Made by a program: the position numbers and the translations under genes. The notes beneath the pieces were generated by a model. That model was given only the letters and a program-made list of their open reading frames with translations. It did not search any database and was not told the origin of the DNA. A stretch of DNA of 62,275 nucleotides, counting the filler, from Platydemus manokwari (Eukaryota): NCBI GenBank assembly GCA_037951405.1. It is 5 parts of 5 records of this genome, joined end to end, with 100 filler letters (N's around TTAATTAATTAA, not from the genome) between each part and the next. Parts side by side here need not be neighbours in the genome. Positions count along the whole stretch, not along the records: positions 15,079 to 26,345 come from JBBMOY010805536.1; 4 more parts are not named here. One strand, 5' to 3'. Shown piece after piece: positions 1-62,275 of this stretch; position 1 is the first letter of the stretch; each line of letters starts with the position of its first letter.

Positions 1-1589
1 TAAAGAACAATAATAACACCATTATTAATATTAACTAATAATTGAAATACATTAATAATTAATGTTAGAATTTTTATTATTATTTCTTTTATTGATCATT
101 AATAATATATTCTAATAATTATAAACAATTTCACATTTTATTTTTGAATATAATTTTGATAATTATTTTCATCACATCGATATTCATCAATAATTAACAA
201 ATAACAAGACATATTTCCAAATTGAAGATTAATCTGCAATAAATAATTAAAAGAAAATAACAACATGTTATTAAACAAATAAACAGAAATCTTTATAGTT
301 TGTATTTCTATTGTTTAAAATGTTGTGATTAAAAGATTTTTTTGAAAATTCTGGATGTAAATAACATTTTATTAATAAATCTTGAACAACACACAACCAA
401 GAAGTAATGTTATAGAATTAATATTTTCAAAAATGGCTAAAAAGTTCCTTTAACCTTTTCAAGAAAACTACAATAGTGGGAGAATCATTTTTTTTTTTGG
501 TAAAACTTTCGTAATAGAGTTAGATATTGTATGTTATAACATTAACAGTAGCAGTATTGTAGCAACATTCGTTACGTTTGATTTAGTAAATAAATTAAAC
601 TAGAAACGATTAATAGATAAAGCGATATTAGGAACTGATTAGTATCCGGATGATATATAAATATGTGCGTGTGTGTGAGTGTGTGTCTATTTATAACGTA
701 ATATCTAAATGGTCACTTGAATTTTTATTTGGAGGAAGTTTATTTTTTGAAAGTTTCATCTATTCATATACAAATAGAAAATAACTATCAAAAAATTAAG
801 ATTATGCCCATAGTATTCGTATTGTTTTGTGTAGAGATTATTATAAAATTTGTAATATTAATTTTATTATACCTAAACTTAATTTAATTTTGAAATATAT
901 TGTCCTTTAACACATACATAAATGTTATTTCTCAAACTAGCGAAACGAGATAAGACAATTTTTGTTTATTTAAAAATAATTAATATAGTGTGTAGAACCT
1001 TTTTATTTTAAGATATTTCTGGGGAAATGATTTATTAGATAAAATTTCGACTTCTGTTCATTGATATGTTTAATCCATACCATATCGATATTTGACTTTT
1101 ACCGTGTATTTCAAAAGGATCCAAACAATACTTGTTCCTATTATGTTCTAAAACTTTCTTTTATATTTAGTGATAAAAATCTCTGAACAATTTTTAACTA
1201 TATTACCACATTTTAATAATCCGCCCTTAAACTCAATATTACGTATTGTGATCACTGTCATTTGTTACGTGAAAAGCACTTAAACTGTGCCATGCTTAGT
1301 AATAAGTAGTTTCACTAATCATATTTTGAAGTATTTTAAACCCCACTATTTAAGCATTATTTTAAAGAAAAATGCATTCAAATAATCTAGTCATATTGTT
1401 ACCAAGGTAGCACTGCCTGATATTCTTGGAAAATATAAAATCAACACTCGTGGTTATATTTTGTGACCATTGTGTAATGAGAAAATTTTCTGTGATGTAA
1501 TATTTTATATCAAAAATATTGAGACATCTATTTATGTTTTATTGATTTTTGTTCTGAAATGAATCCAGCATAATATTTATGTTGTTCAG

Positions 1590-1724
1590 GATTTATCTGT
1601 TAAGATTGCCACTGAATTTTCCATTGAAGATGTAAAATTTATGGAATGCCCACATGATTTGAGCAAGCTCAATGCGTTAGATGGTATGGAATCGCAAGAA
1701 TGGTATCTATATAAACACGTTGAA
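1590..1724 (+). CDS. Internal exon of a pentameric ligand-gated ion channel (Cys-less/Pro-loop type), extracellular domain C-terminal part
   Basis: ttcag acceptor ending 1589, GT donor at 1725, 135 nt open in phase 0: DLSVKIATEFSIEDVKFMECPHDLSKLNALDGMESQEWYLYKHVE. The QEW-L-HV motif is typical of the pre-TM1 region of pLGICs. Splices in frame to the 3108 exon. Not in the ORF track; upstream exons not found in this window. Confidence 0.8.
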
Positions 1725-2029
1725 GTAATTTTGAAATTGATAATGAATTCATGATAACAAATTCATAAGCGTTTTATTTATAATTATTTAAAATATTGAA
1801 TTTATTTTATTATTTATTATTTTCATTCAATTAGCAGAGGTGAGGAACATGAGGTATAAAAATTAAAATAAATCCCTCCATAATAATAAAAGGGATTTTG
1901 AATGAATTCGAAATTGTTTTATTGAATGACTCTTTGAATTGGGATTCTGTTTGGTGGTTGTGTGGATATCGGTTTAGCTTTGACAGAATTAAGTTACAAC
2001 TGTTCAAGTTGAGCTTAAATTATATAGAA

Positions 2030-2270
2030 ATATTATTTATATCAACAAGATGAAAAATATACTTTATTTGAATATATTATATGTTTGTTATGTTAATAAC
2101 CAATAATAATTATGATATCTTGTATCATTCAATTGTCTAAAACTTTTGTAAGCTTTATAATGAAGCAAAACTTAAATGAAAAATGTATGATTACGATATT
2201 ATTATTATTTATACCAACAAGATGAAAAATCTACTTTATTTGAATATGTTATGCGTTTGATATGTTAAAA
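2030..2270. repeat. Local direct duplication of about 65 bp, roughly 170 bp apart
   Basis: ATTATTTATAyCAACAAGATGAAAAATmTACTTTATTTGAATAT...ATGTTAA occurs at ~2033 and ~2204. Confidence 0.7.
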
Positions 2271-3107
2271 AATTGCTGAATATATTATTGTAAATTACTG
2301 TTTATTATATTAAATTCTACTATATGATTTTAGTTTATTTCTTAATTCAAGAGCTTGCCAATATTATTAAAATTATTGGTTTGAAATGAGATGTTTGAGT
2401 TTCCTTGTTATTTTCTTAATGTTATTCAATTGATGCTTGATTCAACATTTCTATGAGTTATCACATTTCACTCTCATATTTCAATGCCGTTGATTACATG
2501 AGTTTTTTCTCAAATAATTTTTATTTACTGATGTTTAATTAATTTCCATTTTCCAAATTAGTCTTGTTTTTCATTGTTATAAAGTTGTTTATAATTGTTT
2601 GTTTTCCTCACACTTCTGTGAATTAGAACCCCTTTTGATTAATTTCTAAATAAAAAGTCATGTATTTCTATTACGTAGTTCCATCGAAACTATTGTGTAG
2701 AAACTTTCTTCCGAATTGTTTATGCGAAAATACAGAACTCACATCTTATGTTATTCAATTACCTTTGTTCACTGTCCGTTTATCCCTGTTTCTATTTTGT
2801 AGTCATAAAATTGTCTTTGTTCTGATTCTAATGCTTCTATGTTTTTGTGTCATTTTCAAGTGGAAGCAAGGTTTTATAATATATTTCATAATATTTATTG
2901 GGTTGCTACTGGTGAATCATAATCTTTTAAACGAAATTCAATTTTCTATTTATTCAAAAAATAGTTTTGTTTTAATTTTAAGAAATATTATTTTTTTCCG
3001 AAGTGTTTGTTTTCCTGATATATTATTAACACATAATGTTATAAAGTATTAATTAATCTGTTATTTTTTATGCTAATATAAGAATTTATCGATTATTTTT
3101 TCTTCAG

Positions 3108-3386
3108 GTTGAGAGCAAAATAATTATAAACGATTGCAATATAGGACCTCGTGAGAGACAAATAATGACATTCACTTGTAGAGCAAGTCGCCGATTCAAA
3201 TATTTTCTTCTTAATCATATTATGATTAGTTCGATGTTTTTCTTATTGACCTTTACTAGTTTTTCCATTCTTTCTGAAAATAATTTTTTTCGGCTTGGAT
3301 TATGTATGACTACTTTGTTGACAAGCGTCACTTTCAAAGTAGCTGTCAGTCAGAACTTACCGAAAATCCCTTACTTGACATATTTA
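3108..3386 (+). CDS. Exon of the same pLGIC: pre-M1, M1, M2 and M2-M3 loop
   Basis: cttcag acceptor, GTAAGT donor at 3387, 279 nt: VESKIIINDCNIGPRERQIMTFTCRASRRFKYFLLNHIMISSMFFLLTFTSFSILSENNFFRLGLCMTTLLTSVTFKVAVSQNLPKIPYLTYL. RR-YF, RL-L--T-LLT and LPKIPYLT are pLGIC hallmarks. The M3/M4 exon(s) were not found. Confidence 0.9.
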
Positions 3387-4159
3387 GTAAGTAGTTATTT
3401 CAATTATTTTCCTATCATTTTTATTTGTTAATATTTATTTATTTATTTTTAATGTCAAAATGTGTTTTTTATTTTAAATTTTAAATTTTAAATTCCTATT
3501 TTAAATTTTTAATAGGAAACAATTATTTGTCAGAATTTCGAATATTTGTTTGCTTTCTTCCTCTCACGATGCTTATTTTTATCTAAGCTTATTTAACAAT
3601 TATTTATCTAAAACTACGCGAATATTTTTAACCATTGTCGTAAACTACTACCTTAAATTGACATAAATAAATATACACCGCGAGAATTACCATGTCTATG
3701 TGATTGAACAAGTTTTCGTCATTAAAAGTAAACCATATATATGTACGATTAGCATTTATCTCAGTTGATCAGTATTGGACAAGACTCTAAATACATTAAT
3801 CGGTAAATATTTTTATAATTCATTCAAACATATAGTCGCTAGTTAAATCTGGATCTATAGCGCCATTTTGACAAATTGGGACAGTGGTAGTCATAGAGTG
3901 ATCTAAATTTATTCGGTATTGTATTCGAATTTTATTAATTTTATAATAAAATCTGTTAATATCACAGTTTTTCAAGGAACTGACGAGTTGATTTTATACC
4001 TATTCGGACGTATTTCGATTGTTTCTAGATCAATCTCTCTTTCACAGAAACATTTCAATAAATCTGACTGAAATCTTTAACATCAAAAGTAGTTGAATTT
4101 CTTGTTGATGATTGTTTGTTGATAACACTTCTTCGTTTTTTATGTTATATTCAAAAGTC

Positions 4160-4407
4160 ATAATTGTGCCCTTGATTATGAAAGTGGTATAAGTCATATA
4201 TTTCTTGTTTGGAGATATTAAGGGATTTGTATTTTAATGAATTAAAAAATATTTGTGTAATATGGAATGAAATATTTTGACAATTAATTAGCGCCGGTAA
4301 ATCAGCATTTAATATGATTCTGAAATTGATTAACATTTTTAAATGGAAATTTGGTTTTGAAAGGTTGAAACGACTTATACCACTTTCATAATCAAGGGCT
4401 CAATTAT
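4160..4407. mobile_element. MITE-like foldback element with 36-bp terminal inverted repeats
   Basis: 4160-4195 ATAATTGTGCCCTTGATTATGAAAGTGGTATAAGTC is the reverse complement of 4372-4407 with one mismatch. A partial third copy (CATAATCAAGGGCTCAATT) lies at ~4640. Superfamily not determined. Confidence 0.65.
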
Positions 4408-6303
4408 CATAGTAAAATGCATTAAATCTTTTCGAATGAAAACAATTAAATTTACTTTGTTAGGACAATTGTATAGAAAATAACTCCTCTTTCTTTATAA
4501 TTCTGATCCATTAATACTCCCTTTTATATGGTAGCTTGACTTTATTGACTGAATTGGGTTGACTGTGAGCAATTGTTGATTGTTTACGTTGATTGTTTGT
4601 GGATTTTTCTATAAATAATTATGAACTTCTGACTATAATCATAATCAAGGGCTCAATTCTCAACGTGCAAAAAATATATTTTCCAAACAAATATTCTATT
4701 ATTTTTAACCTTCTTTAATAATTCACATTTCATTTAATATAAAAAATTATTTTTTAACACATTGTAATTTTTTAAAATTTTGTAAATTATTTTTAAAATT
4801 TTTTGAGAGGTTACAGTAACTGTTGGAGCAAGATACATATTAAATATTTTTAATATAATCAATTAGAAATATTTTTTATAATTTTTTATTTAAATTTTAA
4901 ACCTCACAATATTAATGAAAATTGGCGAAACAGTGGATTTCAATAAAATATAAATTTAAAATAAAAATTTAATAAACTTTCATTCACAAGAAATATAAAA
5001 TTTATTCGATATAAATCTTCTCAACTTCTCATCAGTATTAAAAAAGCCATTTTAGAAAACTTTATGCATTTTTTACAATTCAACATTATTTCGTTTCTCT
5101 AGTGTAATTCCAGAATAATAAAAAAATTAAAATTATCCTAATGTAAAATATTCTGATATTGCCTTTTTAAAATCCTCTGAGAATAAAATTTATAACACCA
5201 TGAAGTTATTTTCTCTGACGAAATGGAAATGTTCGTTAATGGCTTCTCATTTATTTTTTTCATATCTTACAAAGCTTTCACTGGAGAATGAGTTCTCATT
5301 TTGAAATGAAATATTATTCTTATTTTAGAAATATTTTTAGTATTATTCTTATTTTTATAATTATGAAACGAAAATTCAACTTGCGGAATATATACACGCT
5401 AGATTATTGGTTGAGAACTCAAGACATATTTACAGGTTAATTTTTGCTAATCTAGTGTGTATTATTAAAATACATGTCATTCTACTGACAGCAAAATCAC
5501 ATTACCACTGTAGTTTAAATAACGTCCATAGAATATTTTATAAATTTTATTTCCGCGTTAGTTTAATTTATTTCTGAAAGGATGTTTGAACCTCCTTTGC
5601 AGGCTATCAAAAAACAACAAGAATATATAATTTTTTTAAAAATTGTATTCTTGAATTTCTCTTTGATTGGAGACAACTTTATAAATCAGAAAATGCTTCA
5701 GATTGTTAGAAATCCTCAGTTTTAGGCCAAAGAAAATGGTCTAGCCTTTATACAGAATTTTGGTCAAAATTTATGAAATTATGAGTTTTTAATTCTCAAC
5801 CATGTTTTTTACCATTTTATCTGAAATTCAATGAATAGGTTTAGAATTTCACAATTTGGTTTACAAAGTACGCTATAAGATAATACTTCTGATTGAAACT
5901 GAAAGTTCTTCCTAATATATAAAAGTTAAAAAAATAAATTTCCAATGAATATGAGCTTCACAATCTTTATTTTATTAGCTATTCTCATGATATTCTTTTC
6001 ATAGGAGTTTAAAATTTAGTTGATGCTAAAACTTTATCTGAAAAAATAGTTTTCCTATATAAAATAATAATTTTCATTTCTATAATAAGTGACAAGTCTT
6101 GAAATATTTCAAAAGTATTTCAATAAAATAGAAGGGGATACTTTTTTCATTTCTTATTCAAAATAATAAAAAGAATAAACGTGTTAACTGCATTGGGAAC
6201 CATTTTTGTGAGTACTTTTCAGAATCTATTTACAGAATAAATATTTGAGATTTTTAAATATTTTTAATATTTCAAATACACGCTTTATTATCATATACAG
6301 ATT

Positions 6304-6428
6304 TTCACATATATTCACATATATTCACATATATTCACATATATTCACATATATTCACACATATTCACATATATTTACATATCCTCACATATATTACATA
6401 TATTCACATATATATTCATATATTCACA
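6304..6428 (+). repeat. 10-bp tandem repeat (CACATATATT)n
   Basis: About 12 near-perfect units visible directly; this explains the spurious SHIFTYIH ORF. Confidence 0.95.
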
Positions 6429-6699
6429 GTAGCAAACTCAATTAAATAGATTTTAATATCATTTTAACAACGTGAATGACCAGATTATCAGAATGAACTT
6501 TGTGTTTTTTAAACTTGACAATTCAATTAACGACCTCTAAATATTTAAGAAAATAACAAGAATTCGGTAATCAAATAATTGATAATTCATAGAGATAACT
6601 AAACCATCATTCTATATTTCACGCATTGATAAATTTGGACCCGCTTCTGTTTTATCTGGGGTAAGTTTTCACAATTGATAATTTTTATTATGTTTTCTA

Positions 6700-8930
6700 A
6701 TAATAAAATTTTTGACTATCTCGATAGATAGGAAGACAGACTAATCCTCAATGAATTGGAAATCATAATTCAAACGGTTTCACCTTTCCAAGCCAAGAGC
6801 TAGGTTAAAAGATGGCTTGAGGTTTGGATTCCCTTATAGACGATATCTGAACGGATATCTGGAAAGAAGAAATATCACAATGATTCTTATCAATTTAATG
6901 AGAGAACCTCTCAAAACCATCAATTTTTTCCAAAATAGACCTTTAAATAGAGGCCAGGAGCAGATCCGTACAGGGGTCACATGGTCCATAAACTACCAAT
7001 TCCTTAATTCCCTATGTCAATCTTCAAAATACAAAGGGGTTTCAATAAGCAATGTCTCAATATAACTTCTGGAATAACACTTCTTCTATAGAAATCTCCA
7101 ATAAAATAAGGCAACATTAAACAAAATGCGAAATCAAATTCCAGCCTAAGATCAAATATAAAGCAAACCAATTCTCTACTCCTATGCTGGTGCATCGCAT
7201 GCTTTGAAACTACTCCAACTGAACCCGAAAATCTTGATTCAAAATAAATAGTCTTCAACAGCCTCTTTGCAATTGATTTCAAAGCTCCATGCATATAAGC
7301 TACCAAACTATCACAAATAGACTCCGCACAATCGAGTACTAGCTTAATTCAATCATAGCGCCTCTAGTCCAACTCAGTTGTTTGTTCATTGATGGTTAAA
7401 TATTAACCTACAGCTTCAAAAATGATCCTTCTAAATTAATTCTAGTTGAAACATCCTTATATATGTCTCTAATCGTTAACCCTTGTCCTAAGGAAAAAAG
7501 ATTTTCCATCACATCACTAGTTACAAAGCACTCCCATCAATTCCAGAATATTAATCTTCAGTCTAAATTTGCTGTCTAATACTACATTTGAACCAGCACA
7601 ACGCTGAGAAAAACCTATCCTTCATTAAGCCACAACATACAGTCACAATCGACAACCGAGACTTCGAAACTTTCTACCCTTATTTCCATTCTTCATAAAG
7701 AGTTGCCTTCTAGCTCACATGAAAACTACTGCGACAGAGTCGTTTTAAAATCATAGTACATTGACCTTGCAAACCTCTTCCAATCATATGGGTATAAAGC
7801 TTAGTGGATAAAATAAGAAAGTCCTCTCCAGAACCTGCAGCCAATAAAAAAAACCAAGTGCTACAAAATCCATTATAATCGAACTTCCAAAGCAAATAAA
7901 CTTAAATAATCACGGACTTTTACAAGTCAACAGGTTTTCGATTAAGCGACAGATTCTACAACATTTAATGCCAAAATTCTTCCAGAACTCTGTGAGAATC
8001 TCAATCGGATTATAAAGATATTCTCAGACCAAACCATCGCATTCACTAGACAACCTGCATTCACCTGATTATAAATGCCCGTAAGTGTGGTTACCATAAC
8101 AAAAAACCATATCATAAAATATACCACTTCTCAATAGACAACCCAGGCAAATTCTCTAAAACAATGCACTATATCAACGAATGACTGAAAATAAAAAAAA
8201 CTAGACAGACTAATGGACTGCTTTTTAACCACTGATCGATGACAAAAGTCTTTGGAAAACTTACAATTGCACCGGAACTTTCGATTTTCATACATCAGAC
8301 TCGCAACAACCTGCTCTATTACATGCCATACTTCATAAAGGCCACCAATTCCATCTTCTGCTAACGCTGCACTACAAGCCTGCATATCTTTATTCATTGC
8401 CCGGCTGCTCCTGAATTAACTTCTAGACCACGTGTAATTATCCTTGATCATTTAGATAAATATCTGCAATCGCTTTGCTTCGATAGGCACATTGATAACC
8501 CATCACCGGAATCTTCAAACAGATAACGACCATCTTTGATGGTCAGACTCAAAAGCAAAATCCAATCTGACGTGAATACAACTTCAAAAATCACAGATTA
8601 CTCAATAATTAACAAAATAGAACTGAAATCTGCAGGAAAACCTGTTCTATCACAAATCTCGACGTTACCTGCAACGGTGTGCTCGGTCTAGGAATACCCA
8701 CAATGACAATGTTATATCCAATATAGGGCTGGACAAAAAACAAATAACTTCATCTCTGGCTTCCTCATAACCACACTACTTAGTGATGCATTTGTCATTT
8801 AAAAACTCGCACTGATCAGAGAAAGACGAAGATTGTCTTATCTGATCGAATCCTAACTCTCCTAGACTGGCCAACCAAACTATACCTTCAATAATAATAC
8901 TGATCGGTTATGTTGTACAGGAAATGAGCA
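6700..8930 (+). mobile_element. Heavily decayed Ty3/gypsy-like pol remnant
   Basis: GC-richer block with stop-ridden frames. Scattered motifs: FAIDFK (~7266, RT FSKIDL-like), HMGIK..DKIRK (~7785, integrase zinc-finger-like), DGQTQKQN (~8538, integrase DGQTER-like), IQYRAGQK (~8716, RNase H C-terminal-like). Boundaries approximate. Confidence 0.45.
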
Positions 8931-11900
8931 GAATACAACTGAAGGAAATTCTACACAAAAATAAGTAATGAAAATCGTTTTTCAAACTATTTGAGACGGC
9001 ATGAGGACTAGTGTGAGAATAAAATATTGGTTTGTGTGAGAAATAAATATTGGTTTTTTTCGAAATACAAATCGTCTCTCGTGCCTTCGGAGAAATGTTT
9101 TTGATTCCAAATAGGTTTTCATTAATTTTTCATTGAAATTTCATTAATTTAAACATCCAGGTCAGTAATTAATTGATTAATGTGCCCAAAAACTAGAATC
9201 ATCATTTATAACTCTGCCTTCACAGCGTTTTAATTTATTCGGTTTTTAAATTTATTTTTGCAATTCTTCCATTACAGAAATCCATCAAAAACCGGCTTTC
9301 AAAAATCTCAATCGATCTTGGAACAAAATAAATTACAAATATCAAAAACGACAAAGAAACCAGAATATAAATAATCGATATTTAAGCAATAAATCTAGCT
9401 GTTGGAGTATTCAGGTTGAAGTGCCTCTTTAAGGAACGACGTCATAGACAAGTAGTTTCTTTTGGAATTATTGGTTCTTCGATGGAAATCAAAACAAGAT
9501 TTATTTTTAATTAAATCAAGAATATCGAAAATAGAGGCACAAAATATTTGGAACGCACAATGACGATGTTTGTTATTCTGTGAACAAAGAGATTATTGAT
9601 TAACTTTTTTTTGAAATATCATCTAAGAATCAAATATTCGTCTCTGTAGGACATCACTAATCGAATTGTAACATCCAGATTCTTGTGTTTCTCTTGGATA
9701 TTGAAAATCATTTTTGAAAAAATTTCTGCTTTGATTTACCGATAGCCATTAAAAAACACTCATTGCAGAAATGTTAAGATTTGGTCTACTTTTTGGAGAA
9801 TAATTATTGGATTTATTTTTATTAACCTAATAGATCTCAAACCAGGAAACAATTCATTCCGACGTTTGAATCAAATATTCTCAAATTATTTCGATAGCTG
9901 AGCTAAAATAAAAATTTATTCAGCCGACGAAATTCATAAAATATTAATTATATTAGTAATTTAATAATTAATCAATACAAAATCAATATTAAATCAATAT
10001 TAAATCAATATCAAAATATGTTTTAATTTATTTTTAATTTTTAATTAGTAATTTAAATTTTTATTTAACTTTTTTTAATATTCAAGAGAAGGCGGAGTAT
10101 TTCATTTCCTTTAACAGCCCAAAAAATTTAAAATGATCAAAAAACCTAATAAATATGTTACTGTCGGTATTAGCATCAATGACATAATTTTCAAAACTTT
10201 TTATTCATCCGACTTTCTGTGTAAAGAAATTTTAAAATTTTATAATTTAATATATCCGTAATCAATTTATCGATAAATCAATTGCTGCACATATCAACAA
10301 TCGAATCAAGTCCTCAATGTTTCAAGTATGGTAAACTGCTTCACTCTAAGTTTTCCTCACAGTTTCCTAACAAGTGTCATTGACTAATGGAAAAAAAATC
10401 TTTTATATATAATCAAATACTTGATAAGCTCGAGTATGAAGGAAATGTCAATCAATACAATGACAGTTTTGCAACCCGAAAGAAACCTAATATTCTTTTT
10501 TTCTTTGAATCCATAATCTGGTTTGAGCTGATTATTTTCTCCTTCGTTGAAAATCGATTATGGTTTACATCAAATAATTTGTTGAGCCAAAATTAATGAA
10601 TGTAAATCAGCATTTTCGAATTATTAAATCTCTGAATTTTGTTGGAAAATAATTTTTATTGGTGCAATGCAAATAATAAAAACGATTTATTTCGTCAAAT
10701 TTATTTTAGATTTCTTGAAAATCAATAATATTCAAGTTATAAAACTTTTGATAATAATATCAATATTAGATTGATCAATAATAGAATAGATCAAAATCTT
10801 AAACATGCCAACAATAAAAAGTAAAACATTAAGATGACCATATTTTGGAATTCTTCATTGACAGGTACTATATTATGACAAATAAATATATGTAGTTTTA
10901 ATAATAGTCGAATATAAAGTACGTCTTATAAATCTATATTTAATTATATTGAAGAGCCAATGAAATTAAACATTAAAATATAAATAAAAGTATAAATAAA
11001 TAATTAAGTAATCATGGTAATAATCATAAACAAATTTAATATAATTCAGATAAAGGCAACTAAAATATTTTTAAAATATGGCATTCAGAATTATTGACCT
11101 TTCAAGAGAAAGAAAAATATAAATCTAATAAAATGGGTAGAAATTTGATGACTGACATTTAAAACCAAAAATGGATTGGTTTATTACACAGTGATGTAAA
11201 TCGCTACAAATGAAAGGCAATCACAATGAGATTTCTATTATCAAAATAGAAGTCCACAATCGAAGAAAATTAATCAAGGGGAACATGAAAATTAACAAGG
11301 AGTTACGTTTGAGAGAATAATGTTTCAGTCAAATGTTCCAGAGTCTATGATTGGTTAGAAACCAGAATTGGAGAAGAGATAATTTACTTTCTTCTACAAT
11401 ACGGTGCAGAATAGTCGCTTGCACGCTCTAGTTACTATAAACACGTAACCTATCGTAGAAGTATCTAAAGTTAGCAATAGTTCTTCGACTAGTGGCCCAA
11501 ATTCTTGCGTGAGCAATATTAACAGATGAATTGGGAGCAAGAATCGAACATGAAGTTTCACGAAAATCAAAGATGTGTGTAATTCCACTACTTTGCGTTA
11601 TGTGAACATTTCTTTGGATATCCTGTATATATAAGACTCTGTCTTTACCATTCAAAGTTAATAATTCAAATCGTTAGACAAAATTCATCACTTCATATAA
11701 TATTATTCTATATATATTATTCTAAAAGTTGCTTGTGAATAATGCTCATAAATAATTTTATCGATTATATATAAGAATATTTCCTTACTGTCCTTGCATT
11801 TTGCTATTTACTTACTTTATGGTGTATTAAAATGGGGGCCAAATATGAGAATTTTAAAGATCAAAACGAGCCAATAAGAACTGAGACGAAATCCAAATTT

Positions 11901-13448
11901 TTCGAAAGAAATATCAAAAGCTTATTTCTAAGTTATTAGAAGCTAGTCAGTACTTTTCCTCAAACAATCTAATGAATATCTGCGTGCCAAATAAGAGTTT
12001 CACAGTTTGCTTCCACATTTTCACAAAATTTCACTGTGGGGACAACTCAGCAGCTTTGACCTGAAGTAATTTATAATTTTAAAAACCATATGTAATACAT
12101 TCTTAGCTCAGATCCATTAGTTTTGGCAATCATGGCCTCTAGATGATGAAAACTGTGAGTAGTTATGATTTCAGATTTTGATTGTTATGCCGGTCATAGA
12201 CGAAGGCCATCCGTAAAAATTTCTACACATCACTCACAAGCTATGCCTAAAGTTAATGTGTTATATGTCTTGACCTTTGATTGTTTCTAGAAATTACTTG
12301 AAACAAAGGAATTCTTTTACAATAGACAAATGAAATCAATAATTTAGTACCCCACATCTCACAAATGGCCTAACTTGGTTCATTCACTTAGCCACACATT
12401 CTAACTATTTTCTCAATTATGGTAGCCTGTTTTAAGTAAAAATTCGGGTGTAAAAAAGTGGTATTTTTTTAATTTTTCCATGATGTTTGGTTCCTTATAG
12501 ATATTTATCAGTGTTTCTCTGCAAATTAAACACAGTAGCGATGAGAAACATTTTTTTACTTCCATGTGAATCCCATAGTCATGTATCTGTCAGAATATGG
12601 ACGAATTTTATTTTGCGATTCACAGCGACAGATTTCGAATCTTTTGAATTTATCTCGTTTTAATGAATTAATTTATTTGTTTAGGCATCGTGACCTTTAG
12701 TGCAGCCATTTATTTTTCGGTAAAGAAACAGTGCCCATAAAATCTTGTATATTATAAAAAATGGTGAGAATTTCGAATTAATAAATTCAGTAAGCCAATA
12801 GTGGGTACACCGTAATTTGATAACCTTAAAGCGAATTGAAACTGCCGTTTAGTTTTTTAACATTTTAAGAATTCGCTAAATATTTATCTTTAAGGGATTT
12901 GATGTCAGAAAGACTGGAACCAATAACGTATTTTCCATATATTTACTGGGATAAAAATATTAAAGTCAGATTTTTCATTACAGTTGTTACTATTATTAAG
13001 TTTTCTACTAAAAGCGAACTCAACTAATATTGTTATCTAGTTTCTGTTCTATTACTTTAGTCGCACCAAAGGGCCATTCTGCAAATAAAAGCTATGTCAA
13101 AAGCTATCAATAAGAGAAATCCTTTGCATCGAACACAGTATGTAAAATGCGGTAAGGTAAAAATAATATCTGTAGTTGTAATGTAGCTGTACTTTTACTT
13201 TCATTCTTTTCAAAGGATGCAGACCACTTGATGTGCACCGATATCTGTTTATATTTGTATTTAGCTGCAGAAATTTTAAACTGCCATCATTTATCATTCG
13301 AATTGAACAAATCATGTTTATCGATTAATTTCCGAATTTAATTGCAAATTTTTGTTCATTTATTAGAATTTTGATTTGATTTAAATCGGTTTTCGGCCAA
13401 ATTGGTAATTCATTTATAACAACCAAAAATTTTGCGACTTTTAATCAA

Positions 13449-14978
13449 ATGGAGCTATCATTTGCATTTAATATGCTTTTGAGAGATGACAAGCTGGGGC
13501 AAGAATTCAGCAGTTTCAAAAAGGCTGTTTCAAATGAAGAAATTGACAAATGGTTTTTAGAAAAATTTTTTCATGCCAAAACAGTATACGACAAGGTTGA
13601 AGATTTGGCAGCAATGCAACAAAGACCAGATGGAAAATATCGCAGTTTTGAAATTCGGGTAAAAAAGCTAGTTTCAGAAGCGTTTGAGAAGAAAAACACT
13701 CTTGAAGAAATTGCAAGATTATTTTTTCTACAAGGTCTAAATAGCAAGAAAATGAAAGAATCATTTACTCTCGATCCTGTAATGTCCGAAGATAGAAGAA
13801 GAGAGCTAGCTGTCAATTTTGAGAAGTTAACTCCGACGAAGTCCATAAACGACATTAAGAAGACATATGCTCAATTGGTATTTTAAAGTGACCCAAGAAA
13901 GATCTTTCAGAGGGATATTTCATTCAAAAAGCCAAGTTCAATTTTTGGTGTAAAGGATTATCATCGAGCACCAGTTAATCACATTGAATCTCAAAACAAT
14001 GAGAGACCAACTAGATCAATGAAAGCTATTGCCTATAAATTTTACAACGATTGTAGAGGAAGACAGACACCACGTGGTGATTTTTTGAAACCAGGTGCTT
14101 GTTTTTGCTGTGGTGAGCTTGGACACCGGAAGTTTGAATGTCCACTGCGGAATAAATGTTTGATATTCCGTAAAGAAAGACATTCGTCCAGAGAATGTCA
14201 TTTAGCCAGAAAGCCTAGTAACAATAGTCCGAGGAGAATATTGTGCATACATGACAAAGAAAATGAAGCCGATATTCAAACTGAAAGTGAAGCAAGTGAT
14301 TGTGTTAGCTCACTTTCCATGGAAGACAAAGAAAACTGAAATCAATCTCCTGTACCTATCTCGTCAGTGGGGTTGAGTCAATAGGACATATATCAGCTAG
14401 AGATAGAATAATAGTAAAGAAGGAAGACGGTAAGAGGAAGAGAAAGTATTCACAGATGTATCAGAAAGCAGATGGTAGACAGTGGAGTAAAATTGAATGC
14501 AACGGTACACATATTGATTCTGGTGCATCAATAACAGTAATGAACGAGAGCAGCCTATAAATTAAGAAACCAAAATTCATGAATTGATAGAAAATCTTCT
14601 CGAAAGTAATGTCATAACACCTTACAAGAGCCTTTGGAACTCTCCTCTGGTCGTGGTTCCTAAAAAAGATGGATCGATCAGGATGTGTTTAGACTTCAGG
14701 AAATTAAACGAACAGACTAAGAAGTTTTCTTTTCCGGTACCTGACATTCAAACGTTATTGGACTCAGTGTATGCAGCGACAGTTTTCTCTACGATAGATT
14801 TAGGCCAAGCATATTATCAGGTTGAACTTGAGGAAGATTCTAAAATGATAACGGCTTTCAGCACTAGAACTGGGAAGTTCTGTTTTAACAGACTACCTTT
14901 TGGATTATGTACCGCACCAGCAACGTTTCAGAGTCTAATGAATACTATATTCAAGGACTTGATATACAAAGGCGTTCT
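13449..14978 (+). mobile_element. Ty3/gypsy LTR retrotransposon (gag-protease-RT), disrupted and truncated by an assembly gap
   Basis: Gag-like ORF 13449-13886; CCHC knuckle CFCCGELGHRKFEC plus a degenerate second knuckle in ORF 14019-14339; aspartic protease motif IDSGASITVM at 14513-14542; RT N-terminus WNSPLVVVPKKDGSIRMCLDFRKLN...FSTIDLGQAYYQ...TAFST...LPFGLCTAPATFQ at 14584-14978. Confidence 0.93.
14584..14978 (+). pseudogene. pol: Reverse transcriptase fragment of the Ty3/gypsy element
   Basis: Canonical Ty3/gypsy RT motifs; runs into the N gap just before the expected YxDD motif. Confidence 0.9.
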
Positions 14979-15078
14979 NNNNNNNNNNNNNNNNNNNNNN
15001 NNNNNNNNNNNNNNNNNNNNNNTTAATTAATTAANNNNNNNNNNNNNNNNNNNNNNNNNNNNNNNNNNNNNNNNNNNN
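14979..15078. other. Assembly gap with artificial TTAATTAATTAA linker (also at 26346-26445, 38651-38750, 49670-49769); plain N gap at 44242-44373
   Basis: The same 44N + TTAATTAATTAA + 44N pattern occurs four times; the 12-mer places stop codons in all six frames. Confidence 0.97.
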
Positions 15079-18049
15079 AATCAACAAACCATTTTTCTTA
15101 TGGCCAGTGACATCTGTTACAAAAACCGGAAAGGAATTACCGACACACCTGGTATATTAACTCGCTACTGTCACAAATTCCAATCATAAAATACCTGCTT
15201 AGATTCATATCAATATTAAAGTACCAATCACTATTTATACTGAGTCGGTTTATTATCAAGCTAAATTTTACTTAATTTGTTTCGTTATTTTTACTTAATA
15301 TTATTCCTAATTAGCACAATTAACAGACTCCACCATTTAGTGTCCCATATATTTTTTCCACAACTATTAAATCTAGCATTTTTTTTCTTTTCAGTTTCTG
15401 TTTGCAAACAGGTTCTTTGAATATTTCAATGAATCTTTGATTGGAATCAATCAATTGATTCTTTATTTCCACAAGACATTCTCTTGCAATAAAAAATTAA
15501 CAAATAATAGTTGTTCTTTTGATTTTTAAAGCTGTCTATGATGGATCGTCTCAACGGCTGAAAAATGGTAAAATACTGACCAATCAAATGTCATATTTAA
15601 ATATTTTAAAAAATATATTAATAATTTTTTTTCAGTTTGTAAAGAATTCAATAAAAATGTGACAATACGGTATCCATCAATATTCTAACGTACAAATGGA
15701 TAATTAATTAGTTTAGTATTATTGAGATTAATGATACAAGTATTATATTGATATCAAAAAATATATGTACCGGTAAATTCGTCCCATTAAATATAAATTC
15801 TCCAAAATTTTTTATTGTTGACCCATCTTGATTTTTCGTTATTTCGTTACGATTTATATTTTCCAATGATATATTTCCTCTAAATATTTCGTTGTATTTA
15901 CTAAATATTATTATTTTCAAATCTATCTTTTAAATAAATATCCTGAAACTCACCCGAACATTCTTAAAGTTATTCTAATTAGACATCCATCGTACGAGTG
16001 GTAACAATCATTATTAAAGCTACCTCGCAAATCGAAATTTTCTAATTTTATGATTATTTTAAAATCATGATAGGATTCACAGTTTTTGGCCTGAATATAA
16101 ATTATTTTAGATAACATTTCATATAATTTTTAAATACCAGAAAAATTAAAATGCTGATTATCCATATGACCATAATTAATTCAAATCTGATCGAATCGCG
16201 TTACTATTTCATTATTATTATGATTTTTATGATTTATAAATCATGTGATTACGAGATGTGATCTACAGTGATTTTATAATTTCAACGACATTTATTTATA
16301 ATATTATGATTATAATTATAATAATAATTATTATATTAAATATTTTGAGTTAATGTTATTCCATCACCTTTATGTGCAATGACTTTTTAATGAAACCAAC
16401 AAATTTTGGAATTTACTCTTTATATTTGGAAATTAAGATATTAAATAAATTATAATTTTAATATTATCTTTGTTTCTAGATTATTTCGCTAAATTATAAA
16501 TGTATATTAAATGTTTATAAGTGTATTAAAGAACTGAAATTCAATTTCATATATTTATCCACAACAAATAATCAACTCTACAAACACATCACACCATGTT
16601 ACAAGTTCCCTAAGCTCAAGCCAAGAGTAATAGAGATTATCGTAAAGAAATGAGGTCTGCACTCACAAGACAAAAACACATACAATTTTGGAACAAAACC
16701 ATTGACATTTTTGATCCTTGATCCAACTTCATATATGTAGTCTATTTTTATGTGTGTTAACTGATGTACTGTTTCTTGATTTTCATTAGATATTGAAACT
16801 TTGTTACTTGTTTGTTGGTATCCATCAATTTACTACTCACAATCCTATCGGTTATTTGAAAGCCTATTGTTTACTGTGTATGTTTGATTAATTCTTAAAC
16901 ATTTCAGGATTTATCAAAAACCCTACGTAATAATAAGATTAATATTTAGTATCATTAAAGTTTAAAAAATTATAATTGAATGGTCATTTTCGTTCTTCAA
17001 ATATAATATTTTAATTTTCTAAAGTCTCTAAAATAATATGAAATAATAGTGTGTGTGTGTGTGTGTAGACAGATAGATAGAGAGATAAATAGATAGAGAA
17101 CAGAGAGAGCAGAGATTATTTGTATTTAGTCGCTCTCCTTATTTGAGAAATAAAATTTTGAAAATATGACTTGCTTAGTCTGTGAGAGTCGACATAAAAA
17201 AGCCTTCGCAATTTCCATGAATTTCGGCATAATAGTAAAATTTGAAAGTCAATTACTGATTATATTATTATTTAAGAAATATTATTAAGAAATAATATTA
17301 TTTATCATATTATTTAAGAAAATTTGAACTTATTAGTATTTATTACTGTTATTAGTAATACAATTATTTTATATTTTATCGTGATATATATACTTTAATA
17401 TCATACGATATATATAAGTTTATATTGATTGAGGTCGAAAATTTGCAAAATACAAATACAATTTCCGATCATGTTATTGACCCTTAAGCTGATCAAGGTT
17501 TCGCAATGTTCGGTTGAACTAAAAACTTCACCATCTCAATGCACACATATTATACTTGTAAAAATTAATAATAATTGTTCTAGATAAAAGACATTTATTC
17601 TTTAAATTATTAAATTGACCTGGTTATGGAAAATTATACACAAATCAATTGATCAAATATGATCAAATGGTTTATCGTGTGTCACACAATATCTTTAAGA
17701 CTTTTTAAAATTTGATTTGAAGATTTAATCAAATTATATTTGGAAATATATTTCGAGGTTTCACCACTATTCATGCATATACAAATACATTTCTCGTTGA
17801 CTTATGTAAAATTCTTACATTTATAGCAGCACAGAGAACATTAAATAAACCAATATAAGCATCAATAATCAAGAAACAAAACGCAAGAGAAATAAAATAA
17901 TAGAATATTAGACACAAAATTTTTGATAAGAAGATCCAAACTAAAACAACCAACAAAACTTCATTGGTCCATACGTAGGCTGTTTCCAGTTTCCACGGTT
18001 TTTACCTTATGGAAAGAAGGTATCTGAAGCCAACTGCATGTATCTAATA

Positions 18050-18277
18050 CAGGAGTCTCCAAAGTACGGCCCGCCAAGCTTACTATGAAACACACGAACA
18101 TTATGACAAAAATCTTGCTATAGGTCACGGTTGTCTGATGAACATTTAAATGACTTATTAATAATTTCAACTACTCATTTTGAACCACAATTTTTGTAAA
18201 CCTATCATAGTTTTGGCCCTCCAAATTTTAAAAAATCAGCAATGTAGCCCTTTGCTGAAAAAGTTTGGAGACCCCTG
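18050..18277. mobile_element. Non-autonomous hAT (Buster/Charlie-type) MITE, 228 bp
   Basis: Left end CAGGAGTCTCCAAAGTACGGCCCGC, right end AGTTTGGAGACCCCTG (16-bp TIR, 2 mismatches). The 8-bp flanks ATCTAATA / ATATATGT both fit nnnTAnnn but are diverged. Confidence 0.8.
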
Positions 18278-19342
18278 ATATATGTGATTATTAATTTCTT
18301 TGTTGATTAGGTCGAATCACAGTAGTAGATTATTTGATGATGGTCAGTAAATTTAATTTCATATTCATATTCAACATCAAGTTTTTAATTCACATTTCGT
18401 TTTGGTTGCTTATAACGAACGTCCGATATTTAAACTGCAGAAATTGAAATAGTTAATTATTGATGAATCTACGAGATGCTAAGATCAACTCTGTGCTAAT
18501 AAATTAAGCTACACATATATTAGGTATTAAAATTATTGACATTTTAAATAAAGAATATTGTTCACGGAACAGTAGTCATAGTGGTTAAGTTCAAAACAGT
18601 TACGATACGAATATAGTAAAATTTTACTATTTTAGTATGTGCGCTGTGGACAGAAGCTTGAGAGACCGAACGGATACAGTGACCTCAATTCATTTAAATT
18701 CAGCTATCAAGTTTCATCGGATATAAATAAAGTCAAAACAAACTGTGGGAAACAACCCAGAGACCATTAAAATGTTATATATGAAACAAAACAAGTTTGA
18801 CAATTTTTTGAATTATAAACAATAATATTGGTAACAAAATTTACTAACAATAAATTAAATTTTTACAAAAAAGATATTGGAAAAATCAATATAAAAATCA
18901 TAATTTTGCGAAATTGTTTCAATAAATAAATTTTGCAATAATAACAAAGATAAAACAATTATAAGGCTCATTTTTTTCAAAAACAGACAGGGAGACAAAA
19001 ATGAAAGCAGATGTTTCTAAATATAGAATGCTAAATATAGAACATTCATCAAAAATTAACAGTTAAATATGCTAACAAAGCATTACAAATATAGAAACTA
19101 ACTGATAAAGATCACAAACAAATGTGATTCATATAACAGTATTGTTGGCTTCTTATGGGTTTTATAAAAATGTTATGAATAAGAAATTTATAAATAGAAT
19201 ACCAACAAATATAAATAAAATTATTATTATTATTATAAGGCGATAACTGACTCCAAATAGACTAGTAGGTGCTACTTAATAAGACATTATTAAAATTGTT
19301 ACAATTATAAATTAATAAATAATAAAATTAATAGACGGCATG

Positions 19343-19871
19343 CCGTATTTTCCCTATTATAAGCGGTCGCTTATATTATTTTCCGTCGAGAAAAGTGGAG
19401 TACCGCTTATGTTATTTTACCGATTACTTAAAAATCATAATATATTTTTATTATAATATTTCCAATATTTAAAACAGTTTCAGGTATTTTAATCAAATAC
19501 AGTTAAATCGTCCTCTTCTGCTACATCTTCAAAGAAAATAAGATTTTGAACACTCTCAATTAATTCCTGTGAATTAAGTTTATCTTTTATTAGTGGTCCT
19601 AATCTCTCATTTTTTGCTAAGAAGCTTTCTTCGAATGAAGCCGACTTGTCTAGATAGACAGCCTTCAAAGCTTTTTTGACACAGTTATCATTAATTTAAG
19701 CTCAGGCATTACTAACCCACTTGGCTATTTCTTGTAGATTTGGTTTTACAAAGTTCCCCTTTTCATTTCTCATAATTTTCTTCTCAACGTATATAGTATT
19801 ACCAATTTATACAGTATTTATATTTACTACCGCTTATATTCGGAGGGCCGCTTATAATAGGAAAAACACGG
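19343..19871 (-). mobile_element. Internally deleted pogo/Tc2-type DNA transposon
   Basis: 24-bp TIRs CCGTATTTTCCCTATTATAAGCGG (19343-19366) and CCGCTTATAATAGGAAAAACACGG (19848-19871), 22/24 match, TA on the right flank, subterminal CGCTTATA repeats. The minus strand keeps the transposase C-terminus RNEKGNFVKPNLQEIAKWVSNA*A*INDNCVKKALK...EEDDLTVFD*. Confidence 0.85.
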
Positions 19872-20699
19872 TAATAATTATTTAAATGAAGCAACAACTC
19901 GGATTTTAATTACATGATTTTTATAGGATTCTATTGTTTCTATAGAGATAAATTTTATTCTTATGTGCTTTCGTCACAAGAATCCTTGTTGAATAATATA
20001 TTGAGGATTGGGGCTAGATATTCCAGCAACCCATCTTGTTTAGATAAATTTGCGTTACAAAGTTAGATTTGATTAACTGAATGATTGGACTGGTGTCAGT
20101 CCATTTAAAGTTAAGTTAATTAAAATTCCATACATTCATTTCGACATTAATAATTATAAAAGCCATTTTAACAAATCAAAATTACTTGATAGTATAAATC
20201 AATATAGATGACAAAATAATAATAATATTTTTTCAGTTAATTTCTCCTTGTTTATATACACTTATTCACTTTCAATAAATCGATTTTCTGTTCATTAGAA
20301 TCTGTTCCTCACAAATAAAAAAATCCATTTATAATTTTCTGTAGATTTCTTTAAAAATACTTCTTTGTAAATTTCGAACTGATTAGACAATAGAAGCAAT
20401 GACGTTAGTTTTTCTGAAATTGTCGTATTATAGCAATTTAAGTTTTTGCAACATTGGGTGCGGTACTGCTATTTTTTGGATATATTTATACGTTTTATCA
20501 TTTCTTTGTTTGGTTATACTTCTATTTTTGTACATATTAATTTAAAATTTATTATTTTCCGATACTATTTTTTGTTGTTTAATTCCATTTTTTCAAATTA
20601 GAATTTGATCATCACTATTTTTATTTTCGGATGTATTTTTAGGTTTTTCTTACAAAAGTTTTGTATAAAGTATTGTTTTTGTCTGTGGTGGTGTCTCGT

Positions 20700-21050
20700 A
20701 CCCCACAGTATATAAGCAGTGAACAAGAGTCACATTTCGCATAAATCTTTTCATGTAAAGTTACCTAAACACGTTCTTAAACTTCATTATGATTTGAAAA
20801 TTTGTTACAACCACATTATCGCTAGAGACGATGCATAAAATGTAGGAGGTAAGTCAAGATAATTACAGGATTTTTATATAAACTTTTGGTTAACGCAATG
20901 TCTAGTGCTGCTCATCTCGTCTGCATGCGAGTATTAGAATCGATTGAGGCGAAAGAACATCAAATGTTAAGATTGGGTCATCAGAATTGAGGAGAACCGA
21001 TTAGTCAGGGACATTAGTCTCAGGTGTTAAAGATAATAATAATAATAATT
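20700..21050 (+). mobile_element. Possible 3' end of a non-LTR retrotransposon ending in an (AAT)n tail
   Basis: GC-richer stop-interrupted stretch that ends abruptly in GATAATAATAATAATAAT at ~21032-21049; no diagnostic motif. Confidence 0.3.
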
Positions 21051-21967
21051 ATTATTATTATTATTAAACAAGAACCCCAATTTTAAAACAAATAGAATTA
21101 CAAACAAAAGATATTTAAAATAATAATTACGCCAATGCAACTGAAAATGGTAGTTCAGTTCCCATTGGTAATTCTTTAAACTAAAGATGAATTTATTTTC
21201 TACCAAGCAGGAAAATTAATGAAATACGTAATGTCATATGAAAGCCCTAATTGGTACATCTTATAGCAAATTAATAATTCATTTCAATTCATGATTATAC
21301 ATCCCACCATTTATTAAAATTGGTAAAACACGAATTCGCCAATTATTTAATTCAAGGGAATTACTATAATAAGTCAATAATTTGTTCAACAAGTTATTTC
21401 ATCATCTAAGTGCCTAGTAACGGATAAAATTAAATAGCATGTGACTGTTTTTTAAGTTACTGGTAGTATCAGCGATCTTGTTCACTCAAGAGTGATTTGG
21501 TTTAAATAAATAATTTCAACAACTTGAAAAATATCATTCTACTAAGTGTAAGTCATGAAAATAAACTATTACGAATATTTTAAACCATTTATATTGCTTT
21601 ATTTTAAGTTCAATTTTATTTATTTTACCGGTACATGGTTTAATTAATCAAAAAGGAAGTTATTCCAGTGATTTGATTTTTATTATTAGTCATTATAAGT
21701 TTTTATTCTTGATAATAATATTTATAAGAATCACATTAATGATAATAAATAATATTACTGAAGAAAATGATTATTATAATAATTTCTAAATTAATAAATT
21801 TCAATTTAATATTAAAAAATTCAAAACATCAAACATAAACATTTCTGCATTCATTTATTATTAAAATTATCAGATATTTTCGATGTGTTTGAACCAATTA
21901 ATAGTCAAGATCAGTCAATCAAAATAAATCAGATTCAAATGTTAAGAAATTAACCAGAAAGATCTCC

Positions 21968-23426
21968 CTAGAAGTGATATTCACCTATTTCTTCTAAATT
22001 ATCATTAGCGGCTTCTTCATAATCTTTCTCTAAGGAACCGATATCTTCCCTAGCATCCAAAAATTCACCCTCTTCCATTCCTTCACCAATATACCAATGG
22101 ACGAATGCCCTTCTACGATACATCAGATCGAATTGCTTATCTAATCTACGCCAAGCTTCAACAATAGCTGTTGTATTACTAAGCATACATGCGGCTCTGT
22201 TGGTTTTACCCAAATGGCTTCCTTGGATAATTGAAGGGGCCTGTGGATTTACACCAACTTTAAAACCTGTCGGACACCAATCAACAAATTGAATTGATCT
22301 TCTCGCTTGGACAGCTGAGATGGCAGCATTAACATCTTTTGGAGTAACATCACCTCTATAAAGCATACAGCATGACATATATTTACCGCTTCGTGAATCA
22401 CATTTTACCATTTGATTTGATGATTCGAAGCAAGAATTGGTTATATCATACACGCTATACTGTTGATGTTCAATAGCATGTTCTGACATCAAAGGAGCGT
22501 AAGACGTCATCGGAAAATGAATTCTTGGAAATGGAACCAAATTGGTTTGAAATTCAGTTAAGTCGATATTTAGTGAACCATCAAATCTCAAAGAAAGAGT
22601 AATCGAACTAACAATTTGACTAATCAGCCGATTGAGATTTTCGTAAATTGGCCGGTCGATATTTAAACTCTTTTTACAGATATCATAAATAGCCTCATTA
22701 TCGACTATGAATGCACAGTCAGAGTGATCTATTGTTGAGTGAGTTGTTAGAATTGAATTGTAAGGTTCCACAACCGATGTTGAAATTCTTGGCGCTGGAT
22801 AGACAGAAAACTGCAATTTCGATTTCTTTCCATAATCAGTACTCAAATGTTCCATGAGTAAAGAAGTGAATCCTGATCCCGTTCCTCCTCCAAATGAATG
22901 GAAAATTAAAAATCCTTGCAAACCACTGCAGTGATCGGTTAATTTTCGAATTTGATCCAATACTGGATCGATCATTTCTCTACCAATCGAATAATGTCCT
23001 CTGGCGAAATTATTGGCTGCATCTTCTTTCCCGGCAAGTAATTGATCTGGATGGAATAATCTTCGGTACTTTCCCGATCTTATTTGATCTTCATTAAGAT
23101 CGATTAAATAAACAGAATAGTTTTCAATTATCAAGCCTACCAATGACAGTCGATTCCAAATCGACAAAAATTGCCCTCGGTACGTGTTTACCGGCTTCTG
23201 TTTCGCTGAAGAAAGTATCAAAAGGATCTTCAGATTTTCCCAAATTCTTTGAGTTGGGTATATGGCCGTCTGATTCGATCCCGTGCTCCAGGCAGTATAA
23301 TTCCCAACAACTGTTACCCATCTGGATTCCAGCTTGTCCAACATGAACACTAATGCATTCTCTCTGGAATAAAAATTCGAAATTAAAACCTATATCAAAC
23401 ATCTTTAGAGTTAAAATTCCAACCAT
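21968..23426 (-). CDS. TUBA: Alpha-tubulin, divergent isoform, 3 exons, about 448 aa
   Basis: Exons 23426-23424 (ATG only), 23363-23141 ([12 protein letters not shown]...ESTVI) and 23088-21968, with GT-AG introns of 60 and 52 nt at the conserved alpha-tubulin positions. Motifs [38 protein letters not shown]-terminus EEIGEYHF*. Confidence 0.97.
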
Positions 23427-24285
23427 TTCTAATAATTGAAATAATGAATCTAAGACAATGATATCTGATTTATATATTTTATCATTCTTGATTATAAAAT
23501 ATAATTCAATATAATAAAATAAATCTAAAAGAACTTTGCCGCAAACAATTTTGAAAACAATGCCAACTTATCAACCGACTAGAGATTGTACAAATCGATA
23601 TGTTATACCATTATTGATAATAACCGAGGTAATGCTGATATCGAATTATAATAATCGAGTTATACCAATCTCGGACGAGAGATAATGCTAATAGGAGTTC
23701 ATATCATTTCGTATTGATATAACAAAAAGACTTTCTCAAAGCCATATTGAAATTATTTTTGTGATTTTAAGGAATGATAAAAGTTTTCTCAATTAATTTT
23801 GAATAAAAACTATTTGACGATTTGCCAGCGCTTAATCCTCTGGTTTCAAGTTTCTGTCATTTTATGACATTATTGTTTTGTGGATTTTAAATATAATTAA
23901 TTATTTATATTTTCAGGTCAATGACGGGCGTGTGGATTTAAAAATTTTGATTAAAAAACTACTTGATAAATTAATATTGTTATATAAGCTAGTATTTTAT
24001 TATATAAATACAGAATTAAAACAGGATTAAACCATAATATTTATTCAATGGAAACAAATTATTTAAAATATAAAATTGATTTTTACAGGACAGCCTAAAA
24101 CATGACAATATAAGGTAAAATAAAATATCGTTTACGTACTTTATATAATAAATTTTTAAATTTGATTAGAGAAATTTTTGTGTAATTTTGTATAATATTT
24201 TTAACTATTAACACTGCTTGATAATATGTACTTTATATAATAATTATAATTAATTATAAAATAATTATTATTTTTAATTTATTAT

Positions 24286-24328
24286 CAGATTGAGCTACTA
24301 TCATCCATCATACACGTAGCTCAATCTG
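24286..24328. repeat. Perfect 13-bp hairpin at the start of the hammerhead repeat
   Basis: CAGATTGAGCTAC (24286-24298) / GTAGCTCAATCTG (24316-24328), 17-nt loop. The stem is conserved in copy B while the loop diverges. Confidence 0.9.
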
Positions 24329-24542
24329 TCATCCATTATGAATTGGATTTTTCATTCTCCGAAGGGATTTATCCTGACGGCACTAATGCGTCGAAATTTA
24401 TTGCCTGTCAGCGTTTTAAAATCCCGTCGAGTTCTGCTTGAATTTCTAGCCGCAATATAGTAATCCTGTGTTTTGGGTTTCTTGATGAATTGGTCTCAAA
24501 ATTATTAAACAAACTGATAGTTATTTTCTAGATTTCCTTTAA

Positions 24543-24598
24543 TCCTATCTGCCTTTGATCCGGGGCACTAATGAGGCCCATGGAAGGCCGAAATAGGA
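24543..24598 (+). ncRNA. Type III hammerhead ribozyme fold 1 (core G5A variant, probably inactive)
   Basis: Stem III TCCTAT/ATAGGA, AUC cleavage triplet (C at 24549), stem I TGCCTT-tgatcc-GGGGCA, core CTAATGA (CUGAUGA with G5A), stem II GGCC-catggaa-GGCC, GAAA. Confidence 0.85.
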
Positions 24599-24667
24599 CT
24601 CTATCATCATCAGAAGACCACAATCATGATCATTATAGCCATCGTTCTTGAAGGTTCCAAGGGATCT

Positions 24668-24723
24668 TCCTATATATCTCTGAACCGGGGTACTGATGAG
24701 ACCTATGAAAGGCCGAAATAAGA
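24668..24723 (+). ncRNA. Type III hammerhead ribozyme fold 2 (intact catalytic core)
   Basis: Stem III TCCTAT/ATAAGA (1 mismatch), AUA cleavage triplet (A at 24674), stem I TATCTC-tgaacc-GGGGTA, core CTGATGA (24693-24699), stem II GACCT-atgaa-AGGCC (1 mismatch), GAAA (24715-24718). Confidence 0.88.
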
Positions 24724-27700
24724 CCTATTTTTCAACAAAAGGTAGTTTATTTATTAGATGGTGACCACTAACCAATATCAAAAGAAATTAATATGTTTAA
24801 ATAATTGTTCTGAAATACATAAATTGGTGTCGGGACTTTTCAGTCTTCTTCGATGCGTGTTTTATAAAATATTAGCGACTTTCATCCCGACCGCGAATAT
24901 GGGTTCGATTATGAGAAAGTCTATGACATAGGAGTGTTGGTTACAGAAACACCCTAAAATAATAATAAAATAATTACTTGAAAATTTTTTAAAGAGTTTT
25001 CTAAATGCTCCAGGCCTTCCTATAAATAGCAACAACAAAATAAATATAAAATAATTAATAAATCCTAAATATAGAAAAGATAAATAACTATATATATATA
25101 TATACATAGAATAAGAAAATAGGAGTTTCTAAAAATATGATATAAAAAATACCGAAATAAATAAAAAAACACAATAGGATAAAAGGATAAATATATTAGT
25201 GTAAAAAGAAATGAATGAATCATAAAGAACGCCCATTATAAGTCGATTCAAAAATCAGCACATAAAATATCAGCTCATAATTCATTATTAAGCACAATTT
25301 TAGATGATTTGAAAAAATAACAACCAGAAAATATTGATTTCATACTCATTGAAACAAAATTGTCAAATCCAAAGCATATTCTGCGAGAATATAATTAAGA
25401 AACCCACACAGCCGCTATTCTTAAATCAAGTGGAATTACTGTATCTAAATATAATCGTCCCACCTGAAACAAAAGAAGCAAACTAGCAAAACAAGACAGA
25501 AGTCGAGATATTTATAACCACAATAAAAGTAAAATTCTACTAATTTTATAGTAAAGAATATATAATGAATTTAATAAAGAATATTATCATCACCAGTGTC
25601 TTGGGCCCCGCCAACCACAATCAAATTAACTTCTAAGTTCATCTAATTAAACCTTGTTCTCTTTGTAGTTACAGGGCTATTATGTCTCAACTATCATCAA
25701 TAAATCTTTGGACCTTGCAGCCGTCCGCACAAGAATCTTATAACATTACAATAAAAATCAATAGAGAGTAATTAAAACTCCTGGATATTTGTAAAAATGG
25801 CTTATTAATTACCGTATTCTACTCGCCATAAATTATTTCATTTTAGAGCATATATATAATCTTATCTTATTTTGTCTATTTATATTTAATCTTATCTACA
25901 TCATTTTAACACACTGCCTTCTGGAGTCAGGCATTAAGAGTTCGTCATTAATTACAATTAAAAACCTTCTAAAGTTTGGAACAAGATAAAATCAAACGAA
26001 GGTATGTAAGATGACTAAAATACAGAAAACCTGTAGAGAAGATTTAGATAGGATGAAAAGAAGATATAGAGAAAATAAAGAAAAAATAGAAATTTTCATT
26101 TAGATAAATATAGAGTTCATTTCAGAGATAATTAGGAGTACATAGATGATCAGACATTTTAAAAAAGGGGGTGTGTGAGGATCTTAAATATATAAATCAG
26201 AGTCGTGATTTTTCAGTTTGTTTTCCATGTATGTTTTATAATATAGTAGCGGATTATGACGGGGTTTCGATATTTATTAGGCTGAGTCAAAAGTTATTCA
26301 TGTTTTTTAGTTGTTTAAAGTTTTTGTTTTACCAAATCATTTAAANNNNNNNNNNNNNNNNNNNNNNNNNNNNNNNNNNNNNNNNNNNNTTAATTAATTA
26401 ANNNNNNNNNNNNNNNNNNNNNNNNNNNNNNNNNNNNNNNNNNNNATTTGTGTTATTATCTAAAAATTTATTCAGATTGTATTTATTATATTCAGATTGT
26501 AATTATTATATAAATATATCTTTAACGAATTCGATTGTTATCAAAGCATAGTTACATCGTAGTTGTTTTCGAAGCATAGTTACACAGCACCTTTGGAGTC
26601 AGGTGTTTAAAAGTATAAGCTCATAAATTGGGAAAACTCAGAGATCAATAATAAAATAATAAACCTTATCAACCCCAACAATTCCTATTTAATTTATCTG
26701 ATCAAAATTGTCTAATTTATTTTATGTACAAGTTTTTATAAATAAACATATATTTTTATATAATTTTCAAAGATTATACAACTCACAAATATTAATTAAT
26801 TTTTACAAGTGATCAATAAATCATAATCAAAAGAGTTGTAATCAATAAAATGTCAAGAATATCCACAAAAATGTAAAATCAACTAATTGCTCACAAATGT
26901 TCCATTTTGACGAATGCTGATGGTCATTGGGATGAAAGCAGTATTAGGAATTTTCACTGGCTCCTAAGCGTCTAAATCTACGTTCCAGGTCTTCTTTCCT
27001 CATGTTTTCTATTGTCAGTTAGTTTCTATTTTGGTGTCATTGACCTTTTAAATTCTATTTGGAATGAGTTTGTTGTTTGGGTTGTGACGTTTTTACCTCT
27101 GCTATTGTCTGCAAAGGTTTCAACTTATATATCTTGCTCTTCAATACACAACATGATTGTGGTGGGAGTCTTCTCTTCTTCGCTCTCTTCACTATCTGAG
27201 TAGAGCACTATCCGGTCTGTGGTTTCCCAACAGAATGATAGCTCAAGAGGAATAACTCAAATTAATTGTCATAAGACTGAGCCAATTGTCTTCAGAAATA
27301 TGTTTAATCATGAGCTGTAAGCATAATTAACACTAGGATTATTCTAAACAATTCGAAGAAATAATAATTGTAAATTGATAATTTCAGCACTTAATAGATT
27401 CTGCAAAAACTATATTCACAGCCGATAGAGTTCGAATGAACTGAAATAACTTGATTTAAATGATATTTTAGTAAACTGAGTAAAAATAATAAAAGTGTTT
27501 TGAATAGAATTAGAACTTACCCCCAAAGGATTGGTAAACAGAGACTAATAGCTAATTAGATTCTTTCTATATATTAACCCATATTTAGAGTTCAATAATC
27601 ATCTGATGCATACCAACAAATGGCAATAAACACCAATATTAGCAAAAGGTACGGAAAATGTAAGAAAAAATTGTTAACAATCTGACATGTGTCCTACTTT

Positions 27701-28074
27701 ATTGAATAAAAAGAGATGCTGTGAAACATCAATTAAACACACACGATAAGCCTATTAAAGGAGTTGGATTTCAACTGGCAATCTTTTTGGTTGGTAACTT
27801 TCATTGTACGTGACTTTTAAGTGATTTTTCTGATATCCAGTCTTCGTAGTTGTCTTCTGTTTATCCGGTGCTGATTTCAACTTGAGTGATAACTATTATT
27901 GATTTATTGTGGTTTCTAATTGTATTTAGTGTCTAGTTGAATTTGATTCAAATTAAAATTTTCAGCATTCAGTGTCAGTCTATCTAATAAAAGAATTAAT
28001 ATCGATATGGAATTTGCTTATTTCCTTTCTTGGAAATAACAACAAAGTTAATTAAGAGGCGAAAACTAATTTAA

Positions 28075-28350
28075 ACCTCAAATGCATATTCAAAATGCCT
28101 TCGACAACAATATTTGGGATTATAATGAAGGACACAAGCACACAGGTGGCCTTTACGACAAGAATTTTCAAATAATTTCATAAGAAAACAAGAAGAGATA
28201 ACTGGAATTCATTAATGTAATGAACAAAGCTTATGATTGACCTGTGCACAGACACAAGTGTTCTATGGTCGCACATAAATGCAGAACTTAGCGATGTGAT
28301 CATACTCGGAATCAAAATTCATAACATAAAAATTGCTTTCCAGAAAACAA
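28075..28350 (+). mobile_element. Possible decayed LINE reverse-transcriptase fragment
   Basis: Short NAFD..IW.IMK-like and LMIDL.TD-like pieces in shifting frames; weak. Confidence 0.3.
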
Positions 28351-31300
28351 GGATACGTTATAAATTAAATATCATGTTGTTAGAGGTTTTAATTATTTAT
28401 GATTTTTTATATATGAATCAAATAATAAAAACACTGAAAATATTATTTTTGTTATTTATTAACGTGACTACATTTTAAAGCGTTGACCGATCAGGTGTCT
28501 TTGGATTAGATTACTTGGAAAGATTAATTAAAAAATATTTTAATTTTTTAAAAATATAGAGCTCATGCGAATATAACTTCAACCATTTTTTTAAATCGCA
28601 TGAAAAGTTGTAAAAAAACTCGGACAATCGAAAGATATTTAACAAAAATTTTAGCTGTTGCGTATAAATCTAATTTTTATAATAATATCCTATCATTTAA
28701 ATAACACATATTACAGATACCATTATTAATAGCTCATAATCTGGGACCATATAAGGATTCTAATTTATTCTTCTGAGCCGGATAACGTATATATATAACA
28801 TACATATGAAGCATACATATATTAATATATAACAATAGATAATTCATCATTGGTATATACATCATATCTAATTTTATTTGGATCCATTTTTATTTTCAAC
28901 TGTGTCTGGGGGGGTACTTGAGGGGTGTGTTGTTTTGTGATGTGATATGGAATAGCCATTTTATTATATTTTGATCTTAGATGATTTTTCACAATTCTTT
29001 TATCAATATCAAATCCATTTACCGTTTTTTATTAAAAAATATATGGCATTTCAACAATGAAAATACTTAAAATAAAAAAGCTTAAAAAACCTTTTTGTGG
29101 TGCGATTTGAAATAGTCATTTTAGATCTACTCATATTTAAAAAGTAATCTTTAATTTGCAATATACTCTCTTGAAAGATCAGACTTTCACCAGTGTTTCG
29201 ATATTTATTTCATATATTATTTGAATCCTTTTCAATACCGTAACACATGGATATACTTGACATTCTCAATAACGATTTCTCCTTAGTATTAGCTTCGGTT
29301 ATAAAATTTTTTGATTTCTATGACCAATAATTTGTCGAGATGTTAATTAATGATCTTTGCCATTTGATACTAATGTGTTCGATGGTCTTTTAAACCATTT
29401 AATCATTCATATAAACACGCTCACCCACATGCATTCACACACACATACACACGGAGAGTAGTTAATCAATAATATCGTCGAAAGTCAGACATGTTCGATA
29501 ATTTACGTATAAATTTAATCGATACTCTTCGTCGATGAGATTTTGAATTATTGTGTTTATTTGAATGACTCTGTTCAAAAAACGATTATCATAATTCACA
29601 CGAATTGTCATCATTTTTCATTTGCTCATTATGCTTATCAGAAACGACCGATTGGCATGTTGTGCGATTCGTTGTGTTGCAATTTTTGACATTGTTTATG
29701 ATATACAATATACATATTTGCTAAATTAATTAAGGAATTGATTCTTTAGTTACTATGGCAACCGATAAAATTTGTAATACTTGCCACTATTCACGTAAAG
29801 AATTAAATAACACAAAGAATCATTTGCTATTCATATCAGGAATGAAATCTTCATTACTTGCTATCATTATTGTTATTATTAAATTATATATACACATATA
29901 ATTACTATTAATATTATTATAATCGTCATTATTAATTCTCAAATTATCAAGTCAAAAGATTGATTAATTCGTTCTTGCTATATTTTAACAACCAATAAAG
30001 AGTACAAATAAAATATCAAGTCACAAACCGGTCAACTTATTATGAAAATTGATGATTGTTACGAAAATATTATCTTCAGAACTGGTGCGGGACACAATTT
30101 TAGGTCATGATTATCAATGATAAAATGATGATAATAAAATCTTTCTAGTGTTACATAATCTATGTTTGGACGTTAATGTGTCCAATTAGGTTTATTGACC
30201 AGAAAAACTAATTTCATGTTTCGATACATTATCTATTGATATTACTTGTTCATTTGTGTACCTCGCCGGTTAACTCAATCAAATGATTTAAATGACTATT
30301 TTTTTTAATAAAATAGTAGTCTAAAATTCAATAGTTTTCCGAATACATGCCCCTTAAAAAATATTTGACAAGATTAAGAAAAAATAAAAATAAAAATAAC
30401 ATGTAATTCTCAATCACCAAAACAACAATTTCGCTAAATTTTTCTATTCAAAACCTAATAAAAACCTTTTTACAAATATAATATTACAAAGAATTAAAAT
30501 GTGTCATGATCTTATTAATGGATTGAAGTACCAGACTGTGTATGATGTTTAATTGCAGCTTTTGGCTTTCTCATTAACGAACATTTTGTCCTGAACTAGA
30601 AAAAGATGAAGAGCCGTTTCAAAGAAAACCCAGTCTTGAATAAACTATTGCTATAACAACCAGTAAACTTGAGGAATTTTTACTATTATTGATGCAGGAA
30701 TCGAATTTATCAAATCTACAAGTAACAAGTAAGAAATAAGAGTATACATCGATTAATAATAACCTTTTATATGAAAATGACTTTGGATTTGTAAATTTTT
30801 TTTTCCGAAATCGTTTCTGTCTGAGATTTAACGTGACTGCGGGGTTCTCCATGCCCGATGTAGTATAATATTATTAATGATGTATTTAAGGGTTAAACTG
30901 AGAAAATATTTATAATAAATTAAGGTATACAAATGATTATAGAAAAATGAAGCTATATTGTCACGAAATCATGATCAAGGAAGAATCAATACGAAAATAA
31001 TAATGCTGATGATCGTTATTATAATCCAAATTATATTATTGTTTGCTAGTATATGCATAATATGTAATAAAATCCATAATATATAAATTAATATTGTGAT
31101 GAAAAACTATAAAGTAAAAATTCAATTATTCGTGATTATTAATTTTGTAGGAATTCTCGTTGCCATGGCAATTTAATCAGAAATCTGAGGCTTTTAATTT
31201 TAAATACAAATCACCATGACAACGCTGTAAATAATAGTAATTAAATTACATAAATTTACAAATCACTAAAACTGAGTCATACAAGTAGTATAAAAACCGA

Positions 31301-34300
31301 GTAGTAAAAAATCACATAATTTCACACATTATTTTTCGGACAAATTTACATCCACTTTGAATATGAACAACGTTTTTGGTTTTTCATAATCGGAATTATT
31401 ATAAGAATATATGCTGCTCAATTTTCGCATAGCAACTTGCAGATTATTTTTAATCAGTCAGCATTTACAGATCAATCCAAAATTAACAATTATTTTGTTT
31501 ATTTTTAAAACCAATTTATCATCATGTTAAATTTATTTTTGAACAATCATTATATCGACCTCCAAAAAGAAGATTCGTTAAAATTTTCTAACCAACTACT
31601 CTTAAAAGACGAAAGGAGCCAAAATTATCTGCCATTGTTTTTATATCGAAGTAGAGCGGCACTTAGTTAACTCCGTTGAGGGTTCATAATCAACAGGTCA
31701 ATACAGTTGCACTTTTAACTCTATTAGCATCATATATTTCATGATACTTAAAATTTTGTCTTAAAGGCTATTTGTTGTTATTTTTCATTACCTCGACAAC
31801 CTATTAATCTTGTTAGTTACCAGATCCTTACTGGAATCATCAATTGCCATACTTCTAATTTGCTGGGATAGAGGAGCAAATCATCTATAATAAATTATTG
31901 ATTTGAGCTAAATCATTACCAAAGGAAATCATTCATAAATTCCATCATAATTATTATTGATATTGTTATCATTATTATTATTATTTTTATTATTGTTATT
32001 ATTATTGTTATTATTATTATTTAATATTATTACAACCAATTTAAATCTTTCGTTGTTTCTAAAAGAAAAATTAGTAGAGAAATATCATTGTAATCTAACT
32101 TTCTTTTATTCTGACCCATCCATGTAGGATTTATTTTTCTCTAATGTTTCAATTATTCATCCAAATTTTTCGCTAAATAAAATCTAATTAAAAATTCCAT
32201 CAACGCGCCAATGTGAAAAATCAACAAGAAATTAAATAATCAAAATGGAAATCGATCAATAAAACAATATTCAGATAATCATTCTCCTGTAAAATATTAA
32301 AGAAAATAGATAGCAATATTGTTGATCTTACTTTTTAAAAAATATTTAAAAATAATCAAACCATTTGCCGAGGAAACTGTCAACAGATCAATGTGCTGTT
32401 TTCTTCCTTTGAACATAATTGATAAGAGAATTGCTCAAGTGCCTCATCGGCCTTGTTACGTGATTAGATGAATAAATTCGAAATGAAATCACTAAAATTT
32501 TAGTTAACGTTATAATGGGTCTAAAAAATAATCAAAAAAATAAATTGTATATATAGTACATCTAATTCTATTCTTAAACAAGATAATGTTGTTACTTAAT
32601 ATCGTTATGTTCGAGATTAGGAATCGAAACTTGATCTATCCATTAGGCTGATGATTTTGGGAATCATTCTATAGTTGTGATTATTTCGATAATAATAATT
32701 CAATTGATTTCATAGGCTTTATATCGATATATCGATTAATAGCATTTTAGGTGTCAGTGTTGTTGAAATAATAAGGATTCCGGCACAAAATAATTCGATC
32801 ATTTTCATTGTTCTGATTTACATCGACAAATGCAAAGCTGAATCCAACTGTCAGTTCGATTTCGATTAATAGAATTAAGATCTAATAATAGTATATGTAG
32901 CATCATATGAGTAACATCATTTCTATCAAGCATTTCAATGAAATTGTCAGATTGAAAAAAACTTAATCACACGAATCAATAAAGAACGAATCTGGAAAAA
33001 ATGTCCTTTTATTTTCTCAAAAATAGCTCAATGAAATTATTCTTTTTGTCAGATTATCGCAGTTATTCGTGATAATGCTCTCGTCTAATATTGTTAACAA
33101 ATCTCATTCTCACTGAAACATCAATACGAGAATAATAAATTAATCCCAGCATTAGTAGAAATCAATAAAAGAATGAGCTAAAACAAGATCTAGAAATGAC
33201 TCATAGAAATAATAAATACCTAAAACAGAAAAAAATAAATATCAATGAAAATCGAAAAATAAAATAAAAAGTATGAAAAATATATCACAATTATTAATAT
33301 CGAGGAAAAATATATTCCATCAAATCCAAGAAAGAACAAAACAATGAAAGCAATGAAATTAACTGCGAATTACTCTTCGTTTGTGATATGGATTCATCTC
33401 TCTACTTAATCGATAAATATTTTGTCAATGAATTATTTTCATATTATTCCGATTTTCGTTGTTTACGCACCAGCACCAATATACTCGATTAAAAGAGGTC
33501 TTAAAGGACAAATTCGCGGTCATTGGGAAATTTACTGATTTCCGCAATTAATAATTCAAATCACCTAGATATAGGTTGGGCAATATTCGACGATTGTTTG
33601 TCGGAGTTGTGATAAATATTTCATTCAATCACAACGATAAAACTTATCCCCCAAAAACCTGACTGTAAATAAATAAACTCCAATGAAGAATATAAAGAAA
33701 AAATGGCATCTTAATCGATGTCATTGCACAAGTACTAATCATTAATAATTCATCAATACCGAGAGGCAATGTGTTATTGTTATTGTGATCATTGTATGAT
33801 TGGTCCACCGGAGATGTCTACCATATCAGATTTCTCAAACGTTGATATAAACATAATCTGTTAAACATCATCATCATTGTTCTAAGAGATTTTCAATCCA
33901 ATTTTCGTCATTAAATCAGCTCAGATATTGCAAGTACCATATTCAATTAGCGATCGTGTCAAAATGTAAGATTTTATTTATTGATTCGATTGATCTAAGA
34001 TAGATTTAAAAAAAATTCGAATATCATTTCTTGATTTTATTGTTTCAAATGAATAGATAAAATTAGCATAAATAACCAAGTTGACATATAATAAACTTTA
34101 ATTTTCATATTTCAAAAGTAAACAAAATAATTATGATCGATTTGTGAAGGATAAATGCCAAGAAACTATCTTAATAATAAAGTATATACCGAAGAAATAT
34201 TGATGATATTTTATTTGGCATTTTATTATTCATTCACCCATACATGGTTTTACAAAATAGAAAAAGGGGAATAGGCACGATATTTATGAGCAACAAAAAT

Positions 34301-36913
34301 AAAACTATTCATCATCTGGGATTTGAATTTTTTTAATGATATGTAGTTTTAGTCTAACCTGATAATCTAATTTGTATCTGTATCTCATCTATGAGCCTAT
34401 GTTTTAATTTTTTAGAAATGTTGAGTTTTTATCTGTACAGATGATCAAACTTTTATCAATTAACTAACAAAAAATTCATTTAAATAAGTAATCATAATAA
34501 GATAAGCGTATATGTGCATAAAATAATGTAAATATAAAATAATAAAATGAAAAAATAGAAAAAATAAAAAAAATTGAGCAAATATTCAAAATAAATAGGA
34601 AATAAATAAATGTTTTTTGTATATATCTCAATGAAGAAAGTAAAATTATTTTAACAAAAAACGAGGCTCAACAAAGATATCAGTGCTCACTGTAACAAAG
34701 AGCTTTATTTAGATAAATATTCAGCATTAATATAAAACATACTATTTTGATTACAAAGCCAATAACATTCAAGCAAAGAAAGAAAACCCAAAAAACCAGG
34801 GCTGATAAAGCATGAAAATAACTATATGTAGTCAAGAAAAATCAATACAATTAAATGAAATTTTCTTGCAAACATAATTGAACAAAATCAGTAACAATAT
34901 TCAAATTGATCTTCAAATACTTGTGAAGAGAATAGAGCCAAATAACCGATAAAATTAAATTTAGAATTCTTGTATGTATCTTTTGGTGCAATTATGACTA
35001 ATTAATTGTTTTCTAATTCGATCATAATGTAAAGAAGTAAATTTGACATTGATAAAATTTCTCTTAAACCATTTTGCGAATCTCTGTTAACTTCAAATTT
35101 AGAACCAATTAAAAAATCATCTCCTAAGTGTTAAAGATTGCCGGGTTGTCGATATAGTAATTATAAATTCAAATTACAAATGTACAATTTGTAATTCGAT
35201 GCAGCAATACACAAAATTTAAATAGAATTAATAATAATTGCCCTAGATCTTCAACTTATCTGGACTCCAAACAAATAAGAGGTTGTTGTCGCTTTATCAC
35301 TCGAACGATGTAGTGAAGAAATTACAATTCGAAATTACAATTTACGGGAAATATCTGCGGCAATCAATAAGCGATTATGCTAGATATTAATAACCTTCCT
35401 CACAATGATCCTATAACTATTTACAAACTCTATTTATAAAATCCTCTATCTCGTGGATGGTCGGGCTTTTATTCCTCATTATTAATTATTTATTCTTTGG
35501 AATTTATTTTATTCCCCCGTTGATTTATTGTTTGTTTCAAAAGAATATTATTTGTTGAAACGTTTATTCGAACAAAATATTTATTGTTTCGAAATATCGT
35601 TATTTATCATCAAAGTTCATTTGTCAAAATCGATATTAATTTATTCTAAAAGATATTTATTAAAAGTGTATGCTTTCTCAAATATTTAGTAAAATTTTTA
35701 TTTCTTATTTGCCAAAAATATTAATAGTTATTGTTATGCTATCTCTTAAGAGAATTCCATCTAATATAATTTCTTAACTATTTGTTGAATGAGATGAAAT
35801 TCCGCAAAAAGAAAAACAAATTAGCATCTTGGAACCCTTGTTTAAGTACTTTAAACATTTGCATGCCTATACAACCATTACAGGTATGGCAGCGAGACAA
35901 TCACAGTGGAGTTAGGTGGCAAATGGCAATTGGAATAAGGTACATAGCCTCACAACAACACACACATATGAATTGACCAATCACACTCATGCATACACTT
36001 AAATACTCGATAGAAACCTGGAAAAGCGAAGATCAAATCAAAATATGATACAACATGATTCAAAAATTACACACAAATTTCGAATATAAAAATCGATGTA
36101 AAGATATTCAACTGCCATTTAGAAGCAAGTTTTTGGTTGATATTTTGTGAAGTGTAATTACGTGTAAGCGTACTGAATTATACACAAGCGAAATACAATA
36201 TTAGCCTTCTATTTTTGGAATCGGAGCTTAATTAATTGTTGAGGATTCAGCATATTCATAAAAGGTCTCCATTAAAAAAATATATTCTCAGTTATTATTC
36301 TACGATTGTAAATTGTTATACTTTATTAAATTATTATTTTAAATCGTTTTTTCAAATGAAAAGAATAAAAAATAAATTAATAATAGTTCAAGCCACAGCT
36401 ATAAAAATTGTTACATTACAAATTTTTCTGAAAATTTAGCTTTGCAGTTTATATAGTTTACCTAAGTTAAGTGTAAATGTATCTGTTATTTATGAAAAAC
36501 ACTGCACAATAAATTATATATCAAAAACATAATAAAGAAAACTTTATTTTTTCTGTGTCGACCAGATGGAAAACATTATTCTAAAAATCGATTTTAATAT
36601 TTTGAAAAATTCGATATTGAAACTAAATATAAATTTTTCTGTCATAAAAAGGTCATTTAATTATATTTTTAAATACAAATCATTTTAAATTCATAATGAT
36701 AAATATATATTTTTTCGATTTCCAATAACAAGTCAAATAAATTCAAAATCACTTTGTTTAAATATACCAGAACACATTAATTCGTATAACCTTGACAACA
36801 GCGAGCAAATAATAATTTAAAAGTACATATTTGCATAATTGCAACTTTTAAATAATTTTGAAGCTCATTTTACTCAAATCGAATTTATTTTCTAAAATAA
36901 CAAAAAATTAAAA

Positions 36914-37255
36914 ATGGCAAGAAGTCCGAAACGGAATGATTATTTTCCGCCAATCACATCTACTTATGAAGACAGTTATGGGTCCCCTAGAAACAATTCC
37001 GGTCAACTGATTCATTACCATAAAATCAGTAACGGAAGCAATGATAAAATTGGCGAATTCCAATTCCGACTTGATTTACAAGAAAGAACCACCCAACAAT
37101 TGGTCGACAGAGCCATTCAAATCAAACAAGACCTTTTGGAGAATCTAAATTTCACTCAGGGAACTCTGCTTCAAGAGAAAGAAGCCCGGGAATTATTGCA
37201 GGAACATATCAGAACGATCACATCGGTCATCAGACAAATGAACAAGGATATAAAG
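36914..37255 (+). CDS. FAM81: First coding exon of a FAM81-family coiled-coil protein
   Basis: AAAATGG start context, 114 codons, donor AAG|GTGGGT at 37256. RLDLQERTTQQLVDRAIQIKQDLLENLNFTQG...ARELLQEHIRTITSVIRQMNKDI matches my recollection of the conserved FAM81A/B N-terminal block (QERTT..L..A..IK.D; LL..HI.TIT.IV..L..DI). Downstream exons not identified. Confidence 0.8.
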
Positions 37256-38578
37256 GTGGGTTTCGATTGAATTAAGTAGATTTATATTGAAATCTTGAAG
37301 ACATTTGTAGACAAGACATTCAATACATTTATGTAAGTCAATTGATGAAATTATCCGGCTTTATTATTTTGTAGTTAGCTGATTTTATCTGTTTTGTTTT
37401 ATCGAATCATATCATCTGACCCGACAATTATTTATTGATTTTTTCTCCATCTCTATGTTGTCAAATTATTGCCTCTTAAAAGTATTGAGAGGATTTATTT
37501 TCATTGCTTCATGTATGCACCGATTGAGGTTTTATTTTGAACCACATAGATCATGAATTCTTTCCGAGGAAATCCCCTTTGAGAATATCTTTTCGCCTCG
37601 AAAAGTTCCTTGGTCATTGGAAACCTCTTGATGAATTGACATCACATCCAATCAAACTATTAAATACTCGTTAAAGAGATTAACATTCCCTAAGAGATTG
37701 TCAAGATCGAGTGCCGTTGTAAATAAGAATTCCGATAACAAATGTATTCTTCTATCATAATTCCTTCCCAACTAATAACTCGAATAAACAATCTACGAGA
37801 TAATTGGCGATGATATTGGATAAATAATATGATAATTGTTGCAAAACATTGACAACATCAAAACGGAAAGGTTTTATTTGTAAGAATTTTAAAGGTTTGA
37901 TCATATATAGTACCAGCCATACTTGGACTCGCGTTGCTATGGCTCAACTTGGTTAAATTAAGTAGTTTTGTAATTCTTCTTTTTCATTTATAGATGAAGC
38001 AAATATTTAAATTCAAACCCAAATTAATTAAGAAAACACTAAATAAGTTAATCATAATCATATGGATGTGTAACTCGTGGCAGTTATAAATAAGCTTAGA
38101 TTCGAATGGAATGTTGTGTCAAAATTTCAAAGCTTTCGGCGAAAAATCATCGTGGTTTTTTGATTTTAAACGAACGAATATTTACATATTTATTTTCAGA
38201 TTTATTTTTTAGTAAAATTTATATAAAATTTCCAGAATCTTAATATTTATATAATTAAAACATGTATTTTTTCTTTATTTTTTTAAAATTAATGAGAGCT
38301 TTTTATTCAAATACAGGAATGTATTGCATAACACATATAAGCCCTCACCATTTTTATAAAGCACGCACTGAAAACAGACTGAAATTCACGATACCAAATT
38401 ATATACTTGAACATAATATATAAACAAATAATATAATTTTATATAAGAATTGAATCTTTAATAATTTAATTAATTTAAAATTCTCACATTCCCCCTTTTT
38501 AAAATCTTGGATTTTATTTTTATTCTTAATTGTCCCTGTATTGAATATTCTGTATATTTATCTATTACATTTACATTT

Positions 38579-38650
38579 ACATATTCCCCATCTGCTTCAA
38601 TAACTTGCTGCCAACGTGAAACCAAGTTTTGGATACCATTTTTATAGAAA
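38579..38650 (-). mobile_element. Mariner transposase C-terminal fragment at a contig edge
   Basis: Minus strand reads FYKNGIQNLVSRWQQVIEADGEY, the classic mariner FY..GI..L..RW......G.Y ending; cut by the N gap. Confidence 0.8.
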
Positions 38651-41600
38651 NNNNNNNNNNNNNNNNNNNNNNNNNNNNNNNNNNNNNNNNNNNNTTAATT
38701 AATTAANNNNNNNNNNNNNNNNNNNNNNNNNNNNNNNNNNNNNNNNNNNNTTTTGTTAATGTGGTTACTTATGCTTTAATTCACACATCATTATTGGAGG
38801 AAAATGGATTAATCTTTTGTTTTATTAAATTATATATATATATACATAAATTAATACAACTGGTTTCTTGATATTAAGAGATTTTACAAGGATTCTATCA
38901 GCATACTTTTTGAATAATCCCCGTTTATCAATCTTTAGTTTTTTCACCATAAGCTTTATATATTTATATTATATTTTTGATATAATAATAATTATTATTA
39001 TTAGTAGTAGTAGTAGTATTAGTGGTAGTTTTATTATCATTATCATTATTATTAATGTTGTTGATGGGTCTAACTGGTGTCGTGCACAGCATTACTCGTT
39101 AACTTATTTATCTCAGTCCAAAATACATCAATGTTATGGCATCAATGCTAATTTTGTTTGTATCACTGTGCAGCAACTCTCTGAGCATTGGCTTGAAATT
39201 AATAAAATTTAATGTCAATAATTATCGACCAATTCCTCTCTGGTTAAACTAATTAACAAAAATAAATTTAATTCAGATAAAAAAATTGTGTATTTTTAAA
39301 TTTATTTTATTTTTACTATTATTTCATTTTCATATTTATTTTTAGTAATTTTTTAATATTATCCAATTATTGATTGATTTATTAGCATTAAAATTAGCTC
39401 CAATTTATTTTAACTAAAAATCGTTTATTGATTAATTTTTATTTACTATTTTTACTTGTTGGGCTCTTCGCCATTATTGATGAGCCGTTGGAAATATTTT
39501 TGTAAATGCCATTATAATAAAATAAAACAATAAATCAATAATAAATAAATAGAAACCATTTCCACAGTCGGTATTGCTTAAAGTTTACACAAAATAATTT
39601 CCAAGAACTTTGGATTCTCGAAAAAATAGATTAATAAAATGCACTTGTTCTAAATTCCATAGCTAGATAGTAAATAGAAAACTCATTCTGGGATAAATAA
39701 AATTCAATCCATATAAACAGGAATCATTTTGGAATTATTGATTTTATTGTTAACCAGATTTATAAATATTTAAGGAGTCTTTATTTTCTTTGTTTGAGAA
39801 CCGGTTAGAGTTAGAAAACGGAGTTAGATTAACCCGAGATTAAAGATGAACTAAGATCGCAACATTATTATTCTTTCCATTATTCAGATTACTTTAATAA
39901 TTAACTCGCTTGTTCCGATTATCATTTATTAATAATAACCCTACCTTGCTGCTTACTCTGAATTTTCATCAGCTAAACTCTCATTCGAACCAATTCAAAA
40001 GACTTGCTTGTTAACAGCGATTATTAATAGAAAATTTGATCAGTAAAAATTTGTTTGTAAATAACCGGTACAGAATTATCTCCTGATTATGAACATTATA
40101 TACCAAAACAAAACTTTGTTATTAATGTTGTCACTATCTAGATACTTCTAAAAATTAATTAACCTTAATGTTTGTATAAAATCTAATTTCATTCCATATA
40201 ATAAGCAAATATTCATTCAGCGTAAACCTAAAATCTTCTGCAACGCGGTGGTACGTGACAGTTTGAATAACGATTTGATATCTGTAATTTCTGAATAGAC
40301 GATCCTAGATCTGGCTACTTCTCATTTCTTGTATAATATTATCGATGACCTTTAATTGTATATCTTTTCCTGTCTCCACATTAATTTTAATAATTTGACG
40401 TGAAAATATTCGACGATTTTCATGAGTTTATATCCCGGCAAAAATTATAATTTTTAATCAATAATTGCTTTCTTTGTCGAAACTGACATTTTAAATTTAG
40501 ATAATAAGTTTATTTACCTGGGTTTCACGCAATTGTATCTCTGGTAAAGTTTCGGTGGTCTTGATTGCATATTCGATTCTCTATATCATAGAAAATAAGG
40601 GGTTAAATTTTCATAAAATTTCTCTGGACTCACAAAAAAGTTGTTGCTTGTTAAGAAGAAAACTGTGATTGAGTTCATCAAAACAACTTCAAATAATTTT
40701 TATAATCAGAATGACAGTTGATGTTGAATATTTCCCTTTCAATGTTCAAGGAATAACACAACATGTTATCAATTATTTGTTAGGTTTATTTATTTTTATA
40801 ATTTCATAAATAGTTATTTTATTTTTAAACTTAGATTGGAAGCTGAAATAAAACTTTTCTTCGTTGATGAACAACTTCTGGCTCTTCAATTCTTCGATTT
40901 CAATCTATTTTAGTGAAGTTAGTTTCATTTGTAATGAGAGATTATGGTATCGTTAACTTCATCATGTTAAGGTGATATCAGCGACTTGTGACAATCGTTA
41001 CTATCTTTCTCACTGTGTCTATCTAAACAAGTTACAATTTGACAGTTTGGTCCATGAATAGTGATTGTTCTTTATTAAGTTGATAACTGGTTTGTGTTCA
41101 CATATGCAAGTTGTCCATACATCTTTCACCGCATTTTTAAAATACCTGAAAATATCTTTCTGCTTACACCGTGAATTCAGAAAGCTTGAATTCTAGCAAA
41201 TGATCAGAACCACATCATATAATTATTGACATTTTCTTTGTTATTTTTTCCTATTGTAGGAGTTATGAATATTACTGATTGCACCACTCAGAATTCCAAC
41301 TGTTTTTCTAATAATTTATAGAACACTGATATAGAACTTTAGTTCCACTATTTAATATTTGAGGTGAGTTTCTTTAAGTTTTTACGCGGTTCTACTTGAA
41401 TATCTTAAACACCCAATGAAACCGAATTTTGGTTTCAAACAAGTACACTATTCCTAGTAATACTATTACTATTAGTTTCATCATAATCGATTATTATTAT
41501 TTATTATAATAATTATTATTATTTTAAAATGTGTTTATGTCATTGGTAATGTTGAGTTCTTAACCATCTAACCCTAATTCGATTATAACTCGCTGAGTCG

Positions 41601-42182
41601 TAAATATCTGGTTCAAACTGAGATAGAGCACAAATCGTTCTTTTGAGATATCTAATAGATAATAGAAATGATACGGGCAGAATTGAGCCTTCTGTAAGAG
41701 TTAATTGATAGCTATTACTGTCAATAACTGTAAGGAATAATTTATATTACGAATTATTGATTTTGGGACGAAATTATTTATAACTGTATTACTTTATCCC
41801 GCAGAATATTTGACGAATGTTTCAACATAATATCATAATTGTCATACATATAAATATACCGATGCATATTTCGTATCAATAACTGCCCATTTACGTATAC
41901 ACTGAGCTTGAAAATTCATAATAGTAGAATTTATTCGCAGATTTGTTTTGGTATTTGCATCAAAACTTTAGATATACTACATATGTTTTTCACTTAATTA
42001 TTTTTCGTGTAAAATTTTTACTTAAGTTCTTCCAGGTTTTTGGTTTTTGACCCAAGCGCGGCATATCAGATGATCACATAAACGGAGGACTCGTATTCGA
42101 ACTATTTCCTTAGTATACATTCAGTAATTGGACTTTATTCTCTCATGGGTAAATCTTGTTTCAATGTTTAAAGGTTTTTAAC

Positions 42183-42183
<1 letters not shown>

Positions 42184-42261
<78 letters not shown>
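42184..42261 (+). repeat. (ATT)n microsatellite
   Basis: About 25 perfect units. Confidence 0.97.
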
Positions 42262-42265
<4 letters not shown>

Positions 42266-45200
42266 CATCTTAACTTATAAACTTTTCAAATCATAAGAAT
42301 TTTAAATCAGAATTTTTCGATATACAGAGTAGCTTATATCTAATTTCGTAATTCGGCTGAAATTTATTTAATTAGGCTTTCAATTCTTGAATAAATTTCT
42401 TTTGTCCGGTATTTTATTGGTCATCAATAATCGTAAATAACTTCTTTGAAATTGCATTTTATTGTCAATAGGAATTTGATGATATCATTGAACGAAACGA
42501 CGAAATCAGTTCCAGAAATTTCGTATGTGATTTCATTCACTGGTTAGAATTAATAAGCCGAGATTATTTATACCAATTTAAAGAATTTCTGTTTTTGATT
42601 TGAGAAAAAATTCCAAAAAAACCTGAATTTTTTTCTAAACACTAACTGGATCTTTCTCCCTTAATCAACACAAATCTCACATTTTCTCAGCTTTTCCAAA
42701 AAGTCAATTCTTGTTCTGTCACGAATATTTACCCTATAACCAAGACGATTAATCTTATTTTGTCTCTGATTGTTATCGGTTTTCAATTTGTAAAAAAGTC
42801 TATACACATACATTCCCATTCGAACACTGTAAAAGCAAAAACCGTGAGAAAACCTTTTCCACTGGACAATAAATTGAAAACTCACACGTTATTAGGAAAT
42901 TTTGACAATATAAGACTAGTTTTATAAAATATTGAACTCGAGATAACAAACTGATTAATAAATTGAGGTTGCGGTCTGCAAAACACAGAGATATCGAGTC
43001 CAAAATATTAAAGACCACCTTCCTCTTGAAAATTTTTAATAAAAAATAATAATAACTCTAGTAACCTGAACTGTAGAGAGACTGCATTATTAAATATCCT
43101 CGTATTTCATTACTATGCTCTTTTACCGAAAAATATTTCACTTTTAATTGATAATAACATCTATCAAAAACTAGTGTTTTTTTTAATGAGGAATAGTCAT
43201 ACCACAGCATTACCTAAAGGCAAAATGAAATATAAATGGCTTCAAGTGATGCACCTAAGAGGAAAAAATATGAAATTGTACGAAAGAAGATTGTTTGGAT
43301 AAAATATGCGAAAGATTAATGTTGATGAAAAGAAATTCTGATGAATTATAAATGCTTGGTATATATTCTCATAGGTATCTGACAAGTTATGATGAAGTAC
43401 TTTAAAGATCTTGTTGAACAAATTGAGTGTACAAGAAAACTATCAAGAACAAAGCCTATAGTCATGGGTTGGCATTTAAAGGTAATGTACATTGATGACT
43501 TGATATAACCGATATTGCACTCTATCGGTGGTTTGTTGAAATCTTTTGATTATTTTTTCTGAAAACGAAATTATAAGCTTGAACAGGTGATCATTGACAT
43601 CAAGGAATCGAATGTAAGCATTAATTATTATTGATTTGCATTCATACATGCATAATTTATTAAAATGGTGGATGCCAACTTCTAACCAACTTGATTAATA
43701 TAAAGAAGTACAATACCGATATTTTGATGGAAAATCATTTGGAATCACCAATAAAATAATGATTCTGTAATACAGAAAAAGAAATTAAATTCAAAATCAA
43801 ATATCTCAATAAAATGGATTGGTATGGATAAAACCCAGAGAGAAAATTATACCTTTGTCTGGAAACCATTGTAAAAATTTTAGAATATCACGACTATCAT
43901 AAACAATCGACATCAGTAAATCAAAAATTATTGATTTGATAAGAAAAATAATGTAAAATATAAAAATAATAATAGATCAAAAATTTATCTGAATTCAAAT
44001 CTGTCCTCGATAAAAAAAGAATTGAATGAACTCAAAGCTTTTAATACGCATGAATTAGAATTAGGATTTCCTTTATGATTTAAAAATTGACGATGAAAAT
44101 AAAAATGAACAATATTTCTCTTGTACGAGAAGGATATTTCTAGAAGATTGATTTTGTAATTTCTTCAATGGAAATATGATAAAATTGAGTCAAATATTGG
44201 GTTTCGTATTCGAAATATTGATGATTTTTCAATTTTTCCAANNNNNNNNNNNNNNNNNNNNNNNNNNNNNNNNNNNNNNNNNNNNNNNNNNNNNNNNNNN
44301 NNNNNNNNNNNNNNNNNNNNNNNNNNNNNNNNNNNNNNNNNNNNNNNNNNNNNNNNNNNNNNNNNNNNNNNNNCCTGTTTGCTTTTAATTCGTGTTTATG
44401 AAATAGTAGGAGTTAATCCCCATTCTGTATCATTTATATGGTAAATAAATGATTAATATACCTGAAAAAATTCCAACACTAAATCATCTTAGTAATCCAT
44501 CGTTGCGCTTGCCTTCTTTGACTCACAATAGGTACTTTGTTTCCATTCTGTCCCTTTTTGATCATAAAAATCATCTTGGTTTTGAACCATATACTACAAT
44601 TTTTCATTCAGTAAAACAAAATTATATTAAAACAATATTTATTCTACACGATAACAGTAACGTGATTAAATAAATAAACACGTGGTGTTTGTTTAAATAA
44701 TTGATTGGCGCTTTGGTGTAGTTTTTCAAATAAATATTTTGACGGAATGTGCTTATAACCTAACTGTCTTCATTATATTCTTGATCATATTCAGTATTTA
44801 TAGTTCATATAAAAAAGTAGATTCATTTCTAGTTTATGATATCGAAGTCAATATTATCAATAATTCACAAATCAAAAACTATTTCTTTCTCTTTTAAAGC
44901 TCTTCCCGTATAGCAGAATTTGTCAAAACATTTATTTCTAACAAAAAATATGAACTGATTTTAGCAATACCCCTGAGATTCAAAACTTAAAAACAAATGT
45001 TCACCTGTTATTGATTTGTGAAAAACCTCGAAGCAATAAATAACCGGAATTCCATTCAATGTATTTAAGTAATTAATTTAATGTCTACTCTTATATACAC
45101 AGATAGATTATAACGATTTCGAAATATGAATGAATTTGATTCATTAAATCGGGTTAGAGGACCAAGTAATACCATAATTATGTTGGTCATACTGATAAAA

Positions 45201-48200
45201 TATACTCTCATTTATTAGATATATTTCGTGGTTTGTTAAATTTTTTATCTTAAAATCAAACACCATCGAATTTATTTTTACTAAGATTATTTCGGAGCTC
45301 TTTCCATATTATTGTCAACCATATATATAATTTTATTCAATATGTCATTTGACTTATACATCCTATTTAGCCATTAATTTAAAATTAACCTTGAAAATAA
45401 AATTACAAAACTTAAACAAAAGGTTTTTAATATGTTAAAGAAAAATATTAGTAAAATATTAATAAATCTACATTTTAAATGAGAAAATCATGAATATAAA
45501 TAAAAATAGTGGGGAAAATTTTATAATAAACTAATAATAAAATAAGAATATAACTTCCAATTGATTTTATTCTTGTGAATCATCGTGTTTGGTTCTAGCT
45601 GAAGAATTTCAATCCAATATTCAACAATCCCAATAATTCAATTTTTTCACACAACAATCAAGTTGTTGTTGGATTGCTAAAGAGACTCTTTTCAACTCCC
45701 AGTGATTTTTTTCTCAATGCTACAGAAATTAAATTTCCAATAACGTCGTACAAATCATTGACATTTAATTTTCTGTTTTTTTCCTCTCTTGCAACAGATA
45801 ATTGATTCAATTAATAAATCAGAAGAAAGCTTTATAATTCATGCATATACGACTGATAAATCAAATTCTCCATAATTGAATGGCTGATATATGGAGAAAC
45901 AATTTTTTTATGATAAATCTTTTGAAAAATAAAAAAACAGAAATTATCAAACCATATAAAACAGTTTTTATTCCCATCGATAAAATTATTTACTATAATA
46001 ATTATTACACATTGAGGTCAGAAAGGCTTATTATCATTGTTCAAATAATTGGTCGAAGATAAAAGAACGAGTTAATGATATTTTATTTACAGATGATAAA
46101 GTTTGGATAATTTTGAATCGTTTTTTTTGGCTAAAGTTAAGAAAAACAGTTCTAAAATTAAATTTTATACTTATTGAGCGTATTGCATAAATCTATATAG
46201 TTTATTTAATTATATTCTTTAAAAACATTTTGAATTTTTTATTCAAGTATAGAGGAAGAATTTTAGTTATTTAAATTATATATTTTATACAATAAAGCTT
46301 CGAGCCTTTCATAAATTTGATTATTTGAAAAAGTGATAAAACTAGGTCTAATAACAATTTATTGAAATTTATCTAGGATTCCTTTTTAACATTAGAAGCA
46401 TAATTTTATAATTATTTTATAAAAATAAGCAATGATATTATCAAACACGTGTGTAGTTAACAAACTTGATTTATAATTTTAAAAAAATATTTCAAAGCTT
46501 TAAGAAAACGAAAAGAAGTGTTTTGATTAGAATAGGAACTTGATTTAAAAACTATCTTTATTTCCGGTTAGCAACCTAAAAAGTGAAATATTAACTGAAT
46601 TATACGAATACATTATAAATCGCAATTGTACATAAAATTAATTTATAAGATTATCTTAAAAAAGTAGGTCAAAGTACCCCTTTCGTAACTTAAGCTCATT
46701 TTCTATAATTAAATCAGGTTTCCAGTAGAAATTGTGATGATCGAATTTAAAAATTTATTAGCTTAATTTTATATATGAATTCCGGATTTCAAATTTTTTC
46801 GAAAACAATCTTTATTTTTAAATAAATTTTGAAGTCGTTGAAGTCATGAAAACCGAAAGGGGTATTCAAAACACAAATTAAACTTGGGTGATTTTTTGTC
46901 TATTTTAAAGCTGCTATATTTTTAAAAGATTAAATAATTTAACTACCCAGTACATTCAACGTTTGATGTACTTCTAATTCTTTTCCCGTTAATGGTTTTA
47001 ACCGCGTCGAATTATCGAGTTAAAGTTTTAAGACAAAAATCTAACTAATAAAAAATATATAATCCAGATCCATTCCCATTAAATTTTAAAAATAAATGAT
47101 TTCGAGTAAGATTGTTGAAATACAGGTTGTTCAAAATTTTTTTATTTAATTTTTCCACTTAACAACAAATTTTAAATTCATATATTCTACAGAGACTCAT
47201 TTGTAGACAAATACAACGGTTCCCTAAATCATACACAAATTCATGAGTCGCTTGGAGAATTGGATCAAATTCTTTTTACAAGGAAGCTTTCAACATTGCG
47301 TATTCCAGAGCTTCTAGCAATTACTGTCTCAACAAAGTTGTAATATGGAGTATTTTAGATATTTATTATTATAATATTCAATTTTAAAATTTAATTAAAG
47401 AATCTACGAATTTCGTGATCTAATATTATTATGTTTGCATAGAATTTAATATTCTATGTTTACCCGTTTAATATACACAAATTTTTGAATTTCATTTTGT
47501 TGATTTAACTCCGAAATCGATCAAGACATGAAGAAGTGGTATGTCAATATTTATTCGCAAAGAAAACCCACGTTCAACAAAATACTTTTAATGAAATTTC
47601 ATTTTTTTCTAATTCTAATCTCTCGAAGAAAAAATTGTCGAGATTTGCATTGGTTGTAAATTAATATCGTAAATTATGCTCTTTTTCATAAGAACTATGT
47701 TATTGAATTAAATGAAAAACTTAGTTACTCGTTTGTTGCTTTCTGATTCGTCATTTTTGTTCATAATAAAGGTTGTCAATAATCATTTCTTTGCTGGAAC
47801 ACTTTACATGAACAATTGTAAATTTTATTCGAATGTTTTCGATATGTGATAGCTTTTTACATTTATAAAATTATGAATTGTGGTTTGAATTAGTATTTGT
47901 ACAATAACACGAATTTTTCATTTCTGAAGACTATTTGAGGAACTTAATTTGTAAAAGTGGTAAGAGTCATCCTTAACTACAAACATAATCGAAAGGAATT
48001 TCACTGAAGGAAAGTCCGTTGAAATTTTTATATTTAAAAATCAGATATAACTCTTTAAATTACCGTTCAGTTAGACGAAATAATTGAGGAAACCATATGT
48101 CTTTATTTAGAGTAGTCGTGTAAGCTGTAAGTATCAGCAGAAACATTTTTAGATGAATTAGTCGATAACAGATTGGTATTGTACTGAGACCATACTTGAT

Positions 48201-49319
48201 TAGGAAAAAGCAGCGAGAAATAGTTTCTGTACTGGTATTTTCAAGGAAAGTGCGGGACGATGTCCTTATTTGAAAAACTTAATAATAATCGTTTAAAATC
48301 AAGGTTGTACTCTGTTTGATAATCTCTCTGCAAAGTTTTTATAATGAATATAGTTTTATAATGAAAATTAGTTGTTTATTAGTGGAATAGAGTTCGATGA
48401 AATCAGATTTAGGAAGAAAGTACTCGTTAAGTTTGAAAAGTTTTAAGCCTATCAAACATATTGGTTCAAAAATTTTATAACATCTTTGTCCGTTTACCTG
48501 TTTTGCCTTTAGAGTTTTTACCACACCAAAAGTACATTCTTGTTATTTCGTTAAAACAGCTTCTTATCCCAGCAAAATAATTTTAAAATTTGAACGATAT
48601 TACTTATGTAAACGTTTTGTACTTATTGATAAAATTCTAATTTCTTATCATGTATTTACATTGTTAACATGAATTTATCCTAAGAATGATGTGTCAATCA
48701 AAATTGGGTGTACTATAGTAATGTCAGATGAATATTTGTATAATTTTTAATTTGGTAAAAGACGAAAATATTTATTGAAAAATATCCACATAATTAATTG
48801 TATCCTAATGTGTTAAATAATGTTTTTTCAAAAGAAACTTTGATCATCCAAGACTAATTTATATCGCTGTATTATTTAGATGCAATTGACATAAATGTTA
48901 AAAGAAAAAAATCGAAATTTATTTGATATTTTAAAATCAATCATGAAATGATATTGATTTTCTAGAATATTTATCTTGCAATTTTTCGGATAAAAGAATT
49001 TTCACTAATTTTCATAATTTTATAATGTTGTAGTTATCAGAATTATGATTTTCAATATTTGATTTTAAAAATAAACCCAGTAATATTTATCTAATTAATT
49101 TCATTAAGAAGATACATTATAATTTAAATTAATAAATTTTTAAAGCTTAATTAGATAATTTGTTCCAATAAATTATTCCTATCTATACATTCGCTCATTT
49201 ATGATAATTGGTTTTTAGGTTGACTCTACCATTTGGAGTAACCAATGAATTTACACACACAAGAAAATTATTGTTATCAAACTTGGAATAAACACTATGA
49301 GTATCTATTTTTACATACG

Positions 49320-49669
49320 CCCACACACACACACACACACATCACCACATCAAAGATTCTTCTCTCTCACACTTACATGCAGCATTATATCAAAGATTGT
49401 TCTCTCTTTCATACACACCAGCATCACATCAATGATTGTTCTCTCTTTCAAACATGGAACATCACATCAAAGATTGTTCCCTCACTCACACAAACACAGC
49501 ATCACATCATAGATTGTTCTCTCTCTCACACACAAGCATCACATCAAAGATTGTTCTCTCTCTCACACACATCAGCATCACATCAAAGATTGTTCTCTCT
49601 TAAACACACACACACCAGTATTACATCAAAGATTGTTCTCTCTCACACATAGACAGCACCACATCAAAC
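49320..49669 (+). repeat. Minisatellite with a unit of about 39 bp (CAGCATCACATCAAAGATTGTTCTCTCTCTCACACACA)
   Basis: About 9 units, running into an assembly gap; explains ORFs 49245-49652 and 49297-49512. Confidence 0.93.
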
Positions 49670-52600
49670 NNNNNNNNNNNNNNNNNNNNNNNNNNNNNNN
49701 NNNNNNNNNNNNNTTAATTAATTAANNNNNNNNNNNNNNNNNNNNNNNNNNNNNNNNNNNNNNNNNNNNTAAAAATACATGCTGATTAAATAAAAATTGA
49801 TACAATAAAAGTTAATGCAAATTTTATACGTATTGTCATGCAAATGAATACACGTATTTTTCAATGTGAATTAATTGTTATGGATTAAATGTTGGGCCAG
49901 AACCCTAACAACAGTATAAATAACAAAGTGATGTAGAATTAAATTGTAAATAAAAAGATGATAAATCACACCAATAACAGCTGTTGACTAAAATAATTTG
50001 ATTCAAATAATTGAAAAACATATTGAAACGAGGCATAAGATTATTATTTAGGCAAGATTTGTGTTTTGCTTGGCATGATTTCGTCTTGTTAGATTATTTA
50101 CTAATTCTAAACATTCTAAGTTGTAATTATAAGATAACTTCTTGCACAATTATAAATATAGTCGTCAACGTGCATTACTTGAATTCACAACTCAAAGTCA
50201 CTTAGAAAAACGACGGTCAATAATCAGATCACAGTGGAATAGGAAAGATAAAAATCAAGACAGAGATTACCCACTGGTTGTCCGAATAATCACCCAAAGA
50301 ATTGCGACAGATAGAGAATTAACTGACCAACAAAGATTAGTAGTTGCGCCAGAGATTCAATTACTTTAATAGACTTGTCGTGATTGTTGAACTGCTGACT
50401 TACAGTCTGAAATCGAACTTATAGACAGATTTTCTTCTCTCTTCCAAGTCATTGGCGGATCTCTGCGTTCATTTTCCGTTGTTGATGAGCTCCAAATGAC
50501 AATTGAATTCCATTTATGGATTAATATCGGCTAGTGATAAGTGCGCTGATTGTGCATGTGCGTATCGAGCTTTTCAATGGATAATTCGTTTTGTAATTCA
50601 TGGTTTTTATATATTTTATTTCTTCTTTTATTATACCTCCAGTCTTTTGTACCTGGAACTGACGTAGTTTTAATGAATTCTTTGTCATATTTTGTTTGAT
50701 TACCTTTCAGATTTTAAGTTTTGTGTATCAATCAATAAAATAAAAACGCCTAAATTTTATTAATAATATAATAATATAGATAATTATCTATATATATTTA
50801 TTATCTATATATTTATTATAATAAATAATAAAGATAATAGAAGTTTAATTATAAAAAATAAAATTGAATTTGATTTGAAGTTGATTTTAGTGTTTGAAGT
50901 TGTTGTACCTCAACTATGTTAGGAGAACAAATACAATACCTAGGCTAATACTACTAATTCTAGTCCAAAAGAAAATAGCGGCTAACACATTAGTGCGATT
51001 TCAATGAAGGTATTTGATAAATTGATATATTTATTATGTGTATTATCTCTTTAATAATCAACGAACAATGGTCAAACAATTTTTATTTATAATCACTCAT
51101 AATTCAAATCGAACTTAACACAAACAAGTAATTTTAAAAAATACATGATAAGGCTGATTTGCTTAAAAACGCAAGTACAGGTTAACATTTAGAAGGCTTA
51201 TGTATAAATGTTGGAATATATTTCCAGGAGACATTAAACCATCAGTTATTTTTTTTCTAGAAAAATATTTATAAAAATTTGTTTATCGAAAGTTGGAGCT
51301 CGTTTAATGAATTTATTGTTTTCCCAAAAATTTATATTGTTTCAAATTTCGGTTCAAGTTTTTAGGTTTTTCATGGCCAATTGGTTGAGATTTCTTCCCT
51401 TCTATCGTGGGACCTTTTTGCGCGTCTATTCTGTCTTTCATCTTTGTTTTAATCTAGTTATTTTCATTTTATACCAACTTGCTTTTACTTTCCATAGATT
51501 CCTTGCACTTTCATCTGACTATCTCCTTCTCACCCTTTTCTTTCATTTTCACTTCCTTGATAACTGCTTTGATAAATGTCAAATTCTTTGTCCTGCCTCG
51601 ATTATGTATGTTAAGAGCTTGTTCCCAATATTGTGCTTGAACATTCATTATCGGAGTTTCTATTGAAACTTTCACTGGTTCTTCTTTTTGATTCCCGCCA
51701 ACATACCTATAATTGTCAAAAGCTAATCAATTCAATTGATGGTAATGATTTCATGCTAATATCATTAAAATAATCGATAAAACTACGATCAAAATTATAT
51801 TTAGTATGAAAATTAAAATTAATAATTTTTTGTAAACTTCCTCACTGTGTTTTGATTCTTTATTTTGATTTATTACAAATTGTGATTGTCTTTTCATAGA
51901 TTTTATTCATTTGCAAACTATAAATTTATTTTATTTTACAGTTAAATATGGATATTTAATTTAATAAACTTAATTATAAAAAACACATACTTTTGAAATA
52001 GAGTTAAATTTTTATTGAATACATAACTACAGAACATAGTGTAAGTCGCATCCTTTATTTTTATAGATCTTATATTGTTACCTGATCAGTTATTATAATA
52101 TTTCATTAACCTATTTACAGAAAACCTAAAACGAGTTCATTATTTTGTGAAAATTTTCTTGATAGTCTGATTCACATAAATTTTATAACATTATACGAAT
52201 TACCATGGTCATCTACATGTTAGAGAGTTTCTGTTTTTCTCACAAAACTGATTCTGATGTAAGACATAAATATCACAAATTACAAGTGAAAAATACAAAA
52301 AGTAGCCCAAGGTTCAGGATTCTTCATTATAATTGTTAAAATTAACTTCAAAATTTGGTGTTTAAAATACACCGAAATTAATGTTTGTTTCGCAAAACCT
52401 TATATTTATGAGAATATATTATTGAAATAATAAAAAAATCATAAGATGAAATAAGTAGAAATGAAATTAAGTATCATAATACAAATTTAAAATAAGAATT
52501 TAAATAAGCAGAATAAGAACATAAATAAAATTTATGTTAAATTTTTTTACATTATTTATATTTTTAAGATTCTGAACTTAAACTCAAAAAAATGTAAAGA

Positions 52601-52750
52601 CAAGTCGAACTTAATAATTGTATAAATACACAAATTTCAATTTGTGATTATTACTTTTACTCTTGAAAAGCGAATTAATATTTTATAATATATTGACATA
52701 TTTAAGCGTCATCTTGTTTAAATAATGAATATTTTTACAATTTTCAATTC

Positions 52751-55700
52751 ATGAGCAGCAGTAAAGATATAAATAGTTTACTTAGGTAAATATAATTATT
52801 TGACTCGATAGTGATATTTTAATTTTATTAGGTTATTTACTGAACAGTATACCAAACAAAATTTTGAATCTATATCAAACACTTTTAATACTATTTTAGA
52901 TAAAAAAAGTTATTTTCAATTTGGAACAGCTATTGTTAGTTAGTTTATGATAAAATGAAATTTATTATTACTTAGGTTTTATTCCTTCGAAGCAGAGAAA
53001 TTTTAAATAACCAACAACAATATCTTATTGCATATTATTTATTATGGGAACTTGGTAGAAATGAAAATGATCCTAATCCGTTTTTAGAATTGATTTATAA
53101 TGCAGTAGTAAGCTCTTAGTGGTATAAATGCTTGAAATATATTTAGTAGACTTCAAATGAAGTTAAATTTGGAATGGGAGAGTGTCCAAGCTTGGATCCG
53201 ATTGGAAAAACATTTTTAGCCTCAATTTTAACTCAACCTCTGAATTTGAAAGATGTTAATTTAGATTATCTTTTTATAAACTTTTTGTATGTTTGTTTAT
53301 AGCTATTGAAGAAATCGCCTATTCAGGTTTATCAAGAAGGAGTGATACAAGTTATTATTTGTTTGATTGATCATTAATTGAAATTATTTTTTAGGAAGTA
53401 GATCTAGGAAGTATTGATAAGATGATTAATGATATAAAAAATGATTTGCCTTATATTTTGAAAAGCGGTGTTTCTTGTATTATTCCGTTTCAAGACACAA
53501 CTCTGATAAAGTTATTAATTATTTTCATAAAATAATTGACTTTGGTGTTTGTTTGTTTTTAAATAACAAACTTATTGATCCTTAGAACTTATTTAAAATT
53601 TGTGATTTAGGAATAATTCATTTAAAGATTATGTTAAAAATCCAGAGGAAAATAAGAATATAATTGAAAGTCTACTTCTTGGAGACAACCCACCTGTTCG
53701 TAGATCGTTGCGACCGGAATTTATACGTTTACAACCACCTTTACACTGTACCGGAACAATGGATGAATTGATTTGGATCAATCCTCCTCATGTTGAACAT
53801 CAGTTCGTATGGGATGTTGCTGTTGGTCAAGATAATAATGAAGATTATGTAATTGTTGTTTGTATTTGAATTTTATTTGTTTAACAATATTGGATATAGT
53901 AGAAGATTAATTTATAAATTTTAGATAATCGAACTGATGAAATCTGCTAAAAATACGACCCTGATGCAGACTCAAATCATTCAATTGCAAGGCAAATTAA
54001 AGGAAAACCCGGATATTTTGAAGAAAATCGATTTCAGACCGTCAGAAGTGAAATAATTTATTAAAAATTTTTGAAATTAATTTCAAAATCCTTTAGTTAC
54101 CTGGTCTTGTTGAAAAGAATCCCAGTATTGCTATTGATACTCTGTTGATTTTATTTGATACCAAGGAAGTTGCCGGGTAAGGAATGTTTGTGTCATGATT
54201 TAAAGGTTCAATATTCATTTCTGTATTCATTTTATAAACATTTCAGTGCTATTAATTCTCATTTATGTTTATTATTGATACAAGTATGTGTGCGTGTGCG
54301 TGCGTGTGTGTTTTACTAATATACCCAAACATCAGTTATAATGCATATTAGATCATATATAGTGATTTATTTTAATCTTATAAGTGATCATTTGTGAGGA
54401 TGATTTATAATAAATATTCCCAAAATGGTGTATCTTATTGCACAATTTCTGTCGAGTATATATAAGTTTCATATCTCCTATAAACTGCAATTCAAACACA
54501 CACACACATACATACATATATATGTATAGAGAAGAAGAGTTTATAAGAACAATAATGTTTCAATACACTGTATTATTATTCATTTAATTCTTTATGAATA
54601 TCTCACATGCTGTTTGATTTTAAAATGAATAATGCTATGATATCATGTAATTGTATATAGTAACCTTGACAACGGTCATTGAAGGAATTATCAGAATTAT
54701 CATTGTTATTATTAATGTTATTATCATTATTATTATTAATATTATCATTGCTATTATTAATATCATTATTAATATTAATATTATCAATATTATTATTATT
54801 ATCATTATGATTAATGTTATTATTATTATTATCATTATTGTTAATATTAGGTATTTTTCGGAATTGATTAAAATGGATATTTCCCTTCATTCATTAGAAG
54901 TTGTAAACCAATTGACAGCTTCCGTGGAGTTGCCGACTCAATTCATTCATCATTATATTGAAAGATGTATTCAATCATGCCAAAATTCAACCGATAAATA
55001 TATGCATAGATTGGTTAGATTAGTGTGTGTGTTCTTTCAATCTTTGATTAGAAACAAGATTATCGATGTCAAGGTAATTTTTATATCGATTGATTTAAGT
55101 GAATATTTGATATTGTTAATATTATTTATATATATTATATCATCATTATTATCATCAGTTTGTTACAAAATGCTCACTCAATGTACTCATTTAAATATGT
55201 ATTGATTGTTATTTAATTGAAAACGGATTTTTTATTTGTTTCATTTAATATCTCATTTATATGCCAAATCAATCATGGAATGAGCATCTCATCTTTTCTT
55301 TTAATTATGGTAAAGATTTCTCTTTTGAACGATAATCTGGTAAAATATCATTTGAAATCAAATCTAGTTGATATGATCAATAATCTATCACTTCCTAATG
55401 GATAATATCATTAATATTTTGTTAAATAATTTTTGTTCTCAATTAAATCGGATTTGATTGGAATACCACATATATTCATATATATTTTTTATCAAATATA
55501 ACTGATATCAATTATATTGTTCATTCCATATTATTTATTTATTGTTGATTTTATATTTGATTCCACATAGACTTAATGGTTATAACTGCATCCAAAATAT
55601 TACACTAAAATGGAGAATTTTCTTCAGTTATTATCAAACGTTTTGTTGAGTGAATCTGTCGATGGTGTAGCTTCAAATTCTTGATAACTCTTTCATCCAT

Positions 55701-56924
55701 CGATAGGTTGATTGAGGCACATTTAAAAATCACAGATATAAAACATTAAATAAGCTCAAATTATGTAATTTTTGAAAGTGTTTTTATTAAAAAATTGATG
55801 GTTACAATTGAATAACATTATTGATAGTGAATGTATGTAATATGTACCCAATATATACCCATGTACATACCAGTAATAATATCTAAAAGATAATCAAAAT
55901 TCGACTTATCTATAAGACTTAATTTACAAATTTTAATGAAATTTTAAAAACCCTGAATTTTAAAAGCACTCCAGCATATGTCTAAATTCGAGATTTCCAG
56001 ATTCGACTAAAGTGGGATCGATGGAATATTATTTGCAAAATAACGATTATTAATGAATAACTTTCAATATACATATGTCAGTGAGATAAAAGGAAATGTC
56101 AAAACATGTTATACAACATGATTATTACAATTGCTGATTCCAATAAATTTTTTATTCGATCGAGATACAATTATTTATCCATCTTTATAAATATACATCT
56201 TATTTCAAAAATATCTTTTCCTACCAATGAAACCATAAATGTTAAAGTAAAAAGTTTAATAAATAATCAAGGTGTTATTAATCGAGTATACATGTGTACC
56301 TTTTCCTAAAGTCCATGTCTGTACATATTTGAATTACATCATCTATATCTTTATAAAATTCTATTTTCACCTAAAAAGCTTTTGATAATTAACAGGTTCA
56401 TTTTGGGATTTATTCCTTAAAATTCCAATGTGACATCAAATAAAATAATAAAATATTCAATATTTGGTGCTTCATTCTGTCTGATATGGATATAAAAATA
56501 TATTTGTCTGCATTTAACCAGTACTTGCATAAATCAATATTTCAAATCTCAAATGAAAATTTTATGAATTCATAATTTTAATATTTTTGTTTACGTTTTC
56601 ATTTGGATTTGCATACAAGCCAGCAATATAATATCATTCTCAACAAATTGTCAAGCAAAACGTATTTTCCCCACTGGCTGTTTTTATTTATTCTGGGGTG
56701 GGGAGTAATATCCAATAATATCCAATTGCAATTATTATTTTAGTTTCAAATCGCTTTATTTTTGAGTTTGATCATATATCTGTGTATTTGTTTATCGATT
56801 TTTATCCATTTAGGAAACACAAAACATAATTTTACAATTTTGCTTGAATTTCAACAGCATTAAGGAAGCCAATGCTTTGTATAAATTGATTAAATCAGCA
56901 AATGGAGGATCTGATGGGGATTAG
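52751..56924 (+). CDS. CNOT11: CCR4-NOT transcription complex subunit 11, 11 exons, about 437 aa
   Basis: Exons 52751-52785, 52832-52934, 52976-53107, 53150-53254, 53303-53350, 53395-53510, 53611-53848, 53925-54047, 54097-54176, 54851-55073, 56814-56924; all GT-AG and in frame (1314 nt). Motifs [80 protein letters not shown]. Confidence 0.95.
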
Positions 56925-57029
56925 TACTACATCCATTTATGTAGACTATTATTATAAATTTTATTGATTTTGAAAATATTGTTTGTTTGTGTTATAAAAT
57001 TTTGAAATTTTTTATTGTATTCTCAATTA

Positions 57030-57515
57030 TTGAACAATTTTATGGAAATTTTATGTTTGTTTATATTGGATATTGTTGTGTTATGATAACAGGTTTATAT
57101 CGACTATCTCTACCAGGCGAATCAAATATTTCTATTGAGATAATTGTATGTATTATCGAATAATTTAAAAGGAAAATTTTTGTTTGCTTATATTGGATAT
57201 TGTTGTGTGATGATAACAGACTATGATGATAACATCAATCCTCTTTACCAGGCAGATCAAATATTTCTATTTATAAATTATTTATTGTATTATCGAGAAA
57301 ATTTATGGAAATATTTTGTTTGTTTATATTGGATATTATAGTATTATGATAACACATTTATATCGACCCCTTTCCCTGGTAAATCAAATATTTCTATTGA
57401 TAAATTATTTATTATATTACCGAAAAAAATTATAGAAAAATATTTTTTAGTTAATATTGGGTATTATAGTGTTTATATCGACCACCTACCGGGCAAATCA
57501 AATATTTCTGTTGAT
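57030..57515 (+). repeat. Degenerate tandem repeat, about 4 units of 114-135 bp, just downstream of the CNOT11 stop
   Basis: Anchor ATCAAATATTTCT at 57121, 57256, 57383 and 57497, each preceded by TATTGGrTATT..GT and a CC(A/T/G)GG core. Confidence 0.85.
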
Positions 57516-57920
57516 ATTATTATTATTGTCTAGATTCTATTAATAGCACACATATCCTTATTCTTAAAGACTAATTTTAGTTATTTGGTTGTAAATTTTA
57601 TCTGGTTTAGAAATAGGATATTAATTTGTTAAATATGAGTACTAATGTTATTTTTAATTATTAATTTAATATAAATTTCCTAAATCTAAAAATATAATGT
57701 TATCTAAAATTGACAGAATAAAAATCTAAGTTTATTTAAATGCCACCCAAATCTAAAAGTAATATTTATACAAAATTAATTAACAATTTAATTATAATGA
57801 ATTAATTGAGACAAGATAATTGATATACAGAGAAATGATGAGAAATTGATTCAAACTTATTATTATGTATATCAACAAAATAATTATAATAAATTTGTGT
57901 TATATTGGGATTTTTATTAC

Positions 57921-58052
57921 CTTTCTCTGGCTGTAATAGACTTCAGTCACTTGTAGGTTGTCGGAATAGTAACCTACAAGCATCTTAGTTGTTCTAAAAA
58001 ATGTCTGAAATAAATTTTCAATTCTTGTTGCAGCAATGTTGGTGTGACTTCG
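57921..58052 (-). CDS. Candidate orphan exon of an unidentified minus-strand gene
   Basis: ttttgtttag acceptor and AAG|gtaata donor; 132 nt open in phase 0: RSHTNIAATRIENLFQTFFRTTKMLVGYYSDNLQVTEVYYSQRK. No family recognised. Confidence 0.4.
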
Positions 58053-59567
58053 CTAAACAAAAAGAAACGATGAATTAGAATTGATGAATATATCTAACTA
58101 TGTAATGGTATGAAATCAAAATACAATGATTGAGTAATAATATTTATTTGAGAAAAATGTAAGGTTGAACAATTGGAACAGCAACAAAAAGTTTCGTTAA
58201 AATATTTGGCCCAATTGGAAACAGATAACCACGAAAAATATACATAAGGGATATTGTAATCACCCAAATGGAAAAGGTAACGATTAATCTTTAGAGATTA
58301 CATTAAATTTAGTTGAATGTTATTTAAATGAATAGTGTGATTGTAAAAATTAGATTTACTCTAAAATACTAACGAAAAAATACTCTACTTCCTTGCAAAT
58401 CCTGTTCAAAATATATGAATATCGGAATAAAGAATTTCGAAAAATTGAATTTCTGTCAAATCTGATTTCACTTTTTATTAATTAATATCTAAAAAATAAT
58501 TTCGATTTCGAAAGAATATTCTTCCTTTTGTTACTAATATTGAGTGTCAGAATTATAATTATCGATCACAATATTATACAAATAAATAAATCGTCAAACA
58601 ATTAAAGTCAGTAATCGCACTCACAGTAATCAAATCAATAATCAATATGCAGGAGGCCAGCACATGAAAGCTGGCACCCACAAAGATAATAGCTATGGAG
58701 ACTAGTTGCTAGAAAATCACATAAAAGTCACAGCAGGTTATGGTTAACGATCAGGAAAGATCCAAATACTTTTATATGCTTATCATGAGTGTTAACTTGA
58801 TGTCCCAAAATTTTATTTTCCATTCTCATAATTAAAAAACCTGTCATCGCAACATTACTTTCCAACAATAGGGTTTATATTTTATTAGCGGTTGATTTAA
58901 TGGCCATGCCAAATTAAAATCGGGGTATTTTATTATTTCTATTTATCAGATGTTTTTTTGAATAAAAATATTCTAATTTCTGGGGTTAAATTAAAATTTC
59001 TATTATCGGTTGATTTATCTTTAAATACAGGTTTATTTTAATTGCTTTCTTTTGTTTATCTCTTTTGTAACTTTTTAAAATTATTATAATAATTATTGCT
59101 ATATTATTTTATCTTTTTATAGTAAATAACCATAAGAAATGTTCTGAAATTATGTAAAAACTAGTACTTCTATACATTTATACTTCAATAAGTTAGATAC
59201 ATAATATAAGACGAAGGATAAAAATTATATACTCCCACAAAAGATTGTTAATTGATTATTTTGGCCGAAACCTCAACATTTCTACACCCTAATTTTTGTT
59301 TGTTATGTTATTACATTGGGTTCTCATGATGTCTCAGATAGTTGCTATTGATATATAAGCTGTTTATAATATAGAGATACAGAGTTAAAAAAGTGAAACA
59401 ATAATATTTAAATGATTAAAACAAATAATTTAAAATAGAGAATCTATTTAAAATGGAAAGTCTAGTGCGTACGCACTTTGGCACTCTAAAACATGAAAAC
59501 ATAATGTAAAATAAAAATATTACCAACATACTTACTAGATAGTGAATTTAAACAAAATTTTGTGTAA

Positions 59568-59970
59568 TTATTATTTTTAATTAGTTATCAGATTGAGCTA
59601 CGATCATCCATTATACTCATAGCTCAATCTGTAATCCATTTTGAATTGATTTTTTCTCCAAACGTGATGTCAGCTCTTTAAAATCCCGTCAGGGTTTTGC
59701 GTGGATTTTTAGCCACAATAAAGTAATCCTGGAATTTGGATTACTTGATGAATTGGTCTCTGAAATTAGTATATAAATGGATAGCTATTTTCTAGATTTC
59801 TGTTAGTCATATCTGTCTCTAATCCGAGGGACTGATGAGGCTTATGGAAAGCCAAAATAGAACACTATCCATATCATAAAACCATCATCATCAATGCAGA
59901 AATCGTTCCTGAAAACTCCTACAGAGTGCCGAAATAGAACTAATTTTCAGTAAAAGGTGGTTTATTTATT
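59568..59970 (+). mobile_element. Dispersed hammerhead-bearing repeat, copy B (diverged, internal deletions)
   Basis: Homologous to 24266-24756. Hairpin CAGATTGAGCTA (59589-59600)/TAGCTCAATCTG (59620-59631), one hammerhead fold, and only the GCCGAAATAG tail (~59928-59937) of the second. Confidence 0.85.
59807..59862 (+). ncRNA. Type III hammerhead ribozyme fold 3 (GAAA mutated to AAAA, probably inactive)
   Basis: TAT-C cleavage site (59813), stem I TGTCTC-taatcc-GAGGGA (1 mismatch), core CTGATGA (59832-59838), stem II GGCTT-atgga-AAGCC, then AAAATAG instead of GAAATAG. Confidence 0.8.
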
Positions 59971-62275
59971 TGCTTATTTTTTATATTTTGACGACTTAAC
60001 ACTATAGTAATACTCTTTATTTAATATTTTATTTAAAATGAATATTTATTATAAATTATGGTACATTTCAAATAGAATAATTACGTTTTAAATAAATTGT
60101 ATTTTTTGTGCAATAATTTAAATATTATTTCAAATATAGAATAAATTATGTTTGTCTTATTTCAAAACAAAAAAATTAGTGCTTAATTTGTACATTTATT
60201 TGTTTCAATAACTCGTTTATTACTTGTTGACATCAATTTGTGAATTCTGTGCAATTAAAATCTATTGTTGAAATGTGTGACATGAACATAATTTTATATC
60301 TAATTAATCTGAATTTTCACTTTGTTGAATTGACATGTAAAAAATATAAAAATATAATTTTATATATAATTATTATGTTTATCTAAAATTCAATTTTATA
60401 ATTTATAATATGGGCAGACTCGGGTTTGATATAAATACCCATTCAATAAATTTGAAATTGTGATTGATTGGTACTGAAGCATGTCCTTTTGCAACATGAC
60501 ATTTCTTGAAGAATAAGACGTATATTTCGATAGATCACTTACGATGTTATTGCTTGTAGTTAACTAGACGATTAACTTATTTATTGTAAGAGCTTAGAAG
60601 TTAATTTTCTGAATATCAAACACGAGTTTGATAAAAAAAATGTTTATTGATTAAATTTACAGTGTTTTTCATCGACTTCACAATAAATCTAATTTCACGA
60701 TTTCTCTGAGTTCAGCAGATTCTAATAGCTTTTACAGAAAATAAACAATGTTCATTGTGGTATTTATGGTCAAGAAATCTTGTGTATTACGCGTGTTCAA
60801 TTCTGTTAGACATTTTGATTTCTAAGGTTTTGATTTAAATTATCGATTTATGTCAACCATGATTGTGTATGTGTCATCGTGTAAAATGTATTTTATTGTT
60901 TGGTGATTTTTACGGGTCAGCAATTATGTATGTACGACTGTGTAAATATAGGTGTAAGTAAAGTATCGAAACTGGTCACAAATATCGTTATTTTTATGGG
61001 ATTGTTCTATAATTCACAATGTCATAACTACCTCTCATCAATTTCGATAATCTTAATTAATGTACTTAAATTTCATTGATATTATTGCTCCTCAATAACC
61101 GTTACAACATTAACTGTTTTTGGTAATAATTCTGTCGAAGTTTTGAGTTTTATCAGATTAATATCAATAAATATTTTATCAATGACTGTTTTCTTTTCAT
61201 TTTATTATTGGAACTAGTTTCAGTACTGTTAGCCGCTACTACTATTTTAAAATCCACACACTAAAATCAAACAAAAAATCAAGACACAATCAAATCTATT
61301 TTAAATCCAAATATTTAAACAAATATTTTTAATTTTACATTAATTTAATTTTTTATAAAATTAAATTAAATCTGAATAAAATTTGAATAAATGTCAATTA
61401 AAATTGTTTCGAATTAAATTGAAATTTAATTCATCTCAAATATATCACAAGTAATATATAATTTGTTAAATATAAAATGCCTCTTTCACCTGGGACTGTA
61501 TTTTGCTGATTTTAAATATAATTATGAATTTTACTATAATATGATGTTCTTCGATTCTTGTTCATGGTGTTCTGCTTGACGCGCCTATATACATTGAATA
61601 TAATTTTATTATATTATTTTAGAGTCAAATACTGCTTCCATATAAATTATTTAATTGACCCATTTCTTTTCTTTATTCCTGGCATATTTTACAGAGAAAG
61701 GGCTGTTTTAAATAATATTCTAAAACTGATTCCAATATTACCTCTAGAAATTTAGTTGACATAACCATTCCAACAGATTGAATTGATGGTCATGCCCACA
61801 AGTTTTTTGTTTATTGTCTTTAATTTTTTGGTTAAGAATTTTGTAAAAATTGTGATTAGGTAATTTTGACAGAGAACTTTCTTTTAATTTCGTTCTTGAG
61901 TATTTTTTCAAGTATACATCAAAAGATAATCTGATTAATGGGTGATAATAGATCATATTTATTTGTTTCTAGTTTTTGATTTATGTTTGTGTTTTTTGAT
62001 CACAAAATCTTGCATTGGATGTGTAAGCTCTTTATGCTCAGTGACCTACTGATTTTTCCATCAACTTTTAGTTCAAATTTTAATCCAAGTACATTGTCAT
62101 TGAAGCTGTTAAGTATGTTCAAAAGTTCAGTCAGTAAAATATATTATGTATATAACTAAGCCGTATGATTATTTAATTTTCAAAGCTGTCCATTATTGAA
62201 AAGTTCGTGCGGAGTTTGTGAGTAAAAGTCAAATGGTGATTAGATAAACAAAAATCTTTATTCAATCAATGATAT

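Follow-up and report, generated by a model that had tools for sequence, protein, structure and literature searches.

The DNA analysed here (the window) is a stretch of 62,275 nucleotides from the genome assembly of Platydemus manokwari (GCA_037951405.1), and the features described below lie in an 11.3-kb piece of it at positions 15,079 to 26,345. The only gene or open reading frame in this piece is an intron-bearing alpha-tubulin gene on the minus strand (21968–23426), whose best matches are metazoan, from many phyla, at 73–75% identity, with none closer. Two ORFs from the window were also looked up as exact sequences, with no match. One copy of a dispersed, non-coding, high-copy repeat lies on the plus strand at 23935–24881, as delimited by the depth profile of contigs from a public sequencing run (X1) of the same organism. 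This copy contains two putative hammerhead ribozymes of type III, each 56 nt long, at 24543–24598 (unit 1) and 24668–24723 (unit 2), both on the plus strand. A partial second copy of the repeat 3' end is found on the same strand at 26158–26256; according to local alignment and contig depth, it matches approximately 24796–24885 and does not contain the ribozyme units. Because the motif occurs throughout a family of many copies, an involvement of the neighbouring alpha-tubulin gene was considered and then discarded.

In unit 1, helix III is formed by pairing of 24543–24548 with 24593–24598 (6 of 6 pairs) and helix I by pairing of 24550–24555 with 24562–24567 (6 of 6 pairs), the latter closed by loop 1 (24556–24561, UGAUCC). 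The core box at 24568–24574 is followed by helix II (24575–24579 with 24585–24589), in which four of five pairs form and the fifth is a C.A mismatch. Loop 2 is AUGGA (24580–24584), and the GAA at 24590–24592 begins the GAAAU that follows helix II. The predicted cleavage site lies between C24549, which is H17 of an AUC triplet (model column 7), and U24550. Both the sequence and the model alignment place the single core change of this unit at 24570, where G5 is replaced by A to give the core CUAAUGA.

Unit 2 has an intact CUGAUGA core with no changes, and a fixed-geometry descriptor counts 6 of 6 pairs in helix I, 4 of 5 in helix II and 5 of 6 in helix III. The mispaired positions are both A.C, namely 24701/24713 in helix II and 24670/24721 in helix III. 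The loops are UGAACC (loop 1) and AUGAA (loop 2), GAAAU follows helix II, and cleavage is predicted between A24674 (H17 of an AUA triplet, model column 7) and U24675. In both units helices I and II are capped by loops of 6 and 5 nt and helix III is open, which is the type III topology, and both conform to the N-U-H triplet rule (U16.1 paired with A15.1, H17 not G). The predicted plan shared by the two units is thus a 6-bp helix III, an A-U-H triplet, a 6-bp helix I with a UGAHCC loop, CUGAUGA, a 5-bp helix II with an AUGGA or AUGAA loop, and GAAA.

The two units are direct repeats 125 nt apart, with 80.6% identity over 62 nt in a self-BLAST comparison (E-value 1.4e-10) and 74% identity over 74 nt in an ungapped alignment. 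They are separated by a 69-nt spacer (24599–24667) that has no similarity elsewhere in the piece by self-BLAST and matches no Rfam family on either strand. Based on the model geometry, the segment between the cleavage sites (24550–24674) is 125 nt in length and corresponds to the RNA that an intact family member might release and that might be circularised. The pairing differs between the units in ways that preserve helix I. The sequence-only reading of this DNA had pointed to covariation at pair 2 of this helix, and a double change is indeed found there, from G24551-C24566 in unit 1 to A24676-U24691 in unit 2; pairs 3 and 6 alternate between G.U and Watson-Crick. Its description of the loops is equally accurate, as in both units U opens loop 1 and A closes loop 2, and the proposed complementarity between UCC and GGA is present in unit 1. 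The loop sequences also agree with those of five independent hammerheads of equal architecture, with AUGAA in place of AUGGA in loop 2 of unit 2. A third, older unit was considered at approximately 24365–24400 (GGCACTAATG then GAAA) and was rejected, as this segment has no model match at E ≤ 10 and no helix II, and the majority of copies have A at the would-be C3 (24383).

Homology to known hammerheads

The piece was searched with a covariance model (R1) built only from five outside hammerheads of phage and metagenome origin (alignment A1). Unit 1 scores 61.9 bits (rough E-value 3e-22) and unit 2 scores 54.0 bits (rough E-value 4e-19), both over model positions 1–56, and the next-best match in the 11.3-kb piece is at 11.6 bits. 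The model aligns the two units end to end with no insertions or deletions, confirming the coordinates, the type III topology, the cleavage sites at 24549 and 24674 and the 125-nt spacing that had been proposed from the sequence. Part of the R1 score is circular because the reference patterns came from the window's own core and helix II; the patterns with which the references were retrieved fixed the core, the outer helix II pairs, GAAA and, later, the loop ends. Not imposed by the patterns were helix I (length included), the loop 1 sequence, helix III, the cleavage triplet and, in the first scan, the loop 2 sequence.

The references in A1 show the covariation expected of a conserved fold, with 11 of 17 pairs changed on both sides and 92.9% of cells paired, and none of 500 shuffles of the alignment equals its paired percentage, its count of pairs changed on both sides or its covariation score. 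When the two units are added to the alignment, 92.4% of cells pair, including 100% of those in helix I. The fixed-geometry descriptor, which is independent of the circularity in R1 and allows at most one core change and at most three mispairs, finds only these two sites in the piece, and it finds none in 300 shuffles of the 11.3-kb piece or in 3000 shuffles of the 662-nt element.

No hammerhead was reported by Rfam cmscan for the whole piece at the gathering score, and permissive searches of 24200–24800 (E ≤ 10), 23800–24300 and 24700–26345 returned noise and no hammerhead. A control with relatives of equal architecture indicates how this result is to be read. Against the cut-off of 48.5 bits for RF00008 (type III hammerheads, clan CL00010), the perfect ribozymes of a metagenomic circular element (L006) score 46.5 and 41.0 bits, and the hammerhead of a second metagenomic sequence (L002) is not reported at all. 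The silence of Rfam on the piece is consequently uninformative, because perfect hammerheads of this architecture also fall below the cut-off.

The alternative that the two sites are chance resemblances, in which an AT-rich repeat carries CUGAUGA and GAAA boxes and has no hammerhead ancestry, would fit the lack of an Rfam match and the core substitution in unit 1. It would also fit the results from minimum free energy folding, as the hammerhead fold is not the minimum for either window unit and unit 2 folds no better, and in fact worse, than its shuffles. Alternative folds are common among natural hammerheads, and the folding result is held to be non-decisive for this reason and because the copy is mutated. 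The R1 scores, the descriptor shuffles and the pairing of the combined alignment all argue against chance, as does the finding that, among the variants listed, the departures of the window copy from the family majority are mostly damaging to the ribozymes. A chance origin is therefore considered extremely improbable, and the two units are very probably a genuine hammerhead-derived repeat.

The repeat family and the decay of the window copy

The repeat was examined by matching Logan contigs of run X1 to the window piece at 80% likeness, and statements about the family rest on summary tables from this one contig comparison. The exact locus is present in the run, as contigs over 23450–24123, 24576–24930 and 25021–26106 match it with 0 differences at a depth of about 11–13. 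Summed contig depth is 13–18 at 23547–23837 versus 2000–9400 at 24226–24904. The latter interval has 150–700 times the depth of the unique flanks and 56–102 distinct contigs per position, which substantiates the earlier proposal that the hammerheads lie within a repeat; contig depth is not equivalent to copy number, and the repeat is claimed only to have many copies, in the range of tens to hundreds. Depth climbs in steps, from 245 to 492 to 1274, over 23935–24225. The core of the repeat, with the strongest depth, spans approximately 24219–24881; the 5' limit is fuzzy, between 23935 and 24219, and the 3' end lies at approximately 24881.

The ends of the contigs offer insight into the arrangement of the copies. 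At the loose end behind 24881 agreement is 0.5, meaning that the flanks differ between copies, and this variation beyond 24881 indicates a dispersed arrangement rather than a satellite. Agreement at the loose end before 24218 is 0.74; this sequence resembles that of the window, and the repeat therefore extends further upstream. Other contigs cover 24271–24631 (the left flank and unit 1) and 24398–24755 (the left flank and both units) at approximately 83% identity. As these contigs join the left flank to the units, what is repeated is a longer element of which the pair forms a part. The flanks at 24226–24516 and 24808–24904 are co-repeated with the ribozyme pair and are found at greater depth than the pair itself. 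Such embedding in a longer, co-repeated element with deeper flanks is left unexplained by a model in which a 125-nt circle is the sole mobile unit. The partial second copy has a depth of 2611 over 26166–26262 and a loose end behind 26256 with an agreement of 0.47. Two types of joint are also present in the contigs, one leading from 24657 back to 24543 with 10 diverged letters between and the other from 24550 to 24679, skipping 128; these joints suggest variation among copies in unit number or unit order, and they could alternatively reflect switching of the aligner between two units that are 80% identical.

Together, these results describe a dispersed, ribozyme-bearing element of approximately 0.66–0.95 kb with co-repeated flanks, which is a poor fit to a simple tandem retrozyme. 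The sharp 3' end, the stepped depth and the existence of a copy consisting of the 3' end only are the expected trace of target-primed reverse transcription with 5' truncation, as inferred from one locus and the summary tables.

The majority letters of the family, taken from 40 of the 290 variant rows of the X1 contigs, can be compared with those of the window copy. At 24570, the A of the window is G in 63 contigs (1802 of 1960 depth), which restores the catalytic G5 of unit 1. At 24721, A is replaced by G in 59 contigs (1628 of 1931 depth), converting the A.C mismatch in helix III of unit 2 to a G-C pair. The changes 24542 A to G (71 contigs) and 24667 T to G (58 contigs) each provide a seventh helix III pair, G-C in both cases, to unit 1 and unit 2, respectively, and the changes 24563 G to A (61 contigs) and 24690 G to A (69 contigs) each convert a helix I G.U to A-U. 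One change goes in the opposite direction, as 24552 C to T (56 contigs) would convert a C-G pair in helix I of unit 1 to U.G. With the majority letters, the hammerhead fold of unit 2 has a free energy of -11.9 kcal/mol versus -12.1 kcal/mol for the minimum, compared to -2.7 kcal/mol for the window sequence. Because most other copies carry G at 24570, 24721, 24542 and 24667, the source element had two better tandem ribozymes, and the window locus is a decayed copy of a family whose ancestral ribozymes were better.

The consequences of this decay for the window copy can be predicted from the individual substitutions. Established mutagenesis identifies G5 as essential, and an inactive unit 1 is expected. 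With A at 24570 in place of G5, unit 1 of the window copy is almost certainly dead. Unit 2 appears weakened by its two A.C mismatches. The description of the folds as complete in the sequence-only reading consequently has to be withdrawn for both units, given the loss of G5 and the helix II C.A mismatch in unit 1 and the two A.C mismatches in unit 2. It is highly probable that the window copy is non-functional as a pair, and release of a 125-nt RNA from this locus is unlikely because unit 1 does not have G5.

Comparison with known ribozyme-bearing elements

Further copies of the repeat and further hammerheads of the same plan were sought in several ways. The 59-codon open frame across the ribozyme pair, used as a protein query, gave no further repeat copies. 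A family-specific pattern scan of a viral sequence collection returned no copy of the repeat, pattern scans of metagenomes and further viral sequences returned no repeat copy and just unrelated hammerheads of equal architecture, and a pattern scan of a bacterial and archaeal genome collection returned no match at all. The hammerheads of equal 56-nt architecture come from the two metagenomic sequences L002 and L006 and from phage contigs in IMG/VR (L010/L013, L012 and L014/L015). L006 is viroid-like, a circle of 1473 nt that encodes type III hammerheads in both polarities and has no open reading frame longer than 68 amino acids.

These hammerheads share the 56-nt architecture of the two window units and align with both, and with one another, without insertions or deletions. 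The likeness includes the core, an A-U-H or G-U-H triplet, a loop 1 that starts with U and ends with CC and a loop 2 that ends with A. Helix I has 6 bp and a UGAHCC loop 1 and helix II has 5 bp and an AYGGA loop 2, with GG in loop 2 of all members except unit 2, which has GA. In contrast to the single motifs of the phages or the ambisense circle of L006, the window units form a tandem pair in the nuclear genome of a eukaryote, within a high-copy repeat, and both carry damaging substitutions.

This likeness raises the possibility that the pair entered the genome as the cDNA of a circular RNA (viroid-like or satellite) that became endogenised, or was gained horizontally from such an agent or from a phage, and was later amplified within a host repeat. 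The nearest hammerheads by architecture and loops are indeed those of the phage contigs L010, L012 and L014 and of L006, and loop 2 on the minus strand of L006 (AUGGA) is identical to that of unit 1. The same architecture may, however, reflect the constraints of one solution to the tertiary contact, and no similarity to L006 or to the phage loci extends beyond the 56-nt motif. In addition, the ribozyme occurs on one polarity only, with no other ribozyme family on either strand, and the family is old and diverged, with approximately 83% identity between copies. An origin of this kind is judged very improbable.

The structure of the element provides a second basis for comparison. Within 23900–24960, no LTR-sized repeat is present and the only direct repeat is one of 62–74 nt; no primer binding site is matched even when 2 mismatches are allowed, and purine runs of at least 10 nt, which could serve as a polypurine tract, are absent. 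No tRNA, 5S or 7SL-like head is present in the same interval, and Pol III A and B boxes are unconvincing. Terminal inverted repeats were not seen there, and the ends are not Helitron-like by eye. Rfam reports no other ribozyme family on either strand of 24200–24800. The element is AT-rich, as is the genome. The 11.3-kb piece contains no open reading frame for a reverse transcriptase, a GIY-YIG protein or an endonuclease, and the element is therefore regarded as non-autonomous.

Plant LTR retrozymes carry hammerheads of type III (Cervera, Urbina and de la Pena 2016, PMC4918200). Similar to these, the window element is a non-coding, non-autonomous repeat with a dimeric direct repeat of type III hammerheads and a predicted excision between the cleavage sites. 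The LTRs of the plant elements are approximately 350 bp in length and carry one hammerhead each, whereas the direct repeat here covers the ribozyme only (approximately 62–74 nt), and the plant elements possess a primer binding site and a polypurine tract, neither of which is present in the window element. The hammerheads are spaced 600–1000 nt apart in plant LTR retrozymes versus 125 nt here, the plant elements have a GC content above 55% as opposed to an AT-rich composition here, and the host is apparently not a plant. A 4-bp target-site duplication is a further mark of the plant elements; in the single copy available here, the position at which its 5' member would lie is blurred by the fuzzy 5' limit.

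Hammerheads in animal repeats and non-LTR retrozymes are of type I, in units of 150–450 bp, type III being associated with plants and viroids (PMC7229834, PMC7761336, 10.64898/2026.07.22.740005). The statement in the sequence-only reading that animal genomic hammerheads are mostly of type I, with type III typical of plants and viroids, is borne out by two of these sources (PMC7229834, 10.64898/2026.07.22.740005). The window element resembles metazoan non-LTR retrozymes and hammerhead satellites (PMC7229834; Li et al. 2026, 10.64898/2026.07.22.740005) in its AT-rich composition and, in part, in its short head-to-tail units with one hammerhead each. It also resembles them in its many copies, in the absence of LTRs, primer binding site and polypurine tract, and in the small circular RNA intermediate that is proposed; the metazoan retrozymes are characterised by expression in the form of small RNAs, both linear and circular. 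Metazoan non-LTR retrozymes differ in that their hammerheads are of type I, often with a weak helix III that requires dimeric folding, whereas those of the window are of type III with a stable helix III of 6–7 bp. Their units of 150–450 bp often form long arrays, compared to two 125-nt units within a longer dispersed element, and consecutive units contain complete hammerheads, compared to two hammerheads here of which only the 62-nt ribozyme part is repeated and the first is incomplete. The 125-nt unit is below the reported range for retrozyme units (150–450 nt).

Two further groups of elements deserve comparison. Penelope-like elements carry minimal type I hammerheads (PMC8557442). In the Penelope pseudo-LTR, the type I motif lies beside an open reading frame for reverse transcriptase and GIY-YIG, in contrast to type III motifs and a piece with no such open reading frame here. 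The genomes of termites and dipterans, and circular RNAs of the HDV-like kind, contain isolated type III hammerheads with long helices (de la Pena et al. 2021, PMC7936874). The window units share with these a possible complementarity between loops 1 and 2 and, in the termite and dipteran cases, a location in invertebrate DNA; the described hammerheads differ by their unusually long helices I and II, stable pseudoknots and isolated occurrence, as opposed to the classical 6-bp and 5-bp helices in a repeat family found here. De la Pena has also referred to elements with type III hammerheads in insects, in work then being prepared (PMC7761336). The novelty of the window units is thus less than the sequence-only reading had assumed, because type III hammerheads had already been mentioned, as unpublished work, for insects (PMC7761336) and published for termite and dipteran genomes (PMC7936874). 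By this comparison, the family would be retrozyme-like in its processing logic yet departs from each of the two retrozyme classes, and from the Penelope pseudo-LTR, in a defining character, and it appears to be a member of no named family.

The co-repeated flanks and the shape of the element can also be explained in a manner that assigns the circle no role in mobility. In this alternative, the main one, the hammerheads are real and are processing signals or passengers of a longer (approximately 0.7–0.95 kb), non-autonomous retroelement, similar to a SINE or a Penelope derivative, that is moved as a whole by target-primed reverse transcription, and the pair results from local duplication. Movement of the whole element accounts better than a small circle for the flanks (24226–24516 and 24808–24904), which are repeated together with the pair, exceed it in depth and adjoin it in other copies. 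The sharp 3' ends at 24881 and 26256 with copy-specific flanks are consistent with such movement, as are the stepped depth over 23935–24322 and the copy of the last approximately 100 nt only, which resemble 5'-truncated insertions. The presence of hammerheads inside SINE-like and Penelope-like elements is, moreover, established (PMC7229834, PMC8557442). Against this, no poly(A) or microsatellite tail is found at 24881, and the head of a SINE and the reverse transcriptase or GIY-YIG open reading frame of a Penelope-like element are missing from the regions searched (23900–24960 and the 11.3-kb piece, respectively), with A and B boxes that are unconvincing. The known hammerheads of Penelope and SINE elements are of type I, and two competent ribozymes placed centrally in the transcript would split the template in three, so that their retention is less well explained. 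Movement of the whole element with the ribozymes as passengers is accordingly judged somewhat unlikely as the full account of the family.

Processing of intact copies and significance

The preferred reading is that the two type III hammerheads of the window are genuine and homologous and lie in a high-copy repeat, of which this copy is decayed and intact copies would undergo retrozyme-like processing; its probability is estimated at about 55%. The proposal of a retrozyme-like system in the sequence-only reading survives in part. A real type III pair in a repeated element has been found, while the longer co-repeated element of approximately 0.66–0.95 kb and the loss of G5 from unit 1 speak against the proposal as it was made.

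The structure of the units suggests a mechanism for intact copies. First, an intact copy would give a transcript that self-cleaves at two sites, directly behind the nucleotides corresponding to 24549 and 24674. This double cleavage would free a 125-nt RNA with a 5'-OH and a 2',3'-cyclic phosphate at its ends. Next, the strands 24593–24598 and 24668–24673 of the freed RNA would re-form helix III and keep the two ends together; in the computed circular fold of the joined 125-mer, these two helix III strands do pair. With the ends held by helix III, the geometry would favour ligation to a circle, a step that a host RNA ligase or the ribozyme itself could carry out. Finally, reverse transcription to DNA would follow, by an enzyme provided in trans, with either the small RNA or the whole element of approximately 0.7–0.9 kb as the template.

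The separate parts of this mechanism differ in their likelihood. The production of a 125-nt excised or circular RNA by intact copies is put forward tentatively, with the odds somewhat against it. Considerably more doubtful is the stronger version, in which the intact members would constitute an undescribed class of animal mini-retrozymes that rely on monomer-cleaving, classical type III hammerheads rather than type I and spread as circles of approximately 125 nt by reverse transcription in trans. If this version were true, the circles of approximately 125 nt would be the smallest ribozyme-bearing circles known, and the mini-retrozyme would connect the type III lineage of phages and viroid-like agents with animal mobile DNA.

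Overall, the retrozymes appear to have a new, small relative in this repeat. The findings also bear on annotation, as RF00008 of Rfam misses an entire hammerhead architecture, perfect members of which score below its cut-off. The occurrence of paired, classical type III hammerheads in a high-copy repeat of an apparently animal genome would blur the division between type I in animals and type III in plants and viroids, and the repeat would offer a very small (125-nt) candidate for a self-processing RNA. This family may also serve as an independent case for understanding the origin and mobility of repeats with ribozymes and their possible common ancestry with the hammerheads of phages or viroid-like agents.

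Surroundings of the ribozyme pair

The two type III hammerheads on the plus strand (24543–24598 and 24668–24723) lie approximately 1.1 kb upstream of an alpha-tubulin gene encoded on the opposite strand. This gene occupies positions 21968–23426 on the minus strand and contains at least one intron, with exon 1 ending near 23127 and a large exon extending from approximately 23110 to 21971. The gene shares just 73–75% identity with alpha-tubulins from many animal phyla and, because this identity is so low, is a divergent paralogue or derives from a poorly sampled lineage.

The dispersed repeat that carries the ribozyme pair also contains a palindrome (24286–24328) close to the 5' side of its high-copy core, with perfect 10-bp arms (ATTGAGCTAC and GTAGCTCAAT) flanking a 19-nt loop. 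The region spanning 24365–24400 resembles the 3' half of helix I followed by a CTAATG box and GAAA, and lacks helix II. An older, collapsed third unit located 193 nt upstream of the first hammerhead was considered for this region and rejected, as it is not supported by the covariance model and the would-be C3 (24383) is an A in the family majority.

The final 83 bases of this assembly piece (26263–26345) have a summed contig depth of approximately 600,000 in a public sequencing run, compared with approximately 13 for unique sequence in the same run. These bases constitute an extremely abundant repeat or satellite, which is probably the reason that the piece stops there.

Hammerheads of the same architecture in phage contigs

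Hammerheads of the same 56-nt architecture are found in phage contigs, including L010 (2898–2953) and L014 (1411–1466). A GC-rich hairpin (GGCCTTCGGGCC or CCCCTTCGGGGG) directly precedes the hammerhead in phage contigs L010, L013, L014, and L015. In Rfam scans of two metagenome contigs, perfect hammerheads of this architecture fell under the RF00008 gathering cut-off in L006 and went unreported in L002.

Metagenome contigs with paired ribozymes

On metagenome contig L001, a type III hammerhead (144–196) and a Twister-P5 ribozyme (284–339; 40.3 bits, exceeding the gathering score of 37.6) are situated approximately 90 nt apart on the minus strand, together spanning positions 144–339. Metagenome contig L006 (1–1596) has a 123-nt terminal redundancy with 100% identity and therefore implies a circle of 1473 nt. 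Type III hammerheads are present on both of its strands, at 501–555 (plus; Rfam score 46.5 bits) and 845–902 (minus; 41.0 bits), and no ORF longer than 68 aa was found in this contig. L006 is a viroid-like circular element.
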